A program made the translations under genes and the position numbers. A stretch of DNA of 64,000 nucleotides from positions 186,001 through 250,000 of the IMG/VR virus record IMGVR_UViG_3300023296_000874. One strand, given 5' to 3'. Of the stretch, positions 1 to 64,000 are shown piece after piece (within the stretch, counting starts at the first letter, position 1; each line of letters begins with the position of its first letter). The notes beneath the pieces were generated by a model. The model worked only from the letters and a program-made list of their open reading frames with translations. It did not search any database and was not told the origin of the DNA.

Positions 1-1
1 C

Positions 2-301
2 CTTCTTCTCCTCGCCTCCCTTTCCTTGCTCGTCGGCTGTTCCAACCTCACCGCTGGTGAAGTGACGGAGGCAGAGACCACGGGTATTGCCCACTGCGAG
101 AAGCTCCACGCGGGCTCCACCTGCGCCGCTGCCTGTCAGGAGCGGGACACGGATGAGGACGGCTTTGTCCGTTGCAGCCTCACCGCCACGCCTGATGGCT
201 CCACTGTGGCTCAGGACCTTCCGGCCCTCGAGTGCGCCTACGGCAAGACGTGGAGCTGGGCGAAGGGCTGCCGTCAGCCCAACAAGGCCGTCACGCGCTG
301 A
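2..301 (+). CDS. Small Cys-rich lipoprotein (5' truncated by window edge)
   Basis: Frame open from base 2: LLLLASLSLLVGC = hydrophobic signal peptide plus lipobox Cys. Confidence 0.55.
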   Translation, partial: LLLLASLSLLVGCSNLTAGEVTEAETTGIAHCEKLHAGSTCAAACQERDTDEDGFVRCSLTATPDGSTVAQDLPALECAYGKTWSWAKGCRQPNKAVTR

Positions 302-737
302 GCACGTTCCGGATGATGCGCTCAATGAAGGGCACCATCTTGTAGCGTTTGAGATCGTCCACACCCACCCAGGCGATTGCGATGTTCTCGTGATCTGTCA
401 GGCGTGGCTTCCCTCTGTAGCCCTCACTCACGAAGGGATGCAGGATGCCGAGCTCCGGACCCATGTTGATGGACCGGAGCTTTCGCAGTCTTCCGGGTCG
501 GATCCCAGCTTCCTCAACGAGCTCACGCACCGCGCCTTGCTGTGGCGTTTCTCCGGCATCCACTCCACCGCCCGGTAGGTTCCACGCCAAAGGCATCCAA
601 GGGGCTGTACCGCCGCGCTGTAGTAGGAGGACCTTGCCGTCTTCCACTACGACAGTGACGGCTGAGTGCTCAAGCTGAACAGCCGCCGCCAGCTTGCGGA
701 TCTCACTTGATGTGGATGTTTTCTGTGGTGCTGGCAT
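291..737 (-). CDS. NUDIX hydrolase with short N-terminal extension
   Basis: Nudix box GGVDAGETPQQGAVRELVEEAG; WNLPGG upstream. Confidence 0.9.
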   Translation of the reverse strand: MPAPQKTSTSSEIRKLAAAVQLEHSAVTVVVEDGKVLLLQRGGTAPWMPLAWNLPGGGVDAGETPQQGAVRELVEEAGIRPGRLRKLRSINMGPELGILHPFVSEGYRGKPRLTDHENIAIAWVGVDDLKRYKMVPFIERIIRNVLSA

Positions 738-762
738 GGGTGCCCTCCTAACTGGGATGTGA

Positions 763-778
763 CTACAAAGGGATCATG
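763..778 (-). promoter_or_regulatory. Conserved 16-bp motif (putative late promoter)
   Basis: + strand ctacaaagggatcatg, 26 nt upstream of the NUDIX start. Confidence 0.65.
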
Positions 779-985
779 CCACAATGGAGTATGGAAGCTG
801 AGCACCCCTACAAGCAGTTCATCCTCGAGTGTCTGGCCTTGCTGCATCTACCCAGTGGAAAGTGGGAGGAGATTGCCAAGGACAGGAACTGGGCACTGCT
901 ATGGGCGTGGGGATGTGATCCATGCGAGGCGGTAGTCACCTACCTTCATGACAGCATGAGGGAGTACGATGTGATAGATGAATAA
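776..985 (+). CDS. Hypothetical protein
   Basis: 69-aa ORF filling a gap; no motif. Confidence 0.4.
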   Translation: MPQWSMEAEHPYKQFILECLALLHLPSGKWEEIAKDRNWALLWAWGCDPCEAVVTYLHDSMREYDVIDE

Positions 986-1043
986 GCTCGACATTCCGAC
1001 ACTCGTCCAAATCCTTGTCGAATGACTTGAACCGGAGGCCCAC

Positions 1044-1292
1044 ATGCCTGATACCCCCGTTACCAAAGATGAGATTGCTGAAGTAGCCAAGGACACCGCT
1101 GACACAGTAGCGGCAGAGTTCGCGGCAGAGCTCGGAGGGGATCACGGTCCCAACGGACCCGACATCAGCCCTGACCTACTCGCCCGGATGTTCGCCCGCG
1201 TGGGTTTCGTAGCGGAAGGCGAGTTGCGTCTACGCGCGGCCCTCACCCCTCCTGAGAAAGTCAAGCCGGACCCTGAGTTCGAAGTAGAGTAG
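1044..1292 (+). CDS. Hypothetical protein
   Basis: GGAGG RBS before ATG; typical codon usage. Confidence 0.6.
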   Translation: MPDTPVTKDEIAEVAKDTADTVAAEFAAELGGDHGPNGPDISPDLLARMFARVGFVAEGELRLRAALTPPEKVKPDPEFEVE

Positions 1293-1354
1293 GGCACTGC
1301 ACGTTCCGCCTGTCTGAGCGTTCTACGCTATATGACCACAAAGGAGCGCACGCC

Positions 1355-1741
1355 ATGACCCCCGACACCCTTGTCCGCGAAGAAGCGGAGACCATCATCG
1401 GGGCCTTGGAGGGGTCGCACGCCAATCGAGTCATCGCCGCATACATCGACCTCCGTGTTCGGGAATCCACCGCCCGTCGGAACGCTGTAGGAAATGTCTC
1501 CAAGTTCCTTGGGACTGCGGGGATGGTTGCGGCAGTGATCCTGTTGGGGTATGGTTTCAAAGTCTGGATGTCTGCTGACGACGGCCTGGTTGCATATCAG
1601 GTACAAGCCCAAGAGGAGCTACGAGAAGTGAGAGCTGAATATCAAACAGAGCTATCCGAACAAGGTGCTCTACTTGACGCGGCCACAGTTGAGAACACTC
1701 AACTGCGCGACAAGTGTATTGACGGCATACTCACCCAGTAG
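1355..1741 (+). CDS. Hypothetical single-pass membrane protein with C-terminal coiled coil
   Basis: AAGGAG RBS; hydrophobic FLGTAGMVAAVILLGYGF then QAQEELREVRAEYQTELSE. Confidence 0.6.
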   Translation: MTPDTLVREEAETIIGALEGSHANRVIAAYIDLRVRESTARRNAVGNVSKFLGTAGMVAAVILLGYGFKVWMSADDGLVAYQVQAQEELREVRAEYQTELSEQGALLDAATVENTQLRDKCIDGILTQ

Positions 1742-1780
1742 CTCTGGTCCCACCGGAGCTGCGTAGCTACCGGAATCAAC

Positions 1781-2446
1781 ATGGGCAGGAAGAAGAGGCG
1801 CGGACGTAGCAGCTACGTCGTCACGCGCACATCCAAGAAGAACGTCCCTGGATCGGGGACTCCGAAGCACCGCTTCGCTCAACACCTCGAAAGGGATGGG
1901 CAGAAGCAGCAGCTCAGCGGGAACCTCCGCGAGTGCGCCATCCCTTCCGGCGTCCCCGCCACCCACACCAGCTACCGAGGCGGCTGCAACTACAAGCTCA
2001 TCCGGGCCTACGAGGTGAGCGATCCTCGCGGGTACGGCCTCTCCGGTGGTGGCAACATCAAGCAGCGCCTCTACCACGGCACCCGCGAAACCTCCGCTGC
2101 TCACATCATGCTCCAGAGCTTCAAGCTCCCTGCACACGGAGGCATGTTCGGGAAGGCCATCTACCTGACCCCCAACATCGGGAAGGCTTTCGGGTTCACA
2201 GACTCCAAAAACCCGATCATCCTGGTGTGCGATGCCAACCTGGGCCGCGTCCGAACCTTCAACGAGTCGGATCGCGGCCTTGATTTGTTCAGCGCCAACA
2301 ATGCAGGGTTCGACACCGCCTTCGGTGAGCGTGGCGTGACTGCCTCGTGGGGTGGCTCCCTTACCTTCAGCGAGTACGCGGTGTACGACCCCAACCGCAT
2401 TCGCATCCGGTACTTGCTCGAATACAAGGCAGCGAACCAGAAGTAG
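1781..2446 (+). CDS. PARP-family (H-Y-E) ADP-ribosyltransferase catalytic domain
   Basis: RLYHGT, GMFGKAIYLT, IILVCDANLG, SEYAVYDPNRIRIRYL. Confidence 0.85.
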   Translation: MGRKKRRGRSSYVVTRTSKKNVPGSGTPKHRFAQHLERDGQKQQLSGNLRECAIPSGVPATHTSYRGGCNYKLIRAYEVSDPRGYGLSGGGNIKQRLYHGTRETSAAHIMLQSFKLPAHGGMFGKAIYLTPNIGKAFGFTDSKNPIILVCDANLGRVRTFNESDRGLDLFSANNAGFDTAFGERGVTASWGGSLTFSEYAVYDPNRIRIRYLLEYKAANQK

Positions 2447-2468
2447 TGTCTATGGAGTAGGAGGTGCC

Positions 2469-2711
2469 ATGGAAGACGAACACGAGCACAGGTGGATCGC
2501 CCTTTCACCAAGTGATGAGACCGGAGTTGCCTACCGCTGCTACGGCTGCAACAGTAGCAAGTTCGTGGAGAGCCCCCGATGCCAATGCGCAGAGGGAAAC
2601 CATGGGACTCACTGGTCTGGGGGCCGTGTCTGGCCGAACAGGCGCATTGATGGTGGGTATTGCTCGATGTGTAGCCTGCTTGTCACCAGCGACGATGACG
2701 ACTGCTGGTGA
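2469..2711 (+). CDS. Small Cys/His-rich (Zn-binding) protein
   Basis: GGAGG RBS before ATG 2469; CYGC, CQC, CSMC. Confidence 0.55.
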   Translation: MEDEHEHRWIALSPSDETGVAYRCYGCNSSKFVESPRCQCAEGNHGTHWSGGRVWPNRRIDGGYCSMCSLLVTSDDDDCW

Positions 2712-2891
2712 TTTAGAGAGCACTTCGCACTTCTGGCAACGCTCAGGGGTTGTAGGAGATGTAGACCGCACCACCGCAAGGTGAGCGGGATGCTGGTGGG
2801 CCGCTCGGGAATACTGAGTGGTGAATGCGACGGGATTCGAAACATCGTTCGCTAATCAACACAAGCCCTCTGGGCTATTGAGGATACCGCC

Positions 2892-3914
2892 ATGACTATC
2901 AAGTGGACCGACATCACCCGCTTCAACAACCTGCGCCGTGGGTACCAGCTCCGAGAGGAGCGCGTACAGATTCCGCAGCCGACCCTGTCCTTCCGTGGGA
3001 AGGTGAAGCTCGACGGTACCAACGCTGCTGTACGGGTTGACCCCCGCTTCGTTGAGGGGCCTGGCTACCACGCTCAGAGCCGCTCCCGTGACATCGGCCT
3101 GTCTGATGACAACATGGGCTTCGCTGCCTGGGTTGAGCTCAACCGCAACTACTTCCTCCGACTTCGAGATGCTGCGGGCAAGACCGTAGTGATCTTCGGT
3201 GAGTGGTGTGGCAAGGGCATCCAGAAGCGTTGCTCCATCTCCAAGATCGACCGCAAGGTGTTCGCCGTGTTCGCCATCGAGGCGCACTTCCCCGAGGGGG
3301 AGGACACCAAGACCCGGATCCTCGTGGACCCGGACCTGATTCGTTCCCACCTCCCCGACCACCCGGACATCTACGTGATCCCGTGGGCCGAGGGTGAGGA
3401 CGTGACGGTGGACTTCGCGGATACCGAGAGCCTGGACGCCGCCGCGCTGATCTTCAACGAGCGCATCGACGAGGTTGAGACCTGCGACCCTTGGGTCAAG
3501 GCTACCTTCGACGTTGACGGGCTTGGGGAAGGCCTCGTGTACTACCCGCTGCTCCCCGGCGTAATCGGCAGCTCTGCTGTACGGGACGACGTGACCAGTG
3601 CCATGTTCAAGGCGAAGGGCGAGAAGCACGAAGTGAAGAAGCGGAAGAAGGCCGTTGAGGTGGACACCGAGGTGGTTGCCTCCGTTGAGGCCTTCGTGGA
3701 GATGTTCGTTACCGACAACAGGTGCGAGCAGGCTGTCACTACCGCGTGCAACGGTGAGTACGACCGCGTGTTCACCGGCAACTTCCTTCAGTGGGTTGGT
3801 GGCGACATCAAGAAGGAAAGTGGCGACGAGCTTGAGGCTGCTGGCCTCACCTGGAAGCAGGTGGGCAAGGGAGTTCAGAAGGCTGCTCGCACCTGGTTCT
3901 TCGCCCGCGCGTGA
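2892..3914 (+). CDS. RNA ligase, Rnl2 family
   Basis: Motifs KLDGTN (I), FGEWCG (III), EGLV (IV), FKAKGEKH (V) plus Rnl2-like C-terminal domain (FVTDNRCEQ...DIKKE). Confidence 0.85.
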   Translation: MTIKWTDITRFNNLRRGYQLREERVQIPQPTLSFRGKVKLDGTNAAVRVDPRFVEGPGYHAQSRSRDIGLSDDNMGFAAWVELNRNYFLRLRDAAGKTVVIFGEWCGKGIQKRCSISKIDRKVFAVFAIEAHFPEGEDTKTRILVDPDLIRSHLPDHPDIYVIPWAEGEDVTVDFADTESLDAAALIFNERIDEVETCDPWVKATFDVDGLGEGLVYYPLLPGVIGSSAVRDDVTSAMFKAKGEKHEVKKRKKAVEVDTEVVASVEAFVEMFVTDNRCEQAVTTACNGEYDRVFTGNFLQWVGGDIKKESGDELEAAGLTWKQVGKGVQKAARTWFFARA

Positions 3915-4357
3915 AAGGCGTCTACCAAACCAACGTCTCGGACGGGGAGGAGTCCAACTGTTGTGCCGCAGCAGTTGCGACCCTCTTCGACCTTGCGTTG
4001 GTGGACGTGCCACCTCTGCTGGGAGACTTTGAGCAGGCTTCGAACCTGATCCGGTTCTTCCACTCGCGGGGCTACCGGCACGCCATGTTCGTTGGTCAGC
4101 GTGGCAAGGGTCCCACCCTACAGGAATGCGCAGAGTACGACGGTGGCGTCGAAGGCTACTTCTACGCTGCTGTTCCGTCCAAGACCTTCAAAGGCGGCTC
4201 CCACGCTGTGATTGTGGATACCGCCCTGAAGGTCGTGTGGGATCCTAATCCCAACCAGCTCGCGCTGAGCACCCTACCCGAAGAAGTGACGGGCATATGG
4301 GTGATTGGGGGTTGGTTCATCAACCCCGCAGGCGAGTTCTACTGGCTTGACGAGTAG
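3911..4357 (+). CDS. Hypothetical protein, possible papain-like (C39-like) peptidase
   Basis: NCCAAAVA ... SHAVIV ... VWDPNP, a Cys-His-Asp arrangement; GTGA overlap with the ligase stop. Confidence 0.4.
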   Translation: MKGVYQTNVSDGEESNCCAAAVATLFDLALVDVPPLLGDFEQASNLIRFFHSRGYRHAMFVGQRGKGPTLQECAEYDGGVEGYFYAAVPSKTFKGGSHAVIVDTALKVVWDPNPNQLALSTLPEEVTGIWVIGGWFINPAGEFYWLDE

Positions 4358-4651
4358 CTACCCCTCAACAGTCAAATCACCCGTGTCACCGTCGCCGTCC
4401 TCGTCAATGGCGAGGATCGCTTCTTCCTGGATCACCAGGAAGGTCTTGCCGTTCCCGTCCTTGACTTCGAGGCAGTGCTTGCGCTGAACGAGCACGGTGT
4501 TCTTGCGCTGCACAATGGTCACCTCAGGACCCTTGGCGAACACGGAGCCGCGAACCACGTCGACGTTCTCGTCGGGAAGGTGAAGGCCGCTTTCGGTCTG
4601 CTTCTTGTTGAGGGGCTCGATGAGCAGGCGGTCAAATACAGGTCTGAGCAT
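4358..4651 (-). CDS. groES: Co-chaperonin GroES (Cpn10)
   Basis: LRPVFDRLLIEP, mobile loop TESGLHLPD, GSVFAKGP, LVIQEEAILAI. Confidence 0.85.
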   Translation of the reverse strand: MLRPVFDRLLIEPLNKKQTESGLHLPDENVDVVRGSVFAKGPEVTIVQRKNTVLVQRKHCLEVKDGNGKTFLVIQEEAILAIDEDGDGDTGDLTVEG

Positions 4652-4699
4652 TGGTGTTTCTCCAGGTTGTACCTGTCCAACACCGTCACGGGCTCAGTT

Positions 4700-5179
4700 T
4701 CAGTATTTCTTACCGTCGAGCGTGGCTCGAGTACCCAACGCCCGGTCCACCCAATCGCTCCGGACGCCCCAGTTCAGATGCTGGTTCTTGCCCATGTGGT
4801 GAGCGTAGTGCGTAGTCGCGTGCTGCAAGGCCCATGCGGGGTTCTTGTGTGCCTTCCGATGCACTCGGATGTAGCTGAGGCCACTCAGTACGAGCCCAAG
4901 CACGAACCCGGCAATGAACCATCCGCCGAGCAGTAGGAGCGGGAGGTGGATCGCTACAGCGAAGGTCACCCAAAGGGCCTCACGTCGGGATCCGATGTCG
5001 TGCATGTTCTGACGGCGGCAGTTTCGGTGGTGCTCTCGGAAGTGGAACGCGAACATGTGGTCTTTCTTGAACCCAAACGGGTGAAGCAGCCATCTGTGGA
5101 TCGCATACTCAACGACATGCCCGTAAACCCAAGCAAGTCCAAGACCAACCACCGCCAATAGAACCATTGAAGCCTCCAC
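4700..5179 (-). CDS. Fatty acid hydroxylase / sterol desaturase family membrane enzyme
   Basis: His boxes EYAIHRWLLH, HFREHH, VHRKAH, HYAHH; NWGV..W.DRALGT; TM segments. Confidence 0.8.
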   Translation of the reverse strand: MEASMVLLAVVGLGLAWVYGHVVEYAIHRWLLHPFGFKKDHMFAFHFREHHRNCRRQNMHDIGSRREALWVTFAVAIHLPLLLLGGWFIAGFVLGLVLSGLSYIRVHRKAHKNPAWALQHATTHYAHHMGKNQHLNWGVRSDWVDRALGTRATLDGKKY

Positions 5180-5290
5180 TTCCTCCGCTGTCCGCGTACT
5201 GACTTCATTGTATGGGACACATGGATAAACCGCGATGAGTTCTCTGAGAAGCTCCTCATCTCACTCGTTACCTCGGAGCCGAAGCCGGAG

Positions 5291-5578
5291 GTGTCAGTGA
5301 AATTCCGAAGAGATGGGCAACGGAGCGCAGACTTCAGGAAGCCCTGCTACACCTACACGGTCCGAAACATCTGCTACATGCTGCTCCCTGAGTACAAGAC
5401 GGTCCAGAAGAAGGACTTCCGTAGGACGGGGAAGGCGTGGTGGTACGTCAAGGCAGGCAGGGTTGACATCCCGCCCTGCCTACGGTCTGCTCGCATGTTG
5501 ACCATTGCGGAAGCCTGCGCGTGGGCAGAGCGTGAGCTGTTCCCGACAAGATTGGCACTGCTTTTCGACGACGAATAG
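5291..5578 (+). CDS. Hypothetical protein
   Basis: GTG start after GGAG; stop abuts the glnS start. Confidence 0.5.
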   Translation: MSVKFRRDGQRSADFRKPCYTYTVRNICYMLLPEYKTVQKKDFRRTGKAWWYVKAGRVDIPPCLRSARMLTIAEACAWAERELFPTRLALLFDDE

Positions 5579-7189
5579 GTGTCTAAGGAGGTTGAGGAGA
5601 TCCACATGCCCGACTTCATCCGAGATGCCATCGACCGCCTACGTGCCGAACACCCGGACTGCGCGATCCAGACTCGGTTCCCTCCGGAGCCCAACGGGTA
5701 CCTCCACATCGGTCACGCGAAGGCCATCTGCCTCAACTTCGAGATCGCTCGGGAGTACGACGGCAAGTGCGTCCTCCGTTTCGACGACACCAACCCGGCT
5801 ACCGAGGACACCGAGTACTGCGAGGCCATCTTCGAGGATGTGAAGTGGCTCGGCTACACCCCGCACTCAATCCGGTACGCCAGCGACTACTTCCCAGCGC
5901 TCTACGCTTTGGCACTCGACCTCATCGAGGCCGACCTCGCCTACGTGGAAGAGTTGAGCGAGGCTGAGATCCGTGAGTACCGGGGCACCGTCAAGACGCC
6001 CGGCAAGCCATCACCCTTCAGGGACCGCACACGCAGCAAGAACCACGAGCTCTTCAGGGCTATGGCGAAGGGTGGTGTCGCAGAAGGCGAAATGGTGCTT
6101 CGCCTCAAGGGGGACCTCAGCAGCCCGAACATGAAGATGCGGGACCCTCTGATCTACCGCGTCAAGAGCACCCCGCACCACCGCACCGGGACCGATTGGT
6201 ACATCTACCCCTTCTACGATTTCGCTCACCCGCTGTCGGATGCGATTGAAGGAGTCACACACTCCCTCTGCACCCTCGAGTTCCAGAACAACCGCCCGCT
6301 CTACGACCGCTACCTTGAGCTCACCCACGCTGTACCCGTCCCCGTCCAGATGGAAATGGCCCGGTTCGAGATGACCTACACCGTCACCTCCAAGCGCAAG
6401 CTCAAGGAGTTGGTGGACAGTGGCGCTGTCGATGGGTGGAGCGACCCCCGTCTCCCCACGCTGGCGGGCTTGCGACGTAGGGGCGTGCCACCAACCGCCA
6501 TCACGGCGCTCATGGCCAGGGTGGGCGTGAGCAAGGCGAACAGCACCATCCCCGCCGCATGGCTGGAGGACGAGGTGCGCCGCGAGCTGAACATCACCGC
6601 GCCGCGTGCGATGGCCGTGCTCGATCCCCTGGAGATCGTACTCACCAACTACGAGGGTGAGGAGTTGTTCCCTACTGAGGATGGCAGCCGAGAGGTACCG
6701 TTCGGGAAGCGCATCTACATCGAAAGAAGAGACTTCATGCTCGAGCCGGTACGCAAGTTCAAGAGGCTTGCCCCCGGAGTTGAGGTGAGGCTGAAGCGTG
6801 CGTACCTCATCACCTGCAATGAGGTTGAGTACGACGCTGACGGAGAGGTTTCCCGACTGCTCTGCACTGTGGATTTGGACAGCCGGGGTGGAATGGCTGC
6901 TGACGGGCGCAAGGTACGCGGCACGGTTCACTGGGTGTCGGCTGATCACGCCGTCGACATGGAGGTACGTCTCTACGACCGCCTCTTCAACGTAGAAGCA
7001 CCGGGCAAGGCCGATGACATTCACGACGCCCTGAACCCTGACAGCGTCAAGACGATCACCGCGAAGTGTGAGCCGCACCTCGCCACCTTCGACGGGACCG
7101 TACAGTTCGAGAGAGAAGGCTACTTCGCCTCTGAGAACGGCGGGTGGAATCGCGTTAGTACTCTACGAGACACCTGGGCACGAAGGTAG
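5579..7189 (+). CDS. glnS: Glutaminyl-tRNA synthetase (full length)
   Basis: TRFPPEPNGYLHIGHAK (HIGH), LRFDDTNP, MRDPLIYR, YDFAHPLSDAIEGVTHSLCTLEF, TSKRKL, GTVHWVSA, QFEREGYF. Confidence 0.97.
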   Translation: MSKEVEEIHMPDFIRDAIDRLRAEHPDCAIQTRFPPEPNGYLHIGHAKAICLNFEIAREYDGKCVLRFDDTNPATEDTEYCEAIFEDVKWLGYTPHSIRYASDYFPALYALALDLIEADLAYVEELSEAEIREYRGTVKTPGKPSPFRDRTRSKNHELFRAMAKGGVAEGEMVLRLKGDLSSPNMKMRDPLIYRVKSTPHHRTGTDWYIYPFYDFAHPLSDAIEGVTHSLCTLEFQNNRPLYDRYLELTHAVPVPVQMEMARFEMTYTVTSKRKLKELVDSGAVDGWSDPRLPTLAGLRRRGVPPTAITALMARVGVSKANSTIPAAWLEDEVRRELNITAPRAMAVLDPLEIVLTNYEGEELFPTEDGSREVPFGKRIYIERRDFMLEPVRKFKRLAPGVEVRLKRAYLITCNEVEYDADGEVSRLLCTVDLDSRGGMAADGRKVRGTVHWVSADHAVDMEVRLYDRLFNVEAPGKADDIHDALNPDSVKTITAKCEPHLATFDGTVQFEREGYFASENGGWNRVSTLRDTWARR

Positions 7190-7192
7190 AAG

Positions 7193-7750
7193 ATGTACAC
7201 ACGCCACACTGCGACCCCACTTCCACGCGGCACCAAAGACGGCGACATGATGTCGATCCGCATCCTCGGTGACACGCCGGAGGATGGAGTGGAGGACTAC
7301 CCGTGCGAGTGGGTAGACGACGAAGCACCCGACGGCTACTGGGCTTGGGAGAACCGCTACGGCGAGAAGAGCTTCTACCCGGACGAGCTGGAAGACGACG
7401 TGGGTGCCAAGCTCTGCTGGATGGAGCTCCGACACTGCTGCGGCTCCATGCAGCAGCAGGTTGAGGGTTGCCACAAGCACCCCGAGGGCGAAGCGTGCCC
7501 GGACATCACCGTGCTCTACGACGCTCAGTACGACCGTTACTCACTGCCCCACTACCAGGGCATCATCGTGATGAAGTACTGCCCCTGGTGCGCCGCTGAC
7601 CGTGGCGACCGGATGGACCAGTGGTGGGCTCAGATTGAGAAGCTGCTCGGCGGCGACCCCGGTTTCGAGGAAGTGGCTGCCGCCAAGGCTGCTGGCAAGA
7701 TCCCCGACAAGTTCCTCACTGACGAGTGGTGGCGGAACCCAAGTGAGTAG
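7193..7750 (+). CDS. Cys-rich hypothetical protein (C-terminal half DUF6980-like, from recall)
   Basis: HCC..M...C.KH....CPD...YCPWC...D.WW..IE.L.G.DP...IP..F.TD.WW pattern. Confidence 0.5.
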   Translation: MYTRHTATPLPRGTKDGDMMSIRILGDTPEDGVEDYPCEWVDDEAPDGYWAWENRYGEKSFYPDELEDDVGAKLCWMELRHCCGSMQQQVEGCHKHPEGEACPDITVLYDAQYDRYSLPHYQGIIVMKYCPWCAADRGDRMDQWWAQIEKLLGGDPGFEEVAAAKAAGKIPDKFLTDEWWRNPSE

Positions 7751-7994
7751 GCACAAGGTTCATTACCACTGCGGCGCTACGTCGGAGTGCGGTAAGAAGA
7801 GCTATCTGCTGTACACCTTCTACGCTCACAAGGTGACCTGTAAGCCGTGCAAGGAAGGCGTGCGCGGACTCGAAGCCCGCAGCAGGCGTAGAGAGCGAGA
7901 AGATATTCACCGCCTCGAGCGTGAAATGGATCTCAAGATGGGCATTGAAGAGCCCACCGTACCCCACGACTGGATGTACTGCCTCGCGGCTTAG
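7743..7994 (+). CDS. Hypothetical Zn-binding protein
   Basis: GTG overlapping the upstream gene end; HYHC...C...VTCKPC. Confidence 0.5.
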   Translation: MSRHKVHYHCGATSECGKKSYLLYTFYAHKVTCKPCKEGVRGLEARSRRREREDIHRLEREMDLKMGIEEPTVPHDWMYCLAA

Positions 7995-8002
7995 GAAGAA
8001 CC

Positions 8003-8251
8003 ATGCGAATCAAAGACCTGAGCCCCACCGAAGAGAATACAGGAGATGAGCGCACCTGCCGCAGGTACATCTGGTGGCCGATCAAGCTGGGAGATGAAAC
8101 CCGGTGGCTTGAGTACGCCGAGGTGCTGCAGCGTGTGGTCAAGTTTGATGTAGGCGGCTCCGGGCAGTGGGGTTGCTACGCCTACCGATGGGTAGATGTA
8201 GCTTGGCAGCCTGAGCCTGTGTCCCGTGCGGAGATCCTCTTCGAGGATTAG
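8003..8251 (+). CDS. Hypothetical protein
   Basis: AGGAAG RBS; WWPIKLGDETRWLE pattern typical of small phage proteins. Confidence 0.6.
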   Translation: MRIKDLSPTEENTGDERTCRRYIWWPIKLGDETRWLEYAEVLQRVVKFDVGGSGQWGCYAYRWVDVAWQPEPVSRAEILFED

Positions 8252-8257
8252 GGCGTC

Positions 8258-8304
8258 CAAGACCAACGAAGGCGGGACACAAGTTCCCGCCTTCGTTGGT
8301 CTTG
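8258..8304. terminator. Perfect 20-bp inverted repeat between convergent genes (bidirectional terminator candidate)
   Basis: caagaccaacgaaggcggga - cacaagt - tcccgccttcgttggtcttg. Confidence 0.7.
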
Positions 8305-8314
8305 CTCAGAGGGT

Positions 8315-8539
8315 CTACTGAGCGCTGTCGTCGTCATCCGCCGCAGCCGAATCGTCGTCGTCAGCCGAATCGTCGTCGTCCACGGCGTCGTCATCATCGG
8401 CAACCGCCGAATCGTCGTCGTCCGCAACAACGGCGGAATCGTCGTCGTCGGTAACCGCGCTGTCGTCGTCATCGCCTGAGGGGCAACCAACGAGGGCGAG
8501 GGAAAGGATGGCGAGCAGCAAGAGAAGGGAACGTGTCAT
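8315..8539 (-). CDS. Asp-rich repeat lipoprotein
   Basis: Signal MTRSLLLLLAILSLALVGC then 7 DDDD units (DDDDSA repeats). Confidence 0.75.
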   Translation of the reverse strand: MTRSLLLLLAILSLALVGCPSGDDDDSAVTDDDDSAVVADDDDSAVADDDDAVDDDDSADDDDSAAADDDDSAQ

Positions 8540-8620
8540 AGGAACTCCTTGGGGTAAGCTCGTAGGACACTCCCGTCAACGGATAGTTGGCTTTCGAATA
8601 CCGCTATACACTATTCTGCC

Positions 8621-9205
8621 CTACGGATGCTCAGCGAGTTCTCCGGGTACCACGCCTGACGCCAGCACAATCTTGCAGATGTGCTCGACGCGCTCAATGT
8701 GCTCAAAGGCTTCCCACGGGTCAGCTCCAGTTGCTGTGACGCCGTGGTTCTTCTGACCCACGATGTCACACCTGCCCAAGAAGGACTCGTAGGTGGCGTC
8801 CCCAAGCGCGGCAGAGATGGCCGGTAGGAAGGGCACTGTCGCCCCAATGCGCGTGTAGCGGAACAGCTCAGGGAAGTGGTTCTGCAACACGCGGAGGTCA
8901 AAACCCCGGAACATTGCGGCCACTGTGTACGTCGGGTGTGCGTGGACAACCGCTGTAGCCCCGCCACGGTGTTGCAGGAGGAAGTGCATGTGCAACTCCC
9001 CTGAAGGCTTCCCGGTAGCGACAACGGGCGCGTCAGCTTCCACAAGCACCGGGACAAGGTCGCCCTCCAAGATGAACTGCTTCCGCACGCCTGATGGAGT
9101 GATCAGGAAGCCTTCATCGGACGTGATTGAGACATTCCCATCCCGTGTAGATATCCAACCGAGTCGGTATAGTTCGGCCATCACTTCGCAAGTAGCTGCC
9201 TTCAT
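8621..9205 (-). CDS. Class II aldolase/adducin family (FucA/Ald2-like)
   Basis: DGNVS, LITPSG, KPSGELHMH, VVHAHP, NHGV; GGAGG RBS favours ATG at 9205. Confidence 0.85.
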   Translation of the reverse strand: MKAATCEVMAELYRLGWISTRDGNVSITSDEGFLITPSGVRKQFILEGDLVPVLVEADAPVVATGKPSGELHMHFLLQHRGGATAVVHAHPTYTVAAMFRGFDLRVLQNHFPELFRYTRIGATVPFLPAISAALGDATYESFLGRCDIVGQKNHGVTATGADPWEAFEHIERVEHICKIVLASGVVPGELAEHP

Positions 9206-9235
9206 TTCGGTTCCCTCCAGAATGCTATTCGAGAC

Positions 9236-9251
9236 GCACAAACGGATCATG
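9236..9251 (-). promoter_or_regulatory. Conserved 16-bp motif (putative late promoter)
   Basis: gcacaaacggatcatg, 31 nt upstream of the aldolase start. Confidence 0.6.
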
Positions 9252-9292
9252 AAACGTGTTGAAGAGTGGGAACCCCTTACGCGAGGAGCTGA

Positions 9293-9589
9293 ATGCTTCC
9301 CACCCTACCGCTGACCGCCCAGCACTCCATCTTCAACTGGCGCAGGTACTCGTCCCCGGTCCGAACCCACAGGTGTCAGAAGTGTGGTCACGGCTACCCG
9401 CCCGGCCCCAACGAGAACTGGACGACCAACGAGCCCGGCGTGCTTCCTACCGGACTCATGACGCTTTGCAAGAAGTGTGGTCACCACGGCTTCAGCCACT
9501 ACCTCGGAAGGAAGCTCCCTTGGTACCATGTGGCTCGGTGGTGGCACAACGACACATACGAGTGGTCAGACCAGCAATGGACTCCCTGA
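9293..9589 (+). CDS. Small Zn-finger protein
   Basis: GAGGAG RBS; CQKC ... CKKC. Confidence 0.55.
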   Translation: MLPTLPLTAQHSIFNWRRYSSPVRTHRCQKCGHGYPPGPNENWTTNEPGVLPTGLMTLCKKCGHHGFSHYLGRKLPWYHVARWWHNDTYEWSDQQWTP

Positions 9590-9620
9590 GGAGCCCATCA
9601 CATACCGCCGCAGTAGAGGT

Positions 9621-10043
9621 TCACTCTGCTGCGGAAGCGTCCTCACACACCTGCCACGAAGCAGTCACGGAGTAGAACTCCCAGGTGGCGGTCGCGGCAC
9701 CAAGGTCGCAGAGCTCCGGGGTGAGGCAGAGCTCACCCGCGTCGGAACGCTCGAACAGGGAGGTCACGTCCTCGGTCACGAGGCCCTGAGGCTCGACGCA
9801 GGGCTCAGCGGTGTAGACGGAGGCATCGCCCTCGCCCTCAACGCAGCGGCTACGTGCAACGCTCCAGTCATCAGTCACGGCGAGCGTGAAGGACGTTGCG
9901 TCCTCGCCAGCGGGAGTCCAGGTGGACGTCTCGGTGGTGCATTCGACAGCCGGTGTGTCGGTGGCATCAGTGTCGCCGCTGTCGGCCTTGTCACCGTTGC
10001 AGGCCAAGAGAAAAGCGAGAGGAATCAGGATCATGGTACGCAT
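9621..10043 (-). CDS. Acidic Cys-containing lipoprotein
   Basis: AAGGAG RBS; MRTMILIPLAFLLAC lipobox; true start 10043, not the ORF-track 10562. Confidence 0.65.
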   Translation of the reverse strand: MRTMILIPLAFLLACNGDKADSGDTDATDTPAVECTTETSTWTPAGEDATSFTLAVTDDWSVARSRCVEGEGDASVYTAEPCVEPQGLVTEDVTSLFERSDAGELCLTPELCDLGAATATWEFYSVTASWQVCEDASAAE

Positions 10044-10166
10044 AGTGTCGCGCTCCTTTGTTTGGTTAGGGGCTATTGAACACCCCCAATACGCAGGAGT
10101 TAGAATGCGAAGATGTGCAGTGTGCATTTTCTCTGACTTACTCGTGGTTCGGAGCGTTGTACCCAT

Positions 10167-10607
10167 ATGGAGACGAACATGCCCACCGTAGAAGCCGGAC
10201 TCGAAGTGCTCGACGCTACCCCACTGCCTGACAGTGATGGTGGCGCTCAGGACTACGATGCCTTCGACATCGCGCTCAACGCTGCCATGGCTGCCGTTGG
10301 TTGGGTGACCGAGGACTTCTGGAAGGCCTTCTACGCCTCCGACCTGTGGTTCACCCGCAGCACCGCCGAGTGGATCGACCAGCACTGCACGACCGAGATG
10401 GCCGTGAGCGCTGACCGCCTCGAGATCCTCAAGCCCTTGCTCAACGCTCAGAACCTCCTGCTCGCATCCCACGGTGCCCGCTGGATGGCTCAACACTGCG
10501 ACACCTGCGTCGGACACACCGACGGAACCCGCCCGATCCACCTCAGCATCGAGCAGTACCACTGGGCACCCTACGACGCTGACCGTAGCTTCGACGTGCC
10601 CGCGTGA
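10167..10607 (+). CDS. Hypothetical protein
   Basis: Strong codon bias; no motif recognised. Confidence 0.6.
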   Translation: METNMPTVEAGLEVLDATPLPDSDGGAQDYDAFDIALNAAMAAVGWVTEDFWKAFYASDLWFTRSTAEWIDQHCTTEMAVSADRLEILKPLLNAQNLLLASHGARWMAQHCDTCVGHTDGTRPIHLSIEQYHWAPYDADRSFDVPA

Positions 10608-10669
10608 AGTTCAGGGTACAGATACCCGAGGGCCACTTCCTCCGCATCACCGCCCTCTTCGGGGGCCGA

Positions 10670-10960
10670 TCAAGGATAGAGGTGACGGACGGACAGTTCA
10701 ATACCGACTTCTGGTGACTGCCTGACCATGAAAGCGCCGTGCGCGCTCTTGCAGTTATTGAAGAAACGGGCGAGGCTGATTTCCCCTGCATACGGTTCTA
10801 CGAGTCCGGGTTCGGCTACCGATACGGTGTGCAGTACCCGCGCAATCCCCATTTCGACACTTGGAAGGTGGGTGACCGTCAGCAGTAGTTTTGGCTCGGT
10901 AGCCGTGAACGGGCGAAGACGCGAGTCTGATAGGGGAACCCCAAGTAGGGATGCCCTCAT
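10670..10960 (-). pseudogene. Possible degenerate sugar-nucleotidyltransferase (NTP_transferase) N-terminal fragment
   Basis: MRASLL..SDSRLRPFTATEPKLLLTV resembles MKAIILA.G.GTRLRPLT...PKPLLPV but lacks the Gly loop and the rest of the domain. Confidence 0.3.
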
Positions 10961-11546
10961 GATTTTGACCCTCGAAAACATTGCTACCCACTCTGACTAC
11001 CGTGCCTTGCACGGTATCAATGTCAGTCTCCGCTACAACAACGAGCCGCGCGGGTTCCACGCTACCCGCTGGGCAATGGTTCCGAACATTGCCATCTCCC
11101 ATATGCACCAGTGGGGTCTGGATGATTTCTGGGACCGCCGCCCCGCGTCTCCGCGCAAGCTCAAGCTGGACCCCAACGCACTCGGCGATGTGATGGTCTC
11201 ACAGGACCCTACAGAGTTGGTCTCAAACTCAAGTGACACCAGGCAGCCCCTGCGCATTGTTCAATACCAGGAGAGCCCGTTGATGTACGCGAGTTCGGAG
11301 TCGAGCTTGGACTGGTTGATGCGCACACAGGGAACAAATCCAGGTGGACACGCACGCAGCCTCTTTCGGATCTGCCTGAGGAACCGTGTGGAGATCTCGG
11401 TAGAGTTTGAGATGTTGCTCCCAACCTCCAAGCAAGATCCTCGGTCCAAGCGTCAGCGGGATGCCAAGGGAGATGATCGTCACCTCCACATGTTCGGTGA
11501 GCAGCCCAAGCTGTCTGAGGTTCCCACCATCCCCTCGCTATACTGA
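10959..11546 (+). CDS. Hypothetical protein
   Basis: ATG 10959 in frame with ORF 10728..11546; TGATG overlap with the next gene. Confidence 0.45.
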   Translation: MILTLENIATHSDYRALHGINVSLRYNNEPRGFHATRWAMVPNIAISHMHQWGLDDFWDRRPASPRKLKLDPNALGDVMVSQDPTELVSNSSDTRQPLRIVQYQESPLMYASSESSLDWLMRTQGTNPGGHARSLFRICLRNRVEISVEFEMLLPTSKQDPRSKRQRDAKGDDRHLHMFGEQPKLSEVPTIPSLY

Positions 11547-11869
11547 TGGAAATCACCTGTACCGCTGAGATCACCATCACTTCTGACGCGACGCACCTCA
11601 AAGCTCATGAGGCTTGGGACACCCTCCTGAATGTGTGGGTCATGTTGTGCGGCGAGGGACACGAGCCTACCGAGGTCATCATGCCCGTCACAGTGTTTGA
11701 GCTACTCAAACACTGTCCGACAGCCTTCGAGGCTGGGTGTGTTGGAGACTCCCTGTGGGGAGTGGATATCACCTTTGATTACCAAGGAACTGACACCCTC
11801 ATTTACGTTTGCACGGATCCTGTCACCGGCACCATGCTCACGGATGCGACCTTCGCTGTAGGAGTGTAG
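11546..11869 (+). CDS. Hypothetical protein
   Basis: Stop/start overlap with the upstream gene. Confidence 0.5.
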   Translation: MEITCTAEITITSDATHLKAHEAWDTLLNVWVMLCGEGHEPTEVIMPVTVFELLKHCPTAFEAGCVGDSLWGVDITFDYQGTDTLIYVCTDPVTGTMLTDATFAVGV

Positions 11870-11889
11870 CTCGTACCGTTTTGTTGCTC

Positions 11890-11914
11890 GCCGCGCTGGG
11901 AATGCCAGCGCGGC
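11890..11914. other. Perfect 10-bp GC hairpin, intergenic
   Basis: gccgcgctgg-gaatg-ccagcgcggc; no U-tail. Confidence 0.5.
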
Positions 11915-11939
11915 CATAATCGGAGCAGGAGGTGTCCTA

Positions 11940-12506
11940 ATGAATAGGCCCGAGCTGCTACCAATTCCAGAGAACCTGTCCATCATCGTCGTACCTGAGG
12001 AGGCAGAACCCGTCATCAAGGGTCTGTACCTTGCGCGCGTGGTGGTGCGCCTCTCTCGAACCCAGGCCCTGTCGCACCTTCGCTGGGACCGCGTCCATGT
12101 GCGCCTCAAGACCGAAGAGACGGAAGGTCGGAAGCTCGGTTGGGCAGTCGACAATGCAGACGGCGACAAGGACGGAGTGAAGCTACCAGGTGAGAAGTTG
12201 GTGGTGATTGCCAACCGCCCGCGTGCAACCAAGGCCAGCGTCTTCGGGACCACGATCCACGAGTTCGGACATCTCATCTCTAATGGGCACGGCAAGAAGC
12301 ACGTCGACGCCTGCCTGACTATTGCGTGGCAGGCTGGCATCCTGACGAGCGAGGAGTACGAGCATGGCTTGGACACCATCACCGACTCTCAGGTTGGGGA
12401 CGGGTACATCCAGCGCATTGCCCGTGACACCGGGCTGCTCGACCTACTGTCTACGCCACCCGGTGAGAAGCCTGACGCTCCCTACGTTGTGGACAACCGC
12501 CCGTAG
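11940..12506 (+). CDS. Putative HExxH zinc metalloprotein (SprT-like)
   Basis: AGGAGG RBS; TTIHEFGHLIS...H. Confidence 0.5.
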   Translation: MNRPELLPIPENLSIIVVPEEAEPVIKGLYLARVVVRLSRTQALSHLRWDRVHVRLKTEETEGRKLGWAVDNADGDKDGVKLPGEKLVVIANRPRATKASVFGTTIHEFGHLISNGHGKKHVDACLTIAWQAGILTSEEYEHGLDTITDSQVGDGYIQRIARDTGLLDLLSTPPGEKPDAPYVVDNRP

Positions 12507-12508
12507 GA

Positions 12509-13393
12509 TCAGAACCGCGTGAAGTTCCGGACGCTCGATGTGCCGGAGCCCAGGTGGGGGCCAAAGGCGCTCCGCACACCCACTCCGAACCGGGGCTGCT
12601 GGAGCCCGCGCGTGAACTTGATGGTGAGGTGAGCGTTCTCGATCATCTGTTCCAACCTACTTTGTAGGCTTTCCATGAGTCCCTGGTACTTGCTTGACTT
12701 GTCAATACTCAGGCTAACTCCACCAATCGAATAATCGAATTCTTCTCCCACCCAGTTTATTGAGAGTGCCGTGAGAGCGTGTACAGCGGCGGCTGTGAGC
12801 GTGATCGTTGTCCAGTTTCTCGGTAGCGTTCCGATGGTGTATCCGGTCTGAGGCGGGAACAGGTTCACAACATCCAACCCACGTTCAATACTCTCCAACA
12901 TTTCGGCATCTTCCCAGATGTAGCCGAACACTCTGGTCTGCTGGGAGAGAGCGTCCTGACTGCTGGGCGGTCGGAAGTGGTAGTTGCGATCTGGGTTGTT
13001 GTCCCGCAGCATCATGCGGAGCGAGTGCATCAGGCCCCACTGGTTCGTCGTGTAGGCAGAGGAGGCGGTAACCTGTGTGCCCTCGGGTACGACTCCAAAC
13101 TCCTGCGCCACTTGATGATCAGGCCCGCCTGCAAACTGCTTGAACGTCCAACGCACGACGTAGTTGCCGTAGGGCGCGAAGTCAGGGATGCGGAAGTTGG
13201 CGTAGTACTCTCCGATCTCAGGGTTCTCAGGAACCCGAGCGGCGGCACCAATCAGAAGCTCTGATCCCGACGTGTTGTCGAAGATGGCGTAGCTGATGGA
13301 GTAGGAATCCTGACGCTGCCCGTCCGAGTTGGTCAGGATGATGCTCAGTTCGTTCCGGCCCGTGGTTTGGCCGGGGCAGAATACAACAGACAC
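12509..13393 (-). CDS. Virion structural protein: Ig-like N-domain plus head-tail connector (neck)-like C-domain
   Basis: N-domain paralogous to 14823..15215; C-terminal LRDNNPDRNY, YSIGGVSLSIDKSSKY resemble jumbo-phage neck proteins (recall); late block. Confidence 0.5.
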   Translation of the reverse strand: MSVVFCPGQTTGRNELSIILTNSDGQRQDSYSISYAIFDNTSGSELLIGAAARVPENPEIGEYYANFRIPDFAPYGNYVVRWTFKQFAGGPDHQVAQEFGVVPEGTQVTASSAYTTNQWGLMHSLRMMLRDNNPDRNYHFRPPSSQDALSQQTRVFGYIWEDAEMLESIERGLDVVNLFPPQTGYTIGTLPRNWTTITLTAAAVHALTALSINWVGEEFDYSIGGVSLSIDKSSKYQGLMESLQSRLEQMIENAHLTIKFTRGLQQPRFGVGVRSAFGPHLGSGTSSVRNFTRF

Positions 13394-13576
13394 TCAGCCC
13401 TCCTTCGGTGCCTTGCCGGTGAAGAGCTTCTTGATGGTGGGTAGCGTCTCACCGGGAGCGGGTAGCTCCAAGGGGGCCGCGACGTCATCAGTCGAAGTCT
13501 CACGAGGCTTGTGGTACCGGTTGACGTAGTCGTCGGCCAGCTTGATTGCCAACGAAGCGATGCGATCTGTATCCAT
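13394..13576 (-). CDS. Small hypothetical late protein
   Basis: GGAGG RBS; late motif 21 nt upstream; IASLAIKLA leader. Confidence 0.6.
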   Translation of the reverse strand: MDTDRIASLAIKLADDYVNRYHKPRETSTDDVAAPLELPAPGETLPTIKKLFTGKAPKEG

Positions 13577-13596
13577 TGTACCTCCGTCTGAGGGAG

Positions 13597-13612
13597 CTAC
13601 AAAAGCATCATG
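13597..13612 (-). promoter_or_regulatory. Conserved 16-bp motif (putative late promoter, variant)
   Basis: ctacaaaagcatcatg; overlaps the CCA-gene TGA. Confidence 0.55.
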
Positions 13613-14822
13613 AAAGCATCTTGCTCACTGCCAGGTCCAGCTTGCGAGCCGAGATGTCCGGCTCTTGCAGGATGAGCCCACGCGCGTACGTCACGGGGAG
13701 GGATCGGTCCCGCCCTTGGAGGCTGTTCTCGTTGATGTGGCGCATGTTGTCCACCGGGGGCTTCGTGAGCTTCTTGAGGAAGTCCTGTGCGTCATCCCTT
13801 TGCATCGGCGTGGTCAGCTCCCGCAGGCGCTTCTGCTGGTCACGGTCAAGGAAGGTGATGGGGCTCTTGACGCTCAGGCCCAAGTCCATCAGGTCGAGCA
13901 GTAGCGCAACATCGCGGTCCTTGAGCTGGCGGCTCAGGTACGTGGCGAAGGGGCGCTGCTCCTGAACCATCTCAGCGATCACGTCGAGCAGTCCGAGCTT
14001 CTTCATCAGCTTGAGCGCATCCCGCGCCGTTGCTTCGTTCAGCACGTTCTCAACCAGGATCGTAGCGATTGCCTCCCACGGAGCCCGCTTCATGGCGGGT
14101 GCGTTGCGCTTGATGCTGGCAGCGAGGTCCTTGGGGATCTTGAAGCCGTACTTCGCAACGAACTTGATGGCGCGGAGCAGTCGTGTGGGGTCGTCGCTGA
14201 AGACGACGTCAGGGTCACGGGGGCAAGCCATCGTGCGGCTCTCCAGGTCGCGGATGCCGCAACCCGTGAGGTCGATCACTTCAGCCTTCTCCGGTCCGTT
14301 CGTCAGGTCCATCAGCCGCCAGAGCAGCGTGTTGAACGTGAACTCGCGGCGGTAGATGTCCTCCTCAACCGTGGCGTCTTCAACCATGTGAGGCTTGTAC
14401 CCCTGGCCTCCGGCTCCACCGTAGGATTCCTTTCGGGAGTTGGCGATCTCGATCACCTCCCCCTTCATCTCCACCCCGTCCAGAGTCCACTCACCCTTCA
14501 CCGTGATGATGGCGACGTTGTACTGGTTGGTCGTCAGGTCGGTCTGAGTGGGGATCGCCCGCTCAACTTCCTTGGCGAACCACTCGGAGTTCTTCTTGCC
14601 GCCCAAGGCCACGGAGTCGACTACGACGTCGATGTCCTTGATGGGCATGTCGATCAGGAAGTTCCGCACTGCACCACCGACAACGTACACGTGTCGGCCT
14701 ACACCCAGCCGGGTGGACAGGCGGGCAAGGAACTTCATCAATGCGTGAGAACGCTTGACAGCGTTTGCTGTCACGAGCTCTGCGGCGAGTTTGTCTGCGA
14801 TGTCTGTCATGGTGTACCTCAC
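13608..14822 (-). CDS. Class II tRNA nucleotidyltransferase (CCA-adding / PolyA_pol family)
   Basis: VYVVGGAVRN..KDIDV (DxD), EDIYRREFTFN, FSDDPTRLLRAIKF; no HD domain; no PAP upstream signature. Confidence 0.85.
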   Translation of the reverse strand: MRYTMTDIADKLAAELVTANAVKRSHALMKFLARLSTRLGVGRHVYVVGGAVRNFLIDMPIKDIDVVVDSVALGGKKNSEWFAKEVERAIPTQTDLTTNQYNVAIITVKGEWTLDGVEMKGEVIEIANSRKESYGGAGGQGYKPHMVEDATVEEDIYRREFTFNTLLWRLMDLTNGPEKAEVIDLTGCGIRDLESRTMACPRDPDVVFSDDPTRLLRAIKFVAKYGFKIPKDLAASIKRNAPAMKRAPWEAIATILVENVLNEATARDALKLMKKLGLLDVIAEMVQEQRPFATYLSRQLKDRDVALLLDLMDLGLSVKSPITFLDRDQQKRLRELTTPMQRDDAQDFLKKLTKPPVDNMRHINENSLQGRDRSLPVTYARGLILQEPDISARKLDLAVSKMLS

Positions 14823-15215
14823 CTATGTCACGATAACGATAGGAGTATCAGACAAGTCAGAGAGCAAAGCTGTGCGAACCGCAGTTGTAGGATACTTGAC
14901 AATCTGGAAGTTGAGGCGTCGCTGGCCCCATGGATCCGTAGCGGAAGCGCGGTAGTCCCACCGGATCTGATAGCATCCAGCGGGCTGTCCTCCGGGAATC
15001 ACCCAGTCCACCCAGTACTTCCCAGCCGTGGAGCTTGCCTCGGGTGTCTGCCGGTTCAGCGTGGAGCCGAGAGACGTGAAGGTTCCGTCCCCGTTGACCA
15101 AGTAGATGGAGTACCTGATGGTGTAGGTGGTGACTGGGGTTCCGGTGCGGTCAGTGAAGATCGCACGTAGGTCGCTCTCACCGAGCTCCTGCCCTTTCTG
15201 ATATACTACGCCCAT
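14823..15215 (-). CDS. Ig-like virion protein
   Basis: Aligns by eye with the N-domain of 12509..13393 (GQ..G..EL.I..T...G......I.Y.I...G.Y.....IP.....G.Y..RW). Confidence 0.55.
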   Translation of the reverse strand: MGVVYQKGQELGESDLRAIFTDRTGTPVTTYTIRYSIYLVNGDGTFTSLGSTLNRQTPEASSTAGKYWVDWVIPGGQPAGCYQIRWDYRASATDPWGQRRLNFQIVKYPTTAVRTALLSDLSDTPIVIVT

Positions 15216-15219
15216 TTGC

Positions 15220-15990
15220 TCACTCCGCTGTGTAGGGATCGTTCCAGTCGATGACGCCCTTTTCCATCAGCCCAACGGCCTTGGGGACGTTGCCTGGGTC
15301 GATCACTGGCATGTCGCGGCGGTCAGGAGCCCAGCTCGGAACCGTCTTGGTCACCAGCTTGGCGTTGCCTGAAATCTCCGCAATGCCGTCTTCCACGCTG
15401 CCAAAGGAGCTCTCGAGTACTTCTTTCACGTCGTCCGCGCTCCATGGGAACTCGCCACGGATGCCTGATACGGTCATCTCCAGCAGCATCTTCCGCACCT
15501 TGGTCTCAGTGAAGCTACCGAGGTTGCCCTTGCCGGGCTTGCCGTTCCTGATGTGGAACACTCCCACGGTGAGGAGGTTCAGAACCCTCAGTAGCTCTGC
15601 TCCTTTGAGGGCCGCTCCGTAGCCTCCAACCTTGCCGCTCTTGCCTGACGCCAGGATGGTTGCCGCCCAACGGTGGTGTCCATCCATGATGTGACGGTCC
15701 TTGGATACGAGCGCACCCAGATCACCGCCTACCTTGCCGGTCTTGAGCATGAACAGGGCCATGCCCACAGCCTTCTCAAGCACCATCGACGTCTGCGAAG
15801 GCTTCAGTGCGGCTGCCGCCCAGGAACCCTTGGACACCTGGATCTTGTCGTCCCTCTTGTCCCCATCTTCCCAGCCGCTCTGGACGAGCAGTTTGGCGAT
15901 GGAAGGGTCGATGGAACTCAGCTCGGAGGCATCTTCGTACTGCTGTTCGAAGCCGCGTGCCAAACGGGCGATCTCTTGGGATAGTCTCAT
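15220..15990 (-). CDS. ParB/Srx-like domain protein
   Basis: LKPSQ ... ALVSKDRHIMDGHHRWAA. Confidence 0.7.
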   Translation of the reverse strand: MRLSQEIARLARGFEQQYEDASELSSIDPSIAKLLVQSGWEDGDKRDDKIQVSKGSWAAAALKPSQTSMVLEKAVGMALFMLKTGKVGGDLGALVSKDRHIMDGHHRWAATILASGKSGKVGGYGAALKGAELLRVLNLLTVGVFHIRNGKPGKGNLGSFTETKVRKMLLEMTVSGIRGEFPWSADDVKEVLESSFGSVEDGIAEISGNAKLVTKTVPSWAPDRRDMPVIDPGNVPKAVGLMEKGVIDWNDPYTAE

Positions 15991-15997
15991 TGAGCTC

Positions 15998-16561
15998 TCA
16001 GTCTACGAAGCTGACACTGATGCCGTCACCCTGTGCCGCCTCAATGTCATCGACGGTGCCCTGAACCGCGCCGAGCGTGTTGGTCAGGTCCGTCAAGGTG
16101 GATTGGATGGCGGTCAGGTCGACAGTGTTGTCGTCGAACCCGTCCGTGAGATCTGATTGTAGTGTGGTGACCTTGGTGTCGACGGCAGCAACGGCAACCG
16201 TGACGTCCGTGTCAGGAACAATGTCAACCTGTTGAGTCCACTGCACGAAGTCCTGGTCGTCAGGGTCTTCGGGGATCACTACCCAGGTGAAAGTCTCAGC
16301 GGTGTCCAACTCGTCGGCGCTGAACAGGACTGCGTAGACGCCGAAGCCTACCTCAGCGAAGTTCTCGCCCGCTTGGGGGTCAGCCGTGTCCGCCACATTG
16401 ACGAGTGGTGTCAGCCGTGTGAATGTCAGAGCGCCGTGCTTCTTGTAGAAGACCCTGACCTGAGCTGCGGTGATCAGAGCGATCGGATCGCGTGTGGTAG
16501 CGTCGAGGACTTGTAGCTCAAGCCACGATGCGACGCTCTGTTCGACCTGTACTGTAGCCAT
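15998..16561 (-). CDS. Virion protein, beta-sandwich N-domain plus coiled-coil C-terminus
   Basis: EVGFGVYAVLF strand pattern; heptads VTTLQSDL..LTAIQSTLTDLTNTL. Confidence 0.5.
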   Translation of the reverse strand: MATVQVEQSVASWLELQVLDATTRDPIALITAAQVRVFYKKHGALTFTRLTPLVNVADTADPQAGENFAEVGFGVYAVLFSADELDTAETFTWVVIPEDPDDQDFVQWTQQVDIVPDTDVTVAVAAVDTKVTTLQSDLTDGFDDNTVDLTAIQSTLTDLTNTLGAVQGTVDDIEAAQGDGISVSFVD

Positions 16562-16589
16562 GTAGATACCTCACTCGTTGAGTCCACGG

Positions 16590-16605
16590 CTACAAAAGGA
16601 TTAGG
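16590..16605 (-). promoter_or_regulatory. Conserved 16-bp motif (putative late promoter)
   Basis: ctacaaaaggattagg, 29 nt upstream of 16561. Confidence 0.65.
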
Positions 16606-16606
16606 G

Positions 16607-16942
16607 CTACCTGTCCTTCTTGCCCTTGCCCTTGCCTTTACCGCCGTCGCCTTTGTCCTTGCCCGGTCGCGGCGTCTCAACCGGAGCGGGTGCCCAGCTC
16701 TTAGCCTCAATCGCGTCTGCGATTGTCGTAGCCCGAGCAGCGTGGTGCGCAGTCATTGGATCTGCACTCATTGTTAGAGCTCGTCCCCGAAGGTGTGCAA
16801 CTGCCTCACCCTCGGTTCGTAGTGTCCCGTCTTCTGACCTTTTGGCCTCTACACACAGCGACGCCATCAAGTCGTCACCGTATGATTCGGCCTTGTTTCG
16901 AGCGTCTGAAATCCAGTCAACAAAGTCAGACACAACCATCAA
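16607..16942 (-). CDS. Hypothetical protein with Lys/Gly C-terminal tail
   Basis: Overlaps the upstream fibre-gene stop. Confidence 0.55.
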   Translation of the reverse strand: MMVVSDFVDWISDARNKAESYGDDLMASLCVEAKRSEDGTLRTEGEAVAHLRGRALTMSADPMTAHHAARATTIADAIEAKSWAPAPVETPRPGKDKGDGGKGKGKGKKDR

Positions 16943-18135
16943 CCCGCCTTCACGAGGCTAAACCATGAGCCCGTGTCCATTTTGCTATCAGATACACCCT
17001 GCGTCTGCTGCGACCACTTGAGTGAGAATCTACCCGGCGTTGTCACCTGGATGAACCCTTGGAAGTGAATGGAGTTGAAGCTGCTCTCGCCCGTTGTGCT
17101 CGGCGTCTGGACGGTGCCGAGGTTGATGAACGCTCCCTGCTGCGAGTCCAAGTCCATCGTATAGTTCCCCGTGGCAACACCTCCGTCGTCCACAAGCCAC
17201 TGCACCTTCTGGTCTGCCGCAGCGAGCCCTGCTCGAATCAGCCGGGCCTGGAAGATGTACGTCCCGTTCTCGACGTCATCCACAAACAGGTGAGGGTCAA
17301 TCGCTGGGGTGTTGGTGTTGTTCCGTACCGTCTGCGAGGGCTTGATGGCATAGAACGCATCACTTCCGCCGCCGCCACCCAGATTGCCGAGCTTCACCTT
17401 CATCTTGGCGTTACCATTCGCCGAGTCCTCAACGATGACGAGGTCGTCATGGTCGGGCGCAACCTTCTCGGAGAGCTGGTTGATTTCACCGCTGATTGTG
17501 CGGTGAATAGCGGTACCATCACCGCCAGCGGGGATCCAACCAGCATCCAGCTCGTTACCGCCGCCACCGGACCGAGGGATGGAGTTGGTCGCGGGTACGT
17601 TGGTCGCTATGGAGTCTGAGCCGTTGTACTGATGAGAGGCTTCGTGTCCGTGTGGGTTCCGATCGTCGGTGAAGCGGGCGTCACCCGTATCAACCAACGT
17701 GGCATCACTCACCTTCGCGTTGAGATTCGCAAGCGTGTCCGCAGTGTGGCTTCCGAGGGTGTGTGCCGTAGGTGTCCGAGCGTCAGAGAACCGAGAGTCC
17801 GTCGTGTCTACCAACGTGGCATCACTCACCAGCGTGTTCAGATTCGCCAAGGTGTCAGCGGAGTGACGCGCCCCGGCAAAGACGTGGGAAACCGCACCAC
17901 GGTCGTTGGTGTTCCGAGAGTCGCTGTCGGTGACGTACTTGTTGCCACCTGCCGGATTGCCGTCAGTGCCCGCCAGTGCAGCCTTCTCATCTGACGTCGG
18001 AGCGAGTGCGGCGATGTCAGCACCGCCAACGTCGATAGTTGCGGCAGTCATCTTCTTGACCGTGATGTCGTCGGCGGCTCCATCGACCATTGCCCACACA
18101 CCGGCAACCAGCTTCAGGATTTTTACTTCAGCCAT
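16939..18135 (-). CDS. Fibre protein with ADTLANLN repeats
   Basis: 2 HxADTLANLN..VSDATLVDT.D.RF.D.R repeats plus an AIH...EDSA..K.K module shared with 18148..21570. Confidence 0.7.
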   Translation of the reverse strand: MAEVKILKLVAGVWAMVDGAADDITVKKMTAATIDVGGADIAALAPTSDEKAALAGTDGNPAGGNKYVTDSDSRNTNDRGAVSHVFAGARHSADTLANLNTLVSDATLVDTTDSRFSDARTPTAHTLGSHTADTLANLNAKVSDATLVDTGDARFTDDRNPHGHEASHQYNGSDSIATNVPATNSIPRSGGGGNELDAGWIPAGGDGTAIHRTISGEINQLSEKVAPDHDDLVIVEDSANGNAKMKVKLGNLGGGGGSDAFYAIKPSQTVRNNTNTPAIDPHLFVDDVENGTYIFQARLIRAGLAAADQKVQWLVDDGGVATGNYTMDLDSQQGAFINLGTVQTPSTTGESSFNSIHFQGFIQVTTPGRFSLKWSQQTQGVSDSKMDTGSWFSLVKAG

Positions 18136-18147
18136 GATGGGCTCCTA

Positions 18148-21100
18148 TCAATCGTAGAACGTTGCATCGCCTTCAAGGTCGACGATGTAGATGCTGCCCG
18201 CAAAGGTGTCCGCTCCGTCCCCTCCGAGCCTGCGCAGAGCGAAGATCACCGTATCACCGGGGAGGTAGGAGCTGACATTGAGTTCTACGGATGTTTCCTG
18301 GATGGAGCTTACAGTCCCACTCACCGCCGCTGCGGGTACAGAGAGGATTTCTTCCGTCTGTCCGCCATTGAGAAGGGTTCCGATAGTAATCCTACCGAAC
18401 CTGAAGTCAAAGCGAATGTCTCCGACACCCGCGTCAACCTGAGCCCACCGCCACCGAACATAGAGCGGGCGTGATGTGTCAGTTGCACTCGGGATGCGGA
18501 ACTTCAGCCCGAATCCGTCGGTGACGGAGTTTTCGAACTTGTTCTTCTTGACGGCGAGGTTGATCACTTCGCCGTAGTCGATGTTTTGGTTCTTTCCGGC
18601 AGCGCCAGAAAGGTCAGTGGCGAGGGCCAGGGCGATCCCGTCAATCGATAGGATCCTTTCAGAACCCCCGAATCGGTTGGTGCCGGAGTCTTTCTCCTCA
18701 ATGTAGGAGTGCCCACCCTTGATACGTTCGATGGTAGGTGCCGTGGTGATGGCACCCTTGTTCCTGAACCTGATGTAGTACAGATCGTCGCCGTCAGACG
18801 GTGGATCGTTTGCTGTCCAGTTGGCCCATGCGTCGCCGGAGATGTTCAGCCGAAGGTTCTCGTCACCGGCAGCTCGTTCGAACAGTTTCTGAGCGAACTG
18901 TTTCCCTGGGTCAGATGTAGCAGCCATGCAGTGAATGAACTCCCACTCGGCTCCTGTCCACACTTCAACGTCGAGCGCTCCGTCCAGCGCTCCTACGATC
19001 TCGGTGTCGAACATACAAGGCTTGTACGGGAATCCGACGTAGAGCCCATCATCCGCATCCTTGTTCCAGGTGGCTGTGCTGCCTGCCTGAGAGCTAAGGG
19101 CGGCAGTCACCTCGGTGAACTGCGTCAAGGAGTCATCGTAGCCCCATGCCCGCATTCCAAGCACGCTCGAGTCTCCAGTACCCACCGACAGTGAGGAGGG
19201 GAATTGAATCGTGCCTGCATCTACGGCACCGATGAACTTGATGCCGGGGTTGTCACCTCCCGAACCCTGGTCGATGAAGCTGACAAGCAGCAGATCAGGG
19301 TTCCATGTAGATGGGAACTTGCTCAGTGCCTTCTCAAAGGCGCAAGCATCCATCACGAGGCGGGATCCTGATCCGGTCAGAGCATCATCTACCAAGAAGT
19401 CCAAGGCTGAACCATGGAAGGAGGCATTGCTGATGTCCAAGTCGACCGCATTTCCGCTGATGTGGAGCCCGTTGGTGCAGGGCGAGGAGGTGTGGGGAAT
19501 TGTGATGTTCTGTGCAGTGAGTTCGCCACCACTCACGTTGACTGCGTCCGTGCATGAGTAGAGCGCCGAGTTCTGAAACTGCAGGTTCTGGAGTCGGAGG
19601 ATGCCGCCTGAGACGTCAATGAAGGAGTCACACACGCCCACGTTCGCAATCCAGTCCAATCCAATGCACACGCCTCCCGTGCATTCGAAGAAGTTGCCGC
19701 TTGTGGTCCCGCCATTGTGGTAGAGCCCCTGAATGGCGGCAAGGATGCCGGATCCAGCGCCACGCACCAAAGGTCCCGTGTGTCCCGCACCACCGCCCTG
19801 CACAATGCAGTTGAACATAACTGCCAGATTGCCGCCTGGCAGTCCGCTGCAATCGATGGCCGGGTTCGTACCCGAACTCGGGCCAACTACGGTGAGCTCG
19901 CGAAGGGTTCCTGTCTTGTTGAGGATCACACGAGAGCTTGTAGTATCGGCACCCGCGATGATGACGTTCTGTCCGTTCGGGGTGCCGGTCACACGTACCG
20001 AAGATTCCACGGCGGTAAAGTCCAAGCTCTCTGCATAGGTTCCGGGGTACACGAGTACGGTCTGCCCCGCTACGGCGGCGTCCATAGCCGTCTGGATACT
20101 GGTGTAGTCTGCTCCCGTGGCACCTACTGTGACGACGCCCACCGGAGATACGAGCATGTTGGCGAGCTTGACGCGCTTCTTGGCGAAGCTGGCGGCTGAG
20201 TCCTCAATGAGGAGGAAGTCATCGCTGACCGGGTTCGTCTTCTCCGTAACGCCGCTGATCTCGCCGGTCTGGTCGGTGTGGAAAGCCGTACCGTCCGCAC
20301 CGTCATCTACGGTCGGGTTGGGGTAGGATCCTCCGAGATCGCCGCCAGCCGTCCCCGAAGGTGCTCGAGAGTCTGATAGTCTGGAGTCACCTGTGTCAAT
20401 CAAGGTGGCGTCACTGATCTTCGAGTTCAGGTTCGCCAGGGAGTCTGCATTGTGAGATGCACCGCCCAGGTCGTGAGCGGTAGGCGCTACACCGGGCAGG
20501 TTCCCGATTTGAATCTTCTTCTTGATCTTCGCGGCTGCGGAGTCTTCGATGATCAGGTAGTCACCGCTGACGGGTGTTGCCTTCTCTGGAACCGTGTCCA
20601 GCTCAGCCGCTACGTTCCGGTGAATGGCTGAGCCATCCGCACCGTCGTTCACCGTTGGGCTTGGGTAGCTACCGCCGAGGTCTCCACTCGCTGAACCGTT
20701 GGGGGGCCTGGAGTCGGTGAAGCGTGCATCACCCTCGTCAACGAGCGTGGCGTCATCGATCTTCGTGTTGAGCTGAGAGAGCGTAGTGGTGCCGTGTGTT
20801 GACCCACCCAGATCGTGCGTCAGCGCCTTCCTATCATCCGAAAGCCTGGCATCTGTAGTGTCGATGAGCGTTGCATCGCTCACCTTCGAGTTCAGGTTGG
20901 CGAGCGTATCCGCAAGGTGGTCTCCACCGCCCAGGAGGTGATTCGCTCCGACCTCGCCACCCACGGCAGAGAAGGACATGTTGGAGTTGGTACCGGATGC
21001 AACTTCGAAGTTGCCCGCTGCGGCGCTTCTCAAGGCTGACACGCGCGTCTTGTAGACGGTGCCCACGGCACCAAGGCCGTGAGCTGAAGTGCGGCAGAAG

Positions 21101-21570
21101 GCGTGACGTGGCGCGGTGAGCCCGCACTTCAGGACGATGTCGTCCTGGCTGGCGGACAGTACCTCGTACAGCCCGTCGTTGAGGCCCGTACCCTTCACCA
21201 TCGCGTAGTCACCAGCGGCCCAGGGATCTTTCCCGCCGAGGTCGATGTTGAGCGAAGCGTCGGTGAAGCCCTTGGTGGAGCCACCCCAGCCCTCAATCGC
21301 GTAGCCCGGAGATACGGGATCATCTACGACAGCCAGACCGCCGTACCGCCCGGCGTCTTCCGAGTAGAGATTGTTGAGCAACAGATAGGCTTCGCTTGAG
21401 TAGAAGCCCTCCTTGCGGCCCGACTGCGCCCCGGTCTGATCGCCAATGACAATCTGACCGCTGGCTACGGTGTGGCTACCGTAGGAGGTGACGGCTTTGA
21501 TCTCTCCAGAGACAGTATCTTGGAGAATCCACGTACCGTCCTCGAGCTGTAGTAGTCGAATCTGAGACAT
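18148..21570 (-). CDS. Large tail fibre/spike: repeat shaft plus beta-helix (pectin-lyase-like) domain
   Basis: ADTLANLN and GDLGGSYP.PTV repeats; GADYTSIQTAMDAAVAGQTVLVYPGTY beta-helix cap. Confidence 0.75.
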   Translation of the reverse strand: MSQIRLLQLEDGTWILQDTVSGEIKAVTSYGSHTVASGQIVIGDQTGAQSGRKEGFYSSEAYLLLNNLYSEDAGRYGGLAVVDDPVSPGYAIEGWGGSTKGFTDASLNIDLGGKDPWAAGDYAMVKGTGLNDGLYEVLSASQDDIVLKCGLTAPRHAFCRTSAHGLGAVGTVYKTRVSALRSAAAGNFEVASGTNSNMSFSAVGGEVGANHLLGGGDHLADTLANLNSKVSDATLIDTTDARLSDDRKALTHDLGGSTHGTTTLSQLNTKIDDATLVDEGDARFTDSRPPNGSASGDLGGSYPSPTVNDGADGSAIHRNVAAELDTVPEKATPVSGDYLIIEDSAAAKIKKKIQIGNLPGVAPTAHDLGGASHNADSLANLNSKISDATLIDTGDSRLSDSRAPSGTAGGDLGGSYPNPTVDDGADGTAFHTDQTGEISGVTEKTNPVSDDFLLIEDSAASFAKKRVKLANMLVSPVGVVTVGATGADYTSIQTAMDAAVAGQTVLVYPGTYAESLDFTAVESSVRVTGTPNGQNVIIAGADTTSSRVILNKTGTLRELTVVGPSSGTNPAIDCSGLPGGNLAVMFNCIVQGGGAGHTGPLVRGAGSGILAAIQGLYHNGGTTSGNFFECTGGVCIGLDWIANVGVCDSFIDVSGGILRLQNLQFQNSALYSCTDAVNVSGGELTAQNITIPHTSSPCTNGLHISGNAVDLDISNASFHGSALDFLVDDALTGSGSRLVMDACAFEKALSKFPSTWNPDLLLVSFIDQGSGGDNPGIKFIGAVDAGTIQFPSSLSVGTGDSSVLGMRAWGYDDSLTQFTEVTAALSSQAGSTATWNKDADDGLYVGFPYKPCMFDTEIVGALDGALDVEVWTGAEWEFIHCMAATSDPGKQFAQKLFERAAGDENLRLNISGDAWANWTANDPPSDGDDLYYIRFRNKGAITTAPTIERIKGGHSYIEEKDSGTNRFGGSERILSIDGIALALATDLSGAAGKNQNIDYGEVINLAVKKNKFENSVTDGFGLKFRIPSATDTSRPLYVRWRWAQVDAGVGDIRFDFRFGRITIGTLLNGGQTEEILSVPAAAVSGTVSSIQETSVELNVSSYLPGDTVIFALRRLGGDGADTFAGSIYIVDLEGDATFYD

Positions 21571-21577
21571 TGGTCCC

Positions 21578-21799
21578 TCAGTAGGTAAGGCTCTTCATCC
21601 GGTTCAGGCGGTCAACGAAGGCCGCTTCAGGGCTGTTGTTCCACTCGCACCGAACCTCGTTGAGCTGGTCGGCTGAGATGTCGAAGTAGAACTCGCCCTT
21701 GCCGGGACGCTCTACCTTGAGGGATGCGAGCTTGTAGCCTCGCTGCTCGAGGTATGCGGCGAAGGAGACGTTGGTACACTTGTAGGGCTTGTTTTCCAT
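21578..21799 (-). CDS. DUF5659-like small protein
   Basis: YKCTNVSFAAYL..RG ... GEFYFD; paralog of 23898..24155. Confidence 0.55.
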   Translation of the reverse strand: MENKPYKCTNVSFAAYLEQRGYKLASLKVERPGKGEFYFDISADQLNEVRCEWNNSPEAAFVDRLNRMKSLTY

Positions 21800-21809
21800 G
21801 ATTGTTTTC

Positions 21810-23831
21810 CTATGTGATTTCGATCTCAGGGAATACCTGGATCACTACTGAGCCGTCCCCGACACCTATGCCGAGCGGTGCAACTACCTCACCCGTGCTT
21901 GATGGGGCAGTGTTTGTGATGTTTCCCGCTGCGGAGGCTGAAAGATAAGCTCTATCCCCCGCACCTACGGAGCCTGAGAAGGGGGCGTTACCGCTCAACT
22001 GAACGAAACAGGTTGTGTCACCTTTCTTCTCTTTCACGAAGCCGATGACACGCGATGTAGCCATAGAGGTAGCGATGGCTTGCTGGATCTTGCCCGTACC
22101 GTCCAGGTAGCAAGCATCCGCGACTGCAACTCCGGAGTCACAGGTAAACTCGCGGTAGGTCCCTGACGGTCGGATGAGATCGTGGTGATCACCCGATGTC
22201 TGCGTCCAGTAGGCATGTCCATCCCACCAATCGCCGCCACCATCCGACGTCCAGATCTCGTACTCATTTCCGGGCGCACTACTTAGTCGCCCAATCATCG
22301 CACCCTTCTTGAGTGTGATGTCCTGTTGGACGTCCGTATCAGATTCCAGGGCGATTTTGGTGCCCCGAATCTCAACATCCCCCTCAACACCACCGCCGTC
22401 GGGCTGGCCTCCTCTCAGATAGAGAGTGCCGCCATCACCTGTACCCGCTGATTTGCCTCCCATTACCTTCAGGGAGCCGCCGTCGGCGTCTCCTGACGGC
22501 TGTCTACCCTCAATGCCGCTGACACTGATTACCTGTCCATCCTCGCCAACGTGACCGGAGGTCAGAACGCTTGACAGAGGCGGTACCACATCGAACTCAT
22601 CGTCGATGGATTGGAGCACCTCTTGGATGTTGTCGCCATCGATGTTGTTGAAAGAGTCGCGTTGGACGCTGATTTTCTCAGCCGGTACTATGGGTCCAAT
22701 ACCGTTCGGGGCGTCCCCCAAGAATCGTGGCAGGTCACCCGCTTGTGGGTCTGCAATTCCCGAGGTTGCGTCGTAGTTGCCTCCGAAGGTTGAACCCGCC
22801 TCGGAAGCGAGGCTGTTAGGTGCGATTTCTGTGCCCGATCGCATAGCGATCGTCAGGTTGGCAGGGCTCCGAATCATGATGGGCTCAAGCCCCGTCAAAC
22901 CCTTGATGGTAGAGCCAATCATCAATACGGCTACGTCAGAGTCCGCACCACTCACTTCGAAGAGTTCAGGAGCGCCACTTACTACGCTGTAGACGTACAC
23001 CTCACGGATGACGGCGAGTTGACGGCCACCGGGGTTCCACTGAATCGGTGCATCGCCGCTTACCGGAGGGAGCAGAGTCAGACCCTCAATGCTGTAGAGG
23101 TTGGTGATCGTCACCCCGGCCTCAAAGGTCAAGGGCGTGGTCGAGCCACCGTAGATCTTCCCCAGGCCTTCGATCTCCAAAGCGGCCTGGGTGTAAACCC
23201 TCGCACCCCCGTCGGATAGCTTGGCGTTCTTGAAGTCGTACTCGCCCGCTGGGATGGTCGGGTGCTCGAACTCATCGAGCCCCGACGCATCGATGATCAC
23301 TTCACGGAAGACGTCCGAGCCGATCTCGTCGAAGTCAGCGTAGAGGTTAGCCCAATCGCTGTATACGTTACCGCTCGGCTCGGATTCGTTGGGGTCGAAC
23401 ACGAACTTGGGTGGGTCGACGGCAGTATCATCGAGGCTCTCGAGCGCCTTGTGCAGGTGGTCGCCCCAATCTCGCTGTCCAACGGCAGGAATTATCATGC
23501 CCTTGTTCGCGGTAGGGACAGACACATTGCTGAAGGCGCTGCTTGGGGCCTTGCCTTGAGTGGTCTCCGAGGTCTTGTTTCCGGTAGCCGTGACCACCAG
23601 GAAGAACCTGTACGTGCCTACGACGTCCGGGGTGAACTTCGCGCTGACGGAGTTGGGGGTCGTGAGGGCGGCAGAGCTACCGGGTGGCTTGGCTGCGAGC
23701 GTCCATGCGTAGGACGTAATCGTACCGCCATCCGGGTCGTTGCTCTCACTACCGTCAAGCGTCCACTCAACACCACTGACGGCATTGACGGCATCACCGG
23801 CTGTAACTGCAATGGGAAGGACTACTGGCAC
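21810..23831 (-). CDS. Fibre/appendage protein: PKD-like N-domain, DUF2190-like C-domain
   Basis: LDGSESNDPDGGTITSYAWT...FTPDVVGTYRFFLVV (PKD); C-terminal VAVADACYLD..GK...VIGFV...GDRAYLS..AG. Confidence 0.65.
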   Translation of the reverse strand: MPVVLPIAVTAGDAVNAVSGVEWTLDGSESNDPDGGTITSYAWTLAAKPPGSSAALTTPNSVSAKFTPDVVGTYRFFLVVTATGNKTSETTQGKAPSSAFSNVSVPTANKGMIIPAVGQRDWGDHLHKALESLDDTAVDPPKFVFDPNESEPSGNVYSDWANLYADFDEIGSDVFREVIIDASGLDEFEHPTIPAGEYDFKNAKLSDGGARVYTQAALEIEGLGKIYGGSTTPLTFEAGVTITNLYSIEGLTLLPPVSGDAPIQWNPGGRQLAVIREVYVYSVVSGAPELFEVSGADSDVAVLMIGSTIKGLTGLEPIMIRSPANLTIAMRSGTEIAPNSLASEAGSTFGGNYDATSGIADPQAGDLPRFLGDAPNGIGPIVPAEKISVQRDSFNNIDGDNIQEVLQSIDDEFDVVPPLSSVLTSGHVGEDGQVISVSGIEGRQPSGDADGGSLKVMGGKSAGTGDGGTLYLRGGQPDGGGVEGDVEIRGTKIALESDTDVQQDITLKKGAMIGRLSSAPGNEYEIWTSDGGGDWWDGHAYWTQTSGDHHDLIRPSGTYREFTCDSGVAVADACYLDGTGKIQQAIATSMATSRVIGFVKEKKGDTTCFVQLSGNAPFSGSVGAGDRAYLSASAAGNITNTAPSSTGEVVAPLGIGVGDGSVVIQVFPEIEIT

Positions 23832-23872
23832 TGCGAATCCTCAAGTCTGGATTTGATCTCTGTCGACCCGTC

Positions 23873-23888
23873 GTACAAACGGATTATG
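23873..23888 (-). promoter_or_regulatory. Conserved 16-bp motif (putative late promoter)
   Basis: gtacaaacggattatg, 42 nt upstream of 23831. Confidence 0.7.
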
Positions 23889-23897
23889 TCGCCGCGA

Positions 23898-24155
23898 TCA
23901 AATGTGGCAGAGGCTCTTGAGGGCCTTGATGGTGTCCGCATAGCACCGAGCGGCGATCTTGGCATCGTCGTTGATGTATTCGAGCTGTAGTCGCGCAATG
24001 GTACCGGAGCCATCGTCAATGAAGACGAAGTTGCAGCGTCGGCGGCGCTCATCAAGCCAGCGAGGAGGCTTCATCGTGATCCGAGCAGCCTTGAGGAAGG
24101 CCGCGAAGTACAGATCAGGAGTCTCGAAATCGCGCTTGGTAGGTAGGGTCGGCAT
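23898..24155 (-). CDS. DUF5659-like small protein
   Basis: FETPDLYFAAFLKA ... CNFVF. Confidence 0.6.
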   Translation of the reverse strand: MPTLPTKRDFETPDLYFAAFLKAARITMKPPRWLDERRRRCNFVFIDDGSGTIARLQLEYINDDAKIAARCYADTIKALKSLCHI

Positions 24156-24170
24156 CTGTATGTTCCTTGT

Positions 24171-24662
24171 TTAGTCCAGCAGGTTCACTGGGTTCTGTTT
24201 TTGTGTTTTCTTCGGTGGTAGGGACCGAACGATTTGGCCCGTGAGGGTCAACCGTCGTAGTCTCTCAAAGATGGTTCGCGATCCCACCAGAACCGCGTTC
24301 GCAGAATCCAGAAACCGCATGTGGTCTTTTACCTGCCATCTCTCACAGAGACGTAGGTCCAACCACATGCGGTATCGCGCTTTGATGAGCTGTGCTTCGC
24401 CGGGCAAGCCCGTGAAGTCTACCGACTCAAAGTCCGCATAGAGCGTCTTGAGGCGGTTCAGGATGTGTACAATCCGCTTTCGCTGAAAGAAGTTCGCTGG
24501 CATCCAGTCGGCACCAGCGAACTCTTTCTTATGCGAATCGAGCAGTTGGTACACCGCGTCAGAAGTGATGGAAGCCCTCAGCAGTCGGCCCGAAACACCC
24601 ATCACGTACCTCGCAGTGATACCTCCAGTCCTCGTTATCACGTGGTAGTCAAGCAGGATCAA
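24171..24662 (-). CDS. Hypothetical protein
   Basis: TTG start; fills the operon gap. Confidence 0.5.
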   Translation of the reverse strand: MILLDYHVITRTGGITARYVMGVSGRLLRASITSDAVYQLLDSHKKEFAGADWMPANFFQRKRIVHILNRLKTLYADFESVDFTGLPGEAQLIKARYRMWLDLRLCERWQVKDHMRFLDSANAVLVGSRTIFERLRRLTLTGQIVRSLPPKKTQKQNPVNLLD

Positions 24663-24674
24663 CCTGCTCGGCTA

Positions 24675-25349
24675 TCAGGCGAAGACGGGGAGGATCTCGA
24701 GGTGTACGTTGAACTTGCCAGCGGTCAGCGTGGCGGCAGCCAGCGTGAACACCATCGTCTCGAGGGTGGCGTTCTTGGTGGAAGCCTGCGCCAACTGGGT
24801 CGTAACGGCCACATCGATGAGGCCGTTGCTCACCTCTGCACCGTCAAACGCGATGACGTCGCCTGCGCTCCAGCCCGTGATGTCGGCCACAACCAGCTTC
24901 ATGCCGTTGGTGTCCGCAGAGCGTCCGAGCATACCGGTCGGGGTACCACCGGAGGTAGGGGCGACGATCACTTCAATCCAGCCACGGAGCATCAGGCATA
25001 CCGGAAGCTCCTTGGTTGCGGCGTCAAGGCCGGTGAGCTCGTAAGCTCCGGCAGTCGCGCCGTCCACGGAGAAGTCGTACTGCCAGGTGTGTACCTGGAT
25101 AGCACCACCAATCTGGGAGACGGTGAGGTTGCCTGCATCCACCTGCTTGCGGATTGCGCCAACTTCGTAGCTGAGAAGCACGTCAGAGCTGAGCGCGAGC
25201 TCAACGGAACTGGATGCTGGGACGTAAACCGGGCCAGGCCGACGCGCACGGTAGGCTCCCTCGCGACCAAGACCGAAGTCAACATCGTCGAGAAGAATGG
25301 AGCCTGTGGTGGCGTTGGTCACCCGGATGTAGAGACTTTCGAGGGCCAT
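24675..25349 (-). CDS. Putative virion structural (decoration-like) protein
   Basis: GGAG RBS; beta-rich small-residue composition; tandem late motifs upstream. Confidence 0.55.
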   Translation of the reverse strand: MALESLYIRVTNATTGSILLDDVDFGLGREGAYRARRPGPVYVPASSSVELALSSDVLLSYEVGAIRKQVDAGNLTVSQIGGAIQVHTWQYDFSVDGATAGAYELTGLDAATKELPVCLMLRGWIEVIVAPTSGGTPTGMLGRSADTNGMKLVVADITGWSAGDVIAFDGAEVSNGLIDVAVTTQLAQASTKNATLETMVFTLAAATLTAGKFNVHLEILPVFA

Positions 25350-25394
25350 GGTATTCTACTCCTGCGAGGGGGGTTGAGTTTCTTTGAGCGCGAT

Positions 25395-25410
25395 CTACAA
25401 AAGGATTATG
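25395..25410 (-). promoter_or_regulatory. Conserved 16-bp motif (consensus copy)
   Basis: ctacaaaaggattatg, 46 nt upstream of 25349. Confidence 0.75.
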
Positions 25411-25471
25411 AGCAGTGCTCTCAAGAGTGATCACGACACAGGGAAAGCCCGTTTCGCTCGTCTTGACTGCG

Positions 25472-25487
25472 CTACAAATGGATTATG
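25472..25487 (-). promoter_or_regulatory. Conserved 16-bp motif (second, tandem copy)
   Basis: ctacaaatggattatg. Confidence 0.7.
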
Positions 25488-25490
25488 AAC

Positions 25491-26075
25491 TCAGTATTGA
25501 GCTGAGATCCGAAGTTCAAAGTCGGTCGCACCGCCGACACCGCGCAGCCAGATCTTCTGGACGCGTCCTTCAATGCCGAGCTCGGCACCTGCGGCGAGGC
25601 TCTTCTCTGGTCCGTTCTCGCTGAACGCTACCATCAGTGCCTCAGTGCTGTCCACGTTCTGAACAGCAAACTCGGTGGATGCGGGAATGTTGACGGCGAT
25701 GGAGTTCGCCAAGGCGGCTCCTTGAGGCACCGTGCCGGTCATCATCCAGAAGTGGTATGATCCGCGCGCCGATTCCATCAGGAGGTGAACGTCGGACGTG
25801 GTGACGGCTACGGTAGCGTCAATGTCCTGGAACCTCACGTACAGAGGTACGGTCAGCGAGTACTCGCTGAGCACGAGCTTGTGGAACACCTTCCCGCGCC
25901 AGTTCTGTCCGAGCCCGTTGCTCGGAGGCGACTGCTTCGCGGGAATGTCCACAAGGGTGCTCCATGTGGTGAGATCCGGGCTGGTTTGCACTCGAATTGA
26001 CTGCGTGGAGCTGCCCCTCTGGTCGAGGAGTAGCTCCATGATGTCGTCAGTGCGCCTAATGAGTCCATCGGCCAT
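25491..26075 (-). CDS. Putative structural protein (FN3/Ig-like beta-rich)
   Basis: VQTSPDLTTWSTL, LYVRFQDI; late block. Confidence 0.5.
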   Translation of the reverse strand: MADGLIRRTDDIMELLLDQRGSSTQSIRVQTSPDLTTWSTLVDIPAKQSPPSNGLGQNWRGKVFHKLVLSEYSLTVPLYVRFQDIDATVAVTTSDVHLLMESARGSYHFWMMTGTVPQGAALANSIAVNIPASTEFAVQNVDSTEALMVAFSENGPEKSLAAGAELGIEGRVQKIWLRGVGGATDFELRISAQY

Positions 26076-26084
26076 GAGTAGCTC

Positions 26085-26483
26085 CTACAGGTTCTTCTTG
26101 CCGGAGAGGTTGTTCACCTTCCGGTCAAAGTCGGTAACGTCCCCACCGCGCTCCTTTACGATCTTCTTGGCGTCTCCCCACGTCTCAACCTGCTCACCGC
26201 CCACGTTGGGTGCCAGGGTGGGTAGGGTGTGAGCGTAGCGCTCGCGCTGACGTCGATCCATCACAGCGGTTCTATTCGCACGGTACCTCTTCTCCTTGAG
26301 AGTCTTCCCAGGCCACTCACCCTTCATCTGAACCTGCCCCCGCCAGTTGGCAGCGATGAAGGTCTTGCTCATTGAGCCGTCACACTCCGTACACGGAGGT
26401 TGAACGGTCTTGGCATCAGAAACTGAGTAGGTGAGCTCGGTGGTGTAGTCACACGAGGAGCATCGGTAGCTGTACTGGGGCAT
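26085..26483 (-). CDS. FmdB-family zinc-ribbon protein
   Basis: MPQYSYRCSSC ... PPCTECDG. Confidence 0.75.
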   Translation of the reverse strand: MPQYSYRCSSCDYTTELTYSVSDAKTVQPPCTECDGSMSKTFIAANWRGQVQMKGEWPGKTLKEKRYRANRTAVMDRRQRERYAHTLPTLAPNVGGEQVETWGDAKKIVKERGGDVTDFDRKVNNLSGKKNL

Positions 26484-26486
26484 TGC

Positions 26487-27578
26487 TTATCCTGTATGTG
26501 TAAGTGCTTCGGCAATCGCGAAGATCTCATCTACGAGTCCTACGTGGTTGTCGAGCTGTAGTCCCATGGCCTTGAGGCGGCGGGACGGTCCATCTCTCTT
26601 CACAATCTGAGCACCCGCACTTGCCGCACGGTTGTAGAACGTGTCTGAGGATGCTTTCTTGCGCTGAAGAGCGTAGTTCAGAAACAGGTCAGAGCAGGCG
26701 TATACATGCTTGCAGACACGGTTCTGATTGCCAGGGTCCTTCACGGTAGGAGCAGCTCCGTTGGAGCGCGGCTTCCTGTCGAGGTACCCATGTCGTGCGG
26801 CGTGGTGGTCAGGTCCCTGCCACTTCCAGAAGTTGCACGAGCAGCCCATCTTGAGATCGAGCTTCGGAACGTACTGAGCAGAGCTACCCTTGGGCTTCGC
26901 AGCCTTGAGGTGAACCGTGTGGGAGTCACTGGACCCGGAGCTCTGTACCTTGAAGGTCCAGCGCCCCTGAGCCGGGTTGGCCTTTATGAGCCGAACCTTA
27001 CAGTCACGAGAGGATTGTACGATGGTGCTCTTGAGTCCCGCGATGATCCCGTCCCACCGCATCGCTACCTTTCCAGCCCGGCGAGCTTGGTAACTCATCA
27101 GAACTGGGTCGTAGTCTGCCATGAGCATCGCGGCACGAGCATCGCGTCGGTTCGATTGGTTGGCGAGGTCCCGCTCGTATTCGTCACTGGTCAAGGGCAC
27201 ACGCAACCGGGGCTGGTGTTCGATGGGGTCGTCTTGGTAGTTCTTCTGAGTGATCTCAGTCTCATCCTTACCTGACATACCCTGGTCTTTCCCAATGTCG
27301 TTCGCGTTGTCAATCCGCCAGATGGACTCGTCCTCGTTGTGAGGCTCCTCCTTCTGGTTTGGGTGCGTGAATGTTTGTGTCTCGGGCGACATGAACAGAT
27401 GTGCGTCGCTTGCAAGAGGCCGGAACCCCTCCACCTGCGAAGCGATCTCCGCAGGCAGGAGGTGAACCGAACGTGTTGCAGGCGGCATGGCCTCCATGAA
27501 CTCGTCCATTGTCCCGAAGACGTCTTGTCTTTGGAACTCGGTCCATGCGGACTCAGAGATGTGAAGGTCGTCTGCCAT
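26487..27578 (-). CDS. SWIM zinc-finger protein with acidic N-terminus
   Basis: HTVHL...GCSCNFWKWQG ... VCKHVYA. Confidence 0.7.
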   Translation of the reverse strand: MADDLHISESAWTEFQRQDVFGTMDEFMEAMPPATRSVHLLPAEIASQVEGFRPLASDAHLFMSPETQTFTHPNQKEEPHNEDESIWRIDNANDIGKDQGMSGKDETEITQKNYQDDPIEHQPRLRVPLTSDEYERDLANQSNRRDARAAMLMADYDPVLMSYQARRAGKVAMRWDGIIAGLKSTIVQSSRDCKVRLIKANPAQGRWTFKVQSSGSSDSHTVHLKAAKPKGSSAQYVPKLDLKMGCSCNFWKWQGPDHHAARHGYLDRKPRSNGAAPTVKDPGNQNRVCKHVYACSDLFLNYALQRKKASSDTFYNRAASAGAQIVKRDGPSRRLKAMGLQLDNHVGLVDEIFAIAEALTHTG

Positions 27579-27593
27579 GCTCTCTACCCCAAC

Positions 27594-27761
27594 TCAGTCG
27601 GTGCTGATCTTCTTCTCGGGGCGACCCTTGTCCTTGGTGTTCGCTGCCGTGTCGGAGTTGGGGGTGACGAAGCGTCCAGCGGTGTGACCGTTCTGAACGC
27701 GAACAGGCTTGGCCTGGCCGGGCGTGTTGCTTGCCAGTCCCATGCAGTTTGTACGTGCCAT
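27594..27761 (-). CDS. Small hypothetical protein (55 aa, below the ORF-track cutoff)
   Basis: MARTNCMGLASNTPGQAK...KKISTD; GAGG RBS; fills the gap exactly. Confidence 0.55.
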   Translation of the reverse strand: MARTNCMGLASNTPGQAKPVRVQNGHTAGRFVTPNSDTAANTKDKGRPEKKISTD

Positions 27762-27800
27762 GATAGTATCCTCTCAGGTGGTGTTGAAGCTACTGGTGTA

Positions 27801-28400
27801 TCAGCTTGTTGTTGCGGTCATGGAGGGGAACCCGTTGGTGTCTTCAGCGAACAAGCCGCCTTCAAGCACGGTGCGTCCACCCCAGTTTCCATTGGCGATT
27901 GTAGTTGAGATCGCGTAGGAGTTTGCATCCGAACCCTTGAGGTCACCCTCAACGAGCATGGTGTCCCCCGCTCCCGCAGTAGCAATCACCTCGCCGGGTG
28001 TGGTCGTCAGAGCTGCATACACAGCACCCGCGCCAGCACCCAACCGAATCGCAGCGATCAGGTTGTCCAAAGAGTCCGAAGCAGAAGCTCCGATCAGGAC
28101 GTTGCCGTCTACGTTCGTGAGTGACGTCTGGAAGGTCCACGTCTTCGAAGCCACGGTGATGGTCTGCGTGTCAGCAGGCTGTCCCGTGAGTGTGAAGGTC
28201 GCGGCGGCATCTACCACAACAGAGCCAGCAGTCTCACGGGCAGTCACCGCATCTGATGCGGAATCCCCCGATAGCTCCTGGCTGATGCTCCCCGTCTGAG
28301 TAGGCACGCCATTGGAGGAGTTGAACTCCTTCCGCTGACTGACATAGACCGACCCAGAGAAGGTCAGAAGCTGTACTCTCTGTCCAGTTGGCTGGCCCAT
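27801..28400 (-). CDS. Putative structural protein
   Basis: ATFTLTGQPADTQTITV..TWTF...GNVLIGAS..SLDNLIAAI module typical of phage sheath/structural proteins; AGGAG RBS. Confidence 0.55.
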   Translation of the reverse strand: MGQPTGQRVQLLTFSGSVYVSQRKEFNSSNGVPTQTGSISQELSGDSASDAVTARETAGSVVVDAAATFTLTGQPADTQTITVASKTWTFQTSLTNVDGNVLIGASASDSLDNLIAAIRLGAGAGAVYAALTTTPGEVIATAGAGDTMLVEGDLKGSDANSYAISTTIANGNWGGRTVLEGGLFAEDTNGFPSMTATTS

Positions 28401-28409
28401 GTCTCACTC

Positions 28410-29474
28410 CTACTTGAAGGTCACATCCGGAAAGTTCTTCTCGAGCTGAGTCTGGAAGCTCTCCGTGCTCTTGGCGTACACGGCAGTCAGGCGGGTCGGG
28501 TTGGTGCTGTTTGCCTTGCACCAATCGAGCCGCTTGCGCCAGTGCGCCTCATGCGGGAAGCCGTCAGGGTATCCGAACTCGTTCAAACCATCGGAATCAG
28601 GTTCACCTTCCGTGGCTACGGAAGCTGTGCGCGCCTTGGAAGCCGCAGTAGGAGCTTGGCCTGCTCTCTTGGCGAGAGCAAGACGGATGTCATCAGCAAG
28701 TGCTGCGGCATCCTCCTCAGTGTGCTCTTCGTTGACGCGGCTGTCCGCAATCGCCCTACGCTCCTCAACTGCCGCCGTCTTGAGACGTGCCTTGCGGTCA
28801 TCCAGGCTCTCGATCTTCGCCACAACCACGCCTTCGCTCTGGTCGCTGATGATCGCCATGCCACCACCGGTCACCTTGGGGCCAAAGCCCTCAGCCTTCA
28901 TGGCTTGGTCGATGGCGGTCTTCATCTTGTCACCCGCAACGGCTACCTTCTCGGTCTCCTGCTGCGCCTTCAGTGCCTCGGCCTCTTCGGCGGCTACTAC
29001 TGAGCGTCGTACCGGGATCGTGCGGATGTTGGCCTTGCCTACAACCCTCTGCTCCTCGGTGATGATGCGGGGCTTGGTGGTTGCTGCCGTCGTCTTGGCA
29101 GTCTCTTCAGTGCTCTTGCGGTTGCGGCCATTCACCTTCTCGGGGAGGCGGATGGTGGCTACGATCATGTCGTCGTGGTCTTCTACGATCACGGGCATGG
29201 TCGGCTGCTGGGGTGCCTTGGGGGCCGAGGCAGCGGGTACGAAGTCCTGCGTGCCGTCATCCTCAACGATGAGCCCTGCGCGGTTGAGCATCGAGAAGCC
29301 GGACACCTGATGGGTGGTTCCGTCCTTGAGTCGCGTCATGGACCCACCGTCGAAGGTGAGTCGCTCGCCCGCTGTGAGGTTCTGGACGATCTCGCCCATG
29401 TGGAAGTTCCTCATTACCACGTATTCATTCTGCATGTGTGTCTCCTGGTTGGTTGGGAGGACCGGTGCGTACAC
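28410..29474 (-). CDS. Hypothetical late protein (alternative start 29435)
   Basis: Late motif upstream; two RBS-backed starts. Confidence 0.6.
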   Translation of the reverse strand: MYAPVLPTNQETHMQNEYVVMRNFHMGEIVQNLTAGERLTFDGGSMTRLKDGTTHQVSGFSMLNRAGLIVEDDGTQDFVPAASAPKAPQQPTMPVIVEDHDDMIVATIRLPEKVNGRNRKSTEETAKTTAATTKPRIITEEQRVVGKANIRTIPVRRSVVAAEEAEALKAQQETEKVAVAGDKMKTAIDQAMKAEGFGPKVTGGGMAIISDQSEGVVVAKIESLDDRKARLKTAAVEERRAIADSRVNEEHTEEDAAALADDIRLALAKRAGQAPTAASKARTASVATEGEPDSDGLNEFGYPDGFPHEAHWRKRLDWCKANSTNPTRLTAVYAKSTESFQTQLEKNFPDVTFK

Positions 29475-29492
29475 CTTCTCTCTCCAGGAGAG

Positions 29493-29508
29493 CTACAAGT
29501 GGATTATG
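29493..29508 (-). promoter_or_regulatory. Conserved 16-bp motif (putative late promoter)
   Basis: ctacaagtggattatg; contains the TAA stop of 29504..29728. Confidence 0.7.
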
Positions 29509-29728
29509 AGTCCCTCTGCTCGGACGGCAGGAGTTTCAGCGGAGAATGCGCAAAAACTGGAGTCTCGGCGGTTCTATCCGCTCTGACTTGCCGGAGCTGA
29601 TCTGGCGTCAAGTGGCTGTCTTCGGTCACCAGAAAGAGCGGTGCCGGTGTGGTGTCGTAGGCTGAACAGATGCTCAAAACCTCATCCACGTCAGCGTCAC
29701 TGAGCACTACAAGTTCAAAACGGTCCAT
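29504..29728 (-). CDS. Small hypothetical protein
   Basis: AAGGAGG RBS. Confidence 0.55.
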   Translation of the reverse strand: MDRFELVVLSDADVDEVLSICSAYDTTPAPLFLVTEDSHLTPDQLRQVRADRTAETPVFAHSPLKLLPSEQRDS

Positions 29729-29753
29729 GCAGGCCTCCTTCCCTTGAAGTACC

Positions 29754-29769
29754 CTACAAACAGACCATG
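29754..29769 (-). promoter_or_regulatory. Weak copy of the 16-bp motif
   Basis: ctacaaacagaccatg, 26 nt upstream of 29728. Confidence 0.4.
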
Positions 29770-29773
29770 AGAA

Positions 29774-30220
29774 CTACTCGACGGTCATGGGGACCATGTC
29801 TTCCACAGCCTCAAGTCCGAAGTTCGGGCTGGGGATGGTGCCGATCATGCGCAGGAAGTCGTCGTCCACGTTCATGAGCACAACCATCGCAATCCCGTTG
29901 GCCGGGTCGTAGGAAGCCTGGATGCATGGTACGAACCCTACGCCCTGAGCCTCTACCTGTCCGCTCTCGTGAATGGCAGCGAAGAGCTTGTCAGCCTCCG
30001 CGATCATCAGAGAAGGATCCTCTACACGGATTGCAACATTGGGGAAGGGTAGGGCACAGCCATCGTCCTCATCCAAGTCAGGGAGCTCAGGGGCCAGGAA
30101 GTTGTTCGGGTCGTCATCGAACTTCGTCGCTCCGTCTCCCGAGTCGCAGGTGGTGAAACCCAGGCTGGTCAGCCAGCGGACAGTCTCACGGATTCCGGGG
30201 TCAAGTTCGTCGTAGTTCAT
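29774..30220 (-). CDS. Hypothetical protein
   Basis: MNYDELDPGIRETVRWL..GFTTCDSGDG; ATGA overlap with the NUDIX stop. Confidence 0.6.
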   Translation of the reverse strand: MNYDELDPGIRETVRWLTSLGFTTCDSGDGATKFDDDPNNFLAPELPDLDEDDGCALPFPNVAIRVEDPSLMIAEADKLFAAIHESGQVEAQGVGFVPCIQASYDPANGIAMVVLMNVDDDFLRMIGTIPSPNFGLEAVEDMVPMTVE

Positions 30221-30612
30221 AGCAGTTCCTTCAGGCGCGGCAGTTGTAGAGAGGGCATACGAGTCAGGCACCCAAGCGCACGCGGGTACATCCATCGGTA
30301 TTGCTTGTGAACGCTAAGGACGGGCGTGACAGGCGTTGAGACCTCCACCCTGTAGGTGCGTGCAAGGAAGGGAATGCCGTCCTCCTCGAGAGTGAACTCG
30401 TCCTCCCACAACAGCTCGTGAACCGTTGGTGTGAGTTCGAGTTCTTCTTGCCACTCGCGGATGAGAGCGTCTTGGTCTGTTTCACCACGCTCAACCTTTC
30501 CGCCTGGGAACTCCCATTTGCCAGCATGAACCCCATAGCCGCGCTCGGCTACAAAGAACTTGCCGGAACGGTCCCACATGGCTCCGATGACGACTACGAT
30601 TGGATCACTCAT
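30217..30612 (-). CDS. MutT-like NUDIX hydrolase (8-oxo-dGTPase-like)
   Basis: WEFPGGKVERGETDQDALIREWQEEL. Confidence 0.85.
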   Translation of the reverse strand: MSDPIVVVIGAMWDRSGKFFVAERGYGVHAGKWEFPGGKVERGETDQDALIREWQEELELTPTVHELLWEDEFTLEEDGIPFLARTYRVEVSTPVTPVLSVHKQYRWMYPRALGCLTRMPSLQLPRLKELL

Positions 30613-30663
30613 GTGTCCTGTAACGTGTAGGTCCCTTGAATAAGGGCTTTCACCCTTCTCGAG

Positions 30664-31326
30664 CTACCTGACGTCGGCAGCCCGGCTGATCACCTTGACG
30701 ATGGCAGCAGCGTCGAGCCAGCGGGAGCTGCGGTCAGAGGGACGCCGTGCGCGCAATCCGTGGTAGTAGCTCATGAGATCGGCAGTCTCCTTCCGAGCTT
30801 CGATGCGGTCGAGGTACTGCTGCTTCCCACGCTCGTTACCCTTGAAGCGGTCGATGCCTACCTTGCCTGTCCTGTAGTTGGTACCCGTCACGATTTCGTG
30901 GGCGGTAGTGCTGCGGTAGCGGTAGGCAATCACGTCCCCAACCTTGATGTCGAAGTGGTCGAGTGCGGCTACACCGTCAGCCACACGCTCCGCAGCCTTC
31001 TCTTCGCGAGCAAGCTCACGGGCCTTGGATTCGTCCTGCTTCTTCTTGGTGCCCTTGCCGCCCCGGCCTCGGCTTACCAGCTCAAGGAAGCGGAGCTCGC
31101 TGTACTTGCCCTTCTTGAAGCTCCCAGAGTAGTCTCCTCCATCATCGGTGGTCATCTTGATGATGTGGGGCTTGGTACGAGCGCGGTAGCTGAACTCGTA
31201 GGAGACAATGACGCCCGGCTTCCAACCCTTGCGCGTCTGGATCTTGACCTTGTCGCCTGGCTTGATGGTTTCAACGTCGCGTGCGGACGTCTTGCTCAGG
31301 TCCTTGATCTCGTTGGAGACGGGCAT
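30664..31326 (-). CDS. Hypothetical protein with two SH3/KOW-like beta modules
   Basis: IKPGDKVKI.. and IKVGDVI.. ; GAGG RBS before ATG 31326. Confidence 0.55.
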   Translation of the reverse strand: MPVSNEIKDLSKTSARDVETIKPGDKVKIQTRKGWKPGVIVSYEFSYRARTKPHIIKMTTDDGGDYSGSFKKGKYSELRFLELVSRGRGGKGTKKKQDESKARELAREEKAAERVADGVAALDHFDIKVGDVIAYRYRSTTAHEIVTGTNYRTGKVGIDRFKGNERGKQQYLDRIEARKETADLMSYYHGLRARRPSDRSSRWLDAAAIVKVISRAADVR

Positions 31327-31381
31327 GTGTACCTCGAATGGGGAGTGCGCTGGAGTGAGTTCCGTGTTCCAACAACGCATC

Positions 31382-31397
31382 TTACAAACGGATTATT
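31382..31397 (-). promoter_or_regulatory. Conserved 16-bp motif (putative late promoter)
   Basis: ttacaaacggattatt, 56 nt upstream of 31326. Confidence 0.6.
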
Positions 31398-31479
31398 AGA
31401 TACGAAATCGCACGAATTGACGCTCGGACACGTTACAAGACTTGTAGCTGTGCTCTTTGACATACACGCAGGGATCAGG

Positions 31480-31513
31480 AACAACTCAACCCGGCCATGT
31501 TGCCATAGCCGGG
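31480..31513 (-). terminator. Intrinsic terminator downstream of the major capsid gene
   Basis: Minus strand cccggcuaug-GCAA-cauggccggg followed by uugaguuguu. Confidence 0.7.
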
Positions 31514-31566
31514 CGAAGTGTCGAGCAGCCCGCAGGCTACCCACTGCCGCCCCGAAGGGCGCTTGA

Positions 31567-32460
31567 TCAGCGGGTGATGCTCAGGCGGGTGAGGCCACGG
31601 GGGTTGAAAGCACCGATGCCGAGGTTCTCGAAGACGCTGAACCCGATGGTCCGGTTCTTCGGGTCGTCAGCACTGAGCACCGTGAGCTCGGTACGCACCG
31701 GGATGCGTCCGAAGTACTCAGGCTCGCAACACACGTACACGGTACCTGCGCTCACGAGTCGAGTCACGATGATCTGGGCTCCCCAGAGGTTCGCCTGGAG
31801 TCCGGTGCGCAGCAGTGCTGCCTGGCTCTCCATGTCGAGTACATCTCGGCCCCACTTACGGATGTCCGTGAAGTCGCGGGCGTTGATGAACACTCGAGCA
31901 ACGCGAAGGTCGTGTGCTTCGATCAGCGAGAAGGCGTCAGCCATCACGCTTGGAGTGATCGGAGCGGTGACGGTCACGTCAGCGTTCGTCTGGCCAGCCA
32001 GGTCGTCGAAGCCGGATACCGCAATGGCATCGAGCACCTGGAAGACGCGGGTGTCTTCCTCAACCTGAATGGCAACCTTCGCCAGGTCCTGGGCGCGTTC
32101 GATCAGATCGAAACGACGCTCCTTGATCTGGGTCAGGGGGATCTCGGGGTTGGTGGCGATCTCAAAGAGGGGGAAGATCACACGGCGCGGCTTGGTGATC
32201 GCGAGAATGTTCTCGCCTTCCTCACCAATGACGTACGCGGTCACGTCCGGGTCCTTGTCGTAGATCGGCAGTGCGCCGTCGGGGAGCTGCTCCACCAGGA
32301 AGGTCTTGCGGCCTACCGAGGTGTAGTCGCGCCGAGTACGGAGCGGCTGGATCATGGAAGCTGCCAGACGCTGCCTTCCGGCAGCAGTCTTGAGAAGCTC
32401 CGAGATCACCTGCTGCTTGGTAGCGTTGCTGATCTCTGGGTTCTGGGTGTTCACAGGCAT
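31567..32460 (-). CDS. Major capsid protein (HK97 fold)
   Basis: 297 aa; GRQRLAASMIQPLR..RDY..VGRK..LVEQLP.GALP.YD, PLFEIATNP, EED..VF; recalled resemblance to BpSp-like jumbo-phage MCPs; follows protease/scaffold/decoration. Confidence 0.9.
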   Translation of the reverse strand: MPVNTQNPEISNATKQQVISELLKTAAGRQRLAASMIQPLRTRRDYTSVGRKTFLVEQLPDGALPIYDKDPDVTAYVIGEEGENILAITKPRRVIFPLFEIATNPEIPLTQIKERRFDLIERAQDLAKVAIQVEEDTRVFQVLDAIAVSGFDDLAGQTNADVTVTAPITPSVMADAFSLIEAHDLRVARVFINARDFTDIRKWGRDVLDMESQAALLRTGLQANLWGAQIIVTRLVSAGTVYVCCEPEYFGRIPVRTELTVLSADDPKNRTIGFSVFENLGIGAFNPRGLTRLSITR

Positions 32461-32469
32461 GTCATCTCC

Positions 32470-33090
32470 TCAGATGCGAAGGTCGATCACCATGAAGGCG
32501 TCGGCCGAAGAAGGGGCCTGGAGCACAACGCCAATGACGGTGGCTTCGAGCACGGAGAATCCACCACTTACGTTCTCGTAAGTGTCTTCTGGAATTCCGG
32601 TCAGGATGCCGTTGTCAGATGCGTAGAGCCTCATGCCAGCGGTGTAGGTGATGGTGGCGTCGATCGCGACGGCAGTACCGTCGCTCAAAGTTCCACCGAG
32701 GGTCGAGACGTCCTCGTAGAGGTCCACCTTGTAGGTGCCTCCGCTGCAGACGTATGGTCCCTTCCCGCTGGCAATACCTGGAGTGTTCTCGTAGGCGTTG
32801 CCGACCGCGTCATTGATGAACAGTCCGAGCGGTACGTTTGCACCTGCCTCAGTCACAGCGGCACCTGCGGATGTGTATCCGGGTCCTCCGATGTAGTTCG
32901 ATCCGACGTCGGGTCGCGTGAAGGCTACAGATCCCCCGAGAACGCCGCTTGTGTTCACCTGGTTGGCCCAGGTAGTAGCGGTGTTCGCGGTATCAGCAGT
33001 AGGGCTCGAAGGGTTACTCTGAGTAAACGAATCCTCAGTAAGTACGCCCCAGGAGTTCCGGTGACCTGGGTATCTAATGTCCAGTGCCAT
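32470..33090 (-). CDS. Head decoration / capsid cement protein
   Basis: Between scaffold and MCP; PLGLFINDA, G..LYAS.NGILT, VIGVVL..P pattern. Confidence 0.7.
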   Translation of the reverse strand: MALDIRYPGHRNSWGVLTEDSFTQSNPSSPTADTANTATTWANQVNTSGVLGGSVAFTRPDVGSNYIGGPGYTSAGAAVTEAGANVPLGLFINDAVGNAYENTPGIASGKGPYVCSGGTYKVDLYEDVSTLGGTLSDGTAVAIDATITYTAGMRLYASDNGILTGIPEDTYENVSGGFSVLEATVIGVVLQAPSSADAFMVIDLRI

Positions 33091-33150
33091 GTTATTGCTC
33101 CGAATGGGTTGAAAGCCTTTATAGGTTTTACGAAAACACTTATGTGTCGT

Positions 33151-33168
33151 GCCCTGCTTGCGCGGGGC
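33151..33168 (-). terminator. GCAA-tetraloop hairpin after the scaffold gene
   Basis: Minus strand gccccgc-GCAA-gcagggc (one mismatch). Confidence 0.4.
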
Positions 33169-33188
33169 AAAGTCTGATCAGCTCAGGA

Positions 33189-34415
33189 TCAGCGGAAGTC
33201 CCCACTCACGTCGGGATCGCTCTTCCAGAGCTTGCTGAGGTCGCCAAGTCCGTTCTCGGATGCTGTCTTGGAAACGCCACCCAGCTTGGCTACGCCGCGC
33301 TTGGGTGCGGAAGCAGTCTTGCCTGCCTCAGCGGATGCGAAGATGTCGTTCAGCATGTCGCCCTCGGGGAGGGTGTCCATTGCCGGAGGAGTCAGCTCAA
33401 TCTCGAGGCCGGAGTCCAGAAGCGGGGTGGCAACCACCTCGGCGGCGAGGGCGTCGGCAGTGGCGTCGGCAGCTACGGAAGCTTCCTTGTCCTCACCCTT
33501 GTCCTCTTCCTTCTCGTCCTTGTCGTCGTCCTTGTCATCCTTGTCGTCGTCCTCGTCATCGGAGGCAACGGTCAGGGTGTCAAGTCCAGCGGTCAGGGCG
33601 GCAAGGCGGTCCTCTACGGATGCCTCCTTGCTCTCTTCCTCTTCCTTCTCGTCCTCGTCGTCGCCAGCACCCTTCTCGAGGGTCGCAAGGCGAGCCTCAA
33701 GAGCGGCAATCACGTCGCCGTGTGCAGAGGCGTCAGAGGCGCTCTTGATGGAGTCGAGCTCGGTACGGAGGGTGTTCAGGGCGGAAGCTTCCTTGCCGTC
33801 CTCTTCCTTCTCGTCCTTCTCGTCGTCGGTGGCTACAACGGCAGAAGCTTCCTTCTTGTCGTCGCCCTCGTCCTCATCCTTCTTGCCCTTCTGGTGCTTC
33901 TTGAAGGCATCGGGCACTTCACCCGCACCAACGATGCGAGCAATGGTAGCGTCGAGGCTACCGGGTCCCATGTTCATGAAGTCGCGAGCCTGGTTCTGGA
34001 TGAACCCTTCGTCGCCTTCGGGGAACATGGCGTGTGCCAGGTGGAGAGCCTTGTGGGCCAGCTTGCGGGCACCCTCAAAAGCTGCCTGCCGGTCGGCAGA
34101 AGCCTGCTTGAGCGCCTCGTCTGCTGCAGCCTTGTCATAGGAGGGCGGGATCTGCTCCCGGTCCTTCCATGTGCTGTCCAGGAAGTTGCCAAGGCCAACC
34201 TCGTTCCGTCCCTTCTCGTACTCCTGCTTCCAGGTGTCGACGGGCTGAACATCTTCTGCCCAGGAACTCGGGTTGCCATTCTCGTAGTGCGTCACAGAGG
34301 GCTCAGATCCAGGGCGTCGCTCCTGATTCATGAGGTAAGGGTCAGCCGACTTCCCAAAAGAGCCGGTCTTGGGGTTGTAGCCCCGCTCCGTGAGCCGCGT
34401 GCGTGTGTCGGCCAT
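33189..34415 (-). CDS. Capsid scaffolding/core protein (acidic, repetitive)
   Basis: D/E/K low-complexity tracts with coiled coils; 8 KxAS motifs; lies between protease and MCP. Confidence 0.75.
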   Translation of the reverse strand: MADTRTRLTERGYNPKTGSFGKSADPYLMNQERRPGSEPSVTHYENGNPSSWAEDVQPVDTWKQEYEKGRNEVGLGNFLDSTWKDREQIPPSYDKAAADEALKQASADRQAAFEGARKLAHKALHLAHAMFPEGDEGFIQNQARDFMNMGPGSLDATIARIVGAGEVPDAFKKHQKGKKDEDEGDDKKEASAVVATDDEKDEKEEDGKEASALNTLRTELDSIKSASDASAHGDVIAALEARLATLEKGAGDDEDEKEEEESKEASVEDRLAALTAGLDTLTVASDDEDDDKDDKDDDKDEKEEDKGEDKEASVAADATADALAAEVVATPLLDSGLEIELTPPAMDTLPEGDMLNDIFASAEAGKTASAPKRGVAKLGGVSKTASENGLGDLSKLWKSDPDVSGDFR

Positions 34416-34457
34416 GATATTTGCCTCCGAAAGGTTGTCCAACTCGGACGATAGGGG

Positions 34458-34473
34458 CTACAAAAGGATTATG
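34458..34473 (-). promoter_or_regulatory. Conserved 16-bp motif (consensus copy)
   Basis: ctacaaaaggattatg, 43 nt upstream of 34415. Confidence 0.75.
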
Positions 34474-34509
34474 AGAGTCTCGAGAGGAGATGGAGTGCAG
34501 CCCAGTACT

Positions 34510-34839
34510 TCATCTCTTCTTCATCCACGGGTACTTTCTATGTACCCCTCTGCTGCGCTGTCGCTTTCTGTATCTCTTAGTCGAAGGCTTGCGCTCAATA
34601 CGCTCCCGCCTACGCTTGTACTTCTTGCCCGCTGGTGTACGCGTCCATCGCCTGCGCTTTCTGCGCTCGTTCGACGGCTTGCGACGCCAGCGTGTCTTCC
34701 TCCGAATGCCACGGCGCTTGCCTGCATCGGATCGAGGTTTCTTTGCCGTCACATCGCTCGCCAACTCCATCATTTCCGTGCCCAGCTCGATGCTGTGCAT
34801 GGCAAGACGGATGGCGAGGCTGGTCAGGCATACTTTCAC
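34510..34839 (-). CDS. Protamine-like very basic protein
   Basis: 41 of the last 77 residues are K/R; GTG overlaps the protease TGA; fills the gap to the next promoter. Confidence 0.6.
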   Translation of the reverse strand: MKVCLTSLAIRLAMHSIELGTEMMELASDVTAKKPRSDAGKRRGIRRKTRWRRKPSNERRKRRRWTRTPAGKKYKRRRERIERKPSTKRYRKRQRSRGVHRKYPWMKKR

Positions 34840-36323
34840 TCAGGGGAGCCGTAGCTGAAGAGGTTTCCCTTGTAGATGAGCTGTCGGGCTACATCCATGG
34901 GGATCTTCCGGATTCCCGCTGCCTTGCCAATGGCATTGAGGTAGTCGAGTGGTGATTCAAAAGGTCCGGTGCCGCCTACCTTCGAGATGGCCTCGTTGGC
35001 TCTACGGCTAAGGGTCTCACCGCCGCGCTCGGCGTCAATGAAGTGGCTCAGGGCCAGGATCTCACGTCCGGAGAAGCCCTTGTCGGAAAGGCTCTTCCAA
35101 CCGGCAGTCTTGACACTCACCAACCCCTCGTAGAGGCGGTAGAGCATCAGGTCGCCACCGTAGCCAGCGTATCGGCTCTTGAAAGCGGAGAAGGCAAAGG
35201 TGCTGCGCACCAAGTTCTCGTTTCCGTTTTCCTTGCCGGTGTCTTGCTTGCCCTTCTCAACTCCACGCATCTCGTCACGGAGCTGGTTCCGTACCTGATC
35301 GCGGATCACCTGCTTCATGTCGTCGGTGATGTCGTCAATGGGGCTCTTGTCCGGTGTCGCGGGCGCTGCGGGCTTGTCCTCGCCGCCTTCCCCGTCTCCA
35401 CCATCGCCGCCCGCATCGTCGAAGTTAAAGCCACCCTGGCGGTGTACGAAGCTCTCAACCTTGTTGAGCGCTGCCTGTACCTCCGTGAGGTCAGAAGCGG
35501 CACGCTGCATAGCGTCTGCGTCCACAACGTTCACGGTCTCGAACGCAGCCTTGATGGTCTCAGCACTCACATCAGCGGCTTCCAGGATGTTCCGCATGAC
35601 GGCACCCTTGAAGGCTGGGTTGCCTACCCACGAGGCCTCAATGAATGTGACGCTGTCCTCATCATCCTTGTGGCCGCAGAGCTCGGCAATCTTGCGACGC
35701 TTACCCTTCTTGTCGAAGAAGTGGTTGCCCTTCATGTACTTGATGTGCTCGCACATCTGAGTATCGTCTTCAGCTACGTTTCCACACTTCGTGCAGACGG
35801 TGTAGTCAACCGTGCAACCCATGGAGAGGGTCGTGATCTCGCCACTCTTGATGTCCCGTACCAGGTCCTTGTGCTTGCGGTCCGTGGCTACGAGGATGTC
35901 AACGTAGACGGTCTCGCCAAGGTCGCGGGCTACTGCGTCAACAATCTTGCCCTTGCTCAGCTCGGGAATTTGAATGTGCTCAACGTAGTTCTCTGCACCA
36001 CGGAAGGTTCCGTAGGTGGCGAGGAGCAGGTCACGCTCCCAGGCATCTTCGTTGTTGTTGACGTACTTCTCAGTCTTCGCGGTGATCACGAAGGGCCAAC
36101 CACGGTCGTTGACGGGAGAAGCTTCTACGTCAACAGAGGCGATGATCGTGCAGTGCGTGAGAAGGAACTTCTCTGGGTTGTACTTGCTGGCGATCATGTC
36201 CGCGCCAGCCTGTCGGCTCATCTTGGAGCTGCCCGTCATGCCGTCCTTGCGAACAGCGGTCCAGTCATCAGCCTCGAGAGAGTGCCGAACAATCTTCGCC
36301 TTTGCGTATCGAAGCATTGACAT
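34836..36323 (-). CDS. Prohead (maturation) serine protease with Zn-finger insert
   Basis: NNNEDAW, NYVEH (His), TLSMGC (Ser), CTKCG...CEH, FIEASWVGNPAF. Confidence 0.75.
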   Translation of the reverse strand: MSMLRYAKAKIVRHSLEADDWTAVRKDGMTGSSKMSRQAGADMIASKYNPEKFLLTHCTIIASVDVEASPVNDRGWPFVITAKTEKYVNNNEDAWERDLLLATYGTFRGAENYVEHIQIPELSKGKIVDAVARDLGETVYVDILVATDRKHKDLVRDIKSGEITTLSMGCTVDYTVCTKCGNVAEDDTQMCEHIKYMKGNHFFDKKGKRRKIAELCGHKDDEDSVTFIEASWVGNPAFKGAVMRNILEAADVSAETIKAAFETVNVVDADAMQRAASDLTEVQAALNKVESFVHRQGGFNFDDAGGDGGDGEGGEDKPAAPATPDKSPIDDITDDMKQVIRDQVRNQLRDEMRGVEKGKQDTGKENGNENLVRSTFAFSAFKSRYAGYGGDLMLYRLYEGLVSVKTAGWKSLSDKGFSGREILALSHFIDAERGGETLSRRANEAISKVGGTGPFESPLDYLNAIGKAAGIRKIPMDVARQLIYKGNLFSYGSPE

Positions 36324-37825
36324 TAGCTACTCCTCGGAGTGCGGAGGTGGTCAAGTACATCCACGAGGCGGTTGTACGCTTCGCGGTTGAAGAGCCCGTC
36401 AGCGGTGTTGGCGCTGAGCAGGAAGAGTGCATCCCCGAAACCGTGGGTCTCAAGGTCATGGTGGAACTGGTCTGCCAAAACAGGCGAGGCGGTTCCGTCA
36501 CGTACCTCTTCATATAGAAGGTTCATGCCATCTGAACCGAGTACCTCTCGAAGCTCAATGGCTGAGGGGTTCATGCTGGCAACTACGCGCTGGAAGCCTA
36601 CTGCGTAGCGGGCATGTCGGTCAGCGTCGATGTCCTTCTGTACGCCAATCAGCCGTCCAATCTCCCTATCATCCACATCGAGCAGCTCACTTACCGAAAG
36701 GTCGGCAACGTAGGAGTAGATGCCCTCAATGGCTTCATCCGTGTAGTGGAACTGGTCTGCCTCGTCCATCACAGCCTTTCGGATGCGGACGCCAAGGCTT
36801 CCCTTGTGGCGGTTGAAGACGGAGCCATGTCCAACCAAGGAGTCGCGGAGCAGCTCGTAGAGCTCTTCGTCCGCTTCCTTCTTGAGCTGTCGCGTGGGTA
36901 GCTCATCCTCGTGAACGTGCATGTCACCCGAGTGGAGTCCCACTACGCCGGTTGCAGCGTCATTGTGGTAGATCTCGTGGTCCGGATGGTTCTTCTTCAG
37001 GTACGCAAGCACCTGGTTCTTCAGCGCGTCCCACTTCGAGTTCTTCTGAGTCGCAGCCGCAGTCTTCAGCGCCGCAAGGAGCATGTCGTCTTCGGCACCC
37101 GGAGGCACTCCGAACCCACTCTCCTCCACGTACCCAGGAAGCCCCTCGATGTCTGAGGGCTTGATACAGAACAGGCATTCGGGACACACGAAGAGGCGGG
37201 TGTGCTTCTTGTAGTTGGTCTTCTGGAGGTTCGCCCCACACTTGGGGCAGTCGGGCAGGCCGTCATCGAGCTCCCGCCGATTCATGCGGTACCTGCGTCC
37301 GGGGGCTGTCCAGTAGATTGCTTGGCGTACACTGTGGTCCGGGGCCTTGCACACGGAGGTGATGGCTCGGAAGCTGTCGACGCGGCTCAGGCCCTTGAAG
37401 GCACACTGCTGGGCCATTACCTGGAGCTTGGCTTGGGCGTCGAAGTAGTGAGCAGCGAGATGCTCTGCGCGGTCTACAAAAGGAGCCGCTGAGGCTCTCT
37501 TGGGCCAGGCGTAGCTGTATCCAACGGCGGTGCCGTCTTCAATGTGGCTCTGCGCAATGTCGTAGCTGCTGTAGGAGGTGTCGTACTGCGGCGGGATCGT
37601 GCGAACGTAGTTCGGGTTCGCGATCACCAGCTCATCCGCACTCACACGCTCATTGCCCCATGGGAACTCAGCGTCAACGAATCCGATTCCGGGGTGTACG
37701 GCGGTCACCGTCCCACTCACATCGGAAGCCCCCCCGTCGAGGCTGTTCCTTCGGTAAACGACGTCGCCTCTTGCGAAGTTCTTCGCCAAGAGCCAGTAGT
37801 CAACGAATGCTTTCTTGTCAGCCAT
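36323..37825 (-). CDS. Head-operon protein with SH3-like N-domain and Zn ribbon
   Basis: FARGDVV...GTVTAVHPGIGFVDAEFPWG; CPKC...CPEC; TAATG coupling to the protease. Confidence 0.6.
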   Translation of the reverse strand: MADKKAFVDYWLLAKNFARGDVVYRRNSLDGGASDVSGTVTAVHPGIGFVDAEFPWGNERVSADELVIANPNYVRTIPPQYDTSYSSYDIAQSHIEDGTAVGYSYAWPKRASAAPFVDRAEHLAAHYFDAQAKLQVMAQQCAFKGLSRVDSFRAITSVCKAPDHSVRQAIYWTAPGRRYRMNRRELDDGLPDCPKCGANLQKTNYKKHTRLFVCPECLFCIKPSDIEGLPGYVEESGFGVPPGAEDDMLLAALKTAAATQKNSKWDALKNQVLAYLKKNHPDHEIYHNDAATGVVGLHSGDMHVHEDELPTRQLKKEADEELYELLRDSLVGHGSVFNRHKGSLGVRIRKAVMDEADQFHYTDEAIEGIYSYVADLSVSELLDVDDREIGRLIGVQKDIDADRHARYAVGFQRVVASMNPSAIELREVLGSDGMNLLYEEVRDGTASPVLADQFHHDLETHGFGDALFLLSANTADGLFNREAYNRLVDVLDHLRTPRSS

Positions 37826-38601
37826 CAGGAGGCCCCTCCGTCTGAGTCCGCATCAGTAATGGCAGCCGCGAGGCTCCACTTCAAAATGCGAAGGGTGCTG
37901 GTGGAGGAGTCTTCTACGAAGCCCTTGCCCACCTGTGCTTTCGCCTTGCTTTGAGCAAAGGCTTCTGCCCGCTGGTAGCTGTCGAAGAGGTGTCCGGTTT
38001 CCCAGTAGCGTGGGTAGATGCGGCCAAAGTTGCGGAGCACGCCGTAGTCGATCTTCACAACCCAGTTGAAGTCGTCAGCGAATACGGCACATGCCCAGAA
38101 CTTGTCCTTGGCTCCACCCTTGTCGAGCTTGTAGGCTTTCGCCCACGGCTCGTGAGATCCAACGGTTGAGCTCCGAATGCGGTCCAGGCTTGCAACAGCC
38201 TTCTTGCCTTCGGCTTCCGCCTTGTCTACCAACCCTTCGTAGTCATCGAAGGAGTACCAAGTGTCCCGGTAGCCGGAACCCTTCATATCCACCTTCATCG
38301 CGTCATAGTCCTTGGCAGGATCCATACACGCGAGAAACCACGACCACTTCTTGTGCGTTACCCGGCGTACGTCACGATTCCAGAAGTCTCTGGCTGAGCA
38401 ACGGGCGGAAACCACCCGAAGCTCAATCATGTCGTAGTCATCCCGGCTCCCGAGGGAGCCTTCGGGCTCGTCATGTGTTTGGTACACAATCACCGTGAAT
38501 CCATTGTCAGCATGACGCCAAAGCGTCGTACCACCACGCCCCAACTCGTCACGAGCTGCGGTGTGGATCACTGATGATGGTTCCGGTGTTGCGTACCTCA
38601 T
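37825..38601 (-). CDS. Hypothetical protein with C-terminal WGR-like domain
   Basis: DKFWAC.V.....VKIDYG...G...AEAFAQSKAKAQVGKGFVE. Confidence 0.5.
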   Translation of the reverse strand: MRYATPEPSSVIHTAARDELGRGGTTLWRHADNGFTVIVYQTHDEPEGSLGSRDDYDMIELRVVSARCSARDFWNRDVRRVTHKKWSWFLACMDPAKDYDAMKVDMKGSGYRDTWYSFDDYEGLVDKAEAEGKKAVASLDRIRSSTVGSHEPWAKAYKLDKGGAKDKFWACAVFADDFNWVVKIDYGVLRNFGRIYPRYWETGHLFDSYQRAEAFAQSKAKAQVGKGFVEDSSTSTLRILKWSLAAAITDADSDGGAS

Positions 38602-38620
38602 ACTGACAGGCCCTCATCGC

Positions 38621-39142
38621 TCAGGAGCGCTTGGGAGCCTGACGGACGTACCGAGCGCCAGTGGAAGCCTTGCGGCCAACCTCAGCGTGCGGGCTGCCAC
38701 CAACGTAGGGCTGCGAAGGCTGCTTCTTGAATCCGTCAGAGTACTGGCTGAGCTCCTGAATGGGGCTCTCAGTACGCTCCGTCACTACAGAACCGGAGCC
38801 CTGGGTGGGGTGTACGCCACCGCCCTGGTACTCGAAGGTCTGCATGTACGTCTCGTCGGGGTTCGTCTTCTGGCCTTCGATGTAGCCGGGGCTGTCACCG
38901 AAGTTGTCCGCCATGTACTTCTCGGGGTCCTGGGGATCACCCTGAAGCAGCTTGGCCTGCTTCTGAGCAGTAGCGATGGAGGTACGCTCGATCTCGTCGC
39001 AGATGGAGTCCACCTCAAAGGCGAAGTCCAGAGCCTGCTTCTGAGAAAGACCGAGGCCTTCGTAGTTGGCTTCGAGGGTCTTGGCGATGCTGGAAAGACG
39101 GCCAACGTAGCGTCCGGCCTCGCGTGCAGTAAGAGTTCTCAT
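38621..39142 (-). CDS. Hypothetical head-operon protein
   Basis: AAGGAG RBS before ATG 39142. Confidence 0.6.
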   Translation of the reverse strand: MRTLTAREAGRYVGRLSSIAKTLEANYEGLGLSQKQALDFAFEVDSICDEIERTSIATAQKQAKLLQGDPQDPEKYMADNFGDSPGYIEGQKTNPDETYMQTFEYQGGGVHPTQGSGSVVTERTESPIQELSQYSDGFKKQPSQPYVGGSPHAEVGRKASTGARYVRQAPKRS

Positions 39143-39161
39143 GGTTGAGCTCCTTGGGGGA

Positions 39162-40082
39162 TCAAATGGTCGGGTTGCGGAAGTTGTCGAGGTAGTCGTC
39201 GTCAGGATCTCGCTGAATGACGCCACCGTCTTCAAACAGCTTGCGCCACCGTTCATCCTTAGTCACACCGGGGTCGATGTGGGAGTCGGCAGGCCTGCCG
39301 TAGTACTGTGACGGGTCAAAAAACTGGTCTTTCTTGTCGGCCCGCTTCTGCTCATTCACTTCGGACGGAACATAAACCTCATGGTGAAGGTCGTAGTCCA
39401 AGCCGCCGAGCCTGTTCAGAAGAGTCAGATAGGTAGGCGCGTCGATTTTGCCCGCGTACTTCCCACCATCAAGGCTCCAGATTGTTTCATCCAGGGCCTT
39501 CCGGAACGCCGCGTCCCGGTTATCAGCGAGGACGCGAGCGTCCACTGAAGTCTTTGCAGTCGTCACGAGCCTGTCGTGGTCGTCTGCTGTGATCATTGAA
39601 GGGTTGAAAGGCTCCACTCGGTTCCACACCGGCCACGTTGCCGTGTTGGTCTGGCGCTCAGGTAGAGGCTCACCCTGAATGAACTTGGTGCCGCAAGGAG
39701 AGCGTGTGACGCGGGTGTACCGTGCCTGCTTGTACCGGCTATCCAGCCGGGCAAAGGTAGCGGCAGCCAGAGTCGGCCACGAGCGGGGATCGTTGATGTC
39801 AACGTCCACACTGGCGTGAATCGCGCGTACGTCGCCAAGGTCCGGGTTTACACCTCGGAACTGCAAAGCAAGCCGGATGGCTGCTTCCTCAATGGCTACA
39901 TGGCTCTTCATGCTCAAGTCCTTCTTCTCCTTCTTCCTCTGCAAGTCACTATCGTCCTCGCGGTAGCGTTCCTTCCGCTTGTCGTAGCGGGGCGGCTTCT
40001 CTTTAGGGGCAGGCTTAATCTGCCCCTTGGAGTACTCGTCCTGCTTCTCAGCTTCGGATTTTGTCGCTACGCGATGACCCAT
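39162..40082 (-). CDS. Hypothetical head-operon protein
   Basis: First gene after the late motif at 40123. Confidence 0.6.
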   Translation of the reverse strand: MGHRVATKSEAEKQDEYSKGQIKPAPKEKPPRYDKRKERYREDDSDLQRKKEKKDLSMKSHVAIEEAAIRLALQFRGVNPDLGDVRAIHASVDVDINDPRSWPTLAAATFARLDSRYKQARYTRVTRSPCGTKFIQGEPLPERQTNTATWPVWNRVEPFNPSMITADDHDRLVTTAKTSVDARVLADNRDAAFRKALDETIWSLDGGKYAGKIDAPTYLTLLNRLGGLDYDLHHEVYVPSEVNEQKRADKKDQFFDPSQYYGRPADSHIDPGVTKDERWRKLFEDGGVIQRDPDDDYLDNFRNPTI

Positions 40083-40122
40083 TGATGTGTGACCCGGTAG
40101 AGGTGAGCTCGGGACCCCCCGT

Positions 40123-40138
40123 CTACAAAAGGATTATG
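40123..40138 (-). promoter_or_regulatory. Conserved 16-bp motif (consensus copy)
   Basis: ctacaaaaggattatg, 41 nt upstream of 40082. Confidence 0.75.
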
Positions 40139-40147
40139 AGCCGAAGA

Positions 40148-41752
40148 TCAGAAGCGCTCTTCCCCCGCGCTCTCCTTGATTTTCAGTCCAAGGTGCTCAA
40201 CGACGATATCCAGAAGGTTGGATTTCTCCGCGAGCTGTCCGCCAATGTCACCCAAGGCGTTTCGAATCGCCTCGTTGAAGTTGGCGTCATTGAGCGTGAA
40301 TGCATCGCGCTGGAGCTTCTCTTCCACGTCAGCAGCGTCGATGTTGAAGAGGTCGAGGATGAAGCTCACGGGCAAGCTTCCCTTCTGGTACAGGTCGAAC
40401 AGGGCGCTGAAGACGTCCTGGTTGTCGGCCAGTGCCATACGGTTGAAGCTCAGGCGCGGGTAGATGGGCTTGTCGTATCCCCACGCATCCTTCTCCACGA
40501 ATCCCATCTTGATTGCTACGGGCTTGAAGAGGAAGTCCTCAACGTACTCCTGAACCATCATGCGGTAGTTCATGAAGCGCTCGTTCATGACGTGCAGGCT
40601 CAACCGGTTGCCGGTGAACGTACCTTCGCCAGTGAGCAGCTCGAGCGTCACGCCAAGGCCAACCATGAGCTGACGGTCCGTGATGTCGTACTCGTTGCTC
40701 AGGTCAAGCAGGCGGTCGTTGCTACCGTACTCTTCCCAGTTCACCTGGTAGTTGGCAACAATGGAGAAGTCAGGGTCCATCAGGGCAAGGTCCACCATCT
40801 CGCGGAGCTCATCAACCTGCATTTCGTCAAGCCCCTCTCCCCACACGACGCGCTTCGGGGTCATGTTGCGGCTTGCGATACTTGTCTGAGCCTGACGTAG
40901 CTTGTCGCGGTACAGCAACACGCGCAGGCACCGTTCCAAAATGGAGGAGCCAAACTTGCTGCGAGGCCTACGCCTACGAGCAAGGTGGTAGCAGAAAGAG
41001 CCCTGCATGGGATCGGAGTCCAGGGGGAGGTTCTCTCCCATCTGGATGTACTCCACGATCTCGGGCGGCATCTTCTCAACCTTGCGCATGGCAAGGGGGT
41101 CAACCTGGGCGTCACGCACGGCGCGACGGTCTTCTTCCGAGGGTACGAACTCGATGTCTACTTCGTCGGAGAAGCTGTAGCCCTTGACGTCAACCTGATC
41201 GGTCTCAAGGATGGTGAGCTTGCGCCACCCACGGTAGTCTTCGCCTTCCTTGTCATCGTCCTCAGCGAAGATGAAGACGTTGCCGTCCAACCAGTAGAGG
41301 TGCGTGATCTCGTGCAGGCGTCGTGTGAGCCTGAGATCATCCACCATCTTCTGAAAGTAGGCCATCACCTTGTCAGCGGTCTCCTTGTCCTCACATTTCG
41401 GCTTGGAGAGGCGGACCTTGCTCAAGGGGATCTCGGTCAGGATGTCGAGTGCCTGCCCAACCATGGGGTCAGTCTCGTAGTAGTGCCTGAACCACTCGTG
41501 CTTCTCACGGTCACTCTGAGGCAGCTCGAGGAAGTCCGTGCTGAGCTGAGGGCTGAAGAAGTTGAATCCAGAGCTCTGGATTACACCACCACCCGGAGCA
41601 CCAACACGAGTGTTGAACTGTACGCCATTGGTGGAGCGGGCAACACGCTTCAGACGTCGAGCGATGACTTGATCATTGCCACGTCGGGAGATTGTGGGTC
41701 CGGGTGCCGGAGCACCAGATCCACTACTTTCGTTGTTGTTGTCGTCAGGCAT
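40148..41752 (-). CDS. Portal protein
   Basis: 534 aa between TerL and protease; YYETDPMVGQALDI, YWLDGNVFI, GSSILERCLR.L...DKLRQAQ.SIA.R..TP, GLGVT..LL.GEG. Confidence 0.85.
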   Translation of the reverse strand: MPDDNNNESSGSGAPAPGPTISRRGNDQVIARRLKRVARSTNGVQFNTRVGAPGGGVIQSSGFNFFSPQLSTDFLELPQSDREKHEWFRHYYETDPMVGQALDILTEIPLSKVRLSKPKCEDKETADKVMAYFQKMVDDLRLTRRLHEITHLYWLDGNVFIFAEDDDKEGEDYRGWRKLTILETDQVDVKGYSFSDEVDIEFVPSEEDRRAVRDAQVDPLAMRKVEKMPPEIVEYIQMGENLPLDSDPMQGSFCYHLARRRRPRSKFGSSILERCLRVLLYRDKLRQAQTSIASRNMTPKRVVWGEGLDEMQVDELREMVDLALMDPDFSIVANYQVNWEEYGSNDRLLDLSNEYDITDRQLMVGLGVTLELLTGEGTFTGNRLSLHVMNERFMNYRMMVQEYVEDFLFKPVAIKMGFVEKDAWGYDKPIYPRLSFNRMALADNQDVFSALFDLYQKGSLPVSFILDLFNIDAADVEEKLQRDAFTLNDANFNEAIRNALGDIGGQLAEKSNLLDIVVEHLGLKIKESAGEERF

Positions 41753-42125
41753 TCATATTCTCCTGCTGGGCGGCGATTGCGGCGCGTCGAGCAGCTTGCT
41801 GCTCTCTGCGTGCGGCGACCCGTTCTATTTCTTTGTTTCGTGCGGCTATCTGATCTTCGGGCCTTGTGTAGTCAGGGACCGAAACAGATTGCAGAGCTCC
41901 CAAGGCAGAGCTCACAGCCCGCTTGGTTCTCCGCAACCTAATGATGAAGCCGCTGTGGGCGGTGGTCATCTTCCTGTATAGAGGGTCCTGCCGTGCGGCC
42001 CTGTCGTCAGCTACTGCCAACTGCTCAATCTGAGCGTGAATCTCAGAGAGCCTGGATGCTGCCGCCACCGCGTCTGCGCGTGCGGATGCCTCTTGAGCAA
42101 TCAGTTCCAGAACACCATCGGCCAT
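41745..42125 (-). CDS. Hypothetical coiled-coil protein
   Basis: Overlaps the portal start; alpha-helical composition. Confidence 0.55.
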   Translation of the reverse strand: MADGVLELIAQEASARADAVAAASRLSEIHAQIEQLAVADDRAARQDPLYRKMTTAHSGFIIRLRRTKRAVSSALGALQSVSVPDYTRPEDQIAARNKEIERVAARREQQAARRAAIAAQQENMNA

Positions 42126-42718
42126 CAGAACAACCGGATATCGACACCGAGCGTATTGTCGTTGTCAGTAGAGGGAATCATCCACACCGTTCCAACCTGG
42201 ATCGGTGTGCCAATCCCTGCCGCTGTAGCATCGGCAAGGGTGGTTAGGTATCCCCTGTCACTGACGTAAACCGCGTCATTCAGTGAATAGGAAAGTGCGA
42301 TTCCTGAGGAGGTCCGATCTCCAAAGGTGTACTTCTCGAACATCTTGAAGACGAAGGTCCCATCGAACATCATGGTAACGACGCGCGTGCTCGACGGCTT
42401 GTAGGAAGAGTAGTTGTACTCCGTGCTCCGGAGGTCAAAACTGCCCGGCGTCTGAACTTGAGGGTGAAAGTCAGATCCACGAATGAGGAACCCAGTGGCG
42501 GCAGTGCCATCACTCTGTCCCACCACTCGGATGTTCTTGACGTTGTTGGCCGGTCCGAAGGAGTTGGAGGTGTACATCACCCACTGCCCTCCGCGCCAGC
42601 CATCAGCACCATCACCACCACTCGACGCAAGCGTGTCATTCACGTACACGGGGACGTTCATCCCCTTGTACTGAATTACAACGTCATGATTCTGCTGATG
42701 GTTGTCTCTTACTCCCAC
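42125..42718 (-). CDS. Putative structural protein (decoration-like beta fold)
   Basis: YSLNDAVYVSDRGYLT..IQVGTV..P echoes the 32470..33090 C-terminus; AGGAG RBS. Confidence 0.5.
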   Translation of the reverse strand: MGVRDNHQQNHDVVIQYKGMNVPVYVNDTLASSGGDGADGWRGGQWVMYTSNSFGPANNVKNIRVVGQSDGTAATGFLIRGSDFHPQVQTPGSFDLRSTEYNYSSYKPSSTRVVTMMFDGTFVFKMFEKYTFGDRTSSGIALSYSLNDAVYVSDRGYLTTLADATAAGIGTPIQVGTVWMIPSTDNDNTLGVDIRLF

Positions 42719-42744
42719 GGTAGCTCCTCGTCAGCCAGTTGGGT

Positions 42745-43584
42745 CTACTCGCCCTCTTCTTCTGTCGCTGCAGCCATCACCCACTCATCGTACTCCTTCT
42801 CCCAACCGGAGGGGCGCTTGCGCAGACGTCCGAGGTAGAGCACCTGGCCCGTAGTCGGGTTCATGGAGCGTGGGTAGGTTGCACGCTGCTGCGGGAAGAG
42901 GCTGAAGTACCAGTCCTTCACCGCGCCACTCTTGGCGTCCTGGGTCTTGAGTACGAGTCCGGTGTAGTAGATGCGCGAGCGCTCTTCGCCCTTGTCGGAA
43001 CCACGGTCCACGTAGTCCTGCACCAGCTTGAGGTTGTCTGCACTCGGAGGAGGTCCGCCCTTCTTCGAGAAGTACACCACTTCGAAGATCTTGGAAGCGC
43101 GGCTTCGGTCTCCGTCCTCACCGGGCTCGCCGTTGCTTGTAGCTGCGGCTGCGGGCGTGTGGCGGTAGAGGCCAACCTTGGAGCCCTTGGTACCACCCTC
43201 AACCCGAAGGATGTTGGGCAGGCGGGGATCCTCGAAGTTCAGGATCACGTCCTCACCATCAACCTCGTCGATAGTGGCAACAGCGTCGTGAAGAGGGCCG
43301 AGGAGGTCCTGAAGGTGTCCGGGCACCTTGCGCTTGTCGATGCGAACCATCTCACCGCGCGCCAGTGGCTGTCCACGCTTCGAGGGCTTGTACTCCTTGT
43401 GGGGCACACCCTGACGCTCAAGGAATGTGGCGCACTCACGCTGAGATACGCGGTCGTTCTTCATGATGCACCATTCCACGAACTTCTCAGTCTCGGGCTT
43501 GATGGCGACCTTGTCGTGGGCTTCTACGTCGGTAGAACCCAGCACTTCCAGTGCAAGGCTCTGGGCGAGCTTATCATAGTTCAT
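42745..43584 (-). CDS. Hypothetical late protein
   Basis: First gene after the late motif at 43631. Confidence 0.6.
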   Translation of the reverse strand: MNYDKLAQSLALEVLGSTDVEAHDKVAIKPETEKFVEWCIMKNDRVSQRECATFLERQGVPHKEYKPSKRGQPLARGEMVRIDKRKVPGHLQDLLGPLHDAVATIDEVDGEDVILNFEDPRLPNILRVEGGTKGSKVGLYRHTPAAAATSNGEPGEDGDRSRASKIFEVVYFSKKGGPPPSADNLKLVQDYVDRGSDKGEERSRIYYTGLVLKTQDAKSGAVKDWYFSLFPQQRATYPRSMNPTTGQVLYLGRLRKRPSGWEKEYDEWVMAAATEEEGE

Positions 43585-43630
43585 GTTGGGATCTCCCGAA
43601 AGGGGGTAGTAGGTGTCTCATCTCAGCCCG

Positions 43631-43646
43631 GTACAAAAGGAATATG
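43631..43646 (-). promoter_or_regulatory. Conserved 16-bp motif (putative late promoter)
   Basis: gtacaaaaggaatatg, 47 nt upstream of 43584. Confidence 0.7.
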
Positions 43647-43658
43647 TCCGGTCTGGGA

Positions 43659-45470
43659 TCAAAAGAACTTGCGCTTGCGCACGTACATGTTCTTGCGTGC
43701 TTTCTTGAGCTGGTGCGAACGGTGTGTGGAGTAGCCCTTGCCGTTCCCACGTAGTCCGGGGTTCCGGTTGCTCATGCCGTGAACCACTCGAGCGAACTTC
43801 TTGTCGCCAATGCGTTCCTGAGCGAGCCAAATGGCGCGGGCCAGGGCGTCAGCCTGATCGTCGAACCTGCCAGGCAGGTTGGGAGCAGCCACCTCAATCT
43901 GGTACTTGCTGAGGCGCTTCTCCTGAAGGCTGAGCAGCTCTTTGATGTAGTCGCAGTGCTCGTCCCCCTCTTCAATGGGCCAATCGAACAGGCGGATCTT
44001 CTTGTCGAGCATCAGGAGCTTGAAGGCTTGGTACTTCTTGGAGTTCTTGTCGCGGCTGGCGTACTCCATCTCAAACTGCTGGAGTCCGCGCTTGCGGAGT
44101 GCCTGCTCAAGAGGAAGGCCTTCTCGCTGGTCAAAGGAGCCGCGCCAGATGTAGAACTTCTTGCTCAGATCGAAGATCCACTGCGCAATACTCTCGAAGT
44201 CAAGCTGGTCCATGTCCTTGTAGGGGCCAACGCCAGCGTACCGAACGTCCATGTAGTCGAGTACGATCTGGTCGCCCTCAAGATGTACGATGGAGATCGC
44301 CGTACCGTTGTTGACAAGCCCGATGTCAACGCCCATGAAGTGAGGTACGCGAGTAGCGCCGCCACCACGGGGTCGGAGGTCAGGGTCGATGCACTGGAGC
44401 AGGTCGTCTTCCCTGCGGATCCAACCGTGGAGTCGGTCGGAGAACTCAGCTCCGAACTCAACGAGGAAGTTGGCGGGGTCTTCCTTGTACTTCTTGCGGA
44501 GGTACTTACCTGCAATCGTGGGGTTGATCTCCCACGAAGGTGCCTGGATGCAGAGGCGTCCTTCAGAGCGGCCCTCCATTCCCTGCGTGAACAGCTTGTA
44601 GAACTTCCCGGCCTTGTTGAGCGGCGAGGAGATGCAGATCACCTTTCCCTCAGGCTCGCCCGTTTTGGGGTCCTTGAAGGTAGCCGTCGAAGGCGTTGCG
44701 GCCTCGTAGCACTCTTCAGCGGAGCTCTGGCCCTCTGCCACGAAGTGAGCAAACTCGTCGAACACGCATACGATGTTGGCGGGTCCACGGAGGCCTCGTC
44801 CAATAGCCGGACGGAACAGGAGCTCGATGGATCCCTTGGCGTCCGGGCCGTAGCGGTCAATGTCGGCCTGGGTACGGAACACCATGCCTTCAGCGGTGTC
44901 ACTGGCAATGAACGGCTCGAAATAGCGGCACTTCGTCAGGTAGCCGCGCGCCACGTTGTAGAGCATGGAAGCCTGGCGGGCGCTGGTTGCTACAGCACTG
45001 ATGCTGATGCGGCCCACTTCGAGCATCTTGTAGTGGTCGTGCGGATTCACGCGGGCAAGGAGCTTGTAGATCTCGTAGGCGCAGATCATCGAGGTCATTG
45101 CTGACTTAGAGCCACGGCGTCCAACCGACAGGAGGAGGTCGGTGTAGATCTCGCCCTGCTCCTTGACGTTGCAGCGCCCCTCGTTGTGAAGGTAGCGGAG
45201 GAACTCCTTCTCGCTGAGCTCGTACTTCAGTTCCATCATGAACTGGTCGTGTACGGGAATGCCGTGGAAGAGCTTTCCGTCGAGCATCACCTCAGGCTTC
45301 TCAATGCTGAGAGGTACGCCGTAGAACAGCTTGAGTAGCCAACGCTGAGCGGGCCAGAGTCGAGTGTTGAGTCCCCAGGTTGACTCGCAGAACGTGACGA
45401 TGTCAACGAAGTCCTCGTTGTCCTTGTCAGGCTTGCTGAACTCCTGGAGGATGGAGGTAACTGTGTTCAT
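43659..45470 (-). CDS. terL: Terminase large subunit
   Basis: LWPAQ (Q motif), VGRRGSKS (Walker A), CVFDEFAHF (Walker B), ISSP, FMGVDIG and DDQADA nuclease acidic residues. Confidence 0.92.
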   Translation of the reverse strand: MNTVTSILQEFSKPDKDNEDFVDIVTFCESTWGLNTRLWPAQRWLLKLFYGVPLSIEKPEVMLDGKLFHGIPVHDQFMMELKYELSEKEFLRYLHNEGRCNVKEQGEIYTDLLLSVGRRGSKSAMTSMICAYEIYKLLARVNPHDHYKMLEVGRISISAVATSARQASMLYNVARGYLTKCRYFEPFIASDTAEGMVFRTQADIDRYGPDAKGSIELLFRPAIGRGLRGPANIVCVFDEFAHFVAEGQSSAEECYEAATPSTATFKDPKTGEPEGKVICISSPLNKAGKFYKLFTQGMEGRSEGRLCIQAPSWEINPTIAGKYLRKKYKEDPANFLVEFGAEFSDRLHGWIRREDDLLQCIDPDLRPRGGGATRVPHFMGVDIGLVNNGTAISIVHLEGDQIVLDYMDVRYAGVGPYKDMDQLDFESIAQWIFDLSKKFYIWRGSFDQREGLPLEQALRKRGLQQFEMEYASRDKNSKKYQAFKLLMLDKKIRLFDWPIEEGDEHCDYIKELLSLQEKRLSKYQIEVAAPNLPGRFDDQADALARAIWLAQERIGDKKFARVVHGMSNRNPGLRGNGKGYSTHRSHQLKKARKNMYVRKRKFF

Positions 45471-46192
45471 CAGAACCCCTGTGCGCGATCTTCTGCCTCA
45501 CTCACGGCGTCCACGAAAACCTGAGTAGGTCCCGAGAGGTCGTCGAGCTCTGCGTGCTCGAGGTGAGAAGAAACGAGCTTGTCAACGGCACGCTCAAAGG
45601 CACGCTCGTCCACGGAGAGCTTCTCGCTGCTCTTCTTGCGGCCCTTGCCCTTCACCCAGCCGCCCTTGACGTCGCCAAAGAAGGCTGCGAGTGCTTCGGG
45701 GCTACCGCCTGCGATGCTCTTCAGTCCGTGCTGCTCCATGAGCTCGCGGAAGTAGGTCTGGTACTCCTCTTGTAGCGGGCTGAGTGCCAGCTTGTCAGCG
45801 CGAGCCATGCGAACGATGTCAAGCACTTCAGAGCTGAGGCGGTCACCGGAGTTTCCGGCCTCGTGGAGGCTGGCTACGATGGGCATCAGAGTGGAGAACA
45901 AGTCAAAGTTGAGCAGGTTCGATTCGAGCTTGAGGTCCATGTTCCACTTCCTCTTGAATGTCAGGGAGAGCACCTTGTCGTAGAAGCCGTCTTCAGCCGG
46001 GTGCTTAGGGGCTGGGGAGCGCAGTGCTTGCAGCACGTCTCGCCAGAGGCGGTCAGGGATTTCAACTCCCGCCGTGTCACCCAAGGTGGTCCGGATGGTT
46101 GCCTCGTTGCGGAGGAAATGCCGGAACACCACCTTGTTCCGGAAGTCGGCAAGGGTGTCATCTTCCTTGCTGATGTAGTAAGTCAGTGGCAT
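45470..46192 (-). CDS. Hypothetical protein
   Basis: TGATG coupling to terL. Confidence 0.6.
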   Translation of the reverse strand: MPLTYYISKEDDTLADFRNKVVFRHFLRNEATIRTTLGDTAGVEIPDRLWRDVLQALRSPAPKHPAEDGFYDKVLSLTFKRKWNMDLKLESNLLNFDLFSTLMPIVASLHEAGNSGDRLSSEVLDIVRMARADKLALSPLQEEYQTYFRELMEQHGLKSIAGGSPEALAAFFGDVKGGWVKGKGRKKSSEKLSVDERAFERAVDKLVSSHLEHAELDDLSGPTQVFVDAVSEAEDRAQGF

Positions 46193-46193
46193 G

Positions 46194-46829
46194 TCAGCTC
46201 CGGTGCAGTTCTTGGTCGATTGTGCGCTGAGCCTCTACCTGGAAGGTCTCCATGTTCGCTTGGAACACTTGGAAGAAGGCTTGGATGTCGTTCTTCTTGT
46301 ACCCAGCGGTGTCAAGGCTCTCGCGGATCTTGCCGAACAGGAGCCGCATGATCACCTGCATCTGGGTCGAGTTGAAGTCCACCGGCTCTTCAGCGGTGAG
46401 CTCCTTGAGCTTCAGTGCGGTGTCAATCAGAGCCTTCAGTGCCGTCACGCGCCGCCCGGAGGCGTTCGTGATGTCGCGGCCAGCAGTCTCAAGACGCTCA
46501 CGCTCAAACTTGAGAGCGTAGATCTCCTCAGCCAGCTCCTCAGCGGCGGTGCTGAGTACGTGAGGATCGCCCACGTTGCCCTGCATGGTGCGGAGCAGCT
46601 TGTCGTCCACCCGGCCACTCTCCTTCTCCATACGGCGACGGGTCTCGTCATCAATGGGGATGGCCTCAGTGTCAACCGCGCGTACACGGCTTGGGCTCTT
46701 GGTAGCTGCGGCGCGAACCACTACAAGCTCACTTCCGCGATCCTCGATCTCGTCTTCGGCATCCATGTCCAAAGTCTCGATGATGGAGTCAAGCTCCTCG
46801 TCGGAAAGGTCGTTCTTGTTGGTCGGCAT
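46194..46829 (-). CDS. Possible terminase small subunit
   Basis: 211 aa, helical, two genes upstream of terL; positional inference only. Confidence 0.35.
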   Translation of the reverse strand: MPTNKNDLSDEELDSIIETLDMDAEDEIEDRGSELVVVRAAATKSPSRVRAVDTEAIPIDDETRRRMEKESGRVDDKLLRTMQGNVGDPHVLSTAAEELAEEIYALKFERERLETAGRDITNASGRRVTALKALIDTALKLKELTAEEPVDFNSTQMQVIMRLLFGKIRESLDTAGYKKNDIQAFFQVFQANMETFQVEAQRTIDQELHRS

Positions 46830-46838
46830 GGCAGTCTC

Positions 46839-47174
46839 CTACTGAGTGGGTTCTACGCCGCCCGTTGATTGCTCAGCGGAGGGTCCGGGGGGAGGTGTAC
46901 CTGTCTGGTACTCGCTCGGGATGTTGTATCGGGCAAGGTTGGAGATGTCATCGTAGAGGGGATGGTCTTCAATCTCACTGAGGCGCTTGTCCTCGTGATC
47001 CTCCCCCTCAATACCGTCCCGAGAGTCCTCAAGCATCTTCTGTACTTGCTTGCCTTCCGATTGGAACAGCTCACGCTCATGCTGGGGAATGTCAGAATCG
47101 TCGACGAGTCCGTCGCCGTACTCGGGCGCGGCCTGAATCAAACGGGCGAGGCGGTGTAGGCGGTCAGAGATCAA
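46839..47174 (-). CDS. Small hypothetical late protein
   Basis: RLHRLARLI leader; overlaps the upstream stop. Confidence 0.55.
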   Translation of the reverse strand: MISDRLHRLARLIQAAPEYGDGLVDDSDIPQHERELFQSEGKQVQKMLEDSRDGIEGEDHEDKRLSEIEDHPLYDDISNLARYNIPSEYQTGTPPPGPSAEQSTGGVEPTQ

Positions 47175-49810
47175 AAGAGCTCTCCCATGGGATCGTCGAA
47201 CCCAACGTCAAGGTCAACGGCTTCCGCTTCAGCGTTGTAGTCCACGTCGAGGTAGCCTCCGAGGCCGTACTCCAACGAGGGGTCAATACCTACGGGAGTA
47301 GGGTTGCTGAGCTCCTGTGTCACGGTAGGCATCTCAGGTACCTCTGCCACAACCTGTCGGTCGTACACCTGGCACCTGTTGTTCGCGCTCTTGAACACAC
47401 ATCCGCTGCACTTACCCATCGCCTTCACGTAGGGAGCGGGGCTGTCTGCAACCTGCTTGGCACCCTGGTCACATGCGTTGTAGGGGCGGGGGTCGATGTA
47501 GTGCGCGCCAATGCCTCGGCCATCATCAACCAGCGCCTGCCGGAGGAAGTTGGCCTCGCTGTTGTAGAGCTCGGGGCTGAAGCTGTTCCGAATCCAGCTC
47601 TGAAGTCCGGAGCCCGTAACGCCACGGTTCATCGCCATCACAACACGCTTCCTGAAGGAAGTACGCTGGGTGGAGCTGATGCGGGCGGGGCGACTCTTCC
47701 GAACCACGCTGGCATCCACGGTGGGTACATCAACGTCGCCGGGTGCGCGTACATTCACCTTCAGGTCAGCCATGGAGGCCACGAACTTGCGGTCGGCTTC
47801 AGCCTTCTTGTACCGAGCGTAGCGCTCCTGCTCCTGAGCGAGGTCACGGAGTACCTGCTGGCGAGTGCTTGTGCGCTCCTCAACCTGCTGCTTCGCTTCC
47901 GCAGCCTTCTCGGTGGAGATCGTGTCGGCCTCTACCTCACGGTCGATCAGAGCCATCAACGCGGAAGCGATGCGGGCTTCCTCTCTCTGCGCGGCGGTGC
48001 GGAACTGGTCCTGTACCTGCTTCTTGGTCACCTGCGGGGTGGATACACGGGCAACACGCTCAGGTCCTGCAATAGCAGCCGGGCGCGGGCTCATGTAGGC
48101 AGCCTGAACGATGTCCCAGGAGTTGGTCGATCCAACCAAAGTACGCAGTTCGAGTGCGCGTTCCGAGCTGATTCGCTCATTCATCTCGAGCTTGTCAACC
48201 GCCTCACTCGCCTCAATCTCAAACTGGCCGATGCTGCCGTAGTTGATGAGGGTCAGTGCCGGGAAGTCGCGTGCGGGGTCGGGAGCAGAGCTCGGCCCGC
48301 CACATGCGCCGCCACAGCCTTCCTTGAGGAGGAACTGAGGGTGGAGCCGGTTGTCGGTGAGGAAGTTCTTGGCCTCGCTGGCGCTACGGAACCCACGCAC
48401 ATCGAGCACCACGTTTCCGAGCAGTCCGGCCATCCGAACAATCGGTCGGATGTGGCTACCCGCTGCAACCACAGCAGGGGCACCGAAGCGCTCTACCAAG
48501 TGGTTCTGGAGTGCGCTGCCGTGAACACCCTTGTACGCCGCCTGGTAGGCAGAGCGCACGACGCTGGCGTGCTTCTGAGGGATGGCATGTGAGATGGTCG
48601 CAGCCTTGGCATCTACTACCTGCTGCTGGGTCTGCATCTGCTGAGCGTCATACTTCGGCTGGTAGTCAGCTACCTCAACCGGAGCAAGTACGCCGTGAGC
48701 CTCTGCGAGGAGGTCCCGAACATCCACAGAGCCAATGCGGCTCAGGATACCTTCGGCTGTTTTGGCGTCGAGCGTCCCTGCGTCACGGAGCTGAGCCACC
48801 TCAGCGGCGAGCACCTCTTCGGTGTAGGGAATGTCCTTCACCACCTGCTTCCCAATGAGGGAGCAGCCGCCTTCGCGGTTGAAGTGGCAGCCACTGCACT
48901 TGTCCATCTCAAGGATGAACTCAGCGGCGTTGTGGTGACGGCGGAAGAAGTCGTTGGCGTCGTGGCATGTGCGGAACTGGTCCGGGCGCACGTAGACGCT
49001 ACCCAGGAGGTTCTGCTCAGAAGCGAGGGTAGTGATGGCATCGCTGTCCGCGCGGGCAAACCGACGCTCAAGGGAGGCACTCAGACGTCCCTTCGCAGCC
49101 ATCATCTTCTGGCTGAGGTCCCTGTAGAGGGAACGCTCAACGGCGCTCTGGAAGTCAGCGCTCGGCGGCTCGTACTTGCCGGAGGCACGTCGGTCACGCG
49201 CTACCTGGGCATTCGCATCTTCCGTCACGTGCGTGCGGAGGTCACTCGAGTTGTAGTCGCGGTGCGTGCGGATGGGCTGAGCGAGGAAGGCATTGAGTTG
49301 GTCGTTCTCTTCCGGCACGGCAGGCAGGTCAAGGCGAGCGTGATACTCGTCAATCGCACTACCGTCCTGCACCTCGAAAGTCACGTCGCGCTGCATCTGT
49401 CCGAGCATGGCGTGCTCGTTGGCAACGCTCTGTAGCGTCGGTACCAGCATAGCAATGTGGTCTGGGTGAACGTTCTCACGTACCCACGCGGCAAGCTTCG
49501 GTGCGTCCCAACCGGCGTGAAGGCGGTCCTTCACAGCGCTCGATACGAGGTTGCGTAGCTCAGCATCCTCCATGTGCTCTGTCGATGCCCACTTGTGCTC
49601 GCGCACGGTGTCGGGATCAAGAGCAGGAACACGGTGGACCGTGCCCATGTCGTGATGCGTCCAGGCATCTACGAGGTCAGGGACAGCGTCAAGGTTCTGC
49701 CGGGGCAGTCTCTCAACATGGCGGTAAGCCTCTTCATCTACGTCAAGCCAGTCCAGGTTCGGGACGGGGTTTTCGAAGATGTGGGAGAGATCTCCGGGCT
49801 GCTTGGGCAT
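47171..49810 (-). CDS. Large head-associated protein with repeated Cys-rich domains
   Basis: Two full and one degenerate LG..Y.DP..F..C...A........KCSGC.F....C....Q.V..P repeats; GGAG RBS before ATG 49810. Confidence 0.65.
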   Translation of the reverse strand: MPKQPGDLSHIFENPVPNLDWLDVDEEAYRHVERLPRQNLDAVPDLVDAWTHHDMGTVHRVPALDPDTVREHKWASTEHMEDAELRNLVSSAVKDRLHAGWDAPKLAAWVRENVHPDHIAMLVPTLQSVANEHAMLGQMQRDVTFEVQDGSAIDEYHARLDLPAVPEENDQLNAFLAQPIRTHRDYNSSDLRTHVTEDANAQVARDRRASGKYEPPSADFQSAVERSLYRDLSQKMMAAKGRLSASLERRFARADSDAITTLASEQNLLGSVYVRPDQFRTCHDANDFFRRHHNAAEFILEMDKCSGCHFNREGGCSLIGKQVVKDIPYTEEVLAAEVAQLRDAGTLDAKTAEGILSRIGSVDVRDLLAEAHGVLAPVEVADYQPKYDAQQMQTQQQVVDAKAATISHAIPQKHASVVRSAYQAAYKGVHGSALQNHLVERFGAPAVVAAGSHIRPIVRMAGLLGNVVLDVRGFRSASEAKNFLTDNRLHPQFLLKEGCGGACGGPSSAPDPARDFPALTLINYGSIGQFEIEASEAVDKLEMNERISSERALELRTLVGSTNSWDIVQAAYMSPRPAAIAGPERVARVSTPQVTKKQVQDQFRTAAQREEARIASALMALIDREVEADTISTEKAAEAKQQVEERTSTRQQVLRDLAQEQERYARYKKAEADRKFVASMADLKVNVRAPGDVDVPTVDASVVRKSRPARISSTQRTSFRKRVVMAMNRGVTGSGLQSWIRNSFSPELYNSEANFLRQALVDDGRGIGAHYIDPRPYNACDQGAKQVADSPAPYVKAMGKCSGCVFKSANNRCQVYDRQVVAEVPEMPTVTQELSNPTPVGIDPSLEYGLGGYLDVDYNAEAEAVDLDVGFDDPMGELF

Positions 49811-49811
49811 T

Positions 49812-50003
49812 TCAGTCTCCTCGGATGGCGGAAGCCAGCACACGGATGCGGTTTGAAGTTGACTTGTAGATGAAGTCTGCGCTGGGGGTTGTAGGCCACA
49901 CGACGCGGGCTTGGGATTTGTCTTCGAACACCTTCGTGTTGAGCGGATTTCCGTGCCCAACCTCGGAGGTTTCCTCTACACGTCTCTTGTCTTTGCGCTT
50001 CAT
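49812..50003 (-). CDS. Small hypothetical protein
   Basis: TGATG coupling upstream; abuts the next start. Confidence 0.5.
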   Translation of the reverse strand: MKRKDKRRVEETSEVGHGNPLNTKVFEDKSQARVVWPTTPSADFIYKSTSNRIRVLASAIRGD

Positions 50004-50548
50004 CAGAGCTCACCATCACGTGCTTCGAGGTACTCGTTGTACCCTTCGATGAGCCTTCGTGCTGTCCCATCCACAAGGGATTCGGTACCGGTCAGAAGGT
50101 GGTCCATCAGCTTGGTCAAACCGCGTGGCGATAGCGCCCCTGTACCAAGGATACTGAGTTCAAGTGCGGATGCGTGAACTGCGTCTTCTACTACCTCAAG
50201 CGCCAGTGCTGGTGCATGTACGGCGAAGAAGTCTCTACTCTGATTCTTTCGGATGGTCTGTGTGAGCGCTCTATTGAGGTGCGCGTTCAATCTTGAAGTT
50301 GCAAGTACGAGCACGCTGCTTCTGAGCTCTGCGTCGAACAGAGTATCGAACTGGTCATCAGCACCCGTGAGGTTGCGCTTCAGGATTGCTCCCTCGTCGT
50401 CCTCGATGTCACCCCGACCCTCGTCCTCGTTCCAGGAGCCGTAGGGGCCTGGGCCGTAGCCACGCTCACGAACGGCGGGTCCGGACTGCGGCTGTGTGCC
50501 GAAGCTCCGTTCCGAAACCATTCCGCCCCATGCCTTACGATCCTTCAT
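50003..50548 (-). CDS. Hypothetical protein
   Basis: Operon-filling ORF; ATG at 50548. Confidence 0.55.
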   Translation of the reverse strand: MKDRKAWGGMVSERSFGTQPQSGPAVRERGYGPGPYGSWNEDEGRGDIEDDEGAILKRNLTGADDQFDTLFDAELRSSVLVLATSRLNAHLNRALTQTIRKNQSRDFFAVHAPALALEVVEDAVHASALELSILGTGALSPRGLTKLMDHLLTGTESLVDGTARRLIEGYNEYLEARDGEL

Positions 50549-51083
50549 TGACGATCTCCTCAATGAACTCGTCTTCGGCGTAGCCCTCGGGGTCTTCCTT
50601 GATCTCCTCTACGTCCTCGATGATCTCCTCAACCTGCTCCTTCTGCTTCTTGGGTAGGTTGTCCTTGATCTCACGCCAGTGCGGGGCGTTCACCTCGTCG
50701 AACAGGGTGTCCTGCACTCCGCTCAAGGTGTTCAATGCGTTGGTCAGCTCCGCACGCATGTCGGTGACGCTCTTGTTGTAGCCCATGCCCCCGAGCTTGC
50801 CGTCAGGGGAGAGGTTGAAGCTCTTGATCCGGCTGAAGGTGTCAACCACGGAGCTTGTGTGGCCGAGTGCAACTGATACCTGCCAGAGCAGCTTGGTCAA
50901 GGTGACATAGTCTTCCTTGCGGAAGTTGTGGTTCTCAAGGAAGTCTCGGCCTGCGCTGAGGTTGTCCTTGATGTGGCGAATTTCACCTGCGGTTCGCATC
51001 AGCGAAGCACTGCGCTCCAGCGGAGTCTCAATGAACTCTGCTGCCAACTTCTCTGCCGCCGCGATGTCGTCGAAATCAGACAC
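50535..51083 (-). CDS. Hypothetical protein
   Basis: GAGGTGG RBS before GTG 51083; AEKLAAEF leader, RSAS/RTAG motifs. Confidence 0.6.
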   Translation of the reverse strand: MSDFDDIAAAEKLAAEFIETPLERSASLMRTAGEIRHIKDNLSAGRDFLENHNFRKEDYVTLTKLLWQVSVALGHTSSVVDTFSRIKSFNLSPDGKLGGMGYNKSVTDMRAELTNALNTLSGVQDTLFDEVNAPHWREIKDNLPKKQKEQVEEIIEDVEEIKEDPEGYAEDEFIEEIVNEGS

Positions 51084-51090
51084 ATCCACC

Positions 51091-51915
51091 TCAGTAGTTG
51101 AGTACGTCGCCCTCGTAGAGGCGCTCAATGACGTCCTGGCCGTCTGCATCCTTGGTGAGCTTCCAGAGGTCCCGGTCGCACTTGTGGATCAGCATGTCGT
51201 TCCCTACGCGAAGGAACTGAGTCAGATCGCCGAAGGCCACCTTGCGCATCGAGCCGGTCCGTACCTTGCTGCTCGCCTGCTTCTTGATCTCAACCGCGCG
51301 CCGCCCAATGTTGCTCTCCTTGAACTCAAGCTTCTGCTGGAGCAGGTACGTGTGGGAGTCGTGGCTGTTGGCAAGAGCCTGGATGAAGTCGTCCAGTCCG
51401 AGAGGCATCACGCCGGAGGTCTTCAGGCTGTCGTACACCGTCTGAGCGGCCTTCTGGAAGTCCTCTTCGGCCTGTAGGGCGCGGCGGAAGGGGCATTCGA
51501 TCTGCTCCCAACGGGAAACCCAATCCATAGCCACTCGGAGCAGAAGCACCGGCTCGAGTACTTGTGCGCCAAGGTAGCCAGCAGTCTTCTCGGCAAGGCC
51601 ATCAATCTCAAGCGTTGTGTTCTCGTAGAGGCGCTGGAACATCAGATGGTCGCCGTAGAAGCCATCCGATCCAACCTGCCAGTGTGCGTGGCGGTAGATC
51701 CAGTCCTGGGCACGTAGTAGGCCCAAAAGTCCAATCATGCTGGAGCCGAGTACACGGAGCTGATCCTCCGAGCCGCTGATGTAGGCAGTCTTCCCCTCGG
51801 TCTTGCCGCCAAGGAAGGTGTCGAATGCGGGATTGGAGAATGCGTCGTGGATACCCGTGGCGTCCGTCTTCATCTCAGCAATCGCCGCCTGTAGGTCGCG
51901 ATAGATGTCGTTCAT
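51091..51915 (-). CDS. Dps/ferritin-like domain protein with C-terminal extension
   Basis: HAHWQV...FYGDHLMFQRLYE....IDGLAEK ... GLDDFI.....H....YLL = Dps ferroxidase pattern. Confidence 0.75.
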   Translation of the reverse strand: MNDIYRDLQAAIAEMKTDATGIHDAFSNPAFDTFLGGKTEGKTAYISGSEDQLRVLGSSMIGLLGLLRAQDWIYRHAHWQVGSDGFYGDHLMFQRLYENTTLEIDGLAEKTAGYLGAQVLEPVLLLRVAMDWVSRWEQIECPFRRALQAEEDFQKAAQTVYDSLKTSGVMPLGLDDFIQALANSHDSHTYLLQQKLEFKESNIGRRAVEIKKQASSKVRTGSMRKVAFGDLTQFLRVGNDMLIHKCDRDLWKLTKDADGQDVIERLYEGDVLNY

Positions 51916-51954
51916 GAATGGCTCCACGAGAGGTGATACGTCAGAGGTGCAGGT

Positions 51955-51970
51955 CTACAAATGGAATATG
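51955..51970 (-). promoter_or_regulatory. Conserved 16-bp motif (putative late promoter of the packaging operon)
   Basis: ctacaaatggaatatg, 40 nt upstream of 51915. Confidence 0.7.
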
Positions 51971-52022
51971 ACGGCTTGACTTCTCTGAGTATCTGGTTGT
52001 TTGAGGCGTTAGGGAGAGCAGA

Positions 52023-52646
52023 ATGTACGACCTTGTATTCGCCATGCTGTTCGAGGAGGAGCCCACGCTCGAGTGGAAGAGCGGACCGGATTTCGTGAAT
52101 GGATGGTGGTTCCAAGGCTGGCCTCCTACAGAGAGCCCGGCCATACGACGTCACGGCTGGCACTTCGCAGACCCCGTACAGGGACATGCTGCTTGTGGCA
52201 GTAGCGGAGGGGTGAGGCACAGCGCACCCTTCCCCGGCGTAGAGCACAGCTCAGGGCTCTTCGGCTTTGGGGTACGCGAGCGACACCTCGCGTTATGCGA
52301 CATGTGTGAGGCATCTGCTAAAGGATGGATGTCAGAAATCCCCATCATGGACATGCCGGACCAAGCGAAGCTCCTGAAGCCTTCAAGGGCTTACTGGATG
52401 GTGCAATCAAACCTGTGTCGTGCCGCCTACATCCTCAACCGGATAGAGGTAACTGACATCTGGTACCCTTCGGTGCGTGATCATCTGCGAGCCGTCCTCG
52501 AGCCGATTTCGGAAGACCTTTTCAGAGACGCCTCCTCCGATAGAAAGGCGTCTAACGGGTATCACGGATACGACAGCGAGATGAAAATAGACCGCGACCA
52601 TCAGCGCCTGTGGAACCTCATCACCCAGCGCCTGGAGAACTCATGA
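52023..52646 (+). CDS. Hypothetical protein
   Basis: GGAG RBS; ATGA overlap with nadD. Confidence 0.5.
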   Translation: MYDLVFAMLFEEEPTLEWKSGPDFVNGWWFQGWPPTESPAIRRHGWHFADPVQGHAACGSSGGVRHSAPFPGVEHSSGLFGFGVRERHLALCDMCEASAKGWMSEIPIMDMPDQAKLLKPSRAYWMVQSNLCRAAYILNRIEVTDIWYPSVRDHLRAVLEPISEDLFRDASSDRKASNGYHGYDSEMKIDRDHQRLWNLITQRLENS

Positions 52647-53278
52647 GTACCGCCCTTGACGCCCGCACCGATCCAGCTACCAAGAAGCGCGTAGCTCTGA
52701 TTGGGGGCTCCTTCCACCCGCCCACTCTGGACCACGGCAACGTCGGACAGGAGCTGCTGCGGTTGGGCCTCGTGGATGAGGTGTGGTACGTCCCTTCAGC
52801 CAACCACCCCTTCGCCGCTACTCAGGACAAGAAGAAGAACATGCTGCCGATTGAGGATCGCGGTGAGATGTTGTGGAGTATGATCTCCAAGTTCCCTGAG
52901 AAGGACCAGATGAGCGTCACGTTCATCGAGCAGACGGCAGACCTCAGCGGCTACACCTGGGAAACCGTCGCGGCCTTGAAGGCGCAGTACGGACATGACT
53001 TCTACTGGGTGATGGGTACCGACTGCGTAGATGACTTGTCCAAGTGGAGCAAGGTGCCCTGGTTGCTTGAGAACGTGACCTTCATCGTGTACCCGCGTGG
53101 TGGCTACCCTGATGGCATCGGCGGGTACTGGACCCCGCTCAGGGCCGAGCATGTGGTGATTGCACGCGAAGACGTGAAGGAGACCTCCGGCAGCAGCTCG
53201 GAGGCTCGCGAGAACCCTGATGGTGGACTGCTTGACGTTGACGTCGCTACCTTCTGGAAGGGGAAGCACTCCGTTTAG
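52643..53278 (+). CDS. nadD: Nicotinate/nicotinamide mononucleotide adenylyltransferase
   Basis: GGSFHPPTLDH (T/HxGH-like), VWYVPS..HPF, YTWETV..L, WVMGTD..DL.KW. Confidence 0.85.
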   Translation: MSTALDARTDPATKKRVALIGGSFHPPTLDHGNVGQELLRLGLVDEVWYVPSANHPFAATQDKKKNMLPIEDRGEMLWSMISKFPEKDQMSVTFIEQTADLSGYTWETVAALKAQYGHDFYWVMGTDCVDDLSKWSKVPWLLENVTFIVYPRGGYPDGIGGYWTPLRAEHVVIAREDVKETSGSSSEARENPDGGLLDVDVATFWKGKHSV

Positions 53279-53323
53279 CCCTCGCTGCCAAATTCCGGTG
53301 TCCATCGAGGCATCGGAGGCAGC

Positions 53324-53971
53324 ATGGATTACTTGGCAATCGACCACCCCACACGCGAGCTCATCTGCGGGTTGTGTAGGCAGTTCTACACGTTGGGTTG
53401 GGCATCGGGTACGGGCGGCGGCATTGCCATCAAGCACCCGACCCTCGACCAGATTCTTGTAGCTCCGTCCGGAGTTCAGAAGGAGCGGCTCCACCGCTCT
53501 GACCTGTTCGTGGTCAACCTTGAGGGCGAGGTTCTTCAATCTCCCCTGAACCCTACGCTGACGTTGAGCCAGTGCTGGCCCCTGTTCCAGCACGCCTTCG
53601 TGAAGCGCGGTGCGGGTGCCATCATCCACTCGCACCAGCAGAGTGCCGTACTGGCAAGCCTCTACACGGGCGTCGGGCGGTTTGAGCTCCGGGGTGATTT
53701 CTGTGAGATGGTGAAGGGCTTGCGTGGCAAAGGCTACCATGACTCCGTCGTCATCCCGGTCATCAACAACACGGCCCACGAATGTGACCTTGCAGACAGC
53801 CTCGGTGACGCCATGGATAGGCACCCGGACGTGGATGCGGTCCTTGTGCGGAGCCACGGCATCTATGTCTGGGGTTCTTCTTGGCAACAGGCAAAAACGC
53901 AGGCAGAGTGCTTTGACTACCTCTTCAAACTTTACGACAGGCTGAACAGCCGCGATTGGAATGGAATATGA
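53324..53971 (+). CDS. mtnB: Methylthioribulose-1-phosphate dehydratase (APIP/Mde1-like)
   Basis: GWASGTGGGIAIK, APSGVQKER, SQC.PLF, AIIHSH, PVINNT..E.DL, VLVRSHGIYVWG.SW..AKTQAECFDYLF. Confidence 0.93.
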   Translation: MDYLAIDHPTRELICGLCRQFYTLGWASGTGGGIAIKHPTLDQILVAPSGVQKERLHRSDLFVVNLEGEVLQSPLNPTLTLSQCWPLFQHAFVKRGAGAIIHSHQQSAVLASLYTGVGRFELRGDFCEMVKGLRGKGYHDSVVIPVINNTAHECDLADSLGDAMDRHPDVDAVLVRSHGIYVWGSSWQQAKTQAECFDYLFKLYDRLNSRDWNGI

Positions 53972-54432
53972 GAGACCTACAGTGGATTGAATGCAACCGA
54001 GGCGAGCTGACTGCTGGCGTGGTTGTGGCGAACGGAATCGGATACCAGTACGTTGAGGACGAGTTCGACTCGGCCTTGGACAAGGTGGCGTCCGACAACG
54101 GGTACATCCAGCGTGACATGGTGGCACTGAACTCCAGCACCGACGGGCTTGACCCCTTGCTGCAGAAGTTCTTCGAAGAGCATCGCCATGACGAGGACGA
54201 GGTACGCTTCGTGGTGGAAGGTGAGGGCACCTTTGACATCCGAGATGCAGACAACAGTACTGACGGATGGATGCGAGTCACCGTAGAGAAGGGTGACCTG
54301 GTTGTGGTTCCTGCTGGGCGCTACCACCGCTTCGCACTGACGGAGAGTCAGGACATCAAGGCAGTCCGCTTGTTCAAGCGTGCTGAGGGCTGGAAGGCTG
54401 AGTTTCGTCAAGTCGAACTGCCCTTCTCGTAA
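53968..54432 (+). CDS. mtnD: Acireductone dioxygenase
   Basis: FFEEHRHDEDEVRFVVEGEGTFDIRD, GDLVVVPAGRYHRF; ATGA overlap with mtnB. Confidence 0.93.
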   Translation: MRDLQWIECNRGELTAGVVVANGIGYQYVEDEFDSALDKVASDNGYIQRDMVALNSSTDGLDPLLQKFFEEHRHDEDEVRFVVEGEGTFDIRDADNSTDGWMRVTVEKGDLVVVPAGRYHRFALTESQDIKAVRLFKRAEGWKAEFRQVELPFS

Positions 54433-54468
54433 GTTCAGAGTGTCTCTCTTCCCAAAGGGAGCCACGTC

Positions 54469-54807
54469 ATGAGTTTGAGCATCAGTACCGAAGTCCGCAC
54501 CACCCACTCCATTGACGAAGAGGAAATGGAGAGAGTGCTCAAGGAGTACTTCGGCAAGGACGTGTCCTACGACTCTTCGGACGTTGGCGGCGACGAAAGC
54601 GGCGGCACCCTTGAGGTTGACCTCAACGAGGACACCCTCTCCAAGAGCTACGCCGCCTCGCTCGAGAGCGTCAAGCGTGACCTCGAGGCGCACCGAGAGT
54701 CCAAATGGGGCATCCAGTTCAGCGCGATTGATGAGTACCTCCAGGTGGAGGTGCAAGAGGGGCGTTTGCCCTACGGCTACTACCGGATCGAATTCTGCTG
54801 GGGATAG
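54469..54807 (+). CDS. Acidic hypothetical protein
   Basis: GGGAG RBS. Confidence 0.6.
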   Translation: MSLSISTEVRTTHSIDEEEMERVLKEYFGKDVSYDSSDVGGDESGGTLEVDLNEDTLSKSYAASLESVKRDLEAHRESKWGIQFSAIDEYLQVEVQEGRLPYGYYRIEFCWG

Positions 54808-54865
54808 CCTCTGAGTCTGTGCCGCCCTCACCGCGTTGAGGTAGTACAGCAAGGAGGCTCAGACA

Positions 54866-55051
54866 GTGACCAAACGACCCGATCCAGACCTAACCGTTGA
54901 AGTTGACGCGCGGGAACCCGCACCACGAGAAGACATCGAAGTCAACATGGCGGGAAGCCTGATTGATGAGTTGGTGAGGAACCCGCCGCCCAAGACTCCC
55001 TCTGAGGATCCGGGTGATGATCTCGTTGTACTCCTGAAGCCCAAGGAGTAG
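54866..55051 (+). CDS. Small hypothetical protein
   Basis: AAGGAGG RBS before GTG. Confidence 0.5.
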   Translation: MTKRPDPDLTVEVDAREPAPREDIEVNMAGSLIDELVRNPPPKTPSEDPGDDLVVLLKPKE

Positions 55052-55055
55052 CATC

Positions 55056-56300
55056 ATGGCAAAAACCGGCAGAACCCGTGGAGCACGCAGCGGACGCACC
55101 GTCAAGGTGGTTGGCGTCTGGGAATGCGACTCGTGCGGCAACAAGTACCCAGGCACAACTCGCGAGTGTCCCCGTGGTTGCGGGAGCCCCCGTGAGTTGG
55201 AGGAGCTCCAGAAGCTCGCTCTGCCTGATGGACCTCTCAAGGCGGCTTCAGCAGCAGACACAGCGGACTTGAGCCACGGACAGGACAAGCACTGCCCCTA
55301 CTGCGGACGCGGAATGCGTGCCGACAACACCAACTGCGGTTCATGTGTGGGTAGCCTCGAGGAGGCTTCAACCTCACGGCCCGAGAGCGCGCCTGTGCGT
55401 AGCGCCTCTCCTCCACCCCCACGCCGGGCCACTACTCCTCCCCCCGTACCGACTCCGCGCCACAGCGCACCGAGAGCCGGTGGTGGCAAGCGCCACCTCT
55501 CCTACATCCAGCGCCCCGGTGGACCTGATCCGAGCAGTGGTGGAGGTGATGACGGAGGCTTCGGACGCATCTTCGCGGGCCTCGGAATTGTGATGGCGAT
55601 CATCGCCTTCATTGGCCTGCTTGTGTGGGGCTTCACGGCTCACGAGGTGGACGGACAGGTTGCATCTTTGACCGGCACCTCCACGGCTCAGGAGTACAAC
55701 TGGACGCAACGTAGCGACTCGGATTGGGCGCGCAACCTCCGTGACTCGAGCAGCTACTCCCCTTCCAACGGGAAGAACTCCGGCGAGCGTGCGGGTGAGG
55801 ACGTCGGCTACTGCCGCATGAAGGAAGACCCGAGCGACACCTACGTGTGTGGCACGACCACTCAAACGGTGCCCGACGTGTGCGTGTGGGTAGACACCAC
55901 GAGCATCGACCAGAGCTCCTGTACAGATGACGGTGCTGGGGGGTTCAACTGCGGCTACATCCAAGCGGAGGATTGCACGGCTCAGCCTGACATCATCGTG
56001 GATGTGATGTGCAACCGAGAGCATCGGTACTGCGACTACACGTACTACGCCTGGGCAAGCGGGACCAACCACAGAGTGACCTTCACCGGCCACACCATCA
56101 ACGATCCGACCGCCCGGACCAGCGGCACGCGCCATGTGGACTCCCCGCGCCGGATTTACACGGTGGGCGTGAGCTACATGGATGGTGCCGAGGTTGGATC
56201 AGGCTCCATCAACGTAGAACGCGCCGACTACCTGAACAGGAACGTTGGAGACACCGTACCTGTGATGCTCAACAACTTCGGCAGCGTTAGCTTCCAGTAG
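55056..56300 (+). CDS. Membrane protein: cytoplasmic double Zn-ribbon, Pro linker, TM helix, Cys-rich external domain
   Basis: WECDSC...CPRGC, HCPYC...CGSC; IFAGLGIVMAIIAFIGLLVWGF; multiple C-terminal Cys. Confidence 0.7.
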   Translation: MAKTGRTRGARSGRTVKVVGVWECDSCGNKYPGTTRECPRGCGSPRELEELQKLALPDGPLKAASAADTADLSHGQDKHCPYCGRGMRADNTNCGSCVGSLEEASTSRPESAPVRSASPPPPRRATTPPPVPTPRHSAPRAGGGKRHLSYIQRPGGPDPSSGGGDDGGFGRIFAGLGIVMAIIAFIGLLVWGFTAHEVDGQVASLTGTSTAQEYNWTQRSDSDWARNLRDSSSYSPSNGKNSGERAGEDVGYCRMKEDPSDTYVCGTTTQTVPDVCVWVDTTSIDQSSCTDDGAGGFNCGYIQAEDCTAQPDIIVDVMCNREHRYCDYTYYAWASGTNHRVTFTGHTINDPTARTSGTRHVDSPRRIYTVGVSYMDGAEVGSGSINVERADYLNRNVGDTVPVMLNNFGSVSFQ

Positions 56301-56307
56301 GACAGAC

Positions 56308-57435
56308 ATGGAACCCGTAACGATCATCCTTCTCACCATCGGCGGCATCGGCTCCCTCCTCGCGGCGGGAGCGGGTGGTGTAGCGGTGGGCGTAGCTGGG
56401 GCAAAAGCCTCAATGCCCGAGCCCGAGCCCGTGGACTCTGACCCGGTTGGGGCCATCCGTCTTCAGGAAGACCTCGACTACGCCCAGCGTCGGTTGGCGG
56501 ATGCTCATGAAGACCTGGCGCGTGCCGGGGGTGACCGGGACCGCTACAGGACGATGGCTGAATCTCACGACATTCACATGCCGGAGGTAGCCGAGACTCA
56601 GATGGTGGAACGGAGCGTGTGGAAAGACCGCCGCTACCGTGCCCACCCACGAGACATCCTCACCAACCTCGCAACGGACCTGGAGGAGTACGCAGGATCT
56701 GACCTCACGCTCACCATCTCCATCTCAGGCAAGGGTGGCTGGGCAGACCATCTCAAGGAGCGATGGTTCAAGACCGAGAGCCAGCGTGATCGCTACGGGC
56801 ACTACAAGGAAGTGAAGGTGCCCATCAAGGAGATCAAGGGATTCACCTTCGAGGGACCGCCAGACCGAGTGATCGACCACCTCCGCACCCTCCTCACGGA
56901 TGACGACACGGGCCTCGTGACCGTTGCGGCGGTTGACTGTATGGACACTGCGTCAGGCTCCGACCGATTCGTAGGCCCGACCGACAAGATTGCCCTCGCG
57001 GGCAAGCCTTCCGCCAGGAAGGCGACCGTGGTGCCTCAGGCGAAGTTCTGGAGGGACTCCGACTCCCCGCTCCTCGTGAAGGCGAAGCTCACCGTGCGCG
57101 AAGAGGTGAAATCCCCACCCGCGCCGGAGGTGCAGATCGTTGAGGTGCTGGTGGTTCAGGAGCGCATTGTGGAGCGCATCGTTGAGAAGCCGGTGATTGT
57201 GGCCGTGCCCTCCGGTACGGAGCAGGACTTGTGCGGCCACACCCGCGAGGAGATCTCAGACCTCATCTCCGTAGAGCTTGAGCTTGCTCAGCTTGAGGGC
57301 GGACTCAAGCGAGTAGCGACGGCCTCACTCGCAAGAGCGGAGGCCGAAGTAGAGGCGGCACGCCCGGCTGATGATGTAGACGAGAGGCTCAGGAGGGCTC
57401 GGGCAGCGTCCCTTGCTCGGCAGCCTGGATCCTGA
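56308..57435 (+). CDS. N-terminally anchored membrane protein with coiled coils
   Basis: Hydrophobic N-terminus; heptad segments. Confidence 0.6.
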   Translation: MEPVTIILLTIGGIGSLLAAGAGGVAVGVAGAKASMPEPEPVDSDPVGAIRLQEDLDYAQRRLADAHEDLARAGGDRDRYRTMAESHDIHMPEVAETQMVERSVWKDRRYRAHPRDILTNLATDLEEYAGSDLTLTISISGKGGWADHLKERWFKTESQRDRYGHYKEVKVPIKEIKGFTFEGPPDRVIDHLRTLLTDDDTGLVTVAAVDCMDTASGSDRFVGPTDKIALAGKPSARKATVVPQAKFWRDSDSPLLVKAKLTVREEVKSPPAPEVQIVEVLVVQERIVERIVEKPVIVAVPSGTEQDLCGHTREEISDLISVELELAQLEGGLKRVATASLARAEAEVEAARPADDVDERLRRARAASLARQPGS

Positions 57436-58015
57436 TGAGTAGATCCGGCGTGTAGCGATCCGCCAACAGCAAGGAGGCGGAAGGCAACGCGCGGGTTTCA
57501 GCCTGGAGCTGCTCCTCATCATCCATGAGGATCGCGGCACGGCTGTGAACCGTAGGCCCGGATTCCACAACTGGGGGCTCGAGGTACGGCTCCGGGTTCG
57601 TGTTGGCGAGGCTCTGCCAGTGCGCCATGACTCCGGGGTGTACGCCGCTACGGGACTCGTCGATGAGTTCCTGAGCGCGCTCCTTCATCCACGGTGCCCA
57701 CGAGGCCTCGTACTCAGTCACCTTCTCCGCAGCAGTTCCGTACTGCGGATACATGAACTGGTCAGCGGAGAGGATGGCGAAAGGTCCCTTCAGGGAGCGG
57801 ACGCCACGCATGAAGCTCAGCCCGGCCCAACCCGCCTGGAAGCCGCTGTTACCCATCTGGCCCGCGCCGTAGTTGAACGCTGCCTGGGCAATGAGACCCA
57901 AGGCCGCTGCCGAGGTGTTGTAGTCGTGAGGGTGCTCGATGGCGCTCTTGACGTAGGCGAGGAATTCAGCCTCCGTCTCGGGCCACGGTGCAGGAGCTTC
58001 TGGGTCAAACGGCAT
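57389..58015 (-). CDS. Hypothetical protein
   Basis: GGAG RBS before ATG 58015; HDY.TS...SGFQAG pattern seen in phage hypotheticals. Confidence 0.6.
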   Translation of the reverse strand: MPFDPEAPAPWPETEAEFLAYVKSAIEHPHDYNTSAAALGLIAQAAFNYGAGQMGNSGFQAGWAGLSFMRGVRSLKGPFAILSADQFMYPQYGTAAEKVTEYEASWAPWMKERAQELIDESRSGVHPGVMAHWQSLANTNPEPYLEPPVVESGPTVHSRAAILMDDEEQLQAETRALPSASLLLADRYTPDLLIRIQAAEQGTLPEPS

Positions 58016-58065
58016 CAAGGTTCTCCGGGTAGGAAGGTACCCATCAAACACCAAGAACCATCAAG

Positions 58066-58632
58066 TCACCTTTCGAGAGCTACCTTCTTGCCGTGGTTGC
58101 GCTCATCCTTCACCCAACGCCAGAAGCGTCCGATGGGGAACGCTTTGTGCTCACCCTCGCGGTAGAAGCCCGGTCGAGGGTAGTGCTTCTTGTAGGCCCC
58201 GATGGCTTCCTCTACAGAGTCGAAGCCGATCATCACCTTGTCCTCATCGAACCCGCCGTCAGGCATGTGCTGGTGAATGACAAGCACGAGTGAGCTGTCG
58301 TGGTTGGGGCCAACGTACACGTCAAGCAGGTCGCCGTCTGTGGCCTCTGTCCCCCTGATCTCGCCGTAGTGGTGGTGCATGTAGCGCCTCCACTTCTTGC
58401 CTTCAGGGTTGGTCTTCTCGCGGTACTGTCCGGCCTTGACCTCAATGTCAATCTCAAGCCCTTGGAAGTCCACGTAGCCAACGAACGGCTTCTTCTTGGC
58501 TGGCTCGACCTTCACCTTGTGGAACGAGTGCGGCACCTCAACGATGCCATCGTCAGAGGCTACACGCGCGGGACTCAGACGCATCCGAGCCGCCACGTTC
58601 GCAAGGTGGTTGATTGTGTCCTGGGTTACCAT
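58066..58632 (-). CDS. InPase-domain (inorganic pyrophosphatase-like) protein
   Basis: GLEIDIE..AG..R....GKKW...M..HYGEI.GT...DGD.LDVYVGP ... FDEDKVMIGF.S.EEA..AY. Confidence 0.75.
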   Translation of the reverse strand: MVTQDTINHLANVAARMRLSPARVASDDGIVEVPHSFHKVKVEPAKKKPFVGYVDFQGLEIDIEVKAGQYREKTNPEGKKWRRYMHHHYGEIRGTEATDGDLLDVYVGPNHDSSLVLVIHQHMPDGGFDEDKVMIGFDSVEEAIGAYKKHYPRPGFYREGEHKAFPIGRFWRWVKDERNHGKKVALER

Positions 58633-61007
58633 TCGTCCACCTCGATCTCATCCTCATCGTCAAATTCATCATCCTCATCGTCGTAGCCGTCGTCATTGAC
58701 GTGGTACTCAACGCGGTAGGCGCTCTCTGCTGAGGCGCTCCAATGCGCAATGCTGTTGCCAGCCTCTTGTGAGGACTCACGGTAGGCGAGTTCATTGTGT
58801 CGCTCGCTCCGCACGTCAGGGAACACCATGTCTGCCATGTGCCGGTCCCTTTCACTGTCGACGCCATGTACCTGGCCGTAGGTCGGTGGAGCCTTCTTGG
58901 GGAGTGCGGCTTGTACCTCGCGCCAGTTGTCCTTCACCCACTGCATGATCATGCTGCCGGGGATTTCCTTCTTGGTCCGCTTGCGGAGTTGAAGGTTGAT
59001 GCGTGAGCTGAAGCTCTTGCCGTCAACATACTCGTACTCCACGGTAGCGCTCAACACCTTGCGGATCACATCGTCGGGGCTGATCTTCCCGAGCATCAGC
59101 TCCTTGACGTAGGGGTCAAGAGCGCGCAAGCCCTTGTTCATCATCCGTCGCAGGTACTTGTCCAGCAGGCTCACCATCCCGCGCGGGGTCTTGGCAAAGT
59201 CGTCCTGGCCGAGGGTGCTCACGGTGTACTTCTTGTCCTCGAAGCTCACCTTCACCTCAAGCATCTTCAGGGCCTTCCACGAGTCCTCGCCACCGTCAGG
59301 GTCAAACTCGCCCTGGAGAGTGTACTCACCGCTGGCAATGGACCCCCACTCATTCCAGGTGATGTCAGCGCCGGGCAGGATGTTGATCACGGAGTGCTTC
59401 GCAGCTTTCACAGCCACCGCAATCGCGGCCATATGCGCCGGGTCAGGCTTGCCCCGTGATCCAGAAATAGTCGCAATGCCCTCCGGAGTAAGTAGTGCGA
59501 GAACCTGCTTGAACACCTTGCGGCCATCAGGCATGTCCTTCTGTCTCCGGAACAGGTCCTTCATTCCGCGTGTTCCAGCAACGTTCGGGTACACAAGGCA
59601 GTCTCGAGTCTTGCTCGCGTTTGACCACCCGCCCACTTCCATCTTCACGATGGTGTACTTGCCTACCTTGAGCCGGTGGTCCACTACGGACCCCATGGAG
59701 ATGCTGCTGTCAATGTGGATGTTCGCCCGCCTCCACTTCTTCTGGAACAGGTTCTCCAGCTCAATCATCCAAGGCTCTGGAGTGGTGGATACCTGACTCC
59801 CGTAGTACGTGGCGAGCTTGGCAATCTTGGCAGAGGCAACGCGGGGATTCTTGAACCGGAAGGGACGTCCCTTCCACTTGGCAGCCATGAGGCGGCGGAT
59901 GGCGACGTAGTTGGGTCCGAGGAACGCCCGGATCTCAGCCTTCACCTGGCCGAAGTTGCGCTGCACGTACCGGATGTTGCCCCATGTCCTCTTCTTGCGG
60001 AGGATCTCCTTGATCAGCTTCTTCCCGTCCTTGGGGCCAGTGCTCTCAAGGAGCTTCACGCCGATGTTGTTCGGGAACCAGTCCGGGTGGCCGTAGGTCT
60101 CGCCGTTCACGGTCACTGAGTAGAGGCCAGGGTTTTTGGCCCAGGCGCGGTAGCCCTCGGTGCGTCCCTTCATGAACTCGGAGAAGCGCCGTCCAAGCAC
60201 CTCCATTCCCTTGACGATGTCCTTCGGGCTGCTTGGATCGTAGAGGAAGTCGAACGGCATGGTCACGCCGCGCAACGAGCCTATGCCCTTCTGGTAGAGC
60301 TCAGGGGCGTCCTTCTCGAGGTTGAAGCCCGTGGGAGGCTTCTTGATCTCGTTCATCCAGACGGTGTCGTCCTTGCCCCGTCCCTTCTCATCACGCTGAC
60401 GCTTGGTGGGGAGATCAACGAGGTAGGAGCTCAGGTTCGAGGCGTCCACAATGGGAGGCTGTCCGTCGAACCTCATGTCGCCGTGGTGTAGCCCGCGCTG
60501 GATGCTGTAGTCGATTGGGTGTGTGGGAGCAAGCTGCTTGAGGACGGCCTTGTTCCGGATGCCCTTTCCCTGCCATACACCACGCCCGGAGATGCACTGC
60601 TCAAGCTTCCGCTTCACATGCCGTCCAGATACCCTTCCACCTCGAGCAACGAAGACGTGCTGCTCAGCCAGGTCAACGGCGGTGAATTGAGCCAGGGTCC
60701 ACTTCCCCATCTCTGCGAACAGCTTGAGCCAGTCGAGTACCACCATGACGTCAACGTCCGAGGTGTCGTTCCACTGGTAGGAGGCCGCACCGCCCTGAAT
60801 GCCCATTGCAAGCACCCAATCACTGACTGGTCCGGGCCATCCCTGCTGCTCAAGGTACTCGTAGAACTCGCCCTCAAGGCGGTCAAGGACTTCCTCTTTG
60901 ACGTAGGCGAGCTTCCGACGATCGTCCCAAGCCCACAGCCAATCCATGCGGTTGTCCAATACCGGGTCAAACACTCCGGCAGTACGGAACAGGTGGTCAA
61001 TGCTCAT
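58626..61007 (-). CDS. Multidomain protein with N-terminal Pol-beta-superfamily nucleotidyltransferase
   Basis: IQGGAASYQWNDTSDVDVMV = hG[GS]x10DhD. Confidence 0.65.
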   Translation of the reverse strand: MSIDHLFRTAGVFDPVLDNRMDWLWAWDDRRKLAYVKEEVLDRLEGEFYEYLEQQGWPGPVSDWVLAMGIQGGAASYQWNDTSDVDVMVVLDWLKLFAEMGKWTLAQFTAVDLAEQHVFVARGGRVSGRHVKRKLEQCISGRGVWQGKGIRNKAVLKQLAPTHPIDYSIQRGLHHGDMRFDGQPPIVDASNLSSYLVDLPTKRQRDEKGRGKDDTVWMNEIKKPPTGFNLEKDAPELYQKGIGSLRGVTMPFDFLYDPSSPKDIVKGMEVLGRRFSEFMKGRTEGYRAWAKNPGLYSVTVNGETYGHPDWFPNNIGVKLLESTGPKDGKKLIKEILRKKRTWGNIRYVQRNFGQVKAEIRAFLGPNYVAIRRLMAAKWKGRPFRFKNPRVASAKIAKLATYYGSQVSTTPEPWMIELENLFQKKWRRANIHIDSSISMGSVVDHRLKVGKYTIVKMEVGGWSNASKTRDCLVYPNVAGTRGMKDLFRRQKDMPDGRKVFKQVLALLTPEGIATISGSRGKPDPAHMAAIAVAVKAAKHSVINILPGADITWNEWGSIASGEYTLQGEFDPDGGEDSWKALKMLEVKVSFEDKKYTVSTLGQDDFAKTPRGMVSLLDKYLRRMMNKGLRALDPYVKELMLGKISPDDVIRKVLSATVEYEYVDGKSFSSRINLQLRKRTKKEIPGSMIMQWVKDNWREVQAALPKKAPPTYGQVHGVDSERDRHMADMVFPDVRSERHNELAYRESSQEAGNSIAHWSASAESAYRVEYHVNDDGYDDEDDEFDDEDEIEVDEW

Positions 61008-61444
61008 CGGTTCTCTCCGAAGTGTGCGCCGCCGAGGGTCTGCTGTAGGAGCCGCTCGATGGCGTCAAGCTGTCGGCTCAGATGGAGCGCGGCAGGCTCC
61101 ATCCTCTCATCGCGTGCGTGAATGCCCAAGGCCAGTACGTGCTTGCACGGTCCAACACGGCGTCCATTCCTCTGCCAATCTTCACAGGTGCAGAGGTGTC
61201 CGCGTCGGGGGCGTAGGGTGATGTGAGGAGTGTAGATGTCGCCCTGGGAGCCTACGATGTCTCCCCAGATGCGGTCGTCATCGTACTGTAGGTTCCGGAT
61301 GCGGATCTGATCCACCCGGCCCAACCGACGCTTCTCTCCAACCTCAATGAGGCGGTCGAGGGTCTCACGATGAACGCTAACGAGTCCTGCCCACTCTCGT
61401 ACTTGCTCGAGTAGCTGCGGGATGGTGTCCTGAAGCTCTGGCAT
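61004..61444 (-). CDS. SWIM zinc-finger protein
   Basis: Y.PHI....HLCTCEDW....GPCKHVLAL. Confidence 0.75.
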   Translation of the reverse strand: MPELQDTIPQLLEQVREWAGLVSVHRETLDRLIEVGEKRRLGRVDQIRIRNLQYDDDRIWGDIVGSQGDIYTPHITLRPRRGHLCTCEDWQRNGRRVGPCKHVLALGIHARDERMEPAALHLSRQLDAIERLLQQTLGGAHFGENR

Positions 61445-61469
61445 GGGACCTCCTTACGAGGGACAGCCC

Positions 61470-61485
61470 CCACAAAAGGATTATG
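61470..61485 (-). promoter_or_regulatory. Conserved 16-bp motif (putative late promoter)
   Basis: ccacaaaaggattatg, 26 nt upstream of 61444; contains the asnB TAA. Confidence 0.7.
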
Positions 61486-63244
61486 TCTGGTTTTCAAGCC
61501 ACGCGGCGAACACAAACAGTGTCCAACAGAAGAGCGTGAGGTCCTTGTTGCCAGCGTAGTATTGATTGATGATGAGGTCGATGCGCCTCATGTCCAGGAA
61601 CGCCCCGAGGTTGCGAAATCTCTGAGAGTGAATCGCTCTTTTGAACCCTTCCTTGAAGGGTCCTCGGAGCAGTGCGTCAGTAGGTACGGTGAACCCCATC
61701 TTTGGGCGTCGGGTGATGTCGGATGACACTCCGAAGCTCTCTGCCACGTCCTTGAGGATGCGCTTGGTGGTGCCGTTGTACTTGAACTCGTCGGGAAGTC
61801 GAACCACGTACTCCATCAGATCACGGTCCAAGAACGGCACCCGAGCCTCCACTGACGCTCCCATGGTCATCTTGTCCACCTTCATGAGCAGATCATCAGG
61901 AAGCCAGGTGAGCGTGTCCATTCGAGTGATCCTCGACTGGAGGGTCGTGTTCGCGTAGTCGTTCCAGATGGTCGGCATACGAGTCAGCGGGTTGTGATGG
62001 CGCGTCACGTCTGAGGTCACAATTCCCTTGCGGTCCAGGAAGTAGTTGGAGCGCTCCAAATGGTCAAGCATCGCGGGCATACCCACGTCGTTGACGTCCC
62101 GAGCCTTCAAGATGCTGTCGTACTGCCAGTAGCCCGCGAAGATCTCGTCAGCTCCCTCACCGCTGAGCATCACCGTGCATCCACGCTTCGCGATCCGGCT
62201 GAGGTGGAGCGTGGGGAAACAGGCCGCGTCTGAAAGCGGCTGGTCCATGTGATTGAGCACGTCAGGTAGGATGTTGACCATGTCGTCAAACGTCATGCCG
62301 CACTGGAAGTAGTTGAGGCCAAGCTCTCGGGCGACTCCACCCGCGTAGCCGTACTCGTTGGCGTTGGGGTAGCCCACGTTGTAGACGTTGATGTCAGTGC
62401 CCAGCTCTTTGGCAGCAACGGCGCAGATTACAGAGCTGTCGACCCCACCACTCAGGAAGGCTCCGAGAGGTACCTCGCTCTGGAGGCGTCTACGCACTGC
62501 TTGAATGAGGAGCTCGCGCGTCCGGCCCACAGCGTTCTCGTAGGTGTCAGGGTGGACGGTCTGGTCCATGGTCCACCACCGGTCAATCTTGAGCTCGCGG
62601 GTCCGGAGGTCATAGACCATGTGGTGCCCTGGCGGGAGGGCGTGGATTCCTCTCCAGATGGTGTCAGGTCCGGGGATGTACCGGAAGGTGAAGTAGTCCG
62701 CAATCGCGTTGGGGTTGATGCCAAAGCCTGGGTAGGCGGACGTGATGGCCTTGATCTCAGAGCCGAAGGCGAAGCGGTTGCCGTCCAACGTGTAGTAGAG
62801 AGGCTTGATGCCAACGTGGTCCCTGGCCAGGAACAGAAGCTTCGCCCTCTTGTCGAAGATGCTGAAAGCGAACATGCCTCGGAGCCTGTGAAGGAATCCG
62901 AAGCCGTGCTGTTCGTAGAGGTGGACCAGTACCTCGGTGTCGCTATTGGTCTTGAAGACGTGGCCCTGGCTCTCCAACTCAACCTTCAGACTGCCGTAGT
63001 TGTAGATCTCGCCGTTGAACACCACTTCAACGTTCCCGTCCTCGCTGGAGATGGGCTGCTTTCCTCCACTACGGTCGATGATCGCCAGCCGGTCAATGCC
63101 GTAGCCGATGGTCTGACCGAGGGACCTCCGGGTGACCCAGTTCTGATCATCAGGTCCACGGTGTGAGATGGACGTTGCCATCTTCGCGAGTTTGCCGTCG
63201 AGGGAGACGTTTCCGTTCTCGACCATTCCGAAAATACCACACAT
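61481..63244 (-). CDS. asnB: Asparagine synthetase (glutamine-hydrolysing) family amidotransferase
   Basis: N-terminal MCGI, HRGPD, VFNGEIYNY, SDTEV, LARD..GIKPLYY, FLSGGVDSS, LSGEGADEIFAGY. Confidence 0.93.
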   Translation of the reverse strand: MCGIFGMVENGNVSLDGKLAKMATSISHRGPDDQNWVTRRSLGQTIGYGIDRLAIIDRSGGKQPISSEDGNVEVVFNGEIYNYGSLKVELESQGHVFKTNSDTEVLVHLYEQHGFGFLHRLRGMFAFSIFDKRAKLLFLARDHVGIKPLYYTLDGNRFAFGSEIKAITSAYPGFGINPNAIADYFTFRYIPGPDTIWRGIHALPPGHHMVYDLRTRELKIDRWWTMDQTVHPDTYENAVGRTRELLIQAVRRRLQSEVPLGAFLSGGVDSSVICAVAAKELGTDINVYNVGYPNANEYGYAGGVARELGLNYFQCGMTFDDMVNILPDVLNHMDQPLSDAACFPTLHLSRIAKRGCTVMLSGEGADEIFAGYWQYDSILKARDVNDVGMPAMLDHLERSNYFLDRKGIVTSDVTRHHNPLTRMPTIWNDYANTTLQSRITRMDTLTWLPDDLLMKVDKMTMGASVEARVPFLDRDLMEYVVRLPDEFKYNGTTKRILKDVAESFGVSSDITRRPKMGFTVPTDALLRGPFKEGFKRAIHSQRFRNLGAFLDMRRIDLIINQYYAGNKDLTLFCWTLFVFAAWLENQT

Positions 63245-63249
63245 GGATT

Positions 63250-64000
63250 TCAGCTCTCCAAGTAGCGTTCATAGATGGATCCCTCAAGCACCTTTGCGAC
63301 CGCATCGTAGTTGCGGATGGCGTCCTTCAGCGGCAGTCCAATCTTCTGGTACGCCGGTCGAGCCACGAATTCGCGCGGTACGTCAAGATGGTCAGCAAAG
63401 CTCTGGAGGGTGCTCTCAGGCACCTCACCATCTACAAACAGGGTCTCGTAATGCACGGTCAAGGCGATGGGTTCAAGCACCGCCTCCCAGTGCTTCTGCT
63501 CGCGCCGTAGCTTACCGAGCTTGTCCAGCAGATTGCCCAGAGGCAATTCCACTGTCCGGTCCTTCATCTTGTCCGGGTTGGGTGTCGCCCACACCTTCGT
63601 CCGGGTAGAAAGCTCCGCTGATACCAGCATCGCCAACACGTTGTCTCGCACCAGGTGGATGATCTTGAAATCGTGCCGGATCAGGAGGTCAAGCAGTGGG
63701 GAATGCTCCATGCGTACTGCGCCGGGCGTCATGGCTCCCCTCAGGAAGTCGTACTTGCAGTCGAACAGGATGAGATCTACGTCCCCGCTCAACCTACGCA
63801 GGTAGTTGAGGTACCCACCGAACAGTCCGGAGACGTTGGCGAGGGTTGGAATGCACAGGCTCGGATTCTTCCGAACGCGCCCATGGAGATACTTGTAGTA
63901 GCCTCCGAGCTGCTCGTAGTCCTTGGGAATGAATACCTCTCCGAAGGTCTGGATCTCTGGGTTGGTTGACATGACGGACCTCAGGACGGTTGTACCGCTC
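63250..64000 (-). CDS. Sulfotransferase (Stf0-like), 5' truncated by window edge
   Basis: Frame open to the edge: xSGTTVLRSVMSTNPEI..FGEVF (PAPS loop), IIHLVRDN....VS, VHYE.L. Confidence 0.75.
   Translation of the reverse strand, partial: SGTTVLRSVMSTNPEIQTFGEVFIPKDYEQLGGYYKYLHGRVRKNPSLCIPTLANVSGLFGGYLNYLRRLSGDVDLILFDCKYDFLRGAMTPGAVRMEHSPLLDLLIRHDFKIIHLVRDNVLAMLVSAELSTRTKVWATPNPDKMKDRTVELPLGNLLDKLGKLRREQKHWEAVLEPIALTVHYETLFVDGEVPESTLQSFADHLDVPREFVARPAYQKIGLPLKDAIRNYDAVAKVLEGSIYERYLES

What the first reader, a model, noticed from the sequence alone, without database searches (positions are those of the whole stretch)
33189..36323. K/R-x-A-S/A/G: candidate new prohead-protease cleavage code
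Seen: the scaffold has KxAS 8 times (KQAS, KEAS x4, KSAS, KTAS x2), usually right after an acidic tract. Similar sites punctuate other late proteins, often at domain borders: MCP LKTAAG (about residue 25), protease RQAG/RAAS/KTAG, 36323 KRASA/KTAAA, 38621 RKAST, 26487 KKASS/RAASAG, 47171 RRASG/RTAA, 50535 RSAS/RTAG, Dps protein KQASS, InPase RVASD, and NTase RTAG/RVASA. Established: T4 gp21 and phiKZ gp175 cut head proteins at short motifs ending in Glu. Inference: this protease instead recognises basic-x-Ala, fragmenting the scaffold and releasing cargo domains. Caveat: Ala and Arg are common in high-GC proteomes, so only the scaffold enrichment is self-evident.
Basis: partly seen in the sequence, partly recalled or inferred. 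Interest (0 to 1): 0.75.

Follow-up and report, generated by a model that had tools for sequence, protein, structure and literature searches.

The report
Basic-x-Ala-Ser head protease cleavage motif
A short motif (Lys/Arg, any residue, Ala, then Ser) is about ten times over-represented in the head-scaffold proteins of this jumbo phage and its many uncultured relatives, and is most likely the cutting site of their herpesvirus-like head-maturation protease, so mature virion proteins could be predicted from sequence alone.

Summary
The scaffold (33189-34415, minus strand) has 8 KxAS against 0.33 expected. It ranks first of 317 genome proteins.

The same motif recurs in every syntenic scaffold of 35 diverged relatives: [KR]xAS 188 against 17 expected. 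The reversed motif scores 1.1x, and shuffles within local windows never exceed 35. The motif is sharply defined: K/R, then x (K, T, L, Q or V preferred), an invariant Ala, then Ser (Ala or Gly tolerated, Thr not).

The neighbouring 493-aa protein has an assemblin/T4 gp21 protease fold (Z 10.4-10.7). Across 96 family representatives the motif is enriched 6-7x on both flanks of the catalytic domain and depleted to 0.3x inside it.

In the capsid protein, the clade-invariant K/R-L-A-A-S aligns with the N-terminus determined by sequencing for mature phage G capsid protein. This places the cut after Ala.

The best reading is [KR]-x-Ala|Ser/Ala/Gly, a basic-P3 variant of the herpesvirus x-Ala|Ser code. 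Glu-type codes are at expectation.

No cleavage has been shown experimentally.

The parts
33189..34415 (-). Scaffold protein gene (408 aa from the ATG at 34415). Conserved N-terminal region, central acidic/helical region, conserved C-terminal tail.
   Evidence: Lies between protease and decoration-like/MCP genes in every relative. No Pfam or PHROG family. 8 KxAS against 0.33 expected.
34098..34109 (-). Scaffold site 1, KQAS (residues 103-106)
33843..33854 (-). Scaffold site 2, KEAS (188-191), after an acidic tract
33783..33794 (-). Scaffold site 3, KEAS (208-211), after an acidic tract
33735..33746 (-). Scaffold site 4, KSAS (224-227)
33618..33629 (-). Scaffold site 5, KEAS (263-266), after an acidic tract
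33477..33488 (-). Scaffold site 6, KEAS (310-313), after an acidic tract
33309..33320 (-). Scaffold site 7, KTAS (366-369). Aligns with the conserved 'PQPR-x-AS' site of relatives.
33258..33269 (-). Scaffold site 8, KTAS (383-386). Conserved last site, 23 residues from the C-terminus; candidate analogue of the herpesvirus maturation (M) site.
   Evidence: The last site lies 21-26 aa from the C-end in 28 of 35 scaffold clusters.
33192..33260 (-). Conserved scaffold C-terminal tail (residues 386-408, ...LSKLWKSDPDVSGDF), the best-conserved part of the scaffold. Inferred to bind the capsid protein.
   Evidence: 62% identity over the last 34 aa against 26-35% elsewhere. The function is an inference.
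34836..36323 (-). Head-maturation protease gene (493/495 aa): N-terminal propeptide, catalytic domain, acidic linker, helical C-terminal domain.
   Evidence: phrog_18299 head maturation protease E 4e-13. Fold matches.
35532..36185 (-). Protease catalytic domain (about residues 45-262) with a Cys-rich zinc-ribbon-like insert. Invariant H55, H114 and S165 (S-M-G) are candidate catalytic residues.
   Evidence: Model pLDDT 93. VZV assemblin Z 10.7, T4 gp21 Z 10.4. Invariant columns. The catalytic roles are inferred.
36204..36215 (-). RQAG (protease residues 35-38) in the N-terminal flank; candidate self-cleavage site.
   Evidence: 69 of 96 family representatives have the motif in the N-flank, 7.0x expected.
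35493..35504 (-). RAAS (protease residues 272-275) just after the catalytic domain; candidate analogue of the release (R) site.
   Evidence: Aligned [KR]-[KA]-A-A-[RS] column in relatives. 70 of 96 have the motif within 60 aa after the domain, 5.6x expected.
31567..32460 (-). Major capsid protein gene (297 aa, HK97 type).
   Evidence: phrog_2522 E 2e-55. About 80% identical in 455 IMG/VR contigs.
32359..32370 (-). RLAA (MCP residues 31-34, followed by S35). Predicted maturation cut after A33, removing a 33-residue propeptide.
   Evidence: K/R-L-A-A-S is invariant in 80 loci. It aligns with phage G A27|Q28, the sequenced mature N-terminus.
32380..32391 (-). Not conserved, so probably not the functional site.
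   Evidence: Relatives have KTPQG, KTASG or KTPTG here.
47171..49810 (-). 879-aa Cys-rich protein of unknown function; possible further substrate (weak).
   Evidence: 10 sites against 2.98. Homologues have 6-10 against 2-3, except one with a single site; many sites lie in conserved context.

Best explanation
[KR]-x-Ala followed by Ser (less often Ala or Gly) is the recognition site of this phage's own head-maturation protease. The protease is a serine protease of the herpesvirus-assemblin/T4 gp21 fold, and it cuts after the Ala.

Proposed sequence of events after the procapsid has formed around the scaffold:
1. The protease frees its catalytic domain by cutting in both flanks (window RQAG at residue 35, RAAS at 272).
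2. It cuts the 408-aa scaffold at up to 8 strict sites into pieces of 16-105 residues. This includes detaching the conserved 23-residue C-terminal tail, which probably holds the scaffold to the capsid protein, as the herpesvirus M-site cut does.
3. It removes 33 residues from the capsid protein (R31-L32-A33|A34-S35).

Shown here: the motif, its enrichment and depletion pattern, its positional conservation, the protease fold, and the alignment to one sequenced N-terminus. Inferred: that this protease is the enzyme, that the scissile bond is Ala|Ser at every site, and the role of the tail.
For: 1. **Enrichment.** The scaffold has 8 KxAS against 0.33 expected and is the top protein of the genome.
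2. **Independent replication.** All 35 scaffold clusters below 60% identity, taken by synteny from IMG/VR relatives and barely alignable to the window's, carry the motif. Pooled [KR]xAS is 188 against 17 expected. The reverse motif is 1.1x, other permutations are 1-4x, and shuffles within 15-60-aa windows never exceed 35.
3. **Sharp definition, typical of a protease subsite.** K/R 10-12x, Ala 11x with every other residue at or below 1.7x, Ser 11x, Ala 2.7x, Gly 2.3x, Thr only 1.5x.
4. **Fold.** Foldseek gives KSHV and pseudorabies assemblin probability 0.99-1.0 and T4 gp21 0.94. VIA gives VZV assemblin Z 10.7 and gp21 Z 10.4, and the first 33 entries are all assemblins or gp21. PHROG annotates a head maturation protease.
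5. **Signature of self-processing and self-protection.** In 96 diverse family members, motif density is 7.0x in the N-flank, 0.3x inside the catalytic domain, and 5.6x in the 60 aa after it.
6. **Depletion in retained shell proteins.** The decoration-like neighbour is depleted to 0.43x. The mature part of the MCP has 0 sites in 61 orthologues against 39 expected, although these sequences are closely related.
7. **Link to experiment.** Phage G MCP (37% identical) is 282 aa and 255 aa when mature, by N-terminal sequencing (PMC5646251). That equals a start at Q28 and 28.17 kDa. G's A27|Q28 aligns with R-L-A|A-S in the window and with the invariant K-L-A|A-S of the clade.
8. **Conserved site positions.** The last scaffold site lies 21-26 aa from the C-end in 28 of 35 clusters, upstream of the conserved tail. 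Sites recur at the N-terminus and after the first helix.
9. **Cultured relative Tunturi_5.** Scaffold 9 against 2.3, an 827-aa 'DNA ejection protein' 14 against 3.1, and MCP KLAAS.
10. **Glu-type codes are at expectation.** [LI]xE 1.04x and [SAG]xE 0.97x.
Against: - No cleavage product has been observed for this phage or any close relative.
- The only experimental anchor is one N-terminus in a 37%-identical protein. There P3 is Ala, not basic (VALA|Q).
- The phage G scaffold candidate gp21 has no such motif at all, so the code is not uniform across the wider family.
- Actinophage relatives show only weak enrichment (9 against 4.3 and 7 against 2.8), and their aligned MCP site is R-L-G-Q.
- The catalytic residues and a pocket that would select a basic P3 could not be inspected.
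- The protease-peptide co-fold gave no answer.
- The MCP depletion rests on closely related sequences.
- The four KEAS units in this scaffold sit in loosely repeated DNA.
Confidence: 0.7

Rival explanations
1. The motif is a short linear motif with a non-proteolytic role. It could be repeated docking sites for the capsid protein or the protease, helix-capping signals at the start of scaffold helices, or phosphorylation sites (basic at -3 of Ser resembles basophilic kinase sites).
For: Several sites are followed by predicted helices. [KR]-[KR]-x-S-like strings such as RKAS and RRAS are common. Conservation alone does not reveal the function.
Against: Thr does not substitute for Ser (1.5x), whereas Ala and Gly do (2.3-2.7x). 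That fits a small-P1' protease pocket and fits neither a kinase nor an N-cap. Ala is obligatory at the preceding position. The motif also flanks the protease domain and is depleted inside it and in shell proteins. One aligned site is a known cleavage point in phage G.
Confidence: 0.12
2. The phage protease recognises the motif but cuts at another bond, for example directly after the Lys/Arg as in the HK97 Lys|Ser cleavage.
For: The HK97-family protease is remembered to cut after Lys103 of gp5 (own knowledge, not checked here). The basic residue is one of the two strongest positions of the motif.
Against: Phage G's mature length of 255 aa and mass of 28.2 kDa fit a start at Q28, after Ala27. 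A cut two residues earlier would give 257 aa and 28.35 kDa. Plain K-S dipeptides are at expectation (1.09x). Assemblin-fold enzymes of herpesviruses take Ala at P1 (PMC4498786).
Confidence: 0.08
3. A host protease, not the phage enzyme, recognises the motif.
For: Host proteases process capsid and scaffold proteins in some phages (own knowledge: staphylococcal 80alpha-type phages).
Against: The motif co-varies with presence of this protease family across relatives of very different origin, including an Acidobacteria isolate and diverse metagenomes. It brackets the protease's own catalytic domain and is avoided within it.
Confidence: 0.05
4. The enrichment is an artefact of composition or internal repeats: a Lys/Ala/Ser-rich, repetitive scaffold produces the tetrapeptide by chance or by duplication.
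For: The acidic tracts and the KEAS units lie in loosely repeated DNA. The scaffold is low-complexity.
Against: Shuffles within 15-60-aa windows give 17-21 (maximum 35) against 188. The reversed motif is at 1.1x. The enrichment recurs in 35 scaffolds that are not alignable in the repeat region, and in the non-repetitive flanks of the protease.
Confidence: 0.02

Closest known systems
Herpesvirus assemblin (MEROPS S21; HSV UL26, CMV UL80, PrV pUL26N) with its release (R) and maturation (M) sites
   Same: Same protease fold (VZV Z 10.7, PrV Z 10.3, KSHV Foldseek probability 1.0). Ala at P1 and Ser/Thr at P1' (PrV YLQA-T and VQA-S, PMC4498786). One site lies just after the protease domain and another about 20-40 residues before the scaffold C-terminus, ahead of a conserved tail. 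In actinophage relatives the protease and scaffold are one polypeptide, as in UL26 (Myrna gp97, E3 gp77).
   Different: P3 is Lys/Arg here rather than the aliphatic Val/Leu/Ile of herpesviruses; [VLI]xAS is only 1.66x. There are many sites per scaffold (median 5) rather than one. Protease and scaffold are separate genes in the window. The catalytic domain carries a Cys-rich insert. There is no detectable sequence similarity.
T4 gp21 and phiKZ gp175 / SPN3US gp245 prohead proteases (Glu-ending motifs: L/I-x-E, A/S/G-x-E)
   Same: Same fold (T4 gp21 Z 10.4). Same logic of a short motif that is cut many times in scaffold/internal proteins and once at the MCP N-terminus, with self-cleavage of the protease (PMC10052503).
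   Different: The specificity is unrelated: Glu-type motifs are at expectation in these scaffolds (1.04x and 0.97x).
Bacillus phage G head module (gp19 protease, gp27 MCP)
   Same: Homologous MCP (37%) and protease. The sequenced mature N-terminus (255 of 282 aa, PMC5646251) aligns with the predicted cut. The G protease has KTAA, KVAS and KIAS at the same flanking positions (4 against 0.72).
   Different: The G cleavage site is V-A-L-A|Q, with no basic P3. Its scaffold candidate gp21 has none of the motif.
HK97 gp4 protease (MEROPS S78, Pfam PF04586) acting on the gp5 delta domain
   Same: HK97-type capsid protein trimmed at its N-terminus by a phage-encoded protease of the same structural superfamily.
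   Different: No Pfam match to the S78 family. The scaffold is a separate protein, not a delta domain. The HK97 cut after Lys (own knowledge) is not mirrored here.

Membership tests
Assemblin / prohead serine protease structural superfamily (herpesvirus S21, T4 gp21 S77) | Characteristic beta-barrel protease fold | tested here: met
   Domain model pLDDT 93.3. Foldseek: KSHV 1.00, PrV 0.99, T4 gp21 0.94. VIA: Z 10.7, 10.4, 10.3; the first 33 entries are all this family.
Assemblin / prohead serine protease structural superfamily | Catalytic Ser with His partner(s) in the active site | tested here: inconclusive
   H55, H114 and S165 (in an S-M-G motif) are invariant in 27 and 97 sequences. Model coordinates could not be inspected, so the geometry is unverified.
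Assemblin / prohead serine protease structural superfamily | Sequence membership in a curated family (Pfam Peptidase_S21, S77, S78, S80) | tested here: not met
   No Pfam family for the protein or for 27 relatives, even at E <= 1. No PDB sequence match. Only PHROG 18299 and 2774 match.
Herpesvirus-type cleavage code (aliphatic-x-Ala|Ser) | Ala at P1, Ser at P1' | not testable with these tools
   Inferred from the motif scan and from alignment to the sequenced N-terminus of phage G. No cleavage data exist for this phage.
Herpesvirus-type cleavage code (aliphatic-x-Ala|Ser) | Aliphatic residue (V/L/I) at P3 | tested here: not met
   K/R at that position is 10-12x enriched; V is 2.4x and L 1.2x. 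[VLI]xAS is 1.66x.
Herpesvirus-type protease-scaffold organisation | Protease fused in frame to a scaffold protein, with an R-site between them and an M-site near the C-terminus | tested here: inconclusive
   The genes are separate in the window. The protease has its own helical C-terminal domain and a conserved site after the catalytic domain. A true fusion exists in Myrna gp97 and E3 gp77. The scaffold's last site lies 21-26 aa from the C-end.
T4 / phiKZ Glu-specific prohead protease code | Substrates carry repeated (L/I or A/S/G)-x-Glu motifs | tested here: not met
   [LI]xE is 1.04x and [SAG]xE 0.97x of shuffled expectation in 35 scaffolds.
HK97-fold major capsid protein with an N-terminal propeptide | Capsid family match and a processed N-terminus | tested here: met
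   phrog_2522 E 2e-55. Pfam Phage_capsid scores 19.8 bits, below the 24.2 cut-off. Homologous to phage G gp27, whose processing is documented. Processing in this phage is inferred.

The most novel reading that the evidence does not exclude
An Ala|Ser scissile-bond preference is an ancient, shared property of assemblin-fold capsid proteases, linking herpesviruses with a very large clade of mostly uncultured jumbo and huge phages (at least 1,900 protease clusters at 50% identity). In this clade it has been retuned by a basic P3. The motif is then a readable 'maturation code' that also marks packaged or ejected internal proteins, such as the 879-aa protein here and the 827-aa Tunturi_5 protein, so the mature head proteome of uncultured huge phages could be predicted from sequence.
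Probability: 0.3. Interest if true: 0.75.

Novelty: new variant of a known kind. Interest (0 to 1): 0.62.

Why it matters
**What is new.** Cleavage rules of phage head proteases are known for only a few model systems: T4, the phiKZ/SPN3US group, and HK97. All were found by laborious proteomics. Here a sharply defined rule emerges from sequence statistics alone, for a protease family that serves hundreds of huge-phage lineages, almost all of them uncultured.

**If it is confirmed**, the rule would:
- predict the mature ends of the capsid protein, scaffold fragments, protease and possibly internal proteins across that clade;
- give a concrete parallel in substrate rule, not only in fold, between phage and herpesvirus capsid proteases;
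- provide a ready assay (protease plus scaffold in E. coli) and a cultured test organism (Tunturi_5, phage G).

**If it is wrong**, the motif remains one of the most strongly selected short linear motifs seen in phage structural proteins and would need another explanation.

Tried and rejected
**Searches and jobs that gave nothing usable**
- tblastn of the scaffold against 50,697 phage records found no match. Relatives were reached by synteny through the MCP instead.
- The DNA search of the module found only LR745208.1, a 485-kb uncultured phage.
- The profile search of the protease against PDB sequences gave only noise.
- Pfam found nothing for the protease or for most neighbours.
- The first full-length protease model was poor (pLDDT 64). 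It gave only weak matches until the domain was folded alone with 97 sequences.
- The protease-domain plus scaffold-peptide co-fold returned 'no answer'. It counts neither for nor against.
- The search for related loci for the 879-aa protein found nothing. Seven homologues came from the protein search instead.
- The 879-aa protein is not similar to the Tunturi_5 827-aa protein.
- The phage G structure and proteomics paper (PMC7316594) is not held, so the exact N-terminal sequence could only be derived from the lengths and masses in PMC5646251.
- The Tunturi paper has no virion proteomics.
- Rfam found nothing in the protease-scaffold gap.

**Hypotheses rejected**
- Chance, composition or repeats.
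- A Glu-type code.
- Cargo release from enzymes.


Full report
**Context.** The window is bases 186001-250000 of a single 257,533-bp contig with 59.5% GC, that is, a jumbo phage.

The finding covers two minus-strand genes of the head module. In transcription order the module reads:
- a 500-aa protein (36323-37825);
- the protease (34836-36317/36323);
- a 420-bp gap;
- the scaffold (33189-34415);
- a 206-aa decoration-like protein (32470-33090);
- the major capsid protein, MCP (31567-32460).

The portal (40148-41752) and large terminase (43659-45470) lie upstream. The MCP matches phrog_2522 (E 2e-55) and the 493-aa protein matches phrog_18299, 'head maturation protease' (E 4e-13).

**The observation.** The scaffold contains KQAS, four KEAS, KSAS and two KTAS, exactly as reported.
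- Shuffles that keep composition give 0.33 KxAS, against 8 observed.
- They give 1.97 [KR]xA[SAG], against 12 observed.
- Among 317 proteins I called in the whole genome, the scaffold ranks first for both patterns.
- The next three for the loose pattern are the 879-aa protein at 47171-49810 (10 against 2.98), a 182-aa protein at 50535-51083 (3 against 0.27) and the protease (6 against 1.53).
- The rest of the proteome is at expectation, 164 against 155.

**Replication in relatives.** The MCP is about 80% identical in 455 IMG/VR contigs, many of them 200-620 kb. Gene order around it is conserved.

The gene between protease and decoration protein is only 26-35% identical to the window's scaffold in its N-terminal part. 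It is unalignable in the middle and 62% identical in the last 34 residues.

I took that gene by position from every locus and reduced the set to 35 clusters below 60% identity. Every one carries the motif, with 2-10 strict sites (median 5). Pooled counts are:

| Pattern | Observed | Expected |
|---|---|---|
| KxAS | 112 | 11.0 |
| RxAS | 76 | 6.1 |

Controls exclude composition and local bias. The reversed motif is at 1.1x and other orderings of the same residues are at 1-4x. Shuffling within 15-, 30- or 60-residue windows gives 17-21, never above 35, against 188 observed.

**Shape of the motif**.

| Position | Preference |
|---|---|
| 1 | K or R (10-12x); His 5x |
| 2 | K, T (about 18x), L, Q, V favoured; D, P, G avoided |
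| 3 | Ala only (11x; every other residue at or below 1.7x) |
| 4 | Ser 11x, Ala 2.7x, Gly 2.3x, Thr 1.5x |

Small residues can replace Ser but Thr cannot. That argues for a steric pocket (a protease P1') rather than a hydroxyl acceptor (a kinase site) or a helix cap.

**The enzyme.**
- A first full-length model was poor. Even so, its best structural matches were herpesvirus proteases and T4 gp21.
- A search of 1.84 billion representatives found 1,929 clusters of this protease domain.
- The domain folded with 97 sequences reached pLDDT 93.
- Foldseek then ranked KSHV and pseudorabies assemblins (probability 0.99-1.0) and T4 gp21 (0.94) first.
- VIA-align gave VZV assemblin Z 10.7, T4 gp21 Z 10.4 and pseudorabies Z 10.3. 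The first 33 entries all belong to this family.
- H55, H114 and S165 (in S-M-G) are invariant, and a Cys-rich insert is conserved. Their catalytic roles are inferred.

**Where the motif sits relative to the enzyme.** In 96 single-piece representatives of the family:

| Region | Motif density vs expected | Proteins with at least one site |
|---|---|---|
| ~45 residues before the catalytic domain | 7.0x | 69 of 96 |
| Inside the catalytic domain | 0.3x | 15 of 96 |
| First 60 residues after the domain | 5.6x | 70 of 96 |
| Rest of the C-terminal part | 3.1x | 74 of 96 |

In the 27-sequence alignment the flanking sites form recognisable columns. One is V-R-[VIT]-A-S-G near residue 25. Another is [KR]-[KA]-A-A-[RS] right after the domain, where the window has MQRAAS.

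Enrichment on the flanks with avoidance inside is what self-processing with self-protection predicts. The decoration-like neighbour is also depleted (0.43x). The mature part of the MCP has no site in 61 orthologues against 39 expected, although these sequences are closely related.

**The link to experiment.** Bacillus phage G has a homologous MCP (37% identity) and protease.
- Hua et al. 2017 (PMC5646251, Table 1) list its MCP as 282 residues and 31.2 kDa. By N-terminal sequencing the mature form is 255 residues and 28.2 kDa.
- The annotated protein computes to 31.19 kDa. A start at Q28 gives 255 residues and 28.17 kDa.
- The cut is therefore V-A-L-A|Q.
- In alignment this bond falls on R31-L32-A33|A34-S35 of the window and K-L-A|A-S of Tunturi_5.

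This places the scissile bond after the motif's Ala, as in herpesvirus assemblins (PrV YLQA-T and VQA-S; PMC4498786).

**Architecture of the scaffold sites**.
- The last site lies 21-26 residues from the C-terminus in 28 of 35 clusters. It sits just before the most conserved segment, ...LSKLW-x-SAPDVS-x-x-F.
- One or two further conserved sites lie 15-35 residues upstream (PQPR-x-AS; [KR]-[KT]-A-[SA]).
- Near the N-terminus most relatives have R-L-T-W-x-x-[KR]-x-A-S-A-P-P and M-L-G-[KR]-K-A-S.
- Sites are gained and lost between lineages, as short linear motifs are.

This mirrors the herpesvirus M-site, which detaches the scaffold from the capsid protein. That the tail binds the MCP here is an inference. 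If all eight strict sites of the window's scaffold are cut, the fragments are 105, 85, 20, 16, 39, 47, 56, 17 and 23 residues.

**Breadth and limits.**
- *Tunturi_5*, a cultured 309-kb phage of Acidobacteriota with 48% MCP identity, shows the pattern. Its scaffold has 9 against 2.3, an 827-aa 'DNA ejection protein' has 14 against 3.1, and its protease has sites on both flanks.
- *Phage G's protease* has four sites at the expected flanking positions (against 0.72 expected). Its scaffold candidate has none, and its MCP site lacks the basic residue.
- *Myrna and Rhodococcus phage E3* carry protease and scaffold as one 1,211- or 895-aa protein. Enrichment there is weak (9 against 4.3 and 7 against 2.8) and the sites cluster near the C-terminus.
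- *The 879-aa protein* is enriched in five of seven homologues, but many of its sites lie in conserved, probably folded context. I treat it as a weak candidate substrate.

The rule is thus strongest in the high-GC huge-phage clade and looks transitional further out.

**Other codes.** T4-type [LI]xE (1.04x), phiKZ/SPN3US-type [SAG]xE (0.97x; PMC10052503 for the A-x-E rule), K-S (1.09x) and aliphatic-x-A-S (1.66x) are not, or barely, enriched in the scaffolds. [KR]xAS is at 11x.

**Verdict.** The most likely meaning is a protease code, [KR]-x-Ala|Ser/Ala/Gly, read by an assemblin-fold head protease (confidence about 0.7). It is a variant of the known herpesvirus Ala|Ser rule with a basic P3, not a categorically new code. 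No biochemical evidence exists yet. The tests are simple and a cultured relative is available.

Noticed in passing
L035:5045-8014, L037:3120-5951, L039:4810-7566; proteins P0002, P0004 and many others: Many relatives' protease genes encode 900-1,500-aa proteins in which the protease domain is split into 2-4 pieces. Pfam finds Hint / intein-splicing and LAGLIDADG domains; P0004 appears to hold several inteins. The window's own protease has none.
   Followed up: partly
window 34416-34835 (ORF 34510-34839, minus strand): There is a 420-bp gap between protease and scaffold, where relatives have none. It holds a 109-aa ORF of extreme basicity (pI about 12, long Arg/Lys runs) and GC3 0.68. The ORF has no homologue in the held loci or elsewhere in the genome, and Rfam finds nothing in the gap. 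It may be a real small basic protein or non-coding DNA.
   Followed up: partly
window 36323-37825 and loci L001-L080 upstream of the protease: Only the first ~230 residues of the 500-aa protein upstream of the protease are conserved: a small beta-rich domain plus a CxxC...CxxC zinc ribbon. Relatives encode just that part (180-250 aa). In several loci it reads through in frame into the protease (738-1,165-aa ORFs).
   Followed up: partly
window 31567-32460 and 455 IMG/VR contigs: The capsid protein is about 80% identical across contigs of 200-620 kb from very different samples. Its neighbours (protease, decoration-like protein, scaffold) are only 26-50% identical. This is an unusually strong constraint on the shell protein.
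   Followed up: no
window 35532-36185 (protease residues about 165-215): The assemblin-fold catalytic domain carries an insert with invariant cysteines (C168, C175, C178, C189, C214), which looks like a zinc ribbon. I do not know of this feature in T4 gp21 or in herpesvirus proteases.
   Followed up: no
L083:2171-5806 (Mycobacterium phage Myrna gp97) and L084:6896-9583 (Rhodococcus phage E3 gp77): In these actinophage relatives the protease domain is the N-terminus of a 1,211- or 895-aa protein that lies where the scaffold would be, a herpesvirus-like protease-scaffold fusion. The Myrna record's note calls gp97 'tape measure', which looks like a misannotation.
   Followed up: partly
window 47171-49810: This 879-aa protein has no family match. 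It has several conserved CxxC pairs and seven metagenomic homologues (37-62% identity). It shows the second strongest motif enrichment in the genome; its function is unknown.
   Followed up: partly
window 34414-34441, minus strand: The only sigma-70-like promoter match in 33000-35000 (TGGACA-16-TATCAT, 10 of 12) lies directly at the scaffold start. It could allow separate, higher expression of the scaffold relative to the protease. It is a consensus match only.
   Followed up: no

What the first reader, a model, noticed from the sequence alone, without database searches (positions are those of the whole stretch)
34510..34839. Protamine-like protein translationally coupled to the prohead protease
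Seen: a 109-aa ORF whose GTG overlaps the protease stop. It has a leader (SLAIRLAMH), a short acidic spacer ending DVTA, then 77 aa with 41 K/R. Established: protamine-like core proteins condense DNA in adenoviruses, baculoviruses and some giant viruses; they are not standard in tailed phages. Inference: a packaged DNA-neutralising core protein released by cleavage.
Basis: partly seen in the sequence, partly recalled or inferred. Interest (0 to 1): 0.6.

Follow-up and report, generated by a model that had tools for sequence, protein, structure and literature searches.

The report
Polybasic protein in phage head operon
A real, conserved 109-residue gene at the end of the prohead-protease operon of a salt-lake jumbo phage encodes an extremely basic protein with a non-basic helical leader; it is confined to one small clade of huge phages and is probably an internal head, nucleic-acid-binding protein, but packaging and cleavage are untested.

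Summary
ORF 34510-34839 (-) is 109 aa, with 27 R and 16 K, and 41 K/R in its last 77 residues. Its GTG overlaps the TGA of a 495-aa ORF whose N-domain has the T4 gp21 / herpesvirus protease fold.

It is a real gene. Nine distinct syntenic homologues exist in metagenomic huge-phage contigs of 36-64% GC. Third codon positions are saturated, and dN/dS is 0.21 for the closest pair. No other frame stays open. Gene callers missed three of the homologues.

It always lies just upstream of the acidic scaffold gene and starts at or within about 25 nt of the upstream stop. All 9 close-clade loci carry it; all 6 more distant relatives examined lack it. No Pfam, PHROG, PDB or fold match was found, and homology to bS21 was tested and rejected.

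The N-terminal 20-35 residues are variable, non-basic and predicted helical. The basic core (aa 44-106) is as conserved position by position as the protease domain, so it does not behave like a protamine.

The best reading is an accessory internal head protein of the T4 internal-protein type, with a removable leader. That is inference only. Bulk DNA neutralisation looks unlikely, because the Shine-Dalgarno is weak or absent and the gene sits last in its operon. Interest is moderate.

The parts
34510..34839 (-). Polybasic protein gene: 109 aa, GTG start, TGA stop, net charge +35
   Evidence: Conserved in 9 lineages. Under purifying selection.
34744..34839 (-). N-terminal leader, aa 1-32. It is non-basic, predicted as a helical hairpin (helices 2-15 and 17-32), and holds S-I-E18 and G-T-E22 as candidate protease sites.
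   Evidence: AF2 on the 6-row alignment. Leader identity to the window is 22-57%, against 46-70% for the core. An [ASG]-x-E motif occurs in 8 of 9 leaders; shuffles average 4.6, P=0.015, a post-hoc test.
34711..34743 (-). Variable basic linker, aa 33-43. It is predicted disordered and is shortened or absent in L011, L013, L014 and P0005.
34522..34710 (-). Conserved polybasic core, aa 44-106. Invariant positions: G44, W51, R59, R60, K61, R62, W65, G71, Y74, E82, R91, G98, Y103, W105. Predicted helices: 56-66 and 69-82 (pLDDT 94-96), 87-96 and 99-102.
34836..34839 (-). GTGA start/stop overlap with the protease gene, consistent with termination-reinitiation coupling. No clear Shine-Dalgarno lies upstream.
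   Evidence: The same 4-nt overlap occurs in L005, L008 and L013, and in L006 with an inserted gene. L014 has TAGAGTG. L011 has a 14-nt overlap and L009 a 17-nt overlap.
34836..36323 (-). Prohead protease, 495 aa. The N-domain (about aa 45-260) has the T4 gp21 / herpesvirus assemblin fold. The C-terminal extension of about 235 aa is probably scaffold-like.
34458..34473 (-). 16-mer CATAATCCTTTTGTAG between the basic gene and the scaffold gene. It is a candidate phage late promoter and marks the end of the protease transcription unit.
   Evidence: Present at the same place in all 8 loci that have DNA, across 36-64% GC. The window holds 12 copies with at most 2 mismatches, all on the - strand, against 0 expected.
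40123..40138 (-). The nearest upstream copy of the same 16-mer. It is the putative start of the unit holding the 306-aa, 211-aa, 258-aa and 500-aa genes, the protease and the basic gene.
   Evidence: The operon structure is inferred, not measured.
33189..34415 (-). Acidic scaffold-like protein, 408 aa from ATG 34415, net charge -46. GGAGG lies at 34424-34428. It is always the next gene downstream.
31567..32460 (-). Major capsid protein (HK97 fold family), included for context
   Evidence: phrog_2522 at 2e-55 and PF05065 weak

Best explanation
The ORF encodes an accessory internal head protein that arose once in a small clade of huge (jumbo) phages.

Proposed mechanism:
1. It is transcribed late, as the last gene of the portal-side/protease unit.
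2. It is translated by re-initiation at the stop of the upstream gene, so it is made in modest amounts.
3. The variable, non-basic helical leader of about 20-35 aa masks the polycationic body, targets it to the scaffold/protease core of the prohead, or both. The gp21-type prohead protease probably removes the leader after a Glu.
4. The conserved Trp/Tyr-studded polybasic core (net +17 to +37) stays in the head bound to the packaged DNA, as the T4 internal proteins do, and probably leaves with it at infection.

Shown: the gene is real, it is constrained, its position and coupling are conserved, and the neighbour is a gp21-fold protease. Inferred: incorporation into the prohead, cleavage, DNA binding and ejection.
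For: The gene is real and constrained.

In all 9 lineages it sits between the protease (or a gene inserted after it) and the scaffold gene, inside the head-assembly module.

Its start sits at or within about 25 nt of the upstream stop, with a weak or absent Shine-Dalgarno. The next gene has its own conserved promoter-like motif and a GGAGG.

The upstream protease has the T4 gp21 fold. Characterised gp21-type proteases cleave after Glu and remove short N-terminal targeting peptides: the T4 capsid-targeting sequence of about 10 aa (PMC8442874), and in SPN3US an A-x-E motif with propeptides of 20 and 24 aa (PMC10052503).

The architecture is two-part. The leader is fast-evolving, non-basic and predicted helical. 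The basic core is positionally conserved and has invariant aromatic residues, typical of nucleic-acid stacking.

8 of 9 leaders contain [ASG]-x-E.
Against: There is no proteomic, structural or expression evidence for any family member.

No other ORF in the genome shares the leader, so no common targeting signal is visible.

The [ASG]-x-E enrichment is post hoc and weak. One member has only L-x-E, and the specificity of this protease is unknown.

Six more distant relatives examined, with the same module, lack the gene, so it is dispensable for head assembly.

Small basic bS21 genes also cluster with prohead proteases without being virion proteins.

Strict positional conservation would fit a defined RNA or protein partner as well as DNA.
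Confidence: 0.4

Rival explanations
1. It is a late-expressed cytoplasmic nucleic-acid-binding protein that is not packaged. One version is a ribosome- or mRNA-binding factor working like phage-encoded bS21 to favour translation of late structural genes. Another is a DNA-binding factor acting during packaging.
For: bS21 is small, highly basic and made of two helices. In 310 of 900 bS21-encoding phages a prohead protease lies within ten genes, and the gene is transcribed late with the structural genes (PMC9723584). The core has a confidently predicted helix pair (aa 56-82, pLDDT 94-96). Its positional conservation resembles that of ribosomal proteins. A short K-P-S-T-K-R stretch resembles the bS21 K-P-T-T-E-R stretch.
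Against: PF01165 finds nothing in the whole genome at E<=10, nor in any of the 9 members. hhalign of A3 against E. coli bS21 and against an 84-sequence bS21 profile gives probabilities of 0.1% and 0.3%. The family profile finds no PDB chain, ribosomal proteins included, at E<=10. bS21 has no 20-35-aa non-basic leader. In the published cases bS21 lies on the opposite strand to the structural genes, whereas this gene is co-oriented and coupled.
Confidence: 0.2
2. It is an assembly cofactor of the prohead core. The polycation pairs electrostatically with the polyacidic scaffold (net about -45), or regulates the protease, and is degraded or expelled with the scaffold at maturation. Under this reading it never meets the DNA.
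For: It is always immediately upstream of the acidic scaffold gene. The charges are nearly complementary, +35 against -46. It is co-translated with the protease.
Against: Relatives without the gene have scaffolds that are just as acidic (-41 to -76), so its presence does not track scaffold charge. The complex prediction for scaffold plus basic protein gave no verdict (see Tried and rejected). Invariant Trp, Tyr and Gly positions are not needed for simple charge pairing.
Confidence: 0.15
3. This is the first reader's strong form: a true protamine-like core protein present in thousands of copies that neutralises a substantial share of the genome's charge and condenses the DNA, like adenovirus protein VII.
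For: The body is 53% K/R. It has a leader-plus-basic-body layout like a precursor. The gene is in the head module. Adenovirus VII is a protamine-like DNA-condensing core protein (PMC4189039).
Against: The estimated genome is about 318 kb (257.5 kb at 81% completeness), or about 636,000 phosphates. Neutralising 10% of them would need roughly 1,800 copies of a +35 protein. Yet the gene has a weak or absent Shine-Dalgarno, depends on re-initiation, and is last in its unit, while the neighbouring scaffold gene has its own promoter-like motif and a GGAGG. The core evolves under positional rather than compositional constraint. Sister phages with similar or larger genomes lack the gene. The habitat is salt lakes, where counter-ions are abundant.
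Confidence: 0.1
4. It is not a gene: a chance open frame in GC-rich DNA, or the shadow of a gene on the + strand (ORFs 34390..34854 or 34490..34858).
For: Two long + strand ORFs overlap it in the window. Gene callers skipped it in three relatives, and in L014 they called a 59-aa ORF on the opposite strand instead.
Against: The + strand frames carry stops in the relatives. Only this frame is open in all of them, including genomes of 36-45% GC. Substitutions show a third-position pattern and dN/dS is 0.21. Fourteen residues are invariant.
Confidence: 0.01

Closest known systems
[quoted passage not shown]
   Same: They are small, non-essential, highly basic proteins of a tailed phage with a gp21-type prohead protease. 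They are built into the scaffolding core, carry a short N-terminal targeting peptide removed by that protease, and are kept with the DNA (PMC8442874).
   Different: No sequence similarity was detected: none of the 9 members gives a PHROG or Pfam hit. The present protein is far more basic (53% K/R in the body) and mostly predicted as extended helices rather than a globular fold. Its leader is 20-35 aa rather than about 10. It is encoded inside the protease operon. Packaging and cleavage are unproven here.
Adenovirus core protein VII (and Mu); baculovirus P6.9; sperm protamines
   Same: They share extreme K/R content, association with packaged dsDNA and, in adenovirus, synthesis as a precursor trimmed by the viral maturation protease. 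Protein VII is described as protamine-like and DNA-condensing (PMC4189039).
   Different: These are eukaryotic viruses or cells with no homology to this protein. Their sequences are constrained mainly by composition, whereas this core is conserved position by position with invariant W, Y and G. The expected copy number here is probably low.
Short-propeptide head proteins of giant phages such as SPN3US (gp45, gp225) and phiKZ-like phages
   Same: These are giant-phage head proteins with N-terminal propeptides of 20 and 24 residues, cut after Glu in an A-x-E motif by a gp21-like protease (PMC10052503). Here 8 of 9 leaders carry [ASG]-x-E at comparable distances from the N-terminus.
   Different: The SPN3US substrates named in that paper are much larger (gp225 22.3 kDa, gp45 50.3 kDa). 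The lineage is different, and no cleavage data exist for this clade.
Phage-encoded ribosomal protein bS21
   Same: It is small, highly basic, made of two helices, encoded close to the prohead protease and capsid genes of large phages, and expressed late (PMC9723584).
   Different: Homology was tested and not found. bS21 has no non-basic leader and, in the published clades, lies on the opposite strand.

Membership tests
T4-type internal head proteins (IPI-III) | The phage uses a T4 gp21 / herpesvirus-assemblin-fold prohead protease | tested here: met
   The AF2 model of protease aa 1-270 has T4 gp21 (5jbl) as its best match (Z 9.8, rmsd 2.9, 126 aligned). phrog_18299 hits at 4e-13.
T4-type internal head proteins (IPI-III) | A short N-terminal capsid-targeting peptide removed after Glu | tested here: inconclusive
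   All 9 members have a non-basic helical leader. [ASG]-x-E occurs in 8 of 9 (P=0.015 against shuffles, post hoc). There are no cleavage data, and no other ORF in the genome shares the leader.
T4-type internal head proteins (IPI-III) | Sequence homology to the IP families | tested here: not met
   No PHROG or Pfam family matches any of the 9 members. tblastn of the phage collection found nothing.
T4-type internal head proteins (IPI-III) | Present inside mature, DNA-filled heads | not testable with these tools
   No carrier phage is cultured, and no proteome was found in the literature searches.
Protamine-like viral core proteins (adenovirus VII/Mu, baculovirus P6.9) | Extreme Arg/Lys content in a small protein | tested here: met
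   41 K/R in 77 residues; net +35. The other members run from +24 to +33.
Protamine-like viral core proteins (adenovirus VII/Mu, baculovirus P6.9) | Constraint on composition rather than position (low-complexity, fast-evolving sequence) | tested here: not met
   The core (aa 44-106) is 46-70% identical to the window, with 14 invariant positions including W51, W65, Y74, Y103 and W105. That is as conserved as the protease domain, at 65-73%.
Protamine-like viral core proteins (adenovirus VII/Mu, baculovirus P6.9) | Stoichiometric coating and condensation of the packaged genome | not testable with these tools
   Only indirect evidence exists: a weak or absent Shine-Dalgarno and a last-in-operon position argue for low abundance.
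Ribosomal protein bS21 (PF01165), including phage-encoded copies | A match to the Ribosomal_S21 profile | tested here: not met
   There is no match in the genome at E<=10 and none in the 9 members. hhalign probability is 0.1-0.3%. No PDB ribosomal chain matches at E<=10.
Ribosomal protein bS21 (PF01165), including phage-encoded copies | A small basic two-helix protein encoded near the prohead protease and expressed late | tested here: inconclusive
   Proximity is met, and a helix pair is predicted at aa 56-82. Expression timing is unknown, and no RNA run holds the sequence.
Prohead (capsid maturation) protease, for the upstream ORF named in the finding | Assemblin / gp21 fold with conserved His and Ser residues, encoded between portal-side genes and the scaffold and capsid genes | tested here: met
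   Fold match. Invariant H57, S63, H116, S123 and S167 across 31 homologues. Synteny with the scaffold and MCP genes. Which residues are catalytic was not assigned.

The most novel reading that the evidence does not exclude
A tailed phage clade has independently evolved an adenovirus-VII-like system. A polycationic protein is made as a precursor with a masking or targeting leader, loaded into the prohead through the protease/scaffold core and trimmed by the gp21-type protease. It is then kept on the packaged genome through a defined Trp/Tyr-containing DNA-binding motif and delivered with the DNA into the host, where it could shield the entering genome from nucleases or defence systems.
Probability: 0.25. 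Interest if true: 0.75.

Novelty: new variant of a known kind. Interest (0 to 1): 0.5.

Why it matters
If the protein is packaged, it would be the first protamine-grade polycation documented in a tailed-phage head. It would give a simple, testable model for three questions: how huge phages load small cargo through the protease/scaffold core, how DNA-bound proteins affect packing and ejection of genomes above 300 kb, and whether injected DNA-coating proteins protect against host defences.

There is also a practical lesson. Gene callers missed the gene in 3 of 8 related loci that have DNA, and in one they replaced it with a spurious opposite-strand ORF. An exhaustive profile search of 1.84 billion proteins therefore saw only four cluster representatives. 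Small, compositionally extreme phage genes are under-counted in protein databases.

Tried and rejected
- Complex prediction of the scaffold (A5) with the basic protein (A3): no verdict, score 0.00. This counts neither for nor against binding.
- Fold searches with the AF2 model of the basic protein: Foldseek PDB gave nothing. BFVD gave only E>=4.9. VIA-align wide gave only generic helical hairpins on residues 1-45, with Z<=5.4. ESM Atlas by shape gave no hit and by features no usable hit.
- Sequence searches: nothing in Pfam, PHROGs or PDB. tblastn of 50,697 phage records found no match, although the low-complexity filter may contribute. Two IMG/VR scans found none beyond the own record. The metagenome scan only re-found known lineages.
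- Leader profile against all 2,142 ORFs of the genome: no second ORF carries the leader.
- Idea that the basic gene compensates for an unusually acidic scaffold: rejected. Scaffold net charge is -42 to -46 with the gene and -41 to -76 without it.
- Idea that the basic domain is fused to the protease by a programmed -1 frameshift at the GTGA: rejected. The junction varies across lineages: 4-nt overlap, 1-nt spacer, 14- and 17-nt overlaps, a 25-nt gap, or an intervening gene. In the window the basic frame has a stop immediately before the GTG.
- bS21 homology: rejected.
- Population variation in four other salt-lake runs: the ORF is identical wherever it is covered, so within-population selection could not be assessed.
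- No alternative genetic code was needed or used.

Full report
**Setting.**
The window is bases 186001-250000 of a 257.5-kb IMG/VR virus record, 59.5% GC and estimated 81% complete. It is a jumbo phage. The same sequence occurs in many salt-lake metagenomes from separate studies. The genes around the finding all lie on the - strand and form a head-assembly module:
- a 500-aa ORF (36323..37825);
- a 495-aa protease (34836..36323);
- the 109-aa ORF (34510..34839);
- a 408-aa very acidic scaffold-like protein (33189..34415);
- a 206-aa protein;
- the major capsid protein (31567..32460; phrog_2522 at 2e-55).

**The observation.**
- 109 codons, with a GTG start at 34839 that overlaps the protease TGA as GTGA;
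- 27 R and 16 K against 8 D/E;
- 41 K/R in the 77 residues after DVTA.

The upstream ORF is a prohead protease.
- It hits phrog_18299 ('head maturation protease') at 4e-13.
- Its nearest annotated relatives are the head maturation / prohead proteases of Tunturiibacter phage Tunturi_5 and Rhodococcus phage E3.
- An AlphaFold model of residues 1-270, built from a 31-sequence alignment, is closest to T4 gp21 (5jbl: Z 9.8, rmsd 2.9 over 126 residues). Herpesvirus proteases follow at Z about 8.

**Is it a gene?**
Yes, on five grounds.
1. In this GC-rich genome, spurious Arg-rich ORFs are common, but they have almost no lysine and GC3 near 0.4. This ORF has 16 K and GC3 of 0.68, close to the 0.72-0.78 of its neighbours. 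It is the only ORF of that kind among 2,142.
2. The word search found two homologues, at 67% and 55% identity. An exhaustive profile search of 1.84 billion representatives found three more.
3. Inspection of the unannotated gap of about 400 nt between protease and scaffold in three further contigs revealed the same ORF, missed by the gene callers. This gives nine distinct lineages from genomes of 36% to 64% GC (alignment A3).
4. Only this frame is open in all of them. The two long + strand ORFs of the window carry stops in the relatives.
5. Nucleotide identity is 0.6-0.77 at codon positions 1 and 2 and 0.24-0.47 at position 3. For the closest pair (L011/L013), NG86 gives dN/dS of 0.21, against 0.18 for the protease and 0.30 for the scaffold. 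In all other pairs dS is saturated.

**Anatomy.**
The protein has two parts that evolve very differently.

The N-terminal 20-35 residues are non-basic (net 0 to -5). AlphaFold predicts a helical hairpin there (helices 2-15 and 17-32). This part is only 22-57% identical to the window.

A short variable basic linker follows. Then comes a core (aa 44-106) that is 46-70% identical to the window. That matches the protease catalytic domain (65-73%) and exceeds the scaffold (50-66%). Fourteen positions are invariant in all nine sequences: G44, W51, R59-R60-K61-R62, W65, G71, Y74, E82, R91, G98, Y103 and W105. Residues 56-82 are predicted as a helix-turn-helix-like pair with pLDDT of 94-96.

This is positional constraint, not merely compositional. 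It points to a defined binding mode, such as aromatic stacking on nucleic acid or a specific partner, rather than the loose polycation behaviour of protamines.

**Context and expression signals.**
The gene is always the one immediately upstream of the scaffold gene. Its start relative to the upstream stop is as follows:

| Locus | Upstream gene | Junction |
|---|---|---|
| window, L005, L008, L013 | protease | 4-nt overlap (GTGA or ATGA) |
| L006 | inserted 272-aa PLP-enzyme-like gene | 4-nt overlap |
| L014 | protease | 1-nt spacer (TAGAGTG) |
| L011 | protease | 14-nt overlap |
| L009 | inserted 104-aa gene | 17-nt overlap |
| contig encoding P0005 | intein-bearing protease | 25-nt gap |

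Upstream Shine-Dalgarno sequences are weak or absent.

The scaffold gene is different. It is preceded in every locus by a GGAGG and by a 16-mer, CATAATCCTTTTGTAG, conserved across the whole GC range. The window holds 12 copies of this 16-mer with at most 2 mismatches, all on the coding strand, against 0 expected by chance. I read it as a phage late promoter.

On that reading, the basic gene is the last cistron of the unit that starts at the copy at 40138. It would be translated by termination-reinitiation, in amounts tied to the upstream gene and well below those of the scaffold. The operon structure is inferred and was not measured. No RNA run holds the sequence.

**Distribution.**
The protease family is very large: 1,383 proteins at E<=1e-10, on contigs up to 484 kb.

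The basic gene is present in all nine loci examined from the close clade. For the five relatives with an alignable protease N-domain, identity to the window's is 65-73%.

It is absent from all six more distant relatives examined:
- L023, L024 and L026, with protease N-domain identity of about 57-60%;
- the 485-kb phage LR745208;
- Tunturi_5;
- an IMG/VR contig (L004).

In those relatives the scaffold gene follows the protease directly or after an unrelated acidic ORF. On a protease tree the carriers fall on one side of a single branch with support of 86/88, consistent with a single gain. The gene is thus an accessory addition to an otherwise complete head module.

**What it is not.**
No member matches any Pfam or PHROG family. 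The family profile finds no PDB chain at E<=10. No fold library gives a meaningful match.

The most serious known look-alike is phage-encoded ribosomal protein bS21. It is small, highly basic and made of two helices. It is transcribed late, and in 310 of 900 bS21-encoding phages a prohead protease lies within ten genes (PMC9723584). I tested this directly:
- PF01165 finds nothing in the six-frame genome at E<=10, nor in any member.
- hhalign of the family against E. coli bS21 and against an 84-sequence bS21 profile gives probabilities of 0.1% and 0.3%, aligning only a six-residue K-P-S-T-K-R stretch.

Membership is rejected. The precedent still shows that lying next to the protease does not by itself prove a virion role.

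**Most likely mechanism.**
The best-supported reading is an internal head protein of the T4 internal-protein type.

T4 IPI-III are non-essential, highly basic proteins. They assemble into the scaffolding core and lose a capsid-targeting peptide of about 10 residues to gp21. About 1000 copies stay with the DNA (PMC8442874).

In the giant phage SPN3US, a gp21-like protease cuts after Glu in A-x-E motifs. Two of its head proteins have N-terminal propeptides of only 20 and 24 residues (PMC10052503).

The present case has matching features:
- The protease has the gp21 fold.
- The protein has a leader of the right length.
- 8 of 9 leaders contain [ASG]-x-E, against a shuffle mean of 4.6 (P=0.015, a post-hoc test). 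In the window the candidates are S-I-E18 and G-T-E22.

I put this reading at about 0.4. Every step after 'the gene is real and sits here' is inference.

**The protamine version.**
The stronger form, bulk neutralisation and condensation, seems unlikely (about 0.1), for four reasons:
- About 636,000 phosphates would need roughly 1,800 copies for even 10% neutralisation, yet the translation signals point to low output.
- The constraint is positional rather than compositional.
- Sister phages with similar or larger genomes do without the gene.
- The habitat is rich in counter-ions.

**Other rivals.**
A cytoplasmic RNA- or ribosome-binding or DNA-binding late protein gets 0.2. A core-assembly cofactor that pairs with the polyacidic scaffold and leaves with it gets 0.15. 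The second is weakened because scaffold charge does not differ between carriers and non-carriers. The complex prediction gave no verdict and is not used as evidence.

**Novelty and score.**
The family is new: it has no homologue of known function and fewer than a dozen members. The probable role is a variant of a known kind, internal head proteins with protease-removed leaders. A conserved 53% K/R protein inside a tailed-phage head operon would surprise specialists moderately and is directly testable, but no functional evidence exists yet. Interest is 0.5.

No alternative genetic code was used. 

Noticed in passing
window 34458-34473 (-); also 40123-40138, 25395-25410, 25472-25487, 16590-16605, 61470-61485 and six weaker copies, all on the - strand: The 16-mer CATAATCCTTTTGTAG occurs 12 times with at most 2 mismatches, all on the coding strand upstream of genes, against 0 expected by chance. 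It is conserved at the same intergenic place in relatives of 36-64% GC. It is a candidate clade-wide late promoter or regulatory motif.
   Followed up: partly
L009:2-1435 (protease of a relative); contig encoding P0005 (1402-aa protease, no DNA held): The prohead protease of some relatives carries intein-like insertions. L009 has an insert of about 181 aa after the invariant E-L-C motif, with Intein_splicing/Hint hits below the curated cut-off. The P0005 contig has a 1402-aa protease with several Hint/intein hits.
   Followed up: partly
L006:4211-5029: A 272-aa PLP-dependent-enzyme-like gene (PF00291, 2.7e-9) is inserted between the protease and the basic gene in one relative. The basic gene then overlaps that gene's stop instead. 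L009 has a different 104-aa insert at the same junction, so the junction tolerates gene insertions.
   Followed up: no
L011:4948-5250, L013:4919-5218, L014:4972-5256: Gene callers left the basic ORF uncalled in three relatives. In L014/L015 they called a 59-aa ORF on the opposite strand (5084-5263) inside it. Protein databases therefore under-represent this family.
   Followed up: yes
window 33500 and 33805 (scaffold gene), also 33928, 33984, 35997: Within the salt-lake population, the only indels in the 3.1 kb laid are in-frame length changes in the scaffold's acidic repeats: a 6-nt insertion and a 9-nt deletion. The basic ORF shows no variant in the four runs laid.
   Followed up: no
L007:2-1952: An ENA scaffold joins a LysR-like N-terminus and a DUF423-like membrane segment to the C-terminal half of the phage protease in single called genes. 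It is probably a chimeric assembly. The Logan contig L008 of the same phage shows the ordinary protease end.
   Followed up: partly
window 34836-35540 (protease aa 261-495): The protease carries a C-terminal extension of about 235 aa with an acidic Gly/Asp-rich linker and a conserved C-terminal domain. The 283-287-aa proteases of Tunturi_5 and L004 lack it. In Rhodococcus phage E3 the protease is an 895-aa protein. The extension may be a scaffold-like targeting domain.
   Followed up: no

What the first reader, a model, noticed from the sequence alone, without database searches (positions are those of the whole stretch)
53324..54432. Phage-borne methionine-salvage pair mtnB-mtnD of the APIP/ADI1 type
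Seen: translationally coupled MtnB and MtnD, both intact. Their motifs (GTGGGI, SQC.PLF, F.EEH.H..DE.R...G.G.FD.RD) match the eukaryote-like APIP/ADI1 subtypes rather than the Bacillus type. The intervening enolase-phosphatase (MtnC) is not here. Established: the pathway recycles MTA from polyamine synthesis or SAM cleavage, and ARD gives the Met precursor with Fe2+ or releases CO with Ni2+. Inference: it supports high SAM flux (DNA or virion modification, polyamines) or clears MTA made by an anti-restriction SAM lyase. I do not know of this pair as a described phage AMG.
Basis: partly seen in the sequence, partly recalled or inferred. Interest (0 to 1): 0.7.

Follow-up and report, generated by a model that had tools for sequence, protein, structure and literature searches.

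The report
Phage-borne methionine-salvage gene pair mtnB-mtnD
A giant salt-lake phage really does carry two intact, selected genes of the pathway that recycles methylthioadenosine back to methionine, copied as a ready-made two-gene cassette from Myxococcota-like bacteria: a new but not revolutionary kind of metabolic gene for a phage.

Summary
Window 53324-53971 (+) encodes a 215-aa MtnB (TIGR03328, 181 bits against a cut-off of 137; best solved relative human APIP). Window 53968-54432 (+) encodes a 154-aa acireductone dioxygenase, MtnD (Pfam ARD, 124 bits). The two overlap by ATGA. The contig is a 257.5-kb IMG/VR jumbo myovirus from salt-lake metagenomes, with portal and terminase genes about 8 kb away. 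It is not host contamination. The block NMNAT-mtnB-mtnD sits in the same conserved backbone in two related phage lineages, one on a 478-kb contig. Independent samples assemble across it. Natural SNPs are 10 synonymous to 0 non-synonymous in mtnB. "Eukaryote-like" is misleading. The nearest relatives (50-59% identity) are Myxococcota, where the same bicistron (APIP-type MtnB plus a short ARD) is the usual arrangement, and 23 of 40 MtnB-bearing genomes lack MtnC. The phage MtnBs nest inside a Myxococcota clade. Most likely it is an auxiliary metabolic pair that turns host-made MTRu-1-P into the keto-acid precursor of methionine.

The parts
53324..53971 (+). mtnB: methylthioribulose-1-phosphate dehydratase, 215 aa, APIP type
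   Evidence: TIGR03328 181 bits against cut-off 137; Pfam Aldolase_II E 1e-35. Human APIP 4m6r is the best solved match: E 1e-57, and TM 0.88 at 46% identity for the AF2 model (pLDDT 91). The three zinc histidines H102, H104, H178, plus E128 and C84, are invariant in 16 homologues.
53968..54432 (+). mtnD: acireductone dioxygenase (ARD), short 154-aa form
   Evidence: Pfam ARD 124 bits, matching profile positions 48-157 of 157. The metal ligands H72, H74, E78, H120 are invariant. AF2 model pLDDT 90; best PDB matches are human ADI1 (TMq 0.79) and B. anthracis ARD (0.77).
53968..53971 (+). ATGA start/stop overlap of mtnB and mtnD (translational coupling)
   Evidence: Read from the sequence. The same 4-nt overlap occurs in the phage relative L016 and in Haliangium ochraceum.
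53315..53319 (+). GGAGG Shine-Dalgarno-like site 4 nt upstream of the mtnB ATG
   Evidence: Sequence. This is a consensus match only.
52610..53278 (+). NMN/NaMN adenylyltransferase-like gene (CTP_transf_like), the conserved upstream neighbour of the pair
   Evidence: Pfam PF01467 E 7e-11; TIGR00482 87.6 bits, below its cut-off of 112. It holds the same position in L013, L014 and L016, at 39-60% identity.
52023..52646 (+). 207-aa ORF of unknown function, first gene of the + strand block 52023-57435
   Evidence: No Pfam hit. 30% identical to the ORF at the same place in L016. The Atlas search gave only weak leads.
40148..41752 (-). portal protein (context: shows the locus lies in a phage)
   Evidence: phrog_16240, E 1.5e-35.
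43659..45470 (-). terminase large subunit-like gene (context)
   Evidence: phrog_17415 E 2e-9 and phrog_9 E 1e-6. 69% identical to the syntenic gene in the 478-kb relative L013.

Best explanation
A jumbo myovirus from a salt lake carries a host-derived auxiliary metabolic cassette. SHOWN: mtnB and mtnD are intact, overlap by ATGA, keep every catalytic and metal-binding residue, and fold as APIP and ARD. They lie in the conserved backbone of a small phage clade next to an NMNAT-like gene and are under purifying selection. The phage MtnBs form one clade nested among Myxococcota MtnBs. In those bacteria the same two-gene unit, without MtnC, is the usual arrangement. INFERRED: an ancestor of this phage clade took the whole bicistron from a Myxococcota-like bacterium. 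In infected cells MtnB dehydrates host-made 5-methylthioribulose-1-phosphate, and MtnD (Fe form) oxidises the acireductone to 2-keto-4-methylthiobutyrate plus formate. A host transaminase then turns that keto acid into methionine. The missing enolase-phosphatase step would be covered as in the donor bacteria and in Tetrahymena: enolisation by MtnB itself or spontaneously, and dephosphorylation by an unspecific host phosphatase. The benefit would be recovery of reduced sulfur and methionine (and so SAM) from host MTA during phage production. In a host that has MtnA but no MtnB/MtnD, the pair would install the missing oxygen-dependent half of the pathway.
For: Identity of the enzymes. Phage context: tail sheath, baseplate and tape-measure genes; portal, terminase-like and head protease genes 8-19 kb upstream in the window; an IMG/VR virus record. 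Not a chimera: the 478-kb contig L013 is syntenic across window 43.6-61 kb, including NMNAT-mtnB-mtnD, and L016 carries the same block. Contigs from independent salt-lake runs bridge backbone to mtnB and mtnB to mtnD to downstream genes. GC3 is 0.74 and 0.71 against a genome mean of 0.75 +/- 0.06. Selection: population SNPs are 10 synonymous to 0 non-synonymous in mtnB, and 4 to 2 in mtnD. dN/dS is 0.05-0.14 for mtnB and 0.22-0.32 for mtnD. Origin: the best 80 genome hits are almost all Myxococcota, and 68 of 80 have mtnD directly downstream. The three phage MtnBs are monophyletic (SH-aLRT 99) inside a Myxococcota-plus-unlabelled-MAG clade (support 96). Working without MtnC: 0 of 80 loci have an MtnC-like neighbour. 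Five large genomes with the cassette have no TIGR01691 match. In a sample of 151 Myxococcota, 40 have MtnB, only 17 of those have MtnC, none has a true MtnW, and 133 have MtnA. SpeE is a recurrent neighbour of the bacterial cassette, in 11 of 80 loci, which ties it to MTA production. Precedent: the MtnB domain of Tetrahymena MtnBD does dehydration and enolisation, and the phosphatase is external (PMC3698126).
Against: No enzyme activity, expression data or host is known. The record is about 81% complete, so mtnC, mtnA or an MTA-producing gene could sit in the missing fifth. MtnD evolves fast in the phages (46-49% identity between them, long branches), which could mean a shifted role. Its placement in the tree is unresolved, so co-transfer with mtnB rests on gene order, not on the MtnD tree. 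The MtnB tree is a quick search with SH-aLRT support only. Complex prediction for MtnB with MtnD gave no answer. Host assignment failed: GlnRS relatives are spread over several phyla.
Confidence: 0.6

Rival explanations
1. Host contamination or a chimeric assembly: the pair belongs to a bacterial genome and was joined to phage DNA by the assembler.
For: The only GenBank 'phage' with mtnB-mtnD(-mtnC), Microcystis phage MaAM05/PhiMa05, has them in a region full of bacterial housekeeping genes. Its status as an intact virus is disputed (PMC13623518). The contig has no terminal repeat.
Against: The same block sits in the same backbone in two other phage lineages at 69-77% MtnB identity. Independent samples assemble across the junctions. 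Portal and terminase-like genes lie 8-13 kb away. Composition matches the phage genome and not the nearest bacterial loci, which have 51-75% GC. The nearest cellular homologue is only 59% identical.
Confidence: 0.03
2. One reading: the pair serves a phage-driven SAM economy. It would recycle MTA made by phage polyamine synthesis, aminocarboxypropyl or other SAM-consuming modification, or an anti-restriction SAM lyase.
For: MTA is the pathway's input by established biochemistry. About 19% of the genome is missing. SAM lyases are too divergent for a single-sequence search to exclude.
Against: No SpeE, SpeD, MetK, DTW, N6/N4 or C5 DNA methyltransferase, MtnN/MtnP or MtnA was found in the held 257.5 kb. 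There was no hit to T3 SAM lyase by tblastn or phmmer. The one radical-SAM gene yields 5'-deoxyadenosine, not MTA. MtnB and MtnD act three steps downstream of MTA and cannot clear it on their own.
Confidence: 0.12
3. A role other than methionine recovery. One option is ARD working off-pathway (Ni or Co form) to release CO, formate and methylthiopropionate. Another is the pair acting on related sugar phosphates, such as 5-deoxy-ribulose-1-phosphate from radical-SAM waste, or removing reactive intermediates.
For: ARD chemistry depends on the bound metal (established for Klebsiella ARD). MtnD is the fast-evolving partner, and the three phage copies share a 3-residue insertion. Lone ARD genes without mtnB occur in two other huge-phage contigs. 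The genome has two further class II aldolase domains and a radical-SAM gene.
Against: MtnB passes the curated equivalog cut-off and is the most conserved gene of the block. The pair is inherited as the same unit that bacteria link to spermidine synthase. All four ARD ligands are kept.
Confidence: 0.15
4. A neutral passenger: a recently captured host fragment with no function for the phage.
For: Jumbo phages collect many cellular genes. This one also has GlnRS, LysRS, AsnB and others.
Against: The pair is retained across three phage lineages that diverged to dS above 1. dN/dS is well below 1, mtnB has 10 synonymous and 0 non-synonymous SNPs, and composition is fully ameliorated. The phage MtnB clade has a long stem of its own.
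Confidence: 0.05

Closest known systems
Myxococcota mtnB-mtnD bicistron (e.g. Haliangium ochraceum, Haliangium sp., Sandaracinaceae and Nannocystaceae MAGs)
   Same: Same gene order and same APIP-type MtnB followed by a short ARD of about 145-160 aa, often with a 4-nt overlap. There is no MtnC beside it and usually none in the genome. These are the nearest sequences, at 50-59% for MtnB and 45-59% for MtnD.
   Different: The bacterial version is chromosomal and sometimes lies next to spermidine synthase. The phage copies form their own long-stemmed clade, have phage-like composition, carry a 3-residue insertion in MtnD, and are preceded by an NMNAT-like gene.
Human APIP (PDB 4m6r) / MtnB family TIGR03328
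   Same: 46% identity and TM 0.88. The zinc histidine triad is shown to be essential in APIP (PMC3532061), and the SQC and E-M-x-K-G motifs are kept.
   Different: No eukaryotic origin is implied: the two eukaryote sequences in the tree sit elsewhere among bacteria. APIP's apoptosis-related roles are irrelevant here.
ADI1 / ARD (PDB 4qgn, 1vr3, 4qgl, 1zrr)
   Same: Cupin fold with TMq 0.77-0.79, and a 3-His-1-Glu metal site.
   Different: About 25 residues shorter. The N-terminal third does not match the Pfam profile. Eukaryotic, Bacillus and Klebsiella forms are about equally close.
Tetrahymena thermophila MtnBD fusion
   Same: MtnB and MtnD work as a unit in an organism without MtnC. There the MtnB domain does dehydration and enolisation, and the phosphatase is supplied from elsewhere (PMC3698126).
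   Different: In the phage the two are separate polypeptides coupled only by an ATGA overlap. Bifunctionality of the phage MtnB is untested, and complex prediction gave no answer.
mtnB-mtnD-mtnC annotated in Microcystis phage MaAM05 / PhiMa05 (MW495066)
   Same: It is the only record among 50,697 GenBank phage records with relatives of both proteins.
   Different: Only 27% and 35% identical. It includes mtnC, is surrounded by bacterial housekeeping genes, and is not mentioned in the phage's paper. The record's viral status is contested.

Membership tests
MtnB, methylthioribulose-1-phosphate dehydratase (TIGR03328; class II aldolase fold) | Score above the curated equivalog cut-off | tested here: met
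   181 bits against 137.05. The gammaproteobacterial and Bacillus-type models are far below their cut-offs (96 of 226; 88 of 281).
MtnB, methylthioribulose-1-phosphate dehydratase (TIGR03328; class II aldolase fold) | Three zinc-binding histidines and the conserved Glu and Cys of the active site | tested here: met
   H102, H104, H178, E128 and C84 are invariant in 16 homologues and align with the APIP residues. The His triad is essential in APIP (PMC3532061).
MtnB, methylthioribulose-1-phosphate dehydratase (TIGR03328; class II aldolase fold) | Class II aldolase fold closest to a proven MtnB | tested here: met
   AF2 pLDDT 91.4. APIP 4m6r gives TM 0.88 and E 3e-27; the next best matches are generic aldolases at E 1e-15.
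MtnB, methylthioribulose-1-phosphate dehydratase (TIGR03328; class II aldolase fold) | Dehydratase activity on MTRu-1-P | not testable with these tools
   Needs an enzyme assay.
ARD / MtnD, acireductone dioxygenase (Pfam PF03079) | Score above the gathering threshold over the whole domain | tested here: met
   124 bits against 27, but only profile positions 48-157 match; the N-terminal third is divergent. No NCBIfam equivalog hit.
ARD / MtnD, acireductone dioxygenase (Pfam PF03079) | 3-His-1-Glu metal site in a cupin barrel | tested here: met
   H72, H74, E78 and H120 are invariant. AF2 pLDDT 90.3; TMq 0.79 to human ADI1 with Fe and methionine bound.
ARD / MtnD, acireductone dioxygenase (Pfam PF03079) | On-pathway (Fe) product KMTB rather than off-pathway CO | not testable with these tools
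   Depends on the metal bound in vivo.
Complete aerobic methionine salvage pathway (MtnA, B, C or W/X, D, plus MtnN/K or MtnP) | Enolase-phosphatase MtnC, or MtnW plus MtnX, present | tested here: not met
   No TIGR01691 match. The only HAD-like hit is a polynucleotide kinase-phosphatase. The genome is 81% complete.
Complete aerobic methionine salvage pathway (MtnA, B, C or W/X, D, plus MtnN/K or MtnP) | Upstream steps MtnA and MtnN/MtnP present | tested here: not met
   No IF-2B or PNP_UDP_1 match in the held genome. MtnK was not searched.
Phage auxiliary metabolic gene | Lies inside a viral genome between viral genes, not at a host junction | tested here: met
   Portal, terminase-like and protease genes lie upstream. 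Conserved phage genes lie on both sides in L013. The locus is 17 kb from the contig end.
Phage auxiliary metabolic gene | Kept in related phages and under purifying selection | tested here: met
   Three lineages. SNPs are 10 synonymous to 0 non-synonymous, and dN/dS is 0.05-0.32.
Phage auxiliary metabolic gene | Expressed during infection and changing host metabolism | not tested
   All 17 runs listed as holding the locus are typed DNA. No search restricted to RNA was made, and no RNA run was examined.
Tetrahymena-type MtnBD | MtnB and MtnD fused in one polypeptide | tested here: not met
   Two ORFs in different frames with an ATGA overlap.
Tetrahymena-type MtnBD | MtnB also catalyses enolisation, making MtnC dispensable | not testable with these tools
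   Suggested only by the absence of MtnC and MtnW in the donor-type genomes.

The most novel reading that the evidence does not exclude
The cassette is a self-sufficient, MtnC-independent half-pathway. Its APIP-type MtnB would both dehydrate and enolise, as in Tetrahymena MtnBD, any phosphatase would finish the step, and the short ARD would make KMTB. The phage would use it to give a host that has only MtnA/MtnP the oxygen-dependent route from MTA to methionine. That would also mean that a large share of Myxococcota (23 of 40 MtnB-bearing genomes sampled) run an undescribed bacterial variant of the pathway.
Probability: 0.3. Interest if true: 0.65.

Novelty: new member of a known kind. Interest (0 to 1): 0.5.

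Why it matters
Phage auxiliary metabolic genes show which host reactions limit virus production. A selected mtnB-mtnD pair would add recycling of sulfur and methionine from methylthioadenosine to that list. This would be for a jumbo phage that also carries two aminoacyl-tRNA synthetases, asparagine synthase and NAD-salvage genes, which suggests a general strategy of propping up amino-acid and cofactor supply. The work also exposes a side question in cellular biochemistry. Many Myxococcota, like the phage, have MtnB and MtnD but no recognisable enolase-phosphatase. The small phage proteins would therefore be convenient material to test whether APIP-type MtnB enzymes can do the enolase step themselves.

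Tried and rejected
1. Megablast of 17 kb around the locus against GenBank phages found no match.

2. IMG/VR scans:
- Single-protein scans found nothing.
- With alignments, no other viral MtnB was found.
- Four ARD hits came up. Two are lone genes in huge-phage fragments. One lies in a record IMG/VR classes as a provirus and was not examined further. One is a distant mtnB-mtnD-HAD set at a contig end that looks host-type.

3. Tail-sheath relatives L025 and L026 have no mtnB or ARD in the parts held, but those records are only 4% and 39% complete.

4. The JGI metagenome scan found only the phage's own contigs in the phage clade.

5. Searching the whole 478-kb relative was not possible.

6. Promoter and terminator scan of 51.7-57.7 kb found nothing.

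7. Complex prediction for MtnB with MtnD gave no answer either way.

8. Host inference from GlnRS was unresolved: 52-57% identity to Desulfovibrionales, Myxococcota and Gammaproteobacteria alike.

9. I tested whether the upstream 207-aa ORF or a downstream ORF could be the missing phosphatase. There was no Pfam hit, the Atlas leads were weak, and the ORF is not clearly conserved in L013.

10. The single HAD hit in the genome is a polynucleotide kinase-phosphatase, not MtnC.

11. The T3 SAM lyase search gave no hit, but it is a weak test.

12. MtnD phylogeny did not resolve the donor.
Full report
WHAT IS THERE. The window is bases 186001-250000 of a single 257,533-bp contig. The tools identify it as an IMG/VR virus record: linear, with a CheckV completeness of 81%. 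It has 59.5% GC, no tRNA gene and about 313 tightly packed ORFs.

At 53324-53971 (+) lies a 215-aa ORF, and at 53968-54432 (+) a 154-aa ORF. The stop TGA of the first (53969-53971) overlaps the ATG of the second (53968-53970), and a GGAGG sits 4 nt before the first ATG.

The first protein passes the curated equivalog model for methylthioribulose-1-phosphate dehydratase (TIGR03328, 181 bits, cut-off 137). It falls far short of the gammaproteobacterial and Bacillus-type models. The second matches Pfam ARD at 124 bits, but only over profile positions 48-157.

ARE THE ENZYMES INTACT? Against solved structures, MtnB hits human APIP at E 1e-57, while the next hit (Aquifex aq_1979) is at 1e-12. In an alignment of 16 homologues the zinc histidines (H102, H104, H178), E128 and C84 are invariant. 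The histidine triad is essential for APIP activity (PMC3532061). An AlphaFold2 model (pLDDT 91.4) superposes on APIP with TM 0.88.

MtnD keeps the 3-His-1-Glu site (H72, H74, E78, H120). Its model (pLDDT 90.3) matches human ADI1 (TMq 0.79), Bacillus anthracis ARD (0.77) and Klebsiella ARD. 'APIP type' is therefore well founded for MtnB. 'ADI1 rather than Bacillus type' is not resolved for MtnD.

IS IT REALLY ON A PHAGE? Yes, for four reasons.

- Hallmark genes. The genome encodes a tail sheath, baseplate wedge and hub, a tail spike and a tape-measure-like protein. In the window itself it encodes a portal (40148-41752), a terminase-large-subunit-like gene (43659-45470) and a head protease (34836-36323).
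- Synteny. A 478-kb metagenome contig (L013) is syntenic with window 43.6-61 kb, gene by gene. The shared run includes the terminase-like gene (69% identity), the NMNAT-like gene (39%), MtnB (69%) and MtnD (49%), with further shared genes beyond. A third lineage (L016/L017) has NMNAT-(one extra ORF)-mtnB-mtnD, with MtnB at 77% identity.
- Independent assemblies. Seventeen salt-lake sequencing runs hold the stretch. Contigs from the source sample cover 51600-53922 and 53996-57500, linked by a two-allele 133-bp bubble. A contig from another sample spans 53552-57500 with 24 SNPs.
- Composition. GC3 of the two genes (0.74, 0.71) equals the genome mean (0.75 +/- 0.06). The nearest bacterial loci have 51-75% GC.

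Host contamination is effectively excluded.

IS IT UNDER SELECTION? The SNPs seen in other samples are 10 synonymous to 0 non-synonymous in mtnB. In mtnD they are 4 to 2, and both replacements fall in the variable N-terminus. Between the three phage lineages dN/dS is 0.05-0.14 for mtnB, 0.22-0.32 for mtnD and 0.28-0.60 for the NMNAT-like gene. dS is saturated, so these values are rough. MtnD evolves much faster than MtnB in the phages (46-49% against 67-77% identity) and has a phage-specific 3-residue insertion.

WHERE DID IT COME FROM? Among 5.8 billion proteins, the named relatives of MtnB after the phage lineages are Myxococcota at 54-61%. In one genome per species, the best 80 loci are almost all Myxococcota: Sandaracinaceae, Nannocystaceae, Haliangium, Polyangiaceae and Bradymonadia. 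A few are Elusimicrobiota, FCPU426 and Acidobacteriota. In 68 of these 80 loci an ARD gene follows directly on the same strand. In Haliangium ochraceum the two genes overlap by 4 nt, as in the phage, and the ARD is 152 aa.

In a maximum-likelihood tree (quick search, SH-aLRT support) the three phage MtnBs form one clade (99) on a long stem. That clade sits inside a clade of Myxococcota and unlabelled MAGs (96). The two eukaryote sequences included sit elsewhere among bacteria. The MtnD tree groups the three phage copies (89) but cannot place them. The simplest reading is one ancient capture of the whole bicistron from a Myxococcota-like bacterium, followed by vertical descent in the phage clade. 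'Eukaryote-like' describes the enzyme type, not its source.

THE MISSING MtnC. The held phage genome has no MtnC, MtnA or MtnN/MtnP family member. Its only HAD-like hit is a polynucleotide kinase-phosphatase.

The donor-type bacteria look the same. None of the 80 loci has an MtnC-like neighbour (this tblastn test is weak). Five 5-10-Mb genomes with the cassette have no TIGR01691 match. In a sample of 151 Myxococcota genomes:

- 133 have MtnA;
- 40 have MtnB above the cut-off;
- only 17 of those 40 have MtnC;
- none has a true MtnW;
- only 2 of the 23 MtnC-less genomes have any RuBisCO-like protein.

Spermidine synthase is a recurrent neighbour of the bacterial cassette, in 11 of 80 loci, which ties it to MTA metabolism. 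There is an experimental precedent for MtnB plus MtnD without MtnC. In Tetrahymena MtnBD the MtnB domain dehydrates and enolises, MtnD oxygenates, and an outside phosphatase is needed (PMC3698126). The absence of mtnC is therefore a property of the cassette as it exists in nature, not a sign of a broken pathway.

WHAT IT MOST LIKELY DOES. Shown: two intact, selected, co-translated enzymes of the APIP and ARD families on a phage. Inferred: they take 5-methylthioribulose-1-phosphate made by host MtnP/MtnN-K and MtnA and convert it to 2-keto-4-methylthiobutyrate plus formate. The enolase step would be done by MtnB or occur spontaneously, and a host phosphatase would remove the phosphate. A host transaminase would then give methionine. 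That recovers reduced sulfur and methionine, and so SAM, during infection. Because only about a quarter of the sampled Myxococcota have MtnB while nearly all have MtnA, the phage may be supplying steps its host lacks. That is speculation, because the host is unknown: GlnRS relatives did not resolve it.

I found no SpeE, SpeD, MetK, DTW, N6/N4 or C5 DNA methylase and no similarity to T3 SAM lyase (a weak test). The one radical-SAM gene produces 5'-deoxyadenosine, not MTA. The idea is not excluded, because a fifth of the genome is missing and SAM lyases are divergent. It has no support here.

HOW NEW IS IT? Full-text searches found no paper describing phage mtnB or mtnD. Among 50,697 GenBank phage records only Microcystis phage MaAM05/PhiMa05 has relatives, annotated mtnB-mtnD-mtnC. 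They are 27-35% identical and lie among bacterial housekeeping genes. They are not mentioned in that phage's paper, and the record's viral status has been formally questioned (PMC13623518).

In IMG/VR and the JGI metagenomes the phage-clade MtnB occurs only in this phage. The two other lineages come from ENA and Logan assemblies. Lone ARD genes occur in two other huge-phage fragments. So this is a rare, lineage-specific auxiliary metabolic pair: a new member of a known kind. The enzymes are ordinary members of their families, and host-derived metabolic genes are usual in jumbo phages. The MtnC-less design shared with many Myxococcota is the part most worth an experiment.

LIMITS. There are no expression data, no activity data and no host. 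The genome is incomplete. The trees are quick searches. dS is saturated. The MtnC neighbour test by tblastn is weak. Complex prediction gave no answer.

Noticed in passing
window 5579-7189 (+); also genome 58817-60310 (-), outside the window (L005:2817-4310): The phage encodes a full-length glutaminyl-tRNA synthetase (TIGR00440, 624 bits) and a lysyl-tRNA synthetase (614 bits), yet ARAGORN finds no tRNA gene in the whole 257.5-kb record.
   Followed up: partly
window 8621-9250 (-); genome 11712-13259 (-) (L002): There are two further class II aldolase domains. One is a 209-aa FucA-like paralogue, 26% identical to MtnB, with the His motifs kept and no equivalog match. The other is an aldolase-like segment fused behind a CoaB-like (phosphopantothenate-cysteine ligase) domain. 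Their substrates are unknown. They could bear on 5-deoxy-sugar or related salvage.
   Followed up: partly
window 52610-53278 (+); genome 60437-62008 (-) (L005:4437-6008); genome 168044-170125 (-): An NMNAT-like gene sits directly upstream of mtnB and is conserved there in the relatives. A nicotinate/nicotinamide phosphoribosyltransferase-like gene and a Nudix domain lie elsewhere in the genome. This looks like a phage NAD+ salvage or reconstitution set. Why it is linked to mtnB-mtnD is unexplained.
   Followed up: partly
window 53893-54025: The source sample holds two alleles of a 133-bp stretch at the mtnB/mtnD junction that differ at 10 sites. The minor allele is the one fixed in another lake sample. 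This points to co-existing strains with a locally dense patch of mostly synonymous differences.
   Followed up: yes
window 13608-14822 (-), 58066-58632 (-), 61481-63244 (-): More cellular-type genes: a CCA-adding/PcnB-type nucleotidyltransferase, an inorganic pyrophosphatase (Pfam InPase) and a glutamine-dependent asparagine synthase (AsnB).
   Followed up: no
genome 120271-122741 (+) (L008:8271-10741): A CNNM/CBS (CorC-like) membrane protein lies two small ORFs upstream of a radical-SAM gene of unclear subtype, with weak similarity to viperin, MoaA and NrdG models.
   Followed up: no
L020:5851-6345 and L021:5890-6324 (IMG/VR contigs of 141 and 208 kb, 30% and 44% complete): Lone short ARD genes (about 50% identical to the phage MtnD) occur without mtnB nearby or in the held part of the record. 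In L021 the ARD is next to an NAD-kinase-like gene. ARD alone may have a use for huge phages.
   Followed up: partly
Myxococcota genomes G007-G161 (genome search sample): MtnA is nearly universal (133 of 151), but MtnB is present in only 40 and MtnC in 17. Of the MtnB-bearing genomes, 23 of 40 have no MtnC and none has a true MtnW. This suggests an undescribed MtnC-independent variant of methionine salvage in this phylum.
   Followed up: partly
L001 (MW495066 174456-191025): The mtnB-mtnD-mtnC of Microcystis phage MaAM05/PhiMa05 lie among metG, mtaB, zur, gabD and ycfH, a bacterial-looking neighbourhood. This is consistent with the published doubt that the record is an intact phage genome.
   Followed up: partly
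window 53977-54852 (-): A 291-aa antisense ORF covers mtnD and the next gene. A naive longest-ORF gene call picks it instead of mtnD. It has no family match and is a high-GC artefact.
   Followed up: yes
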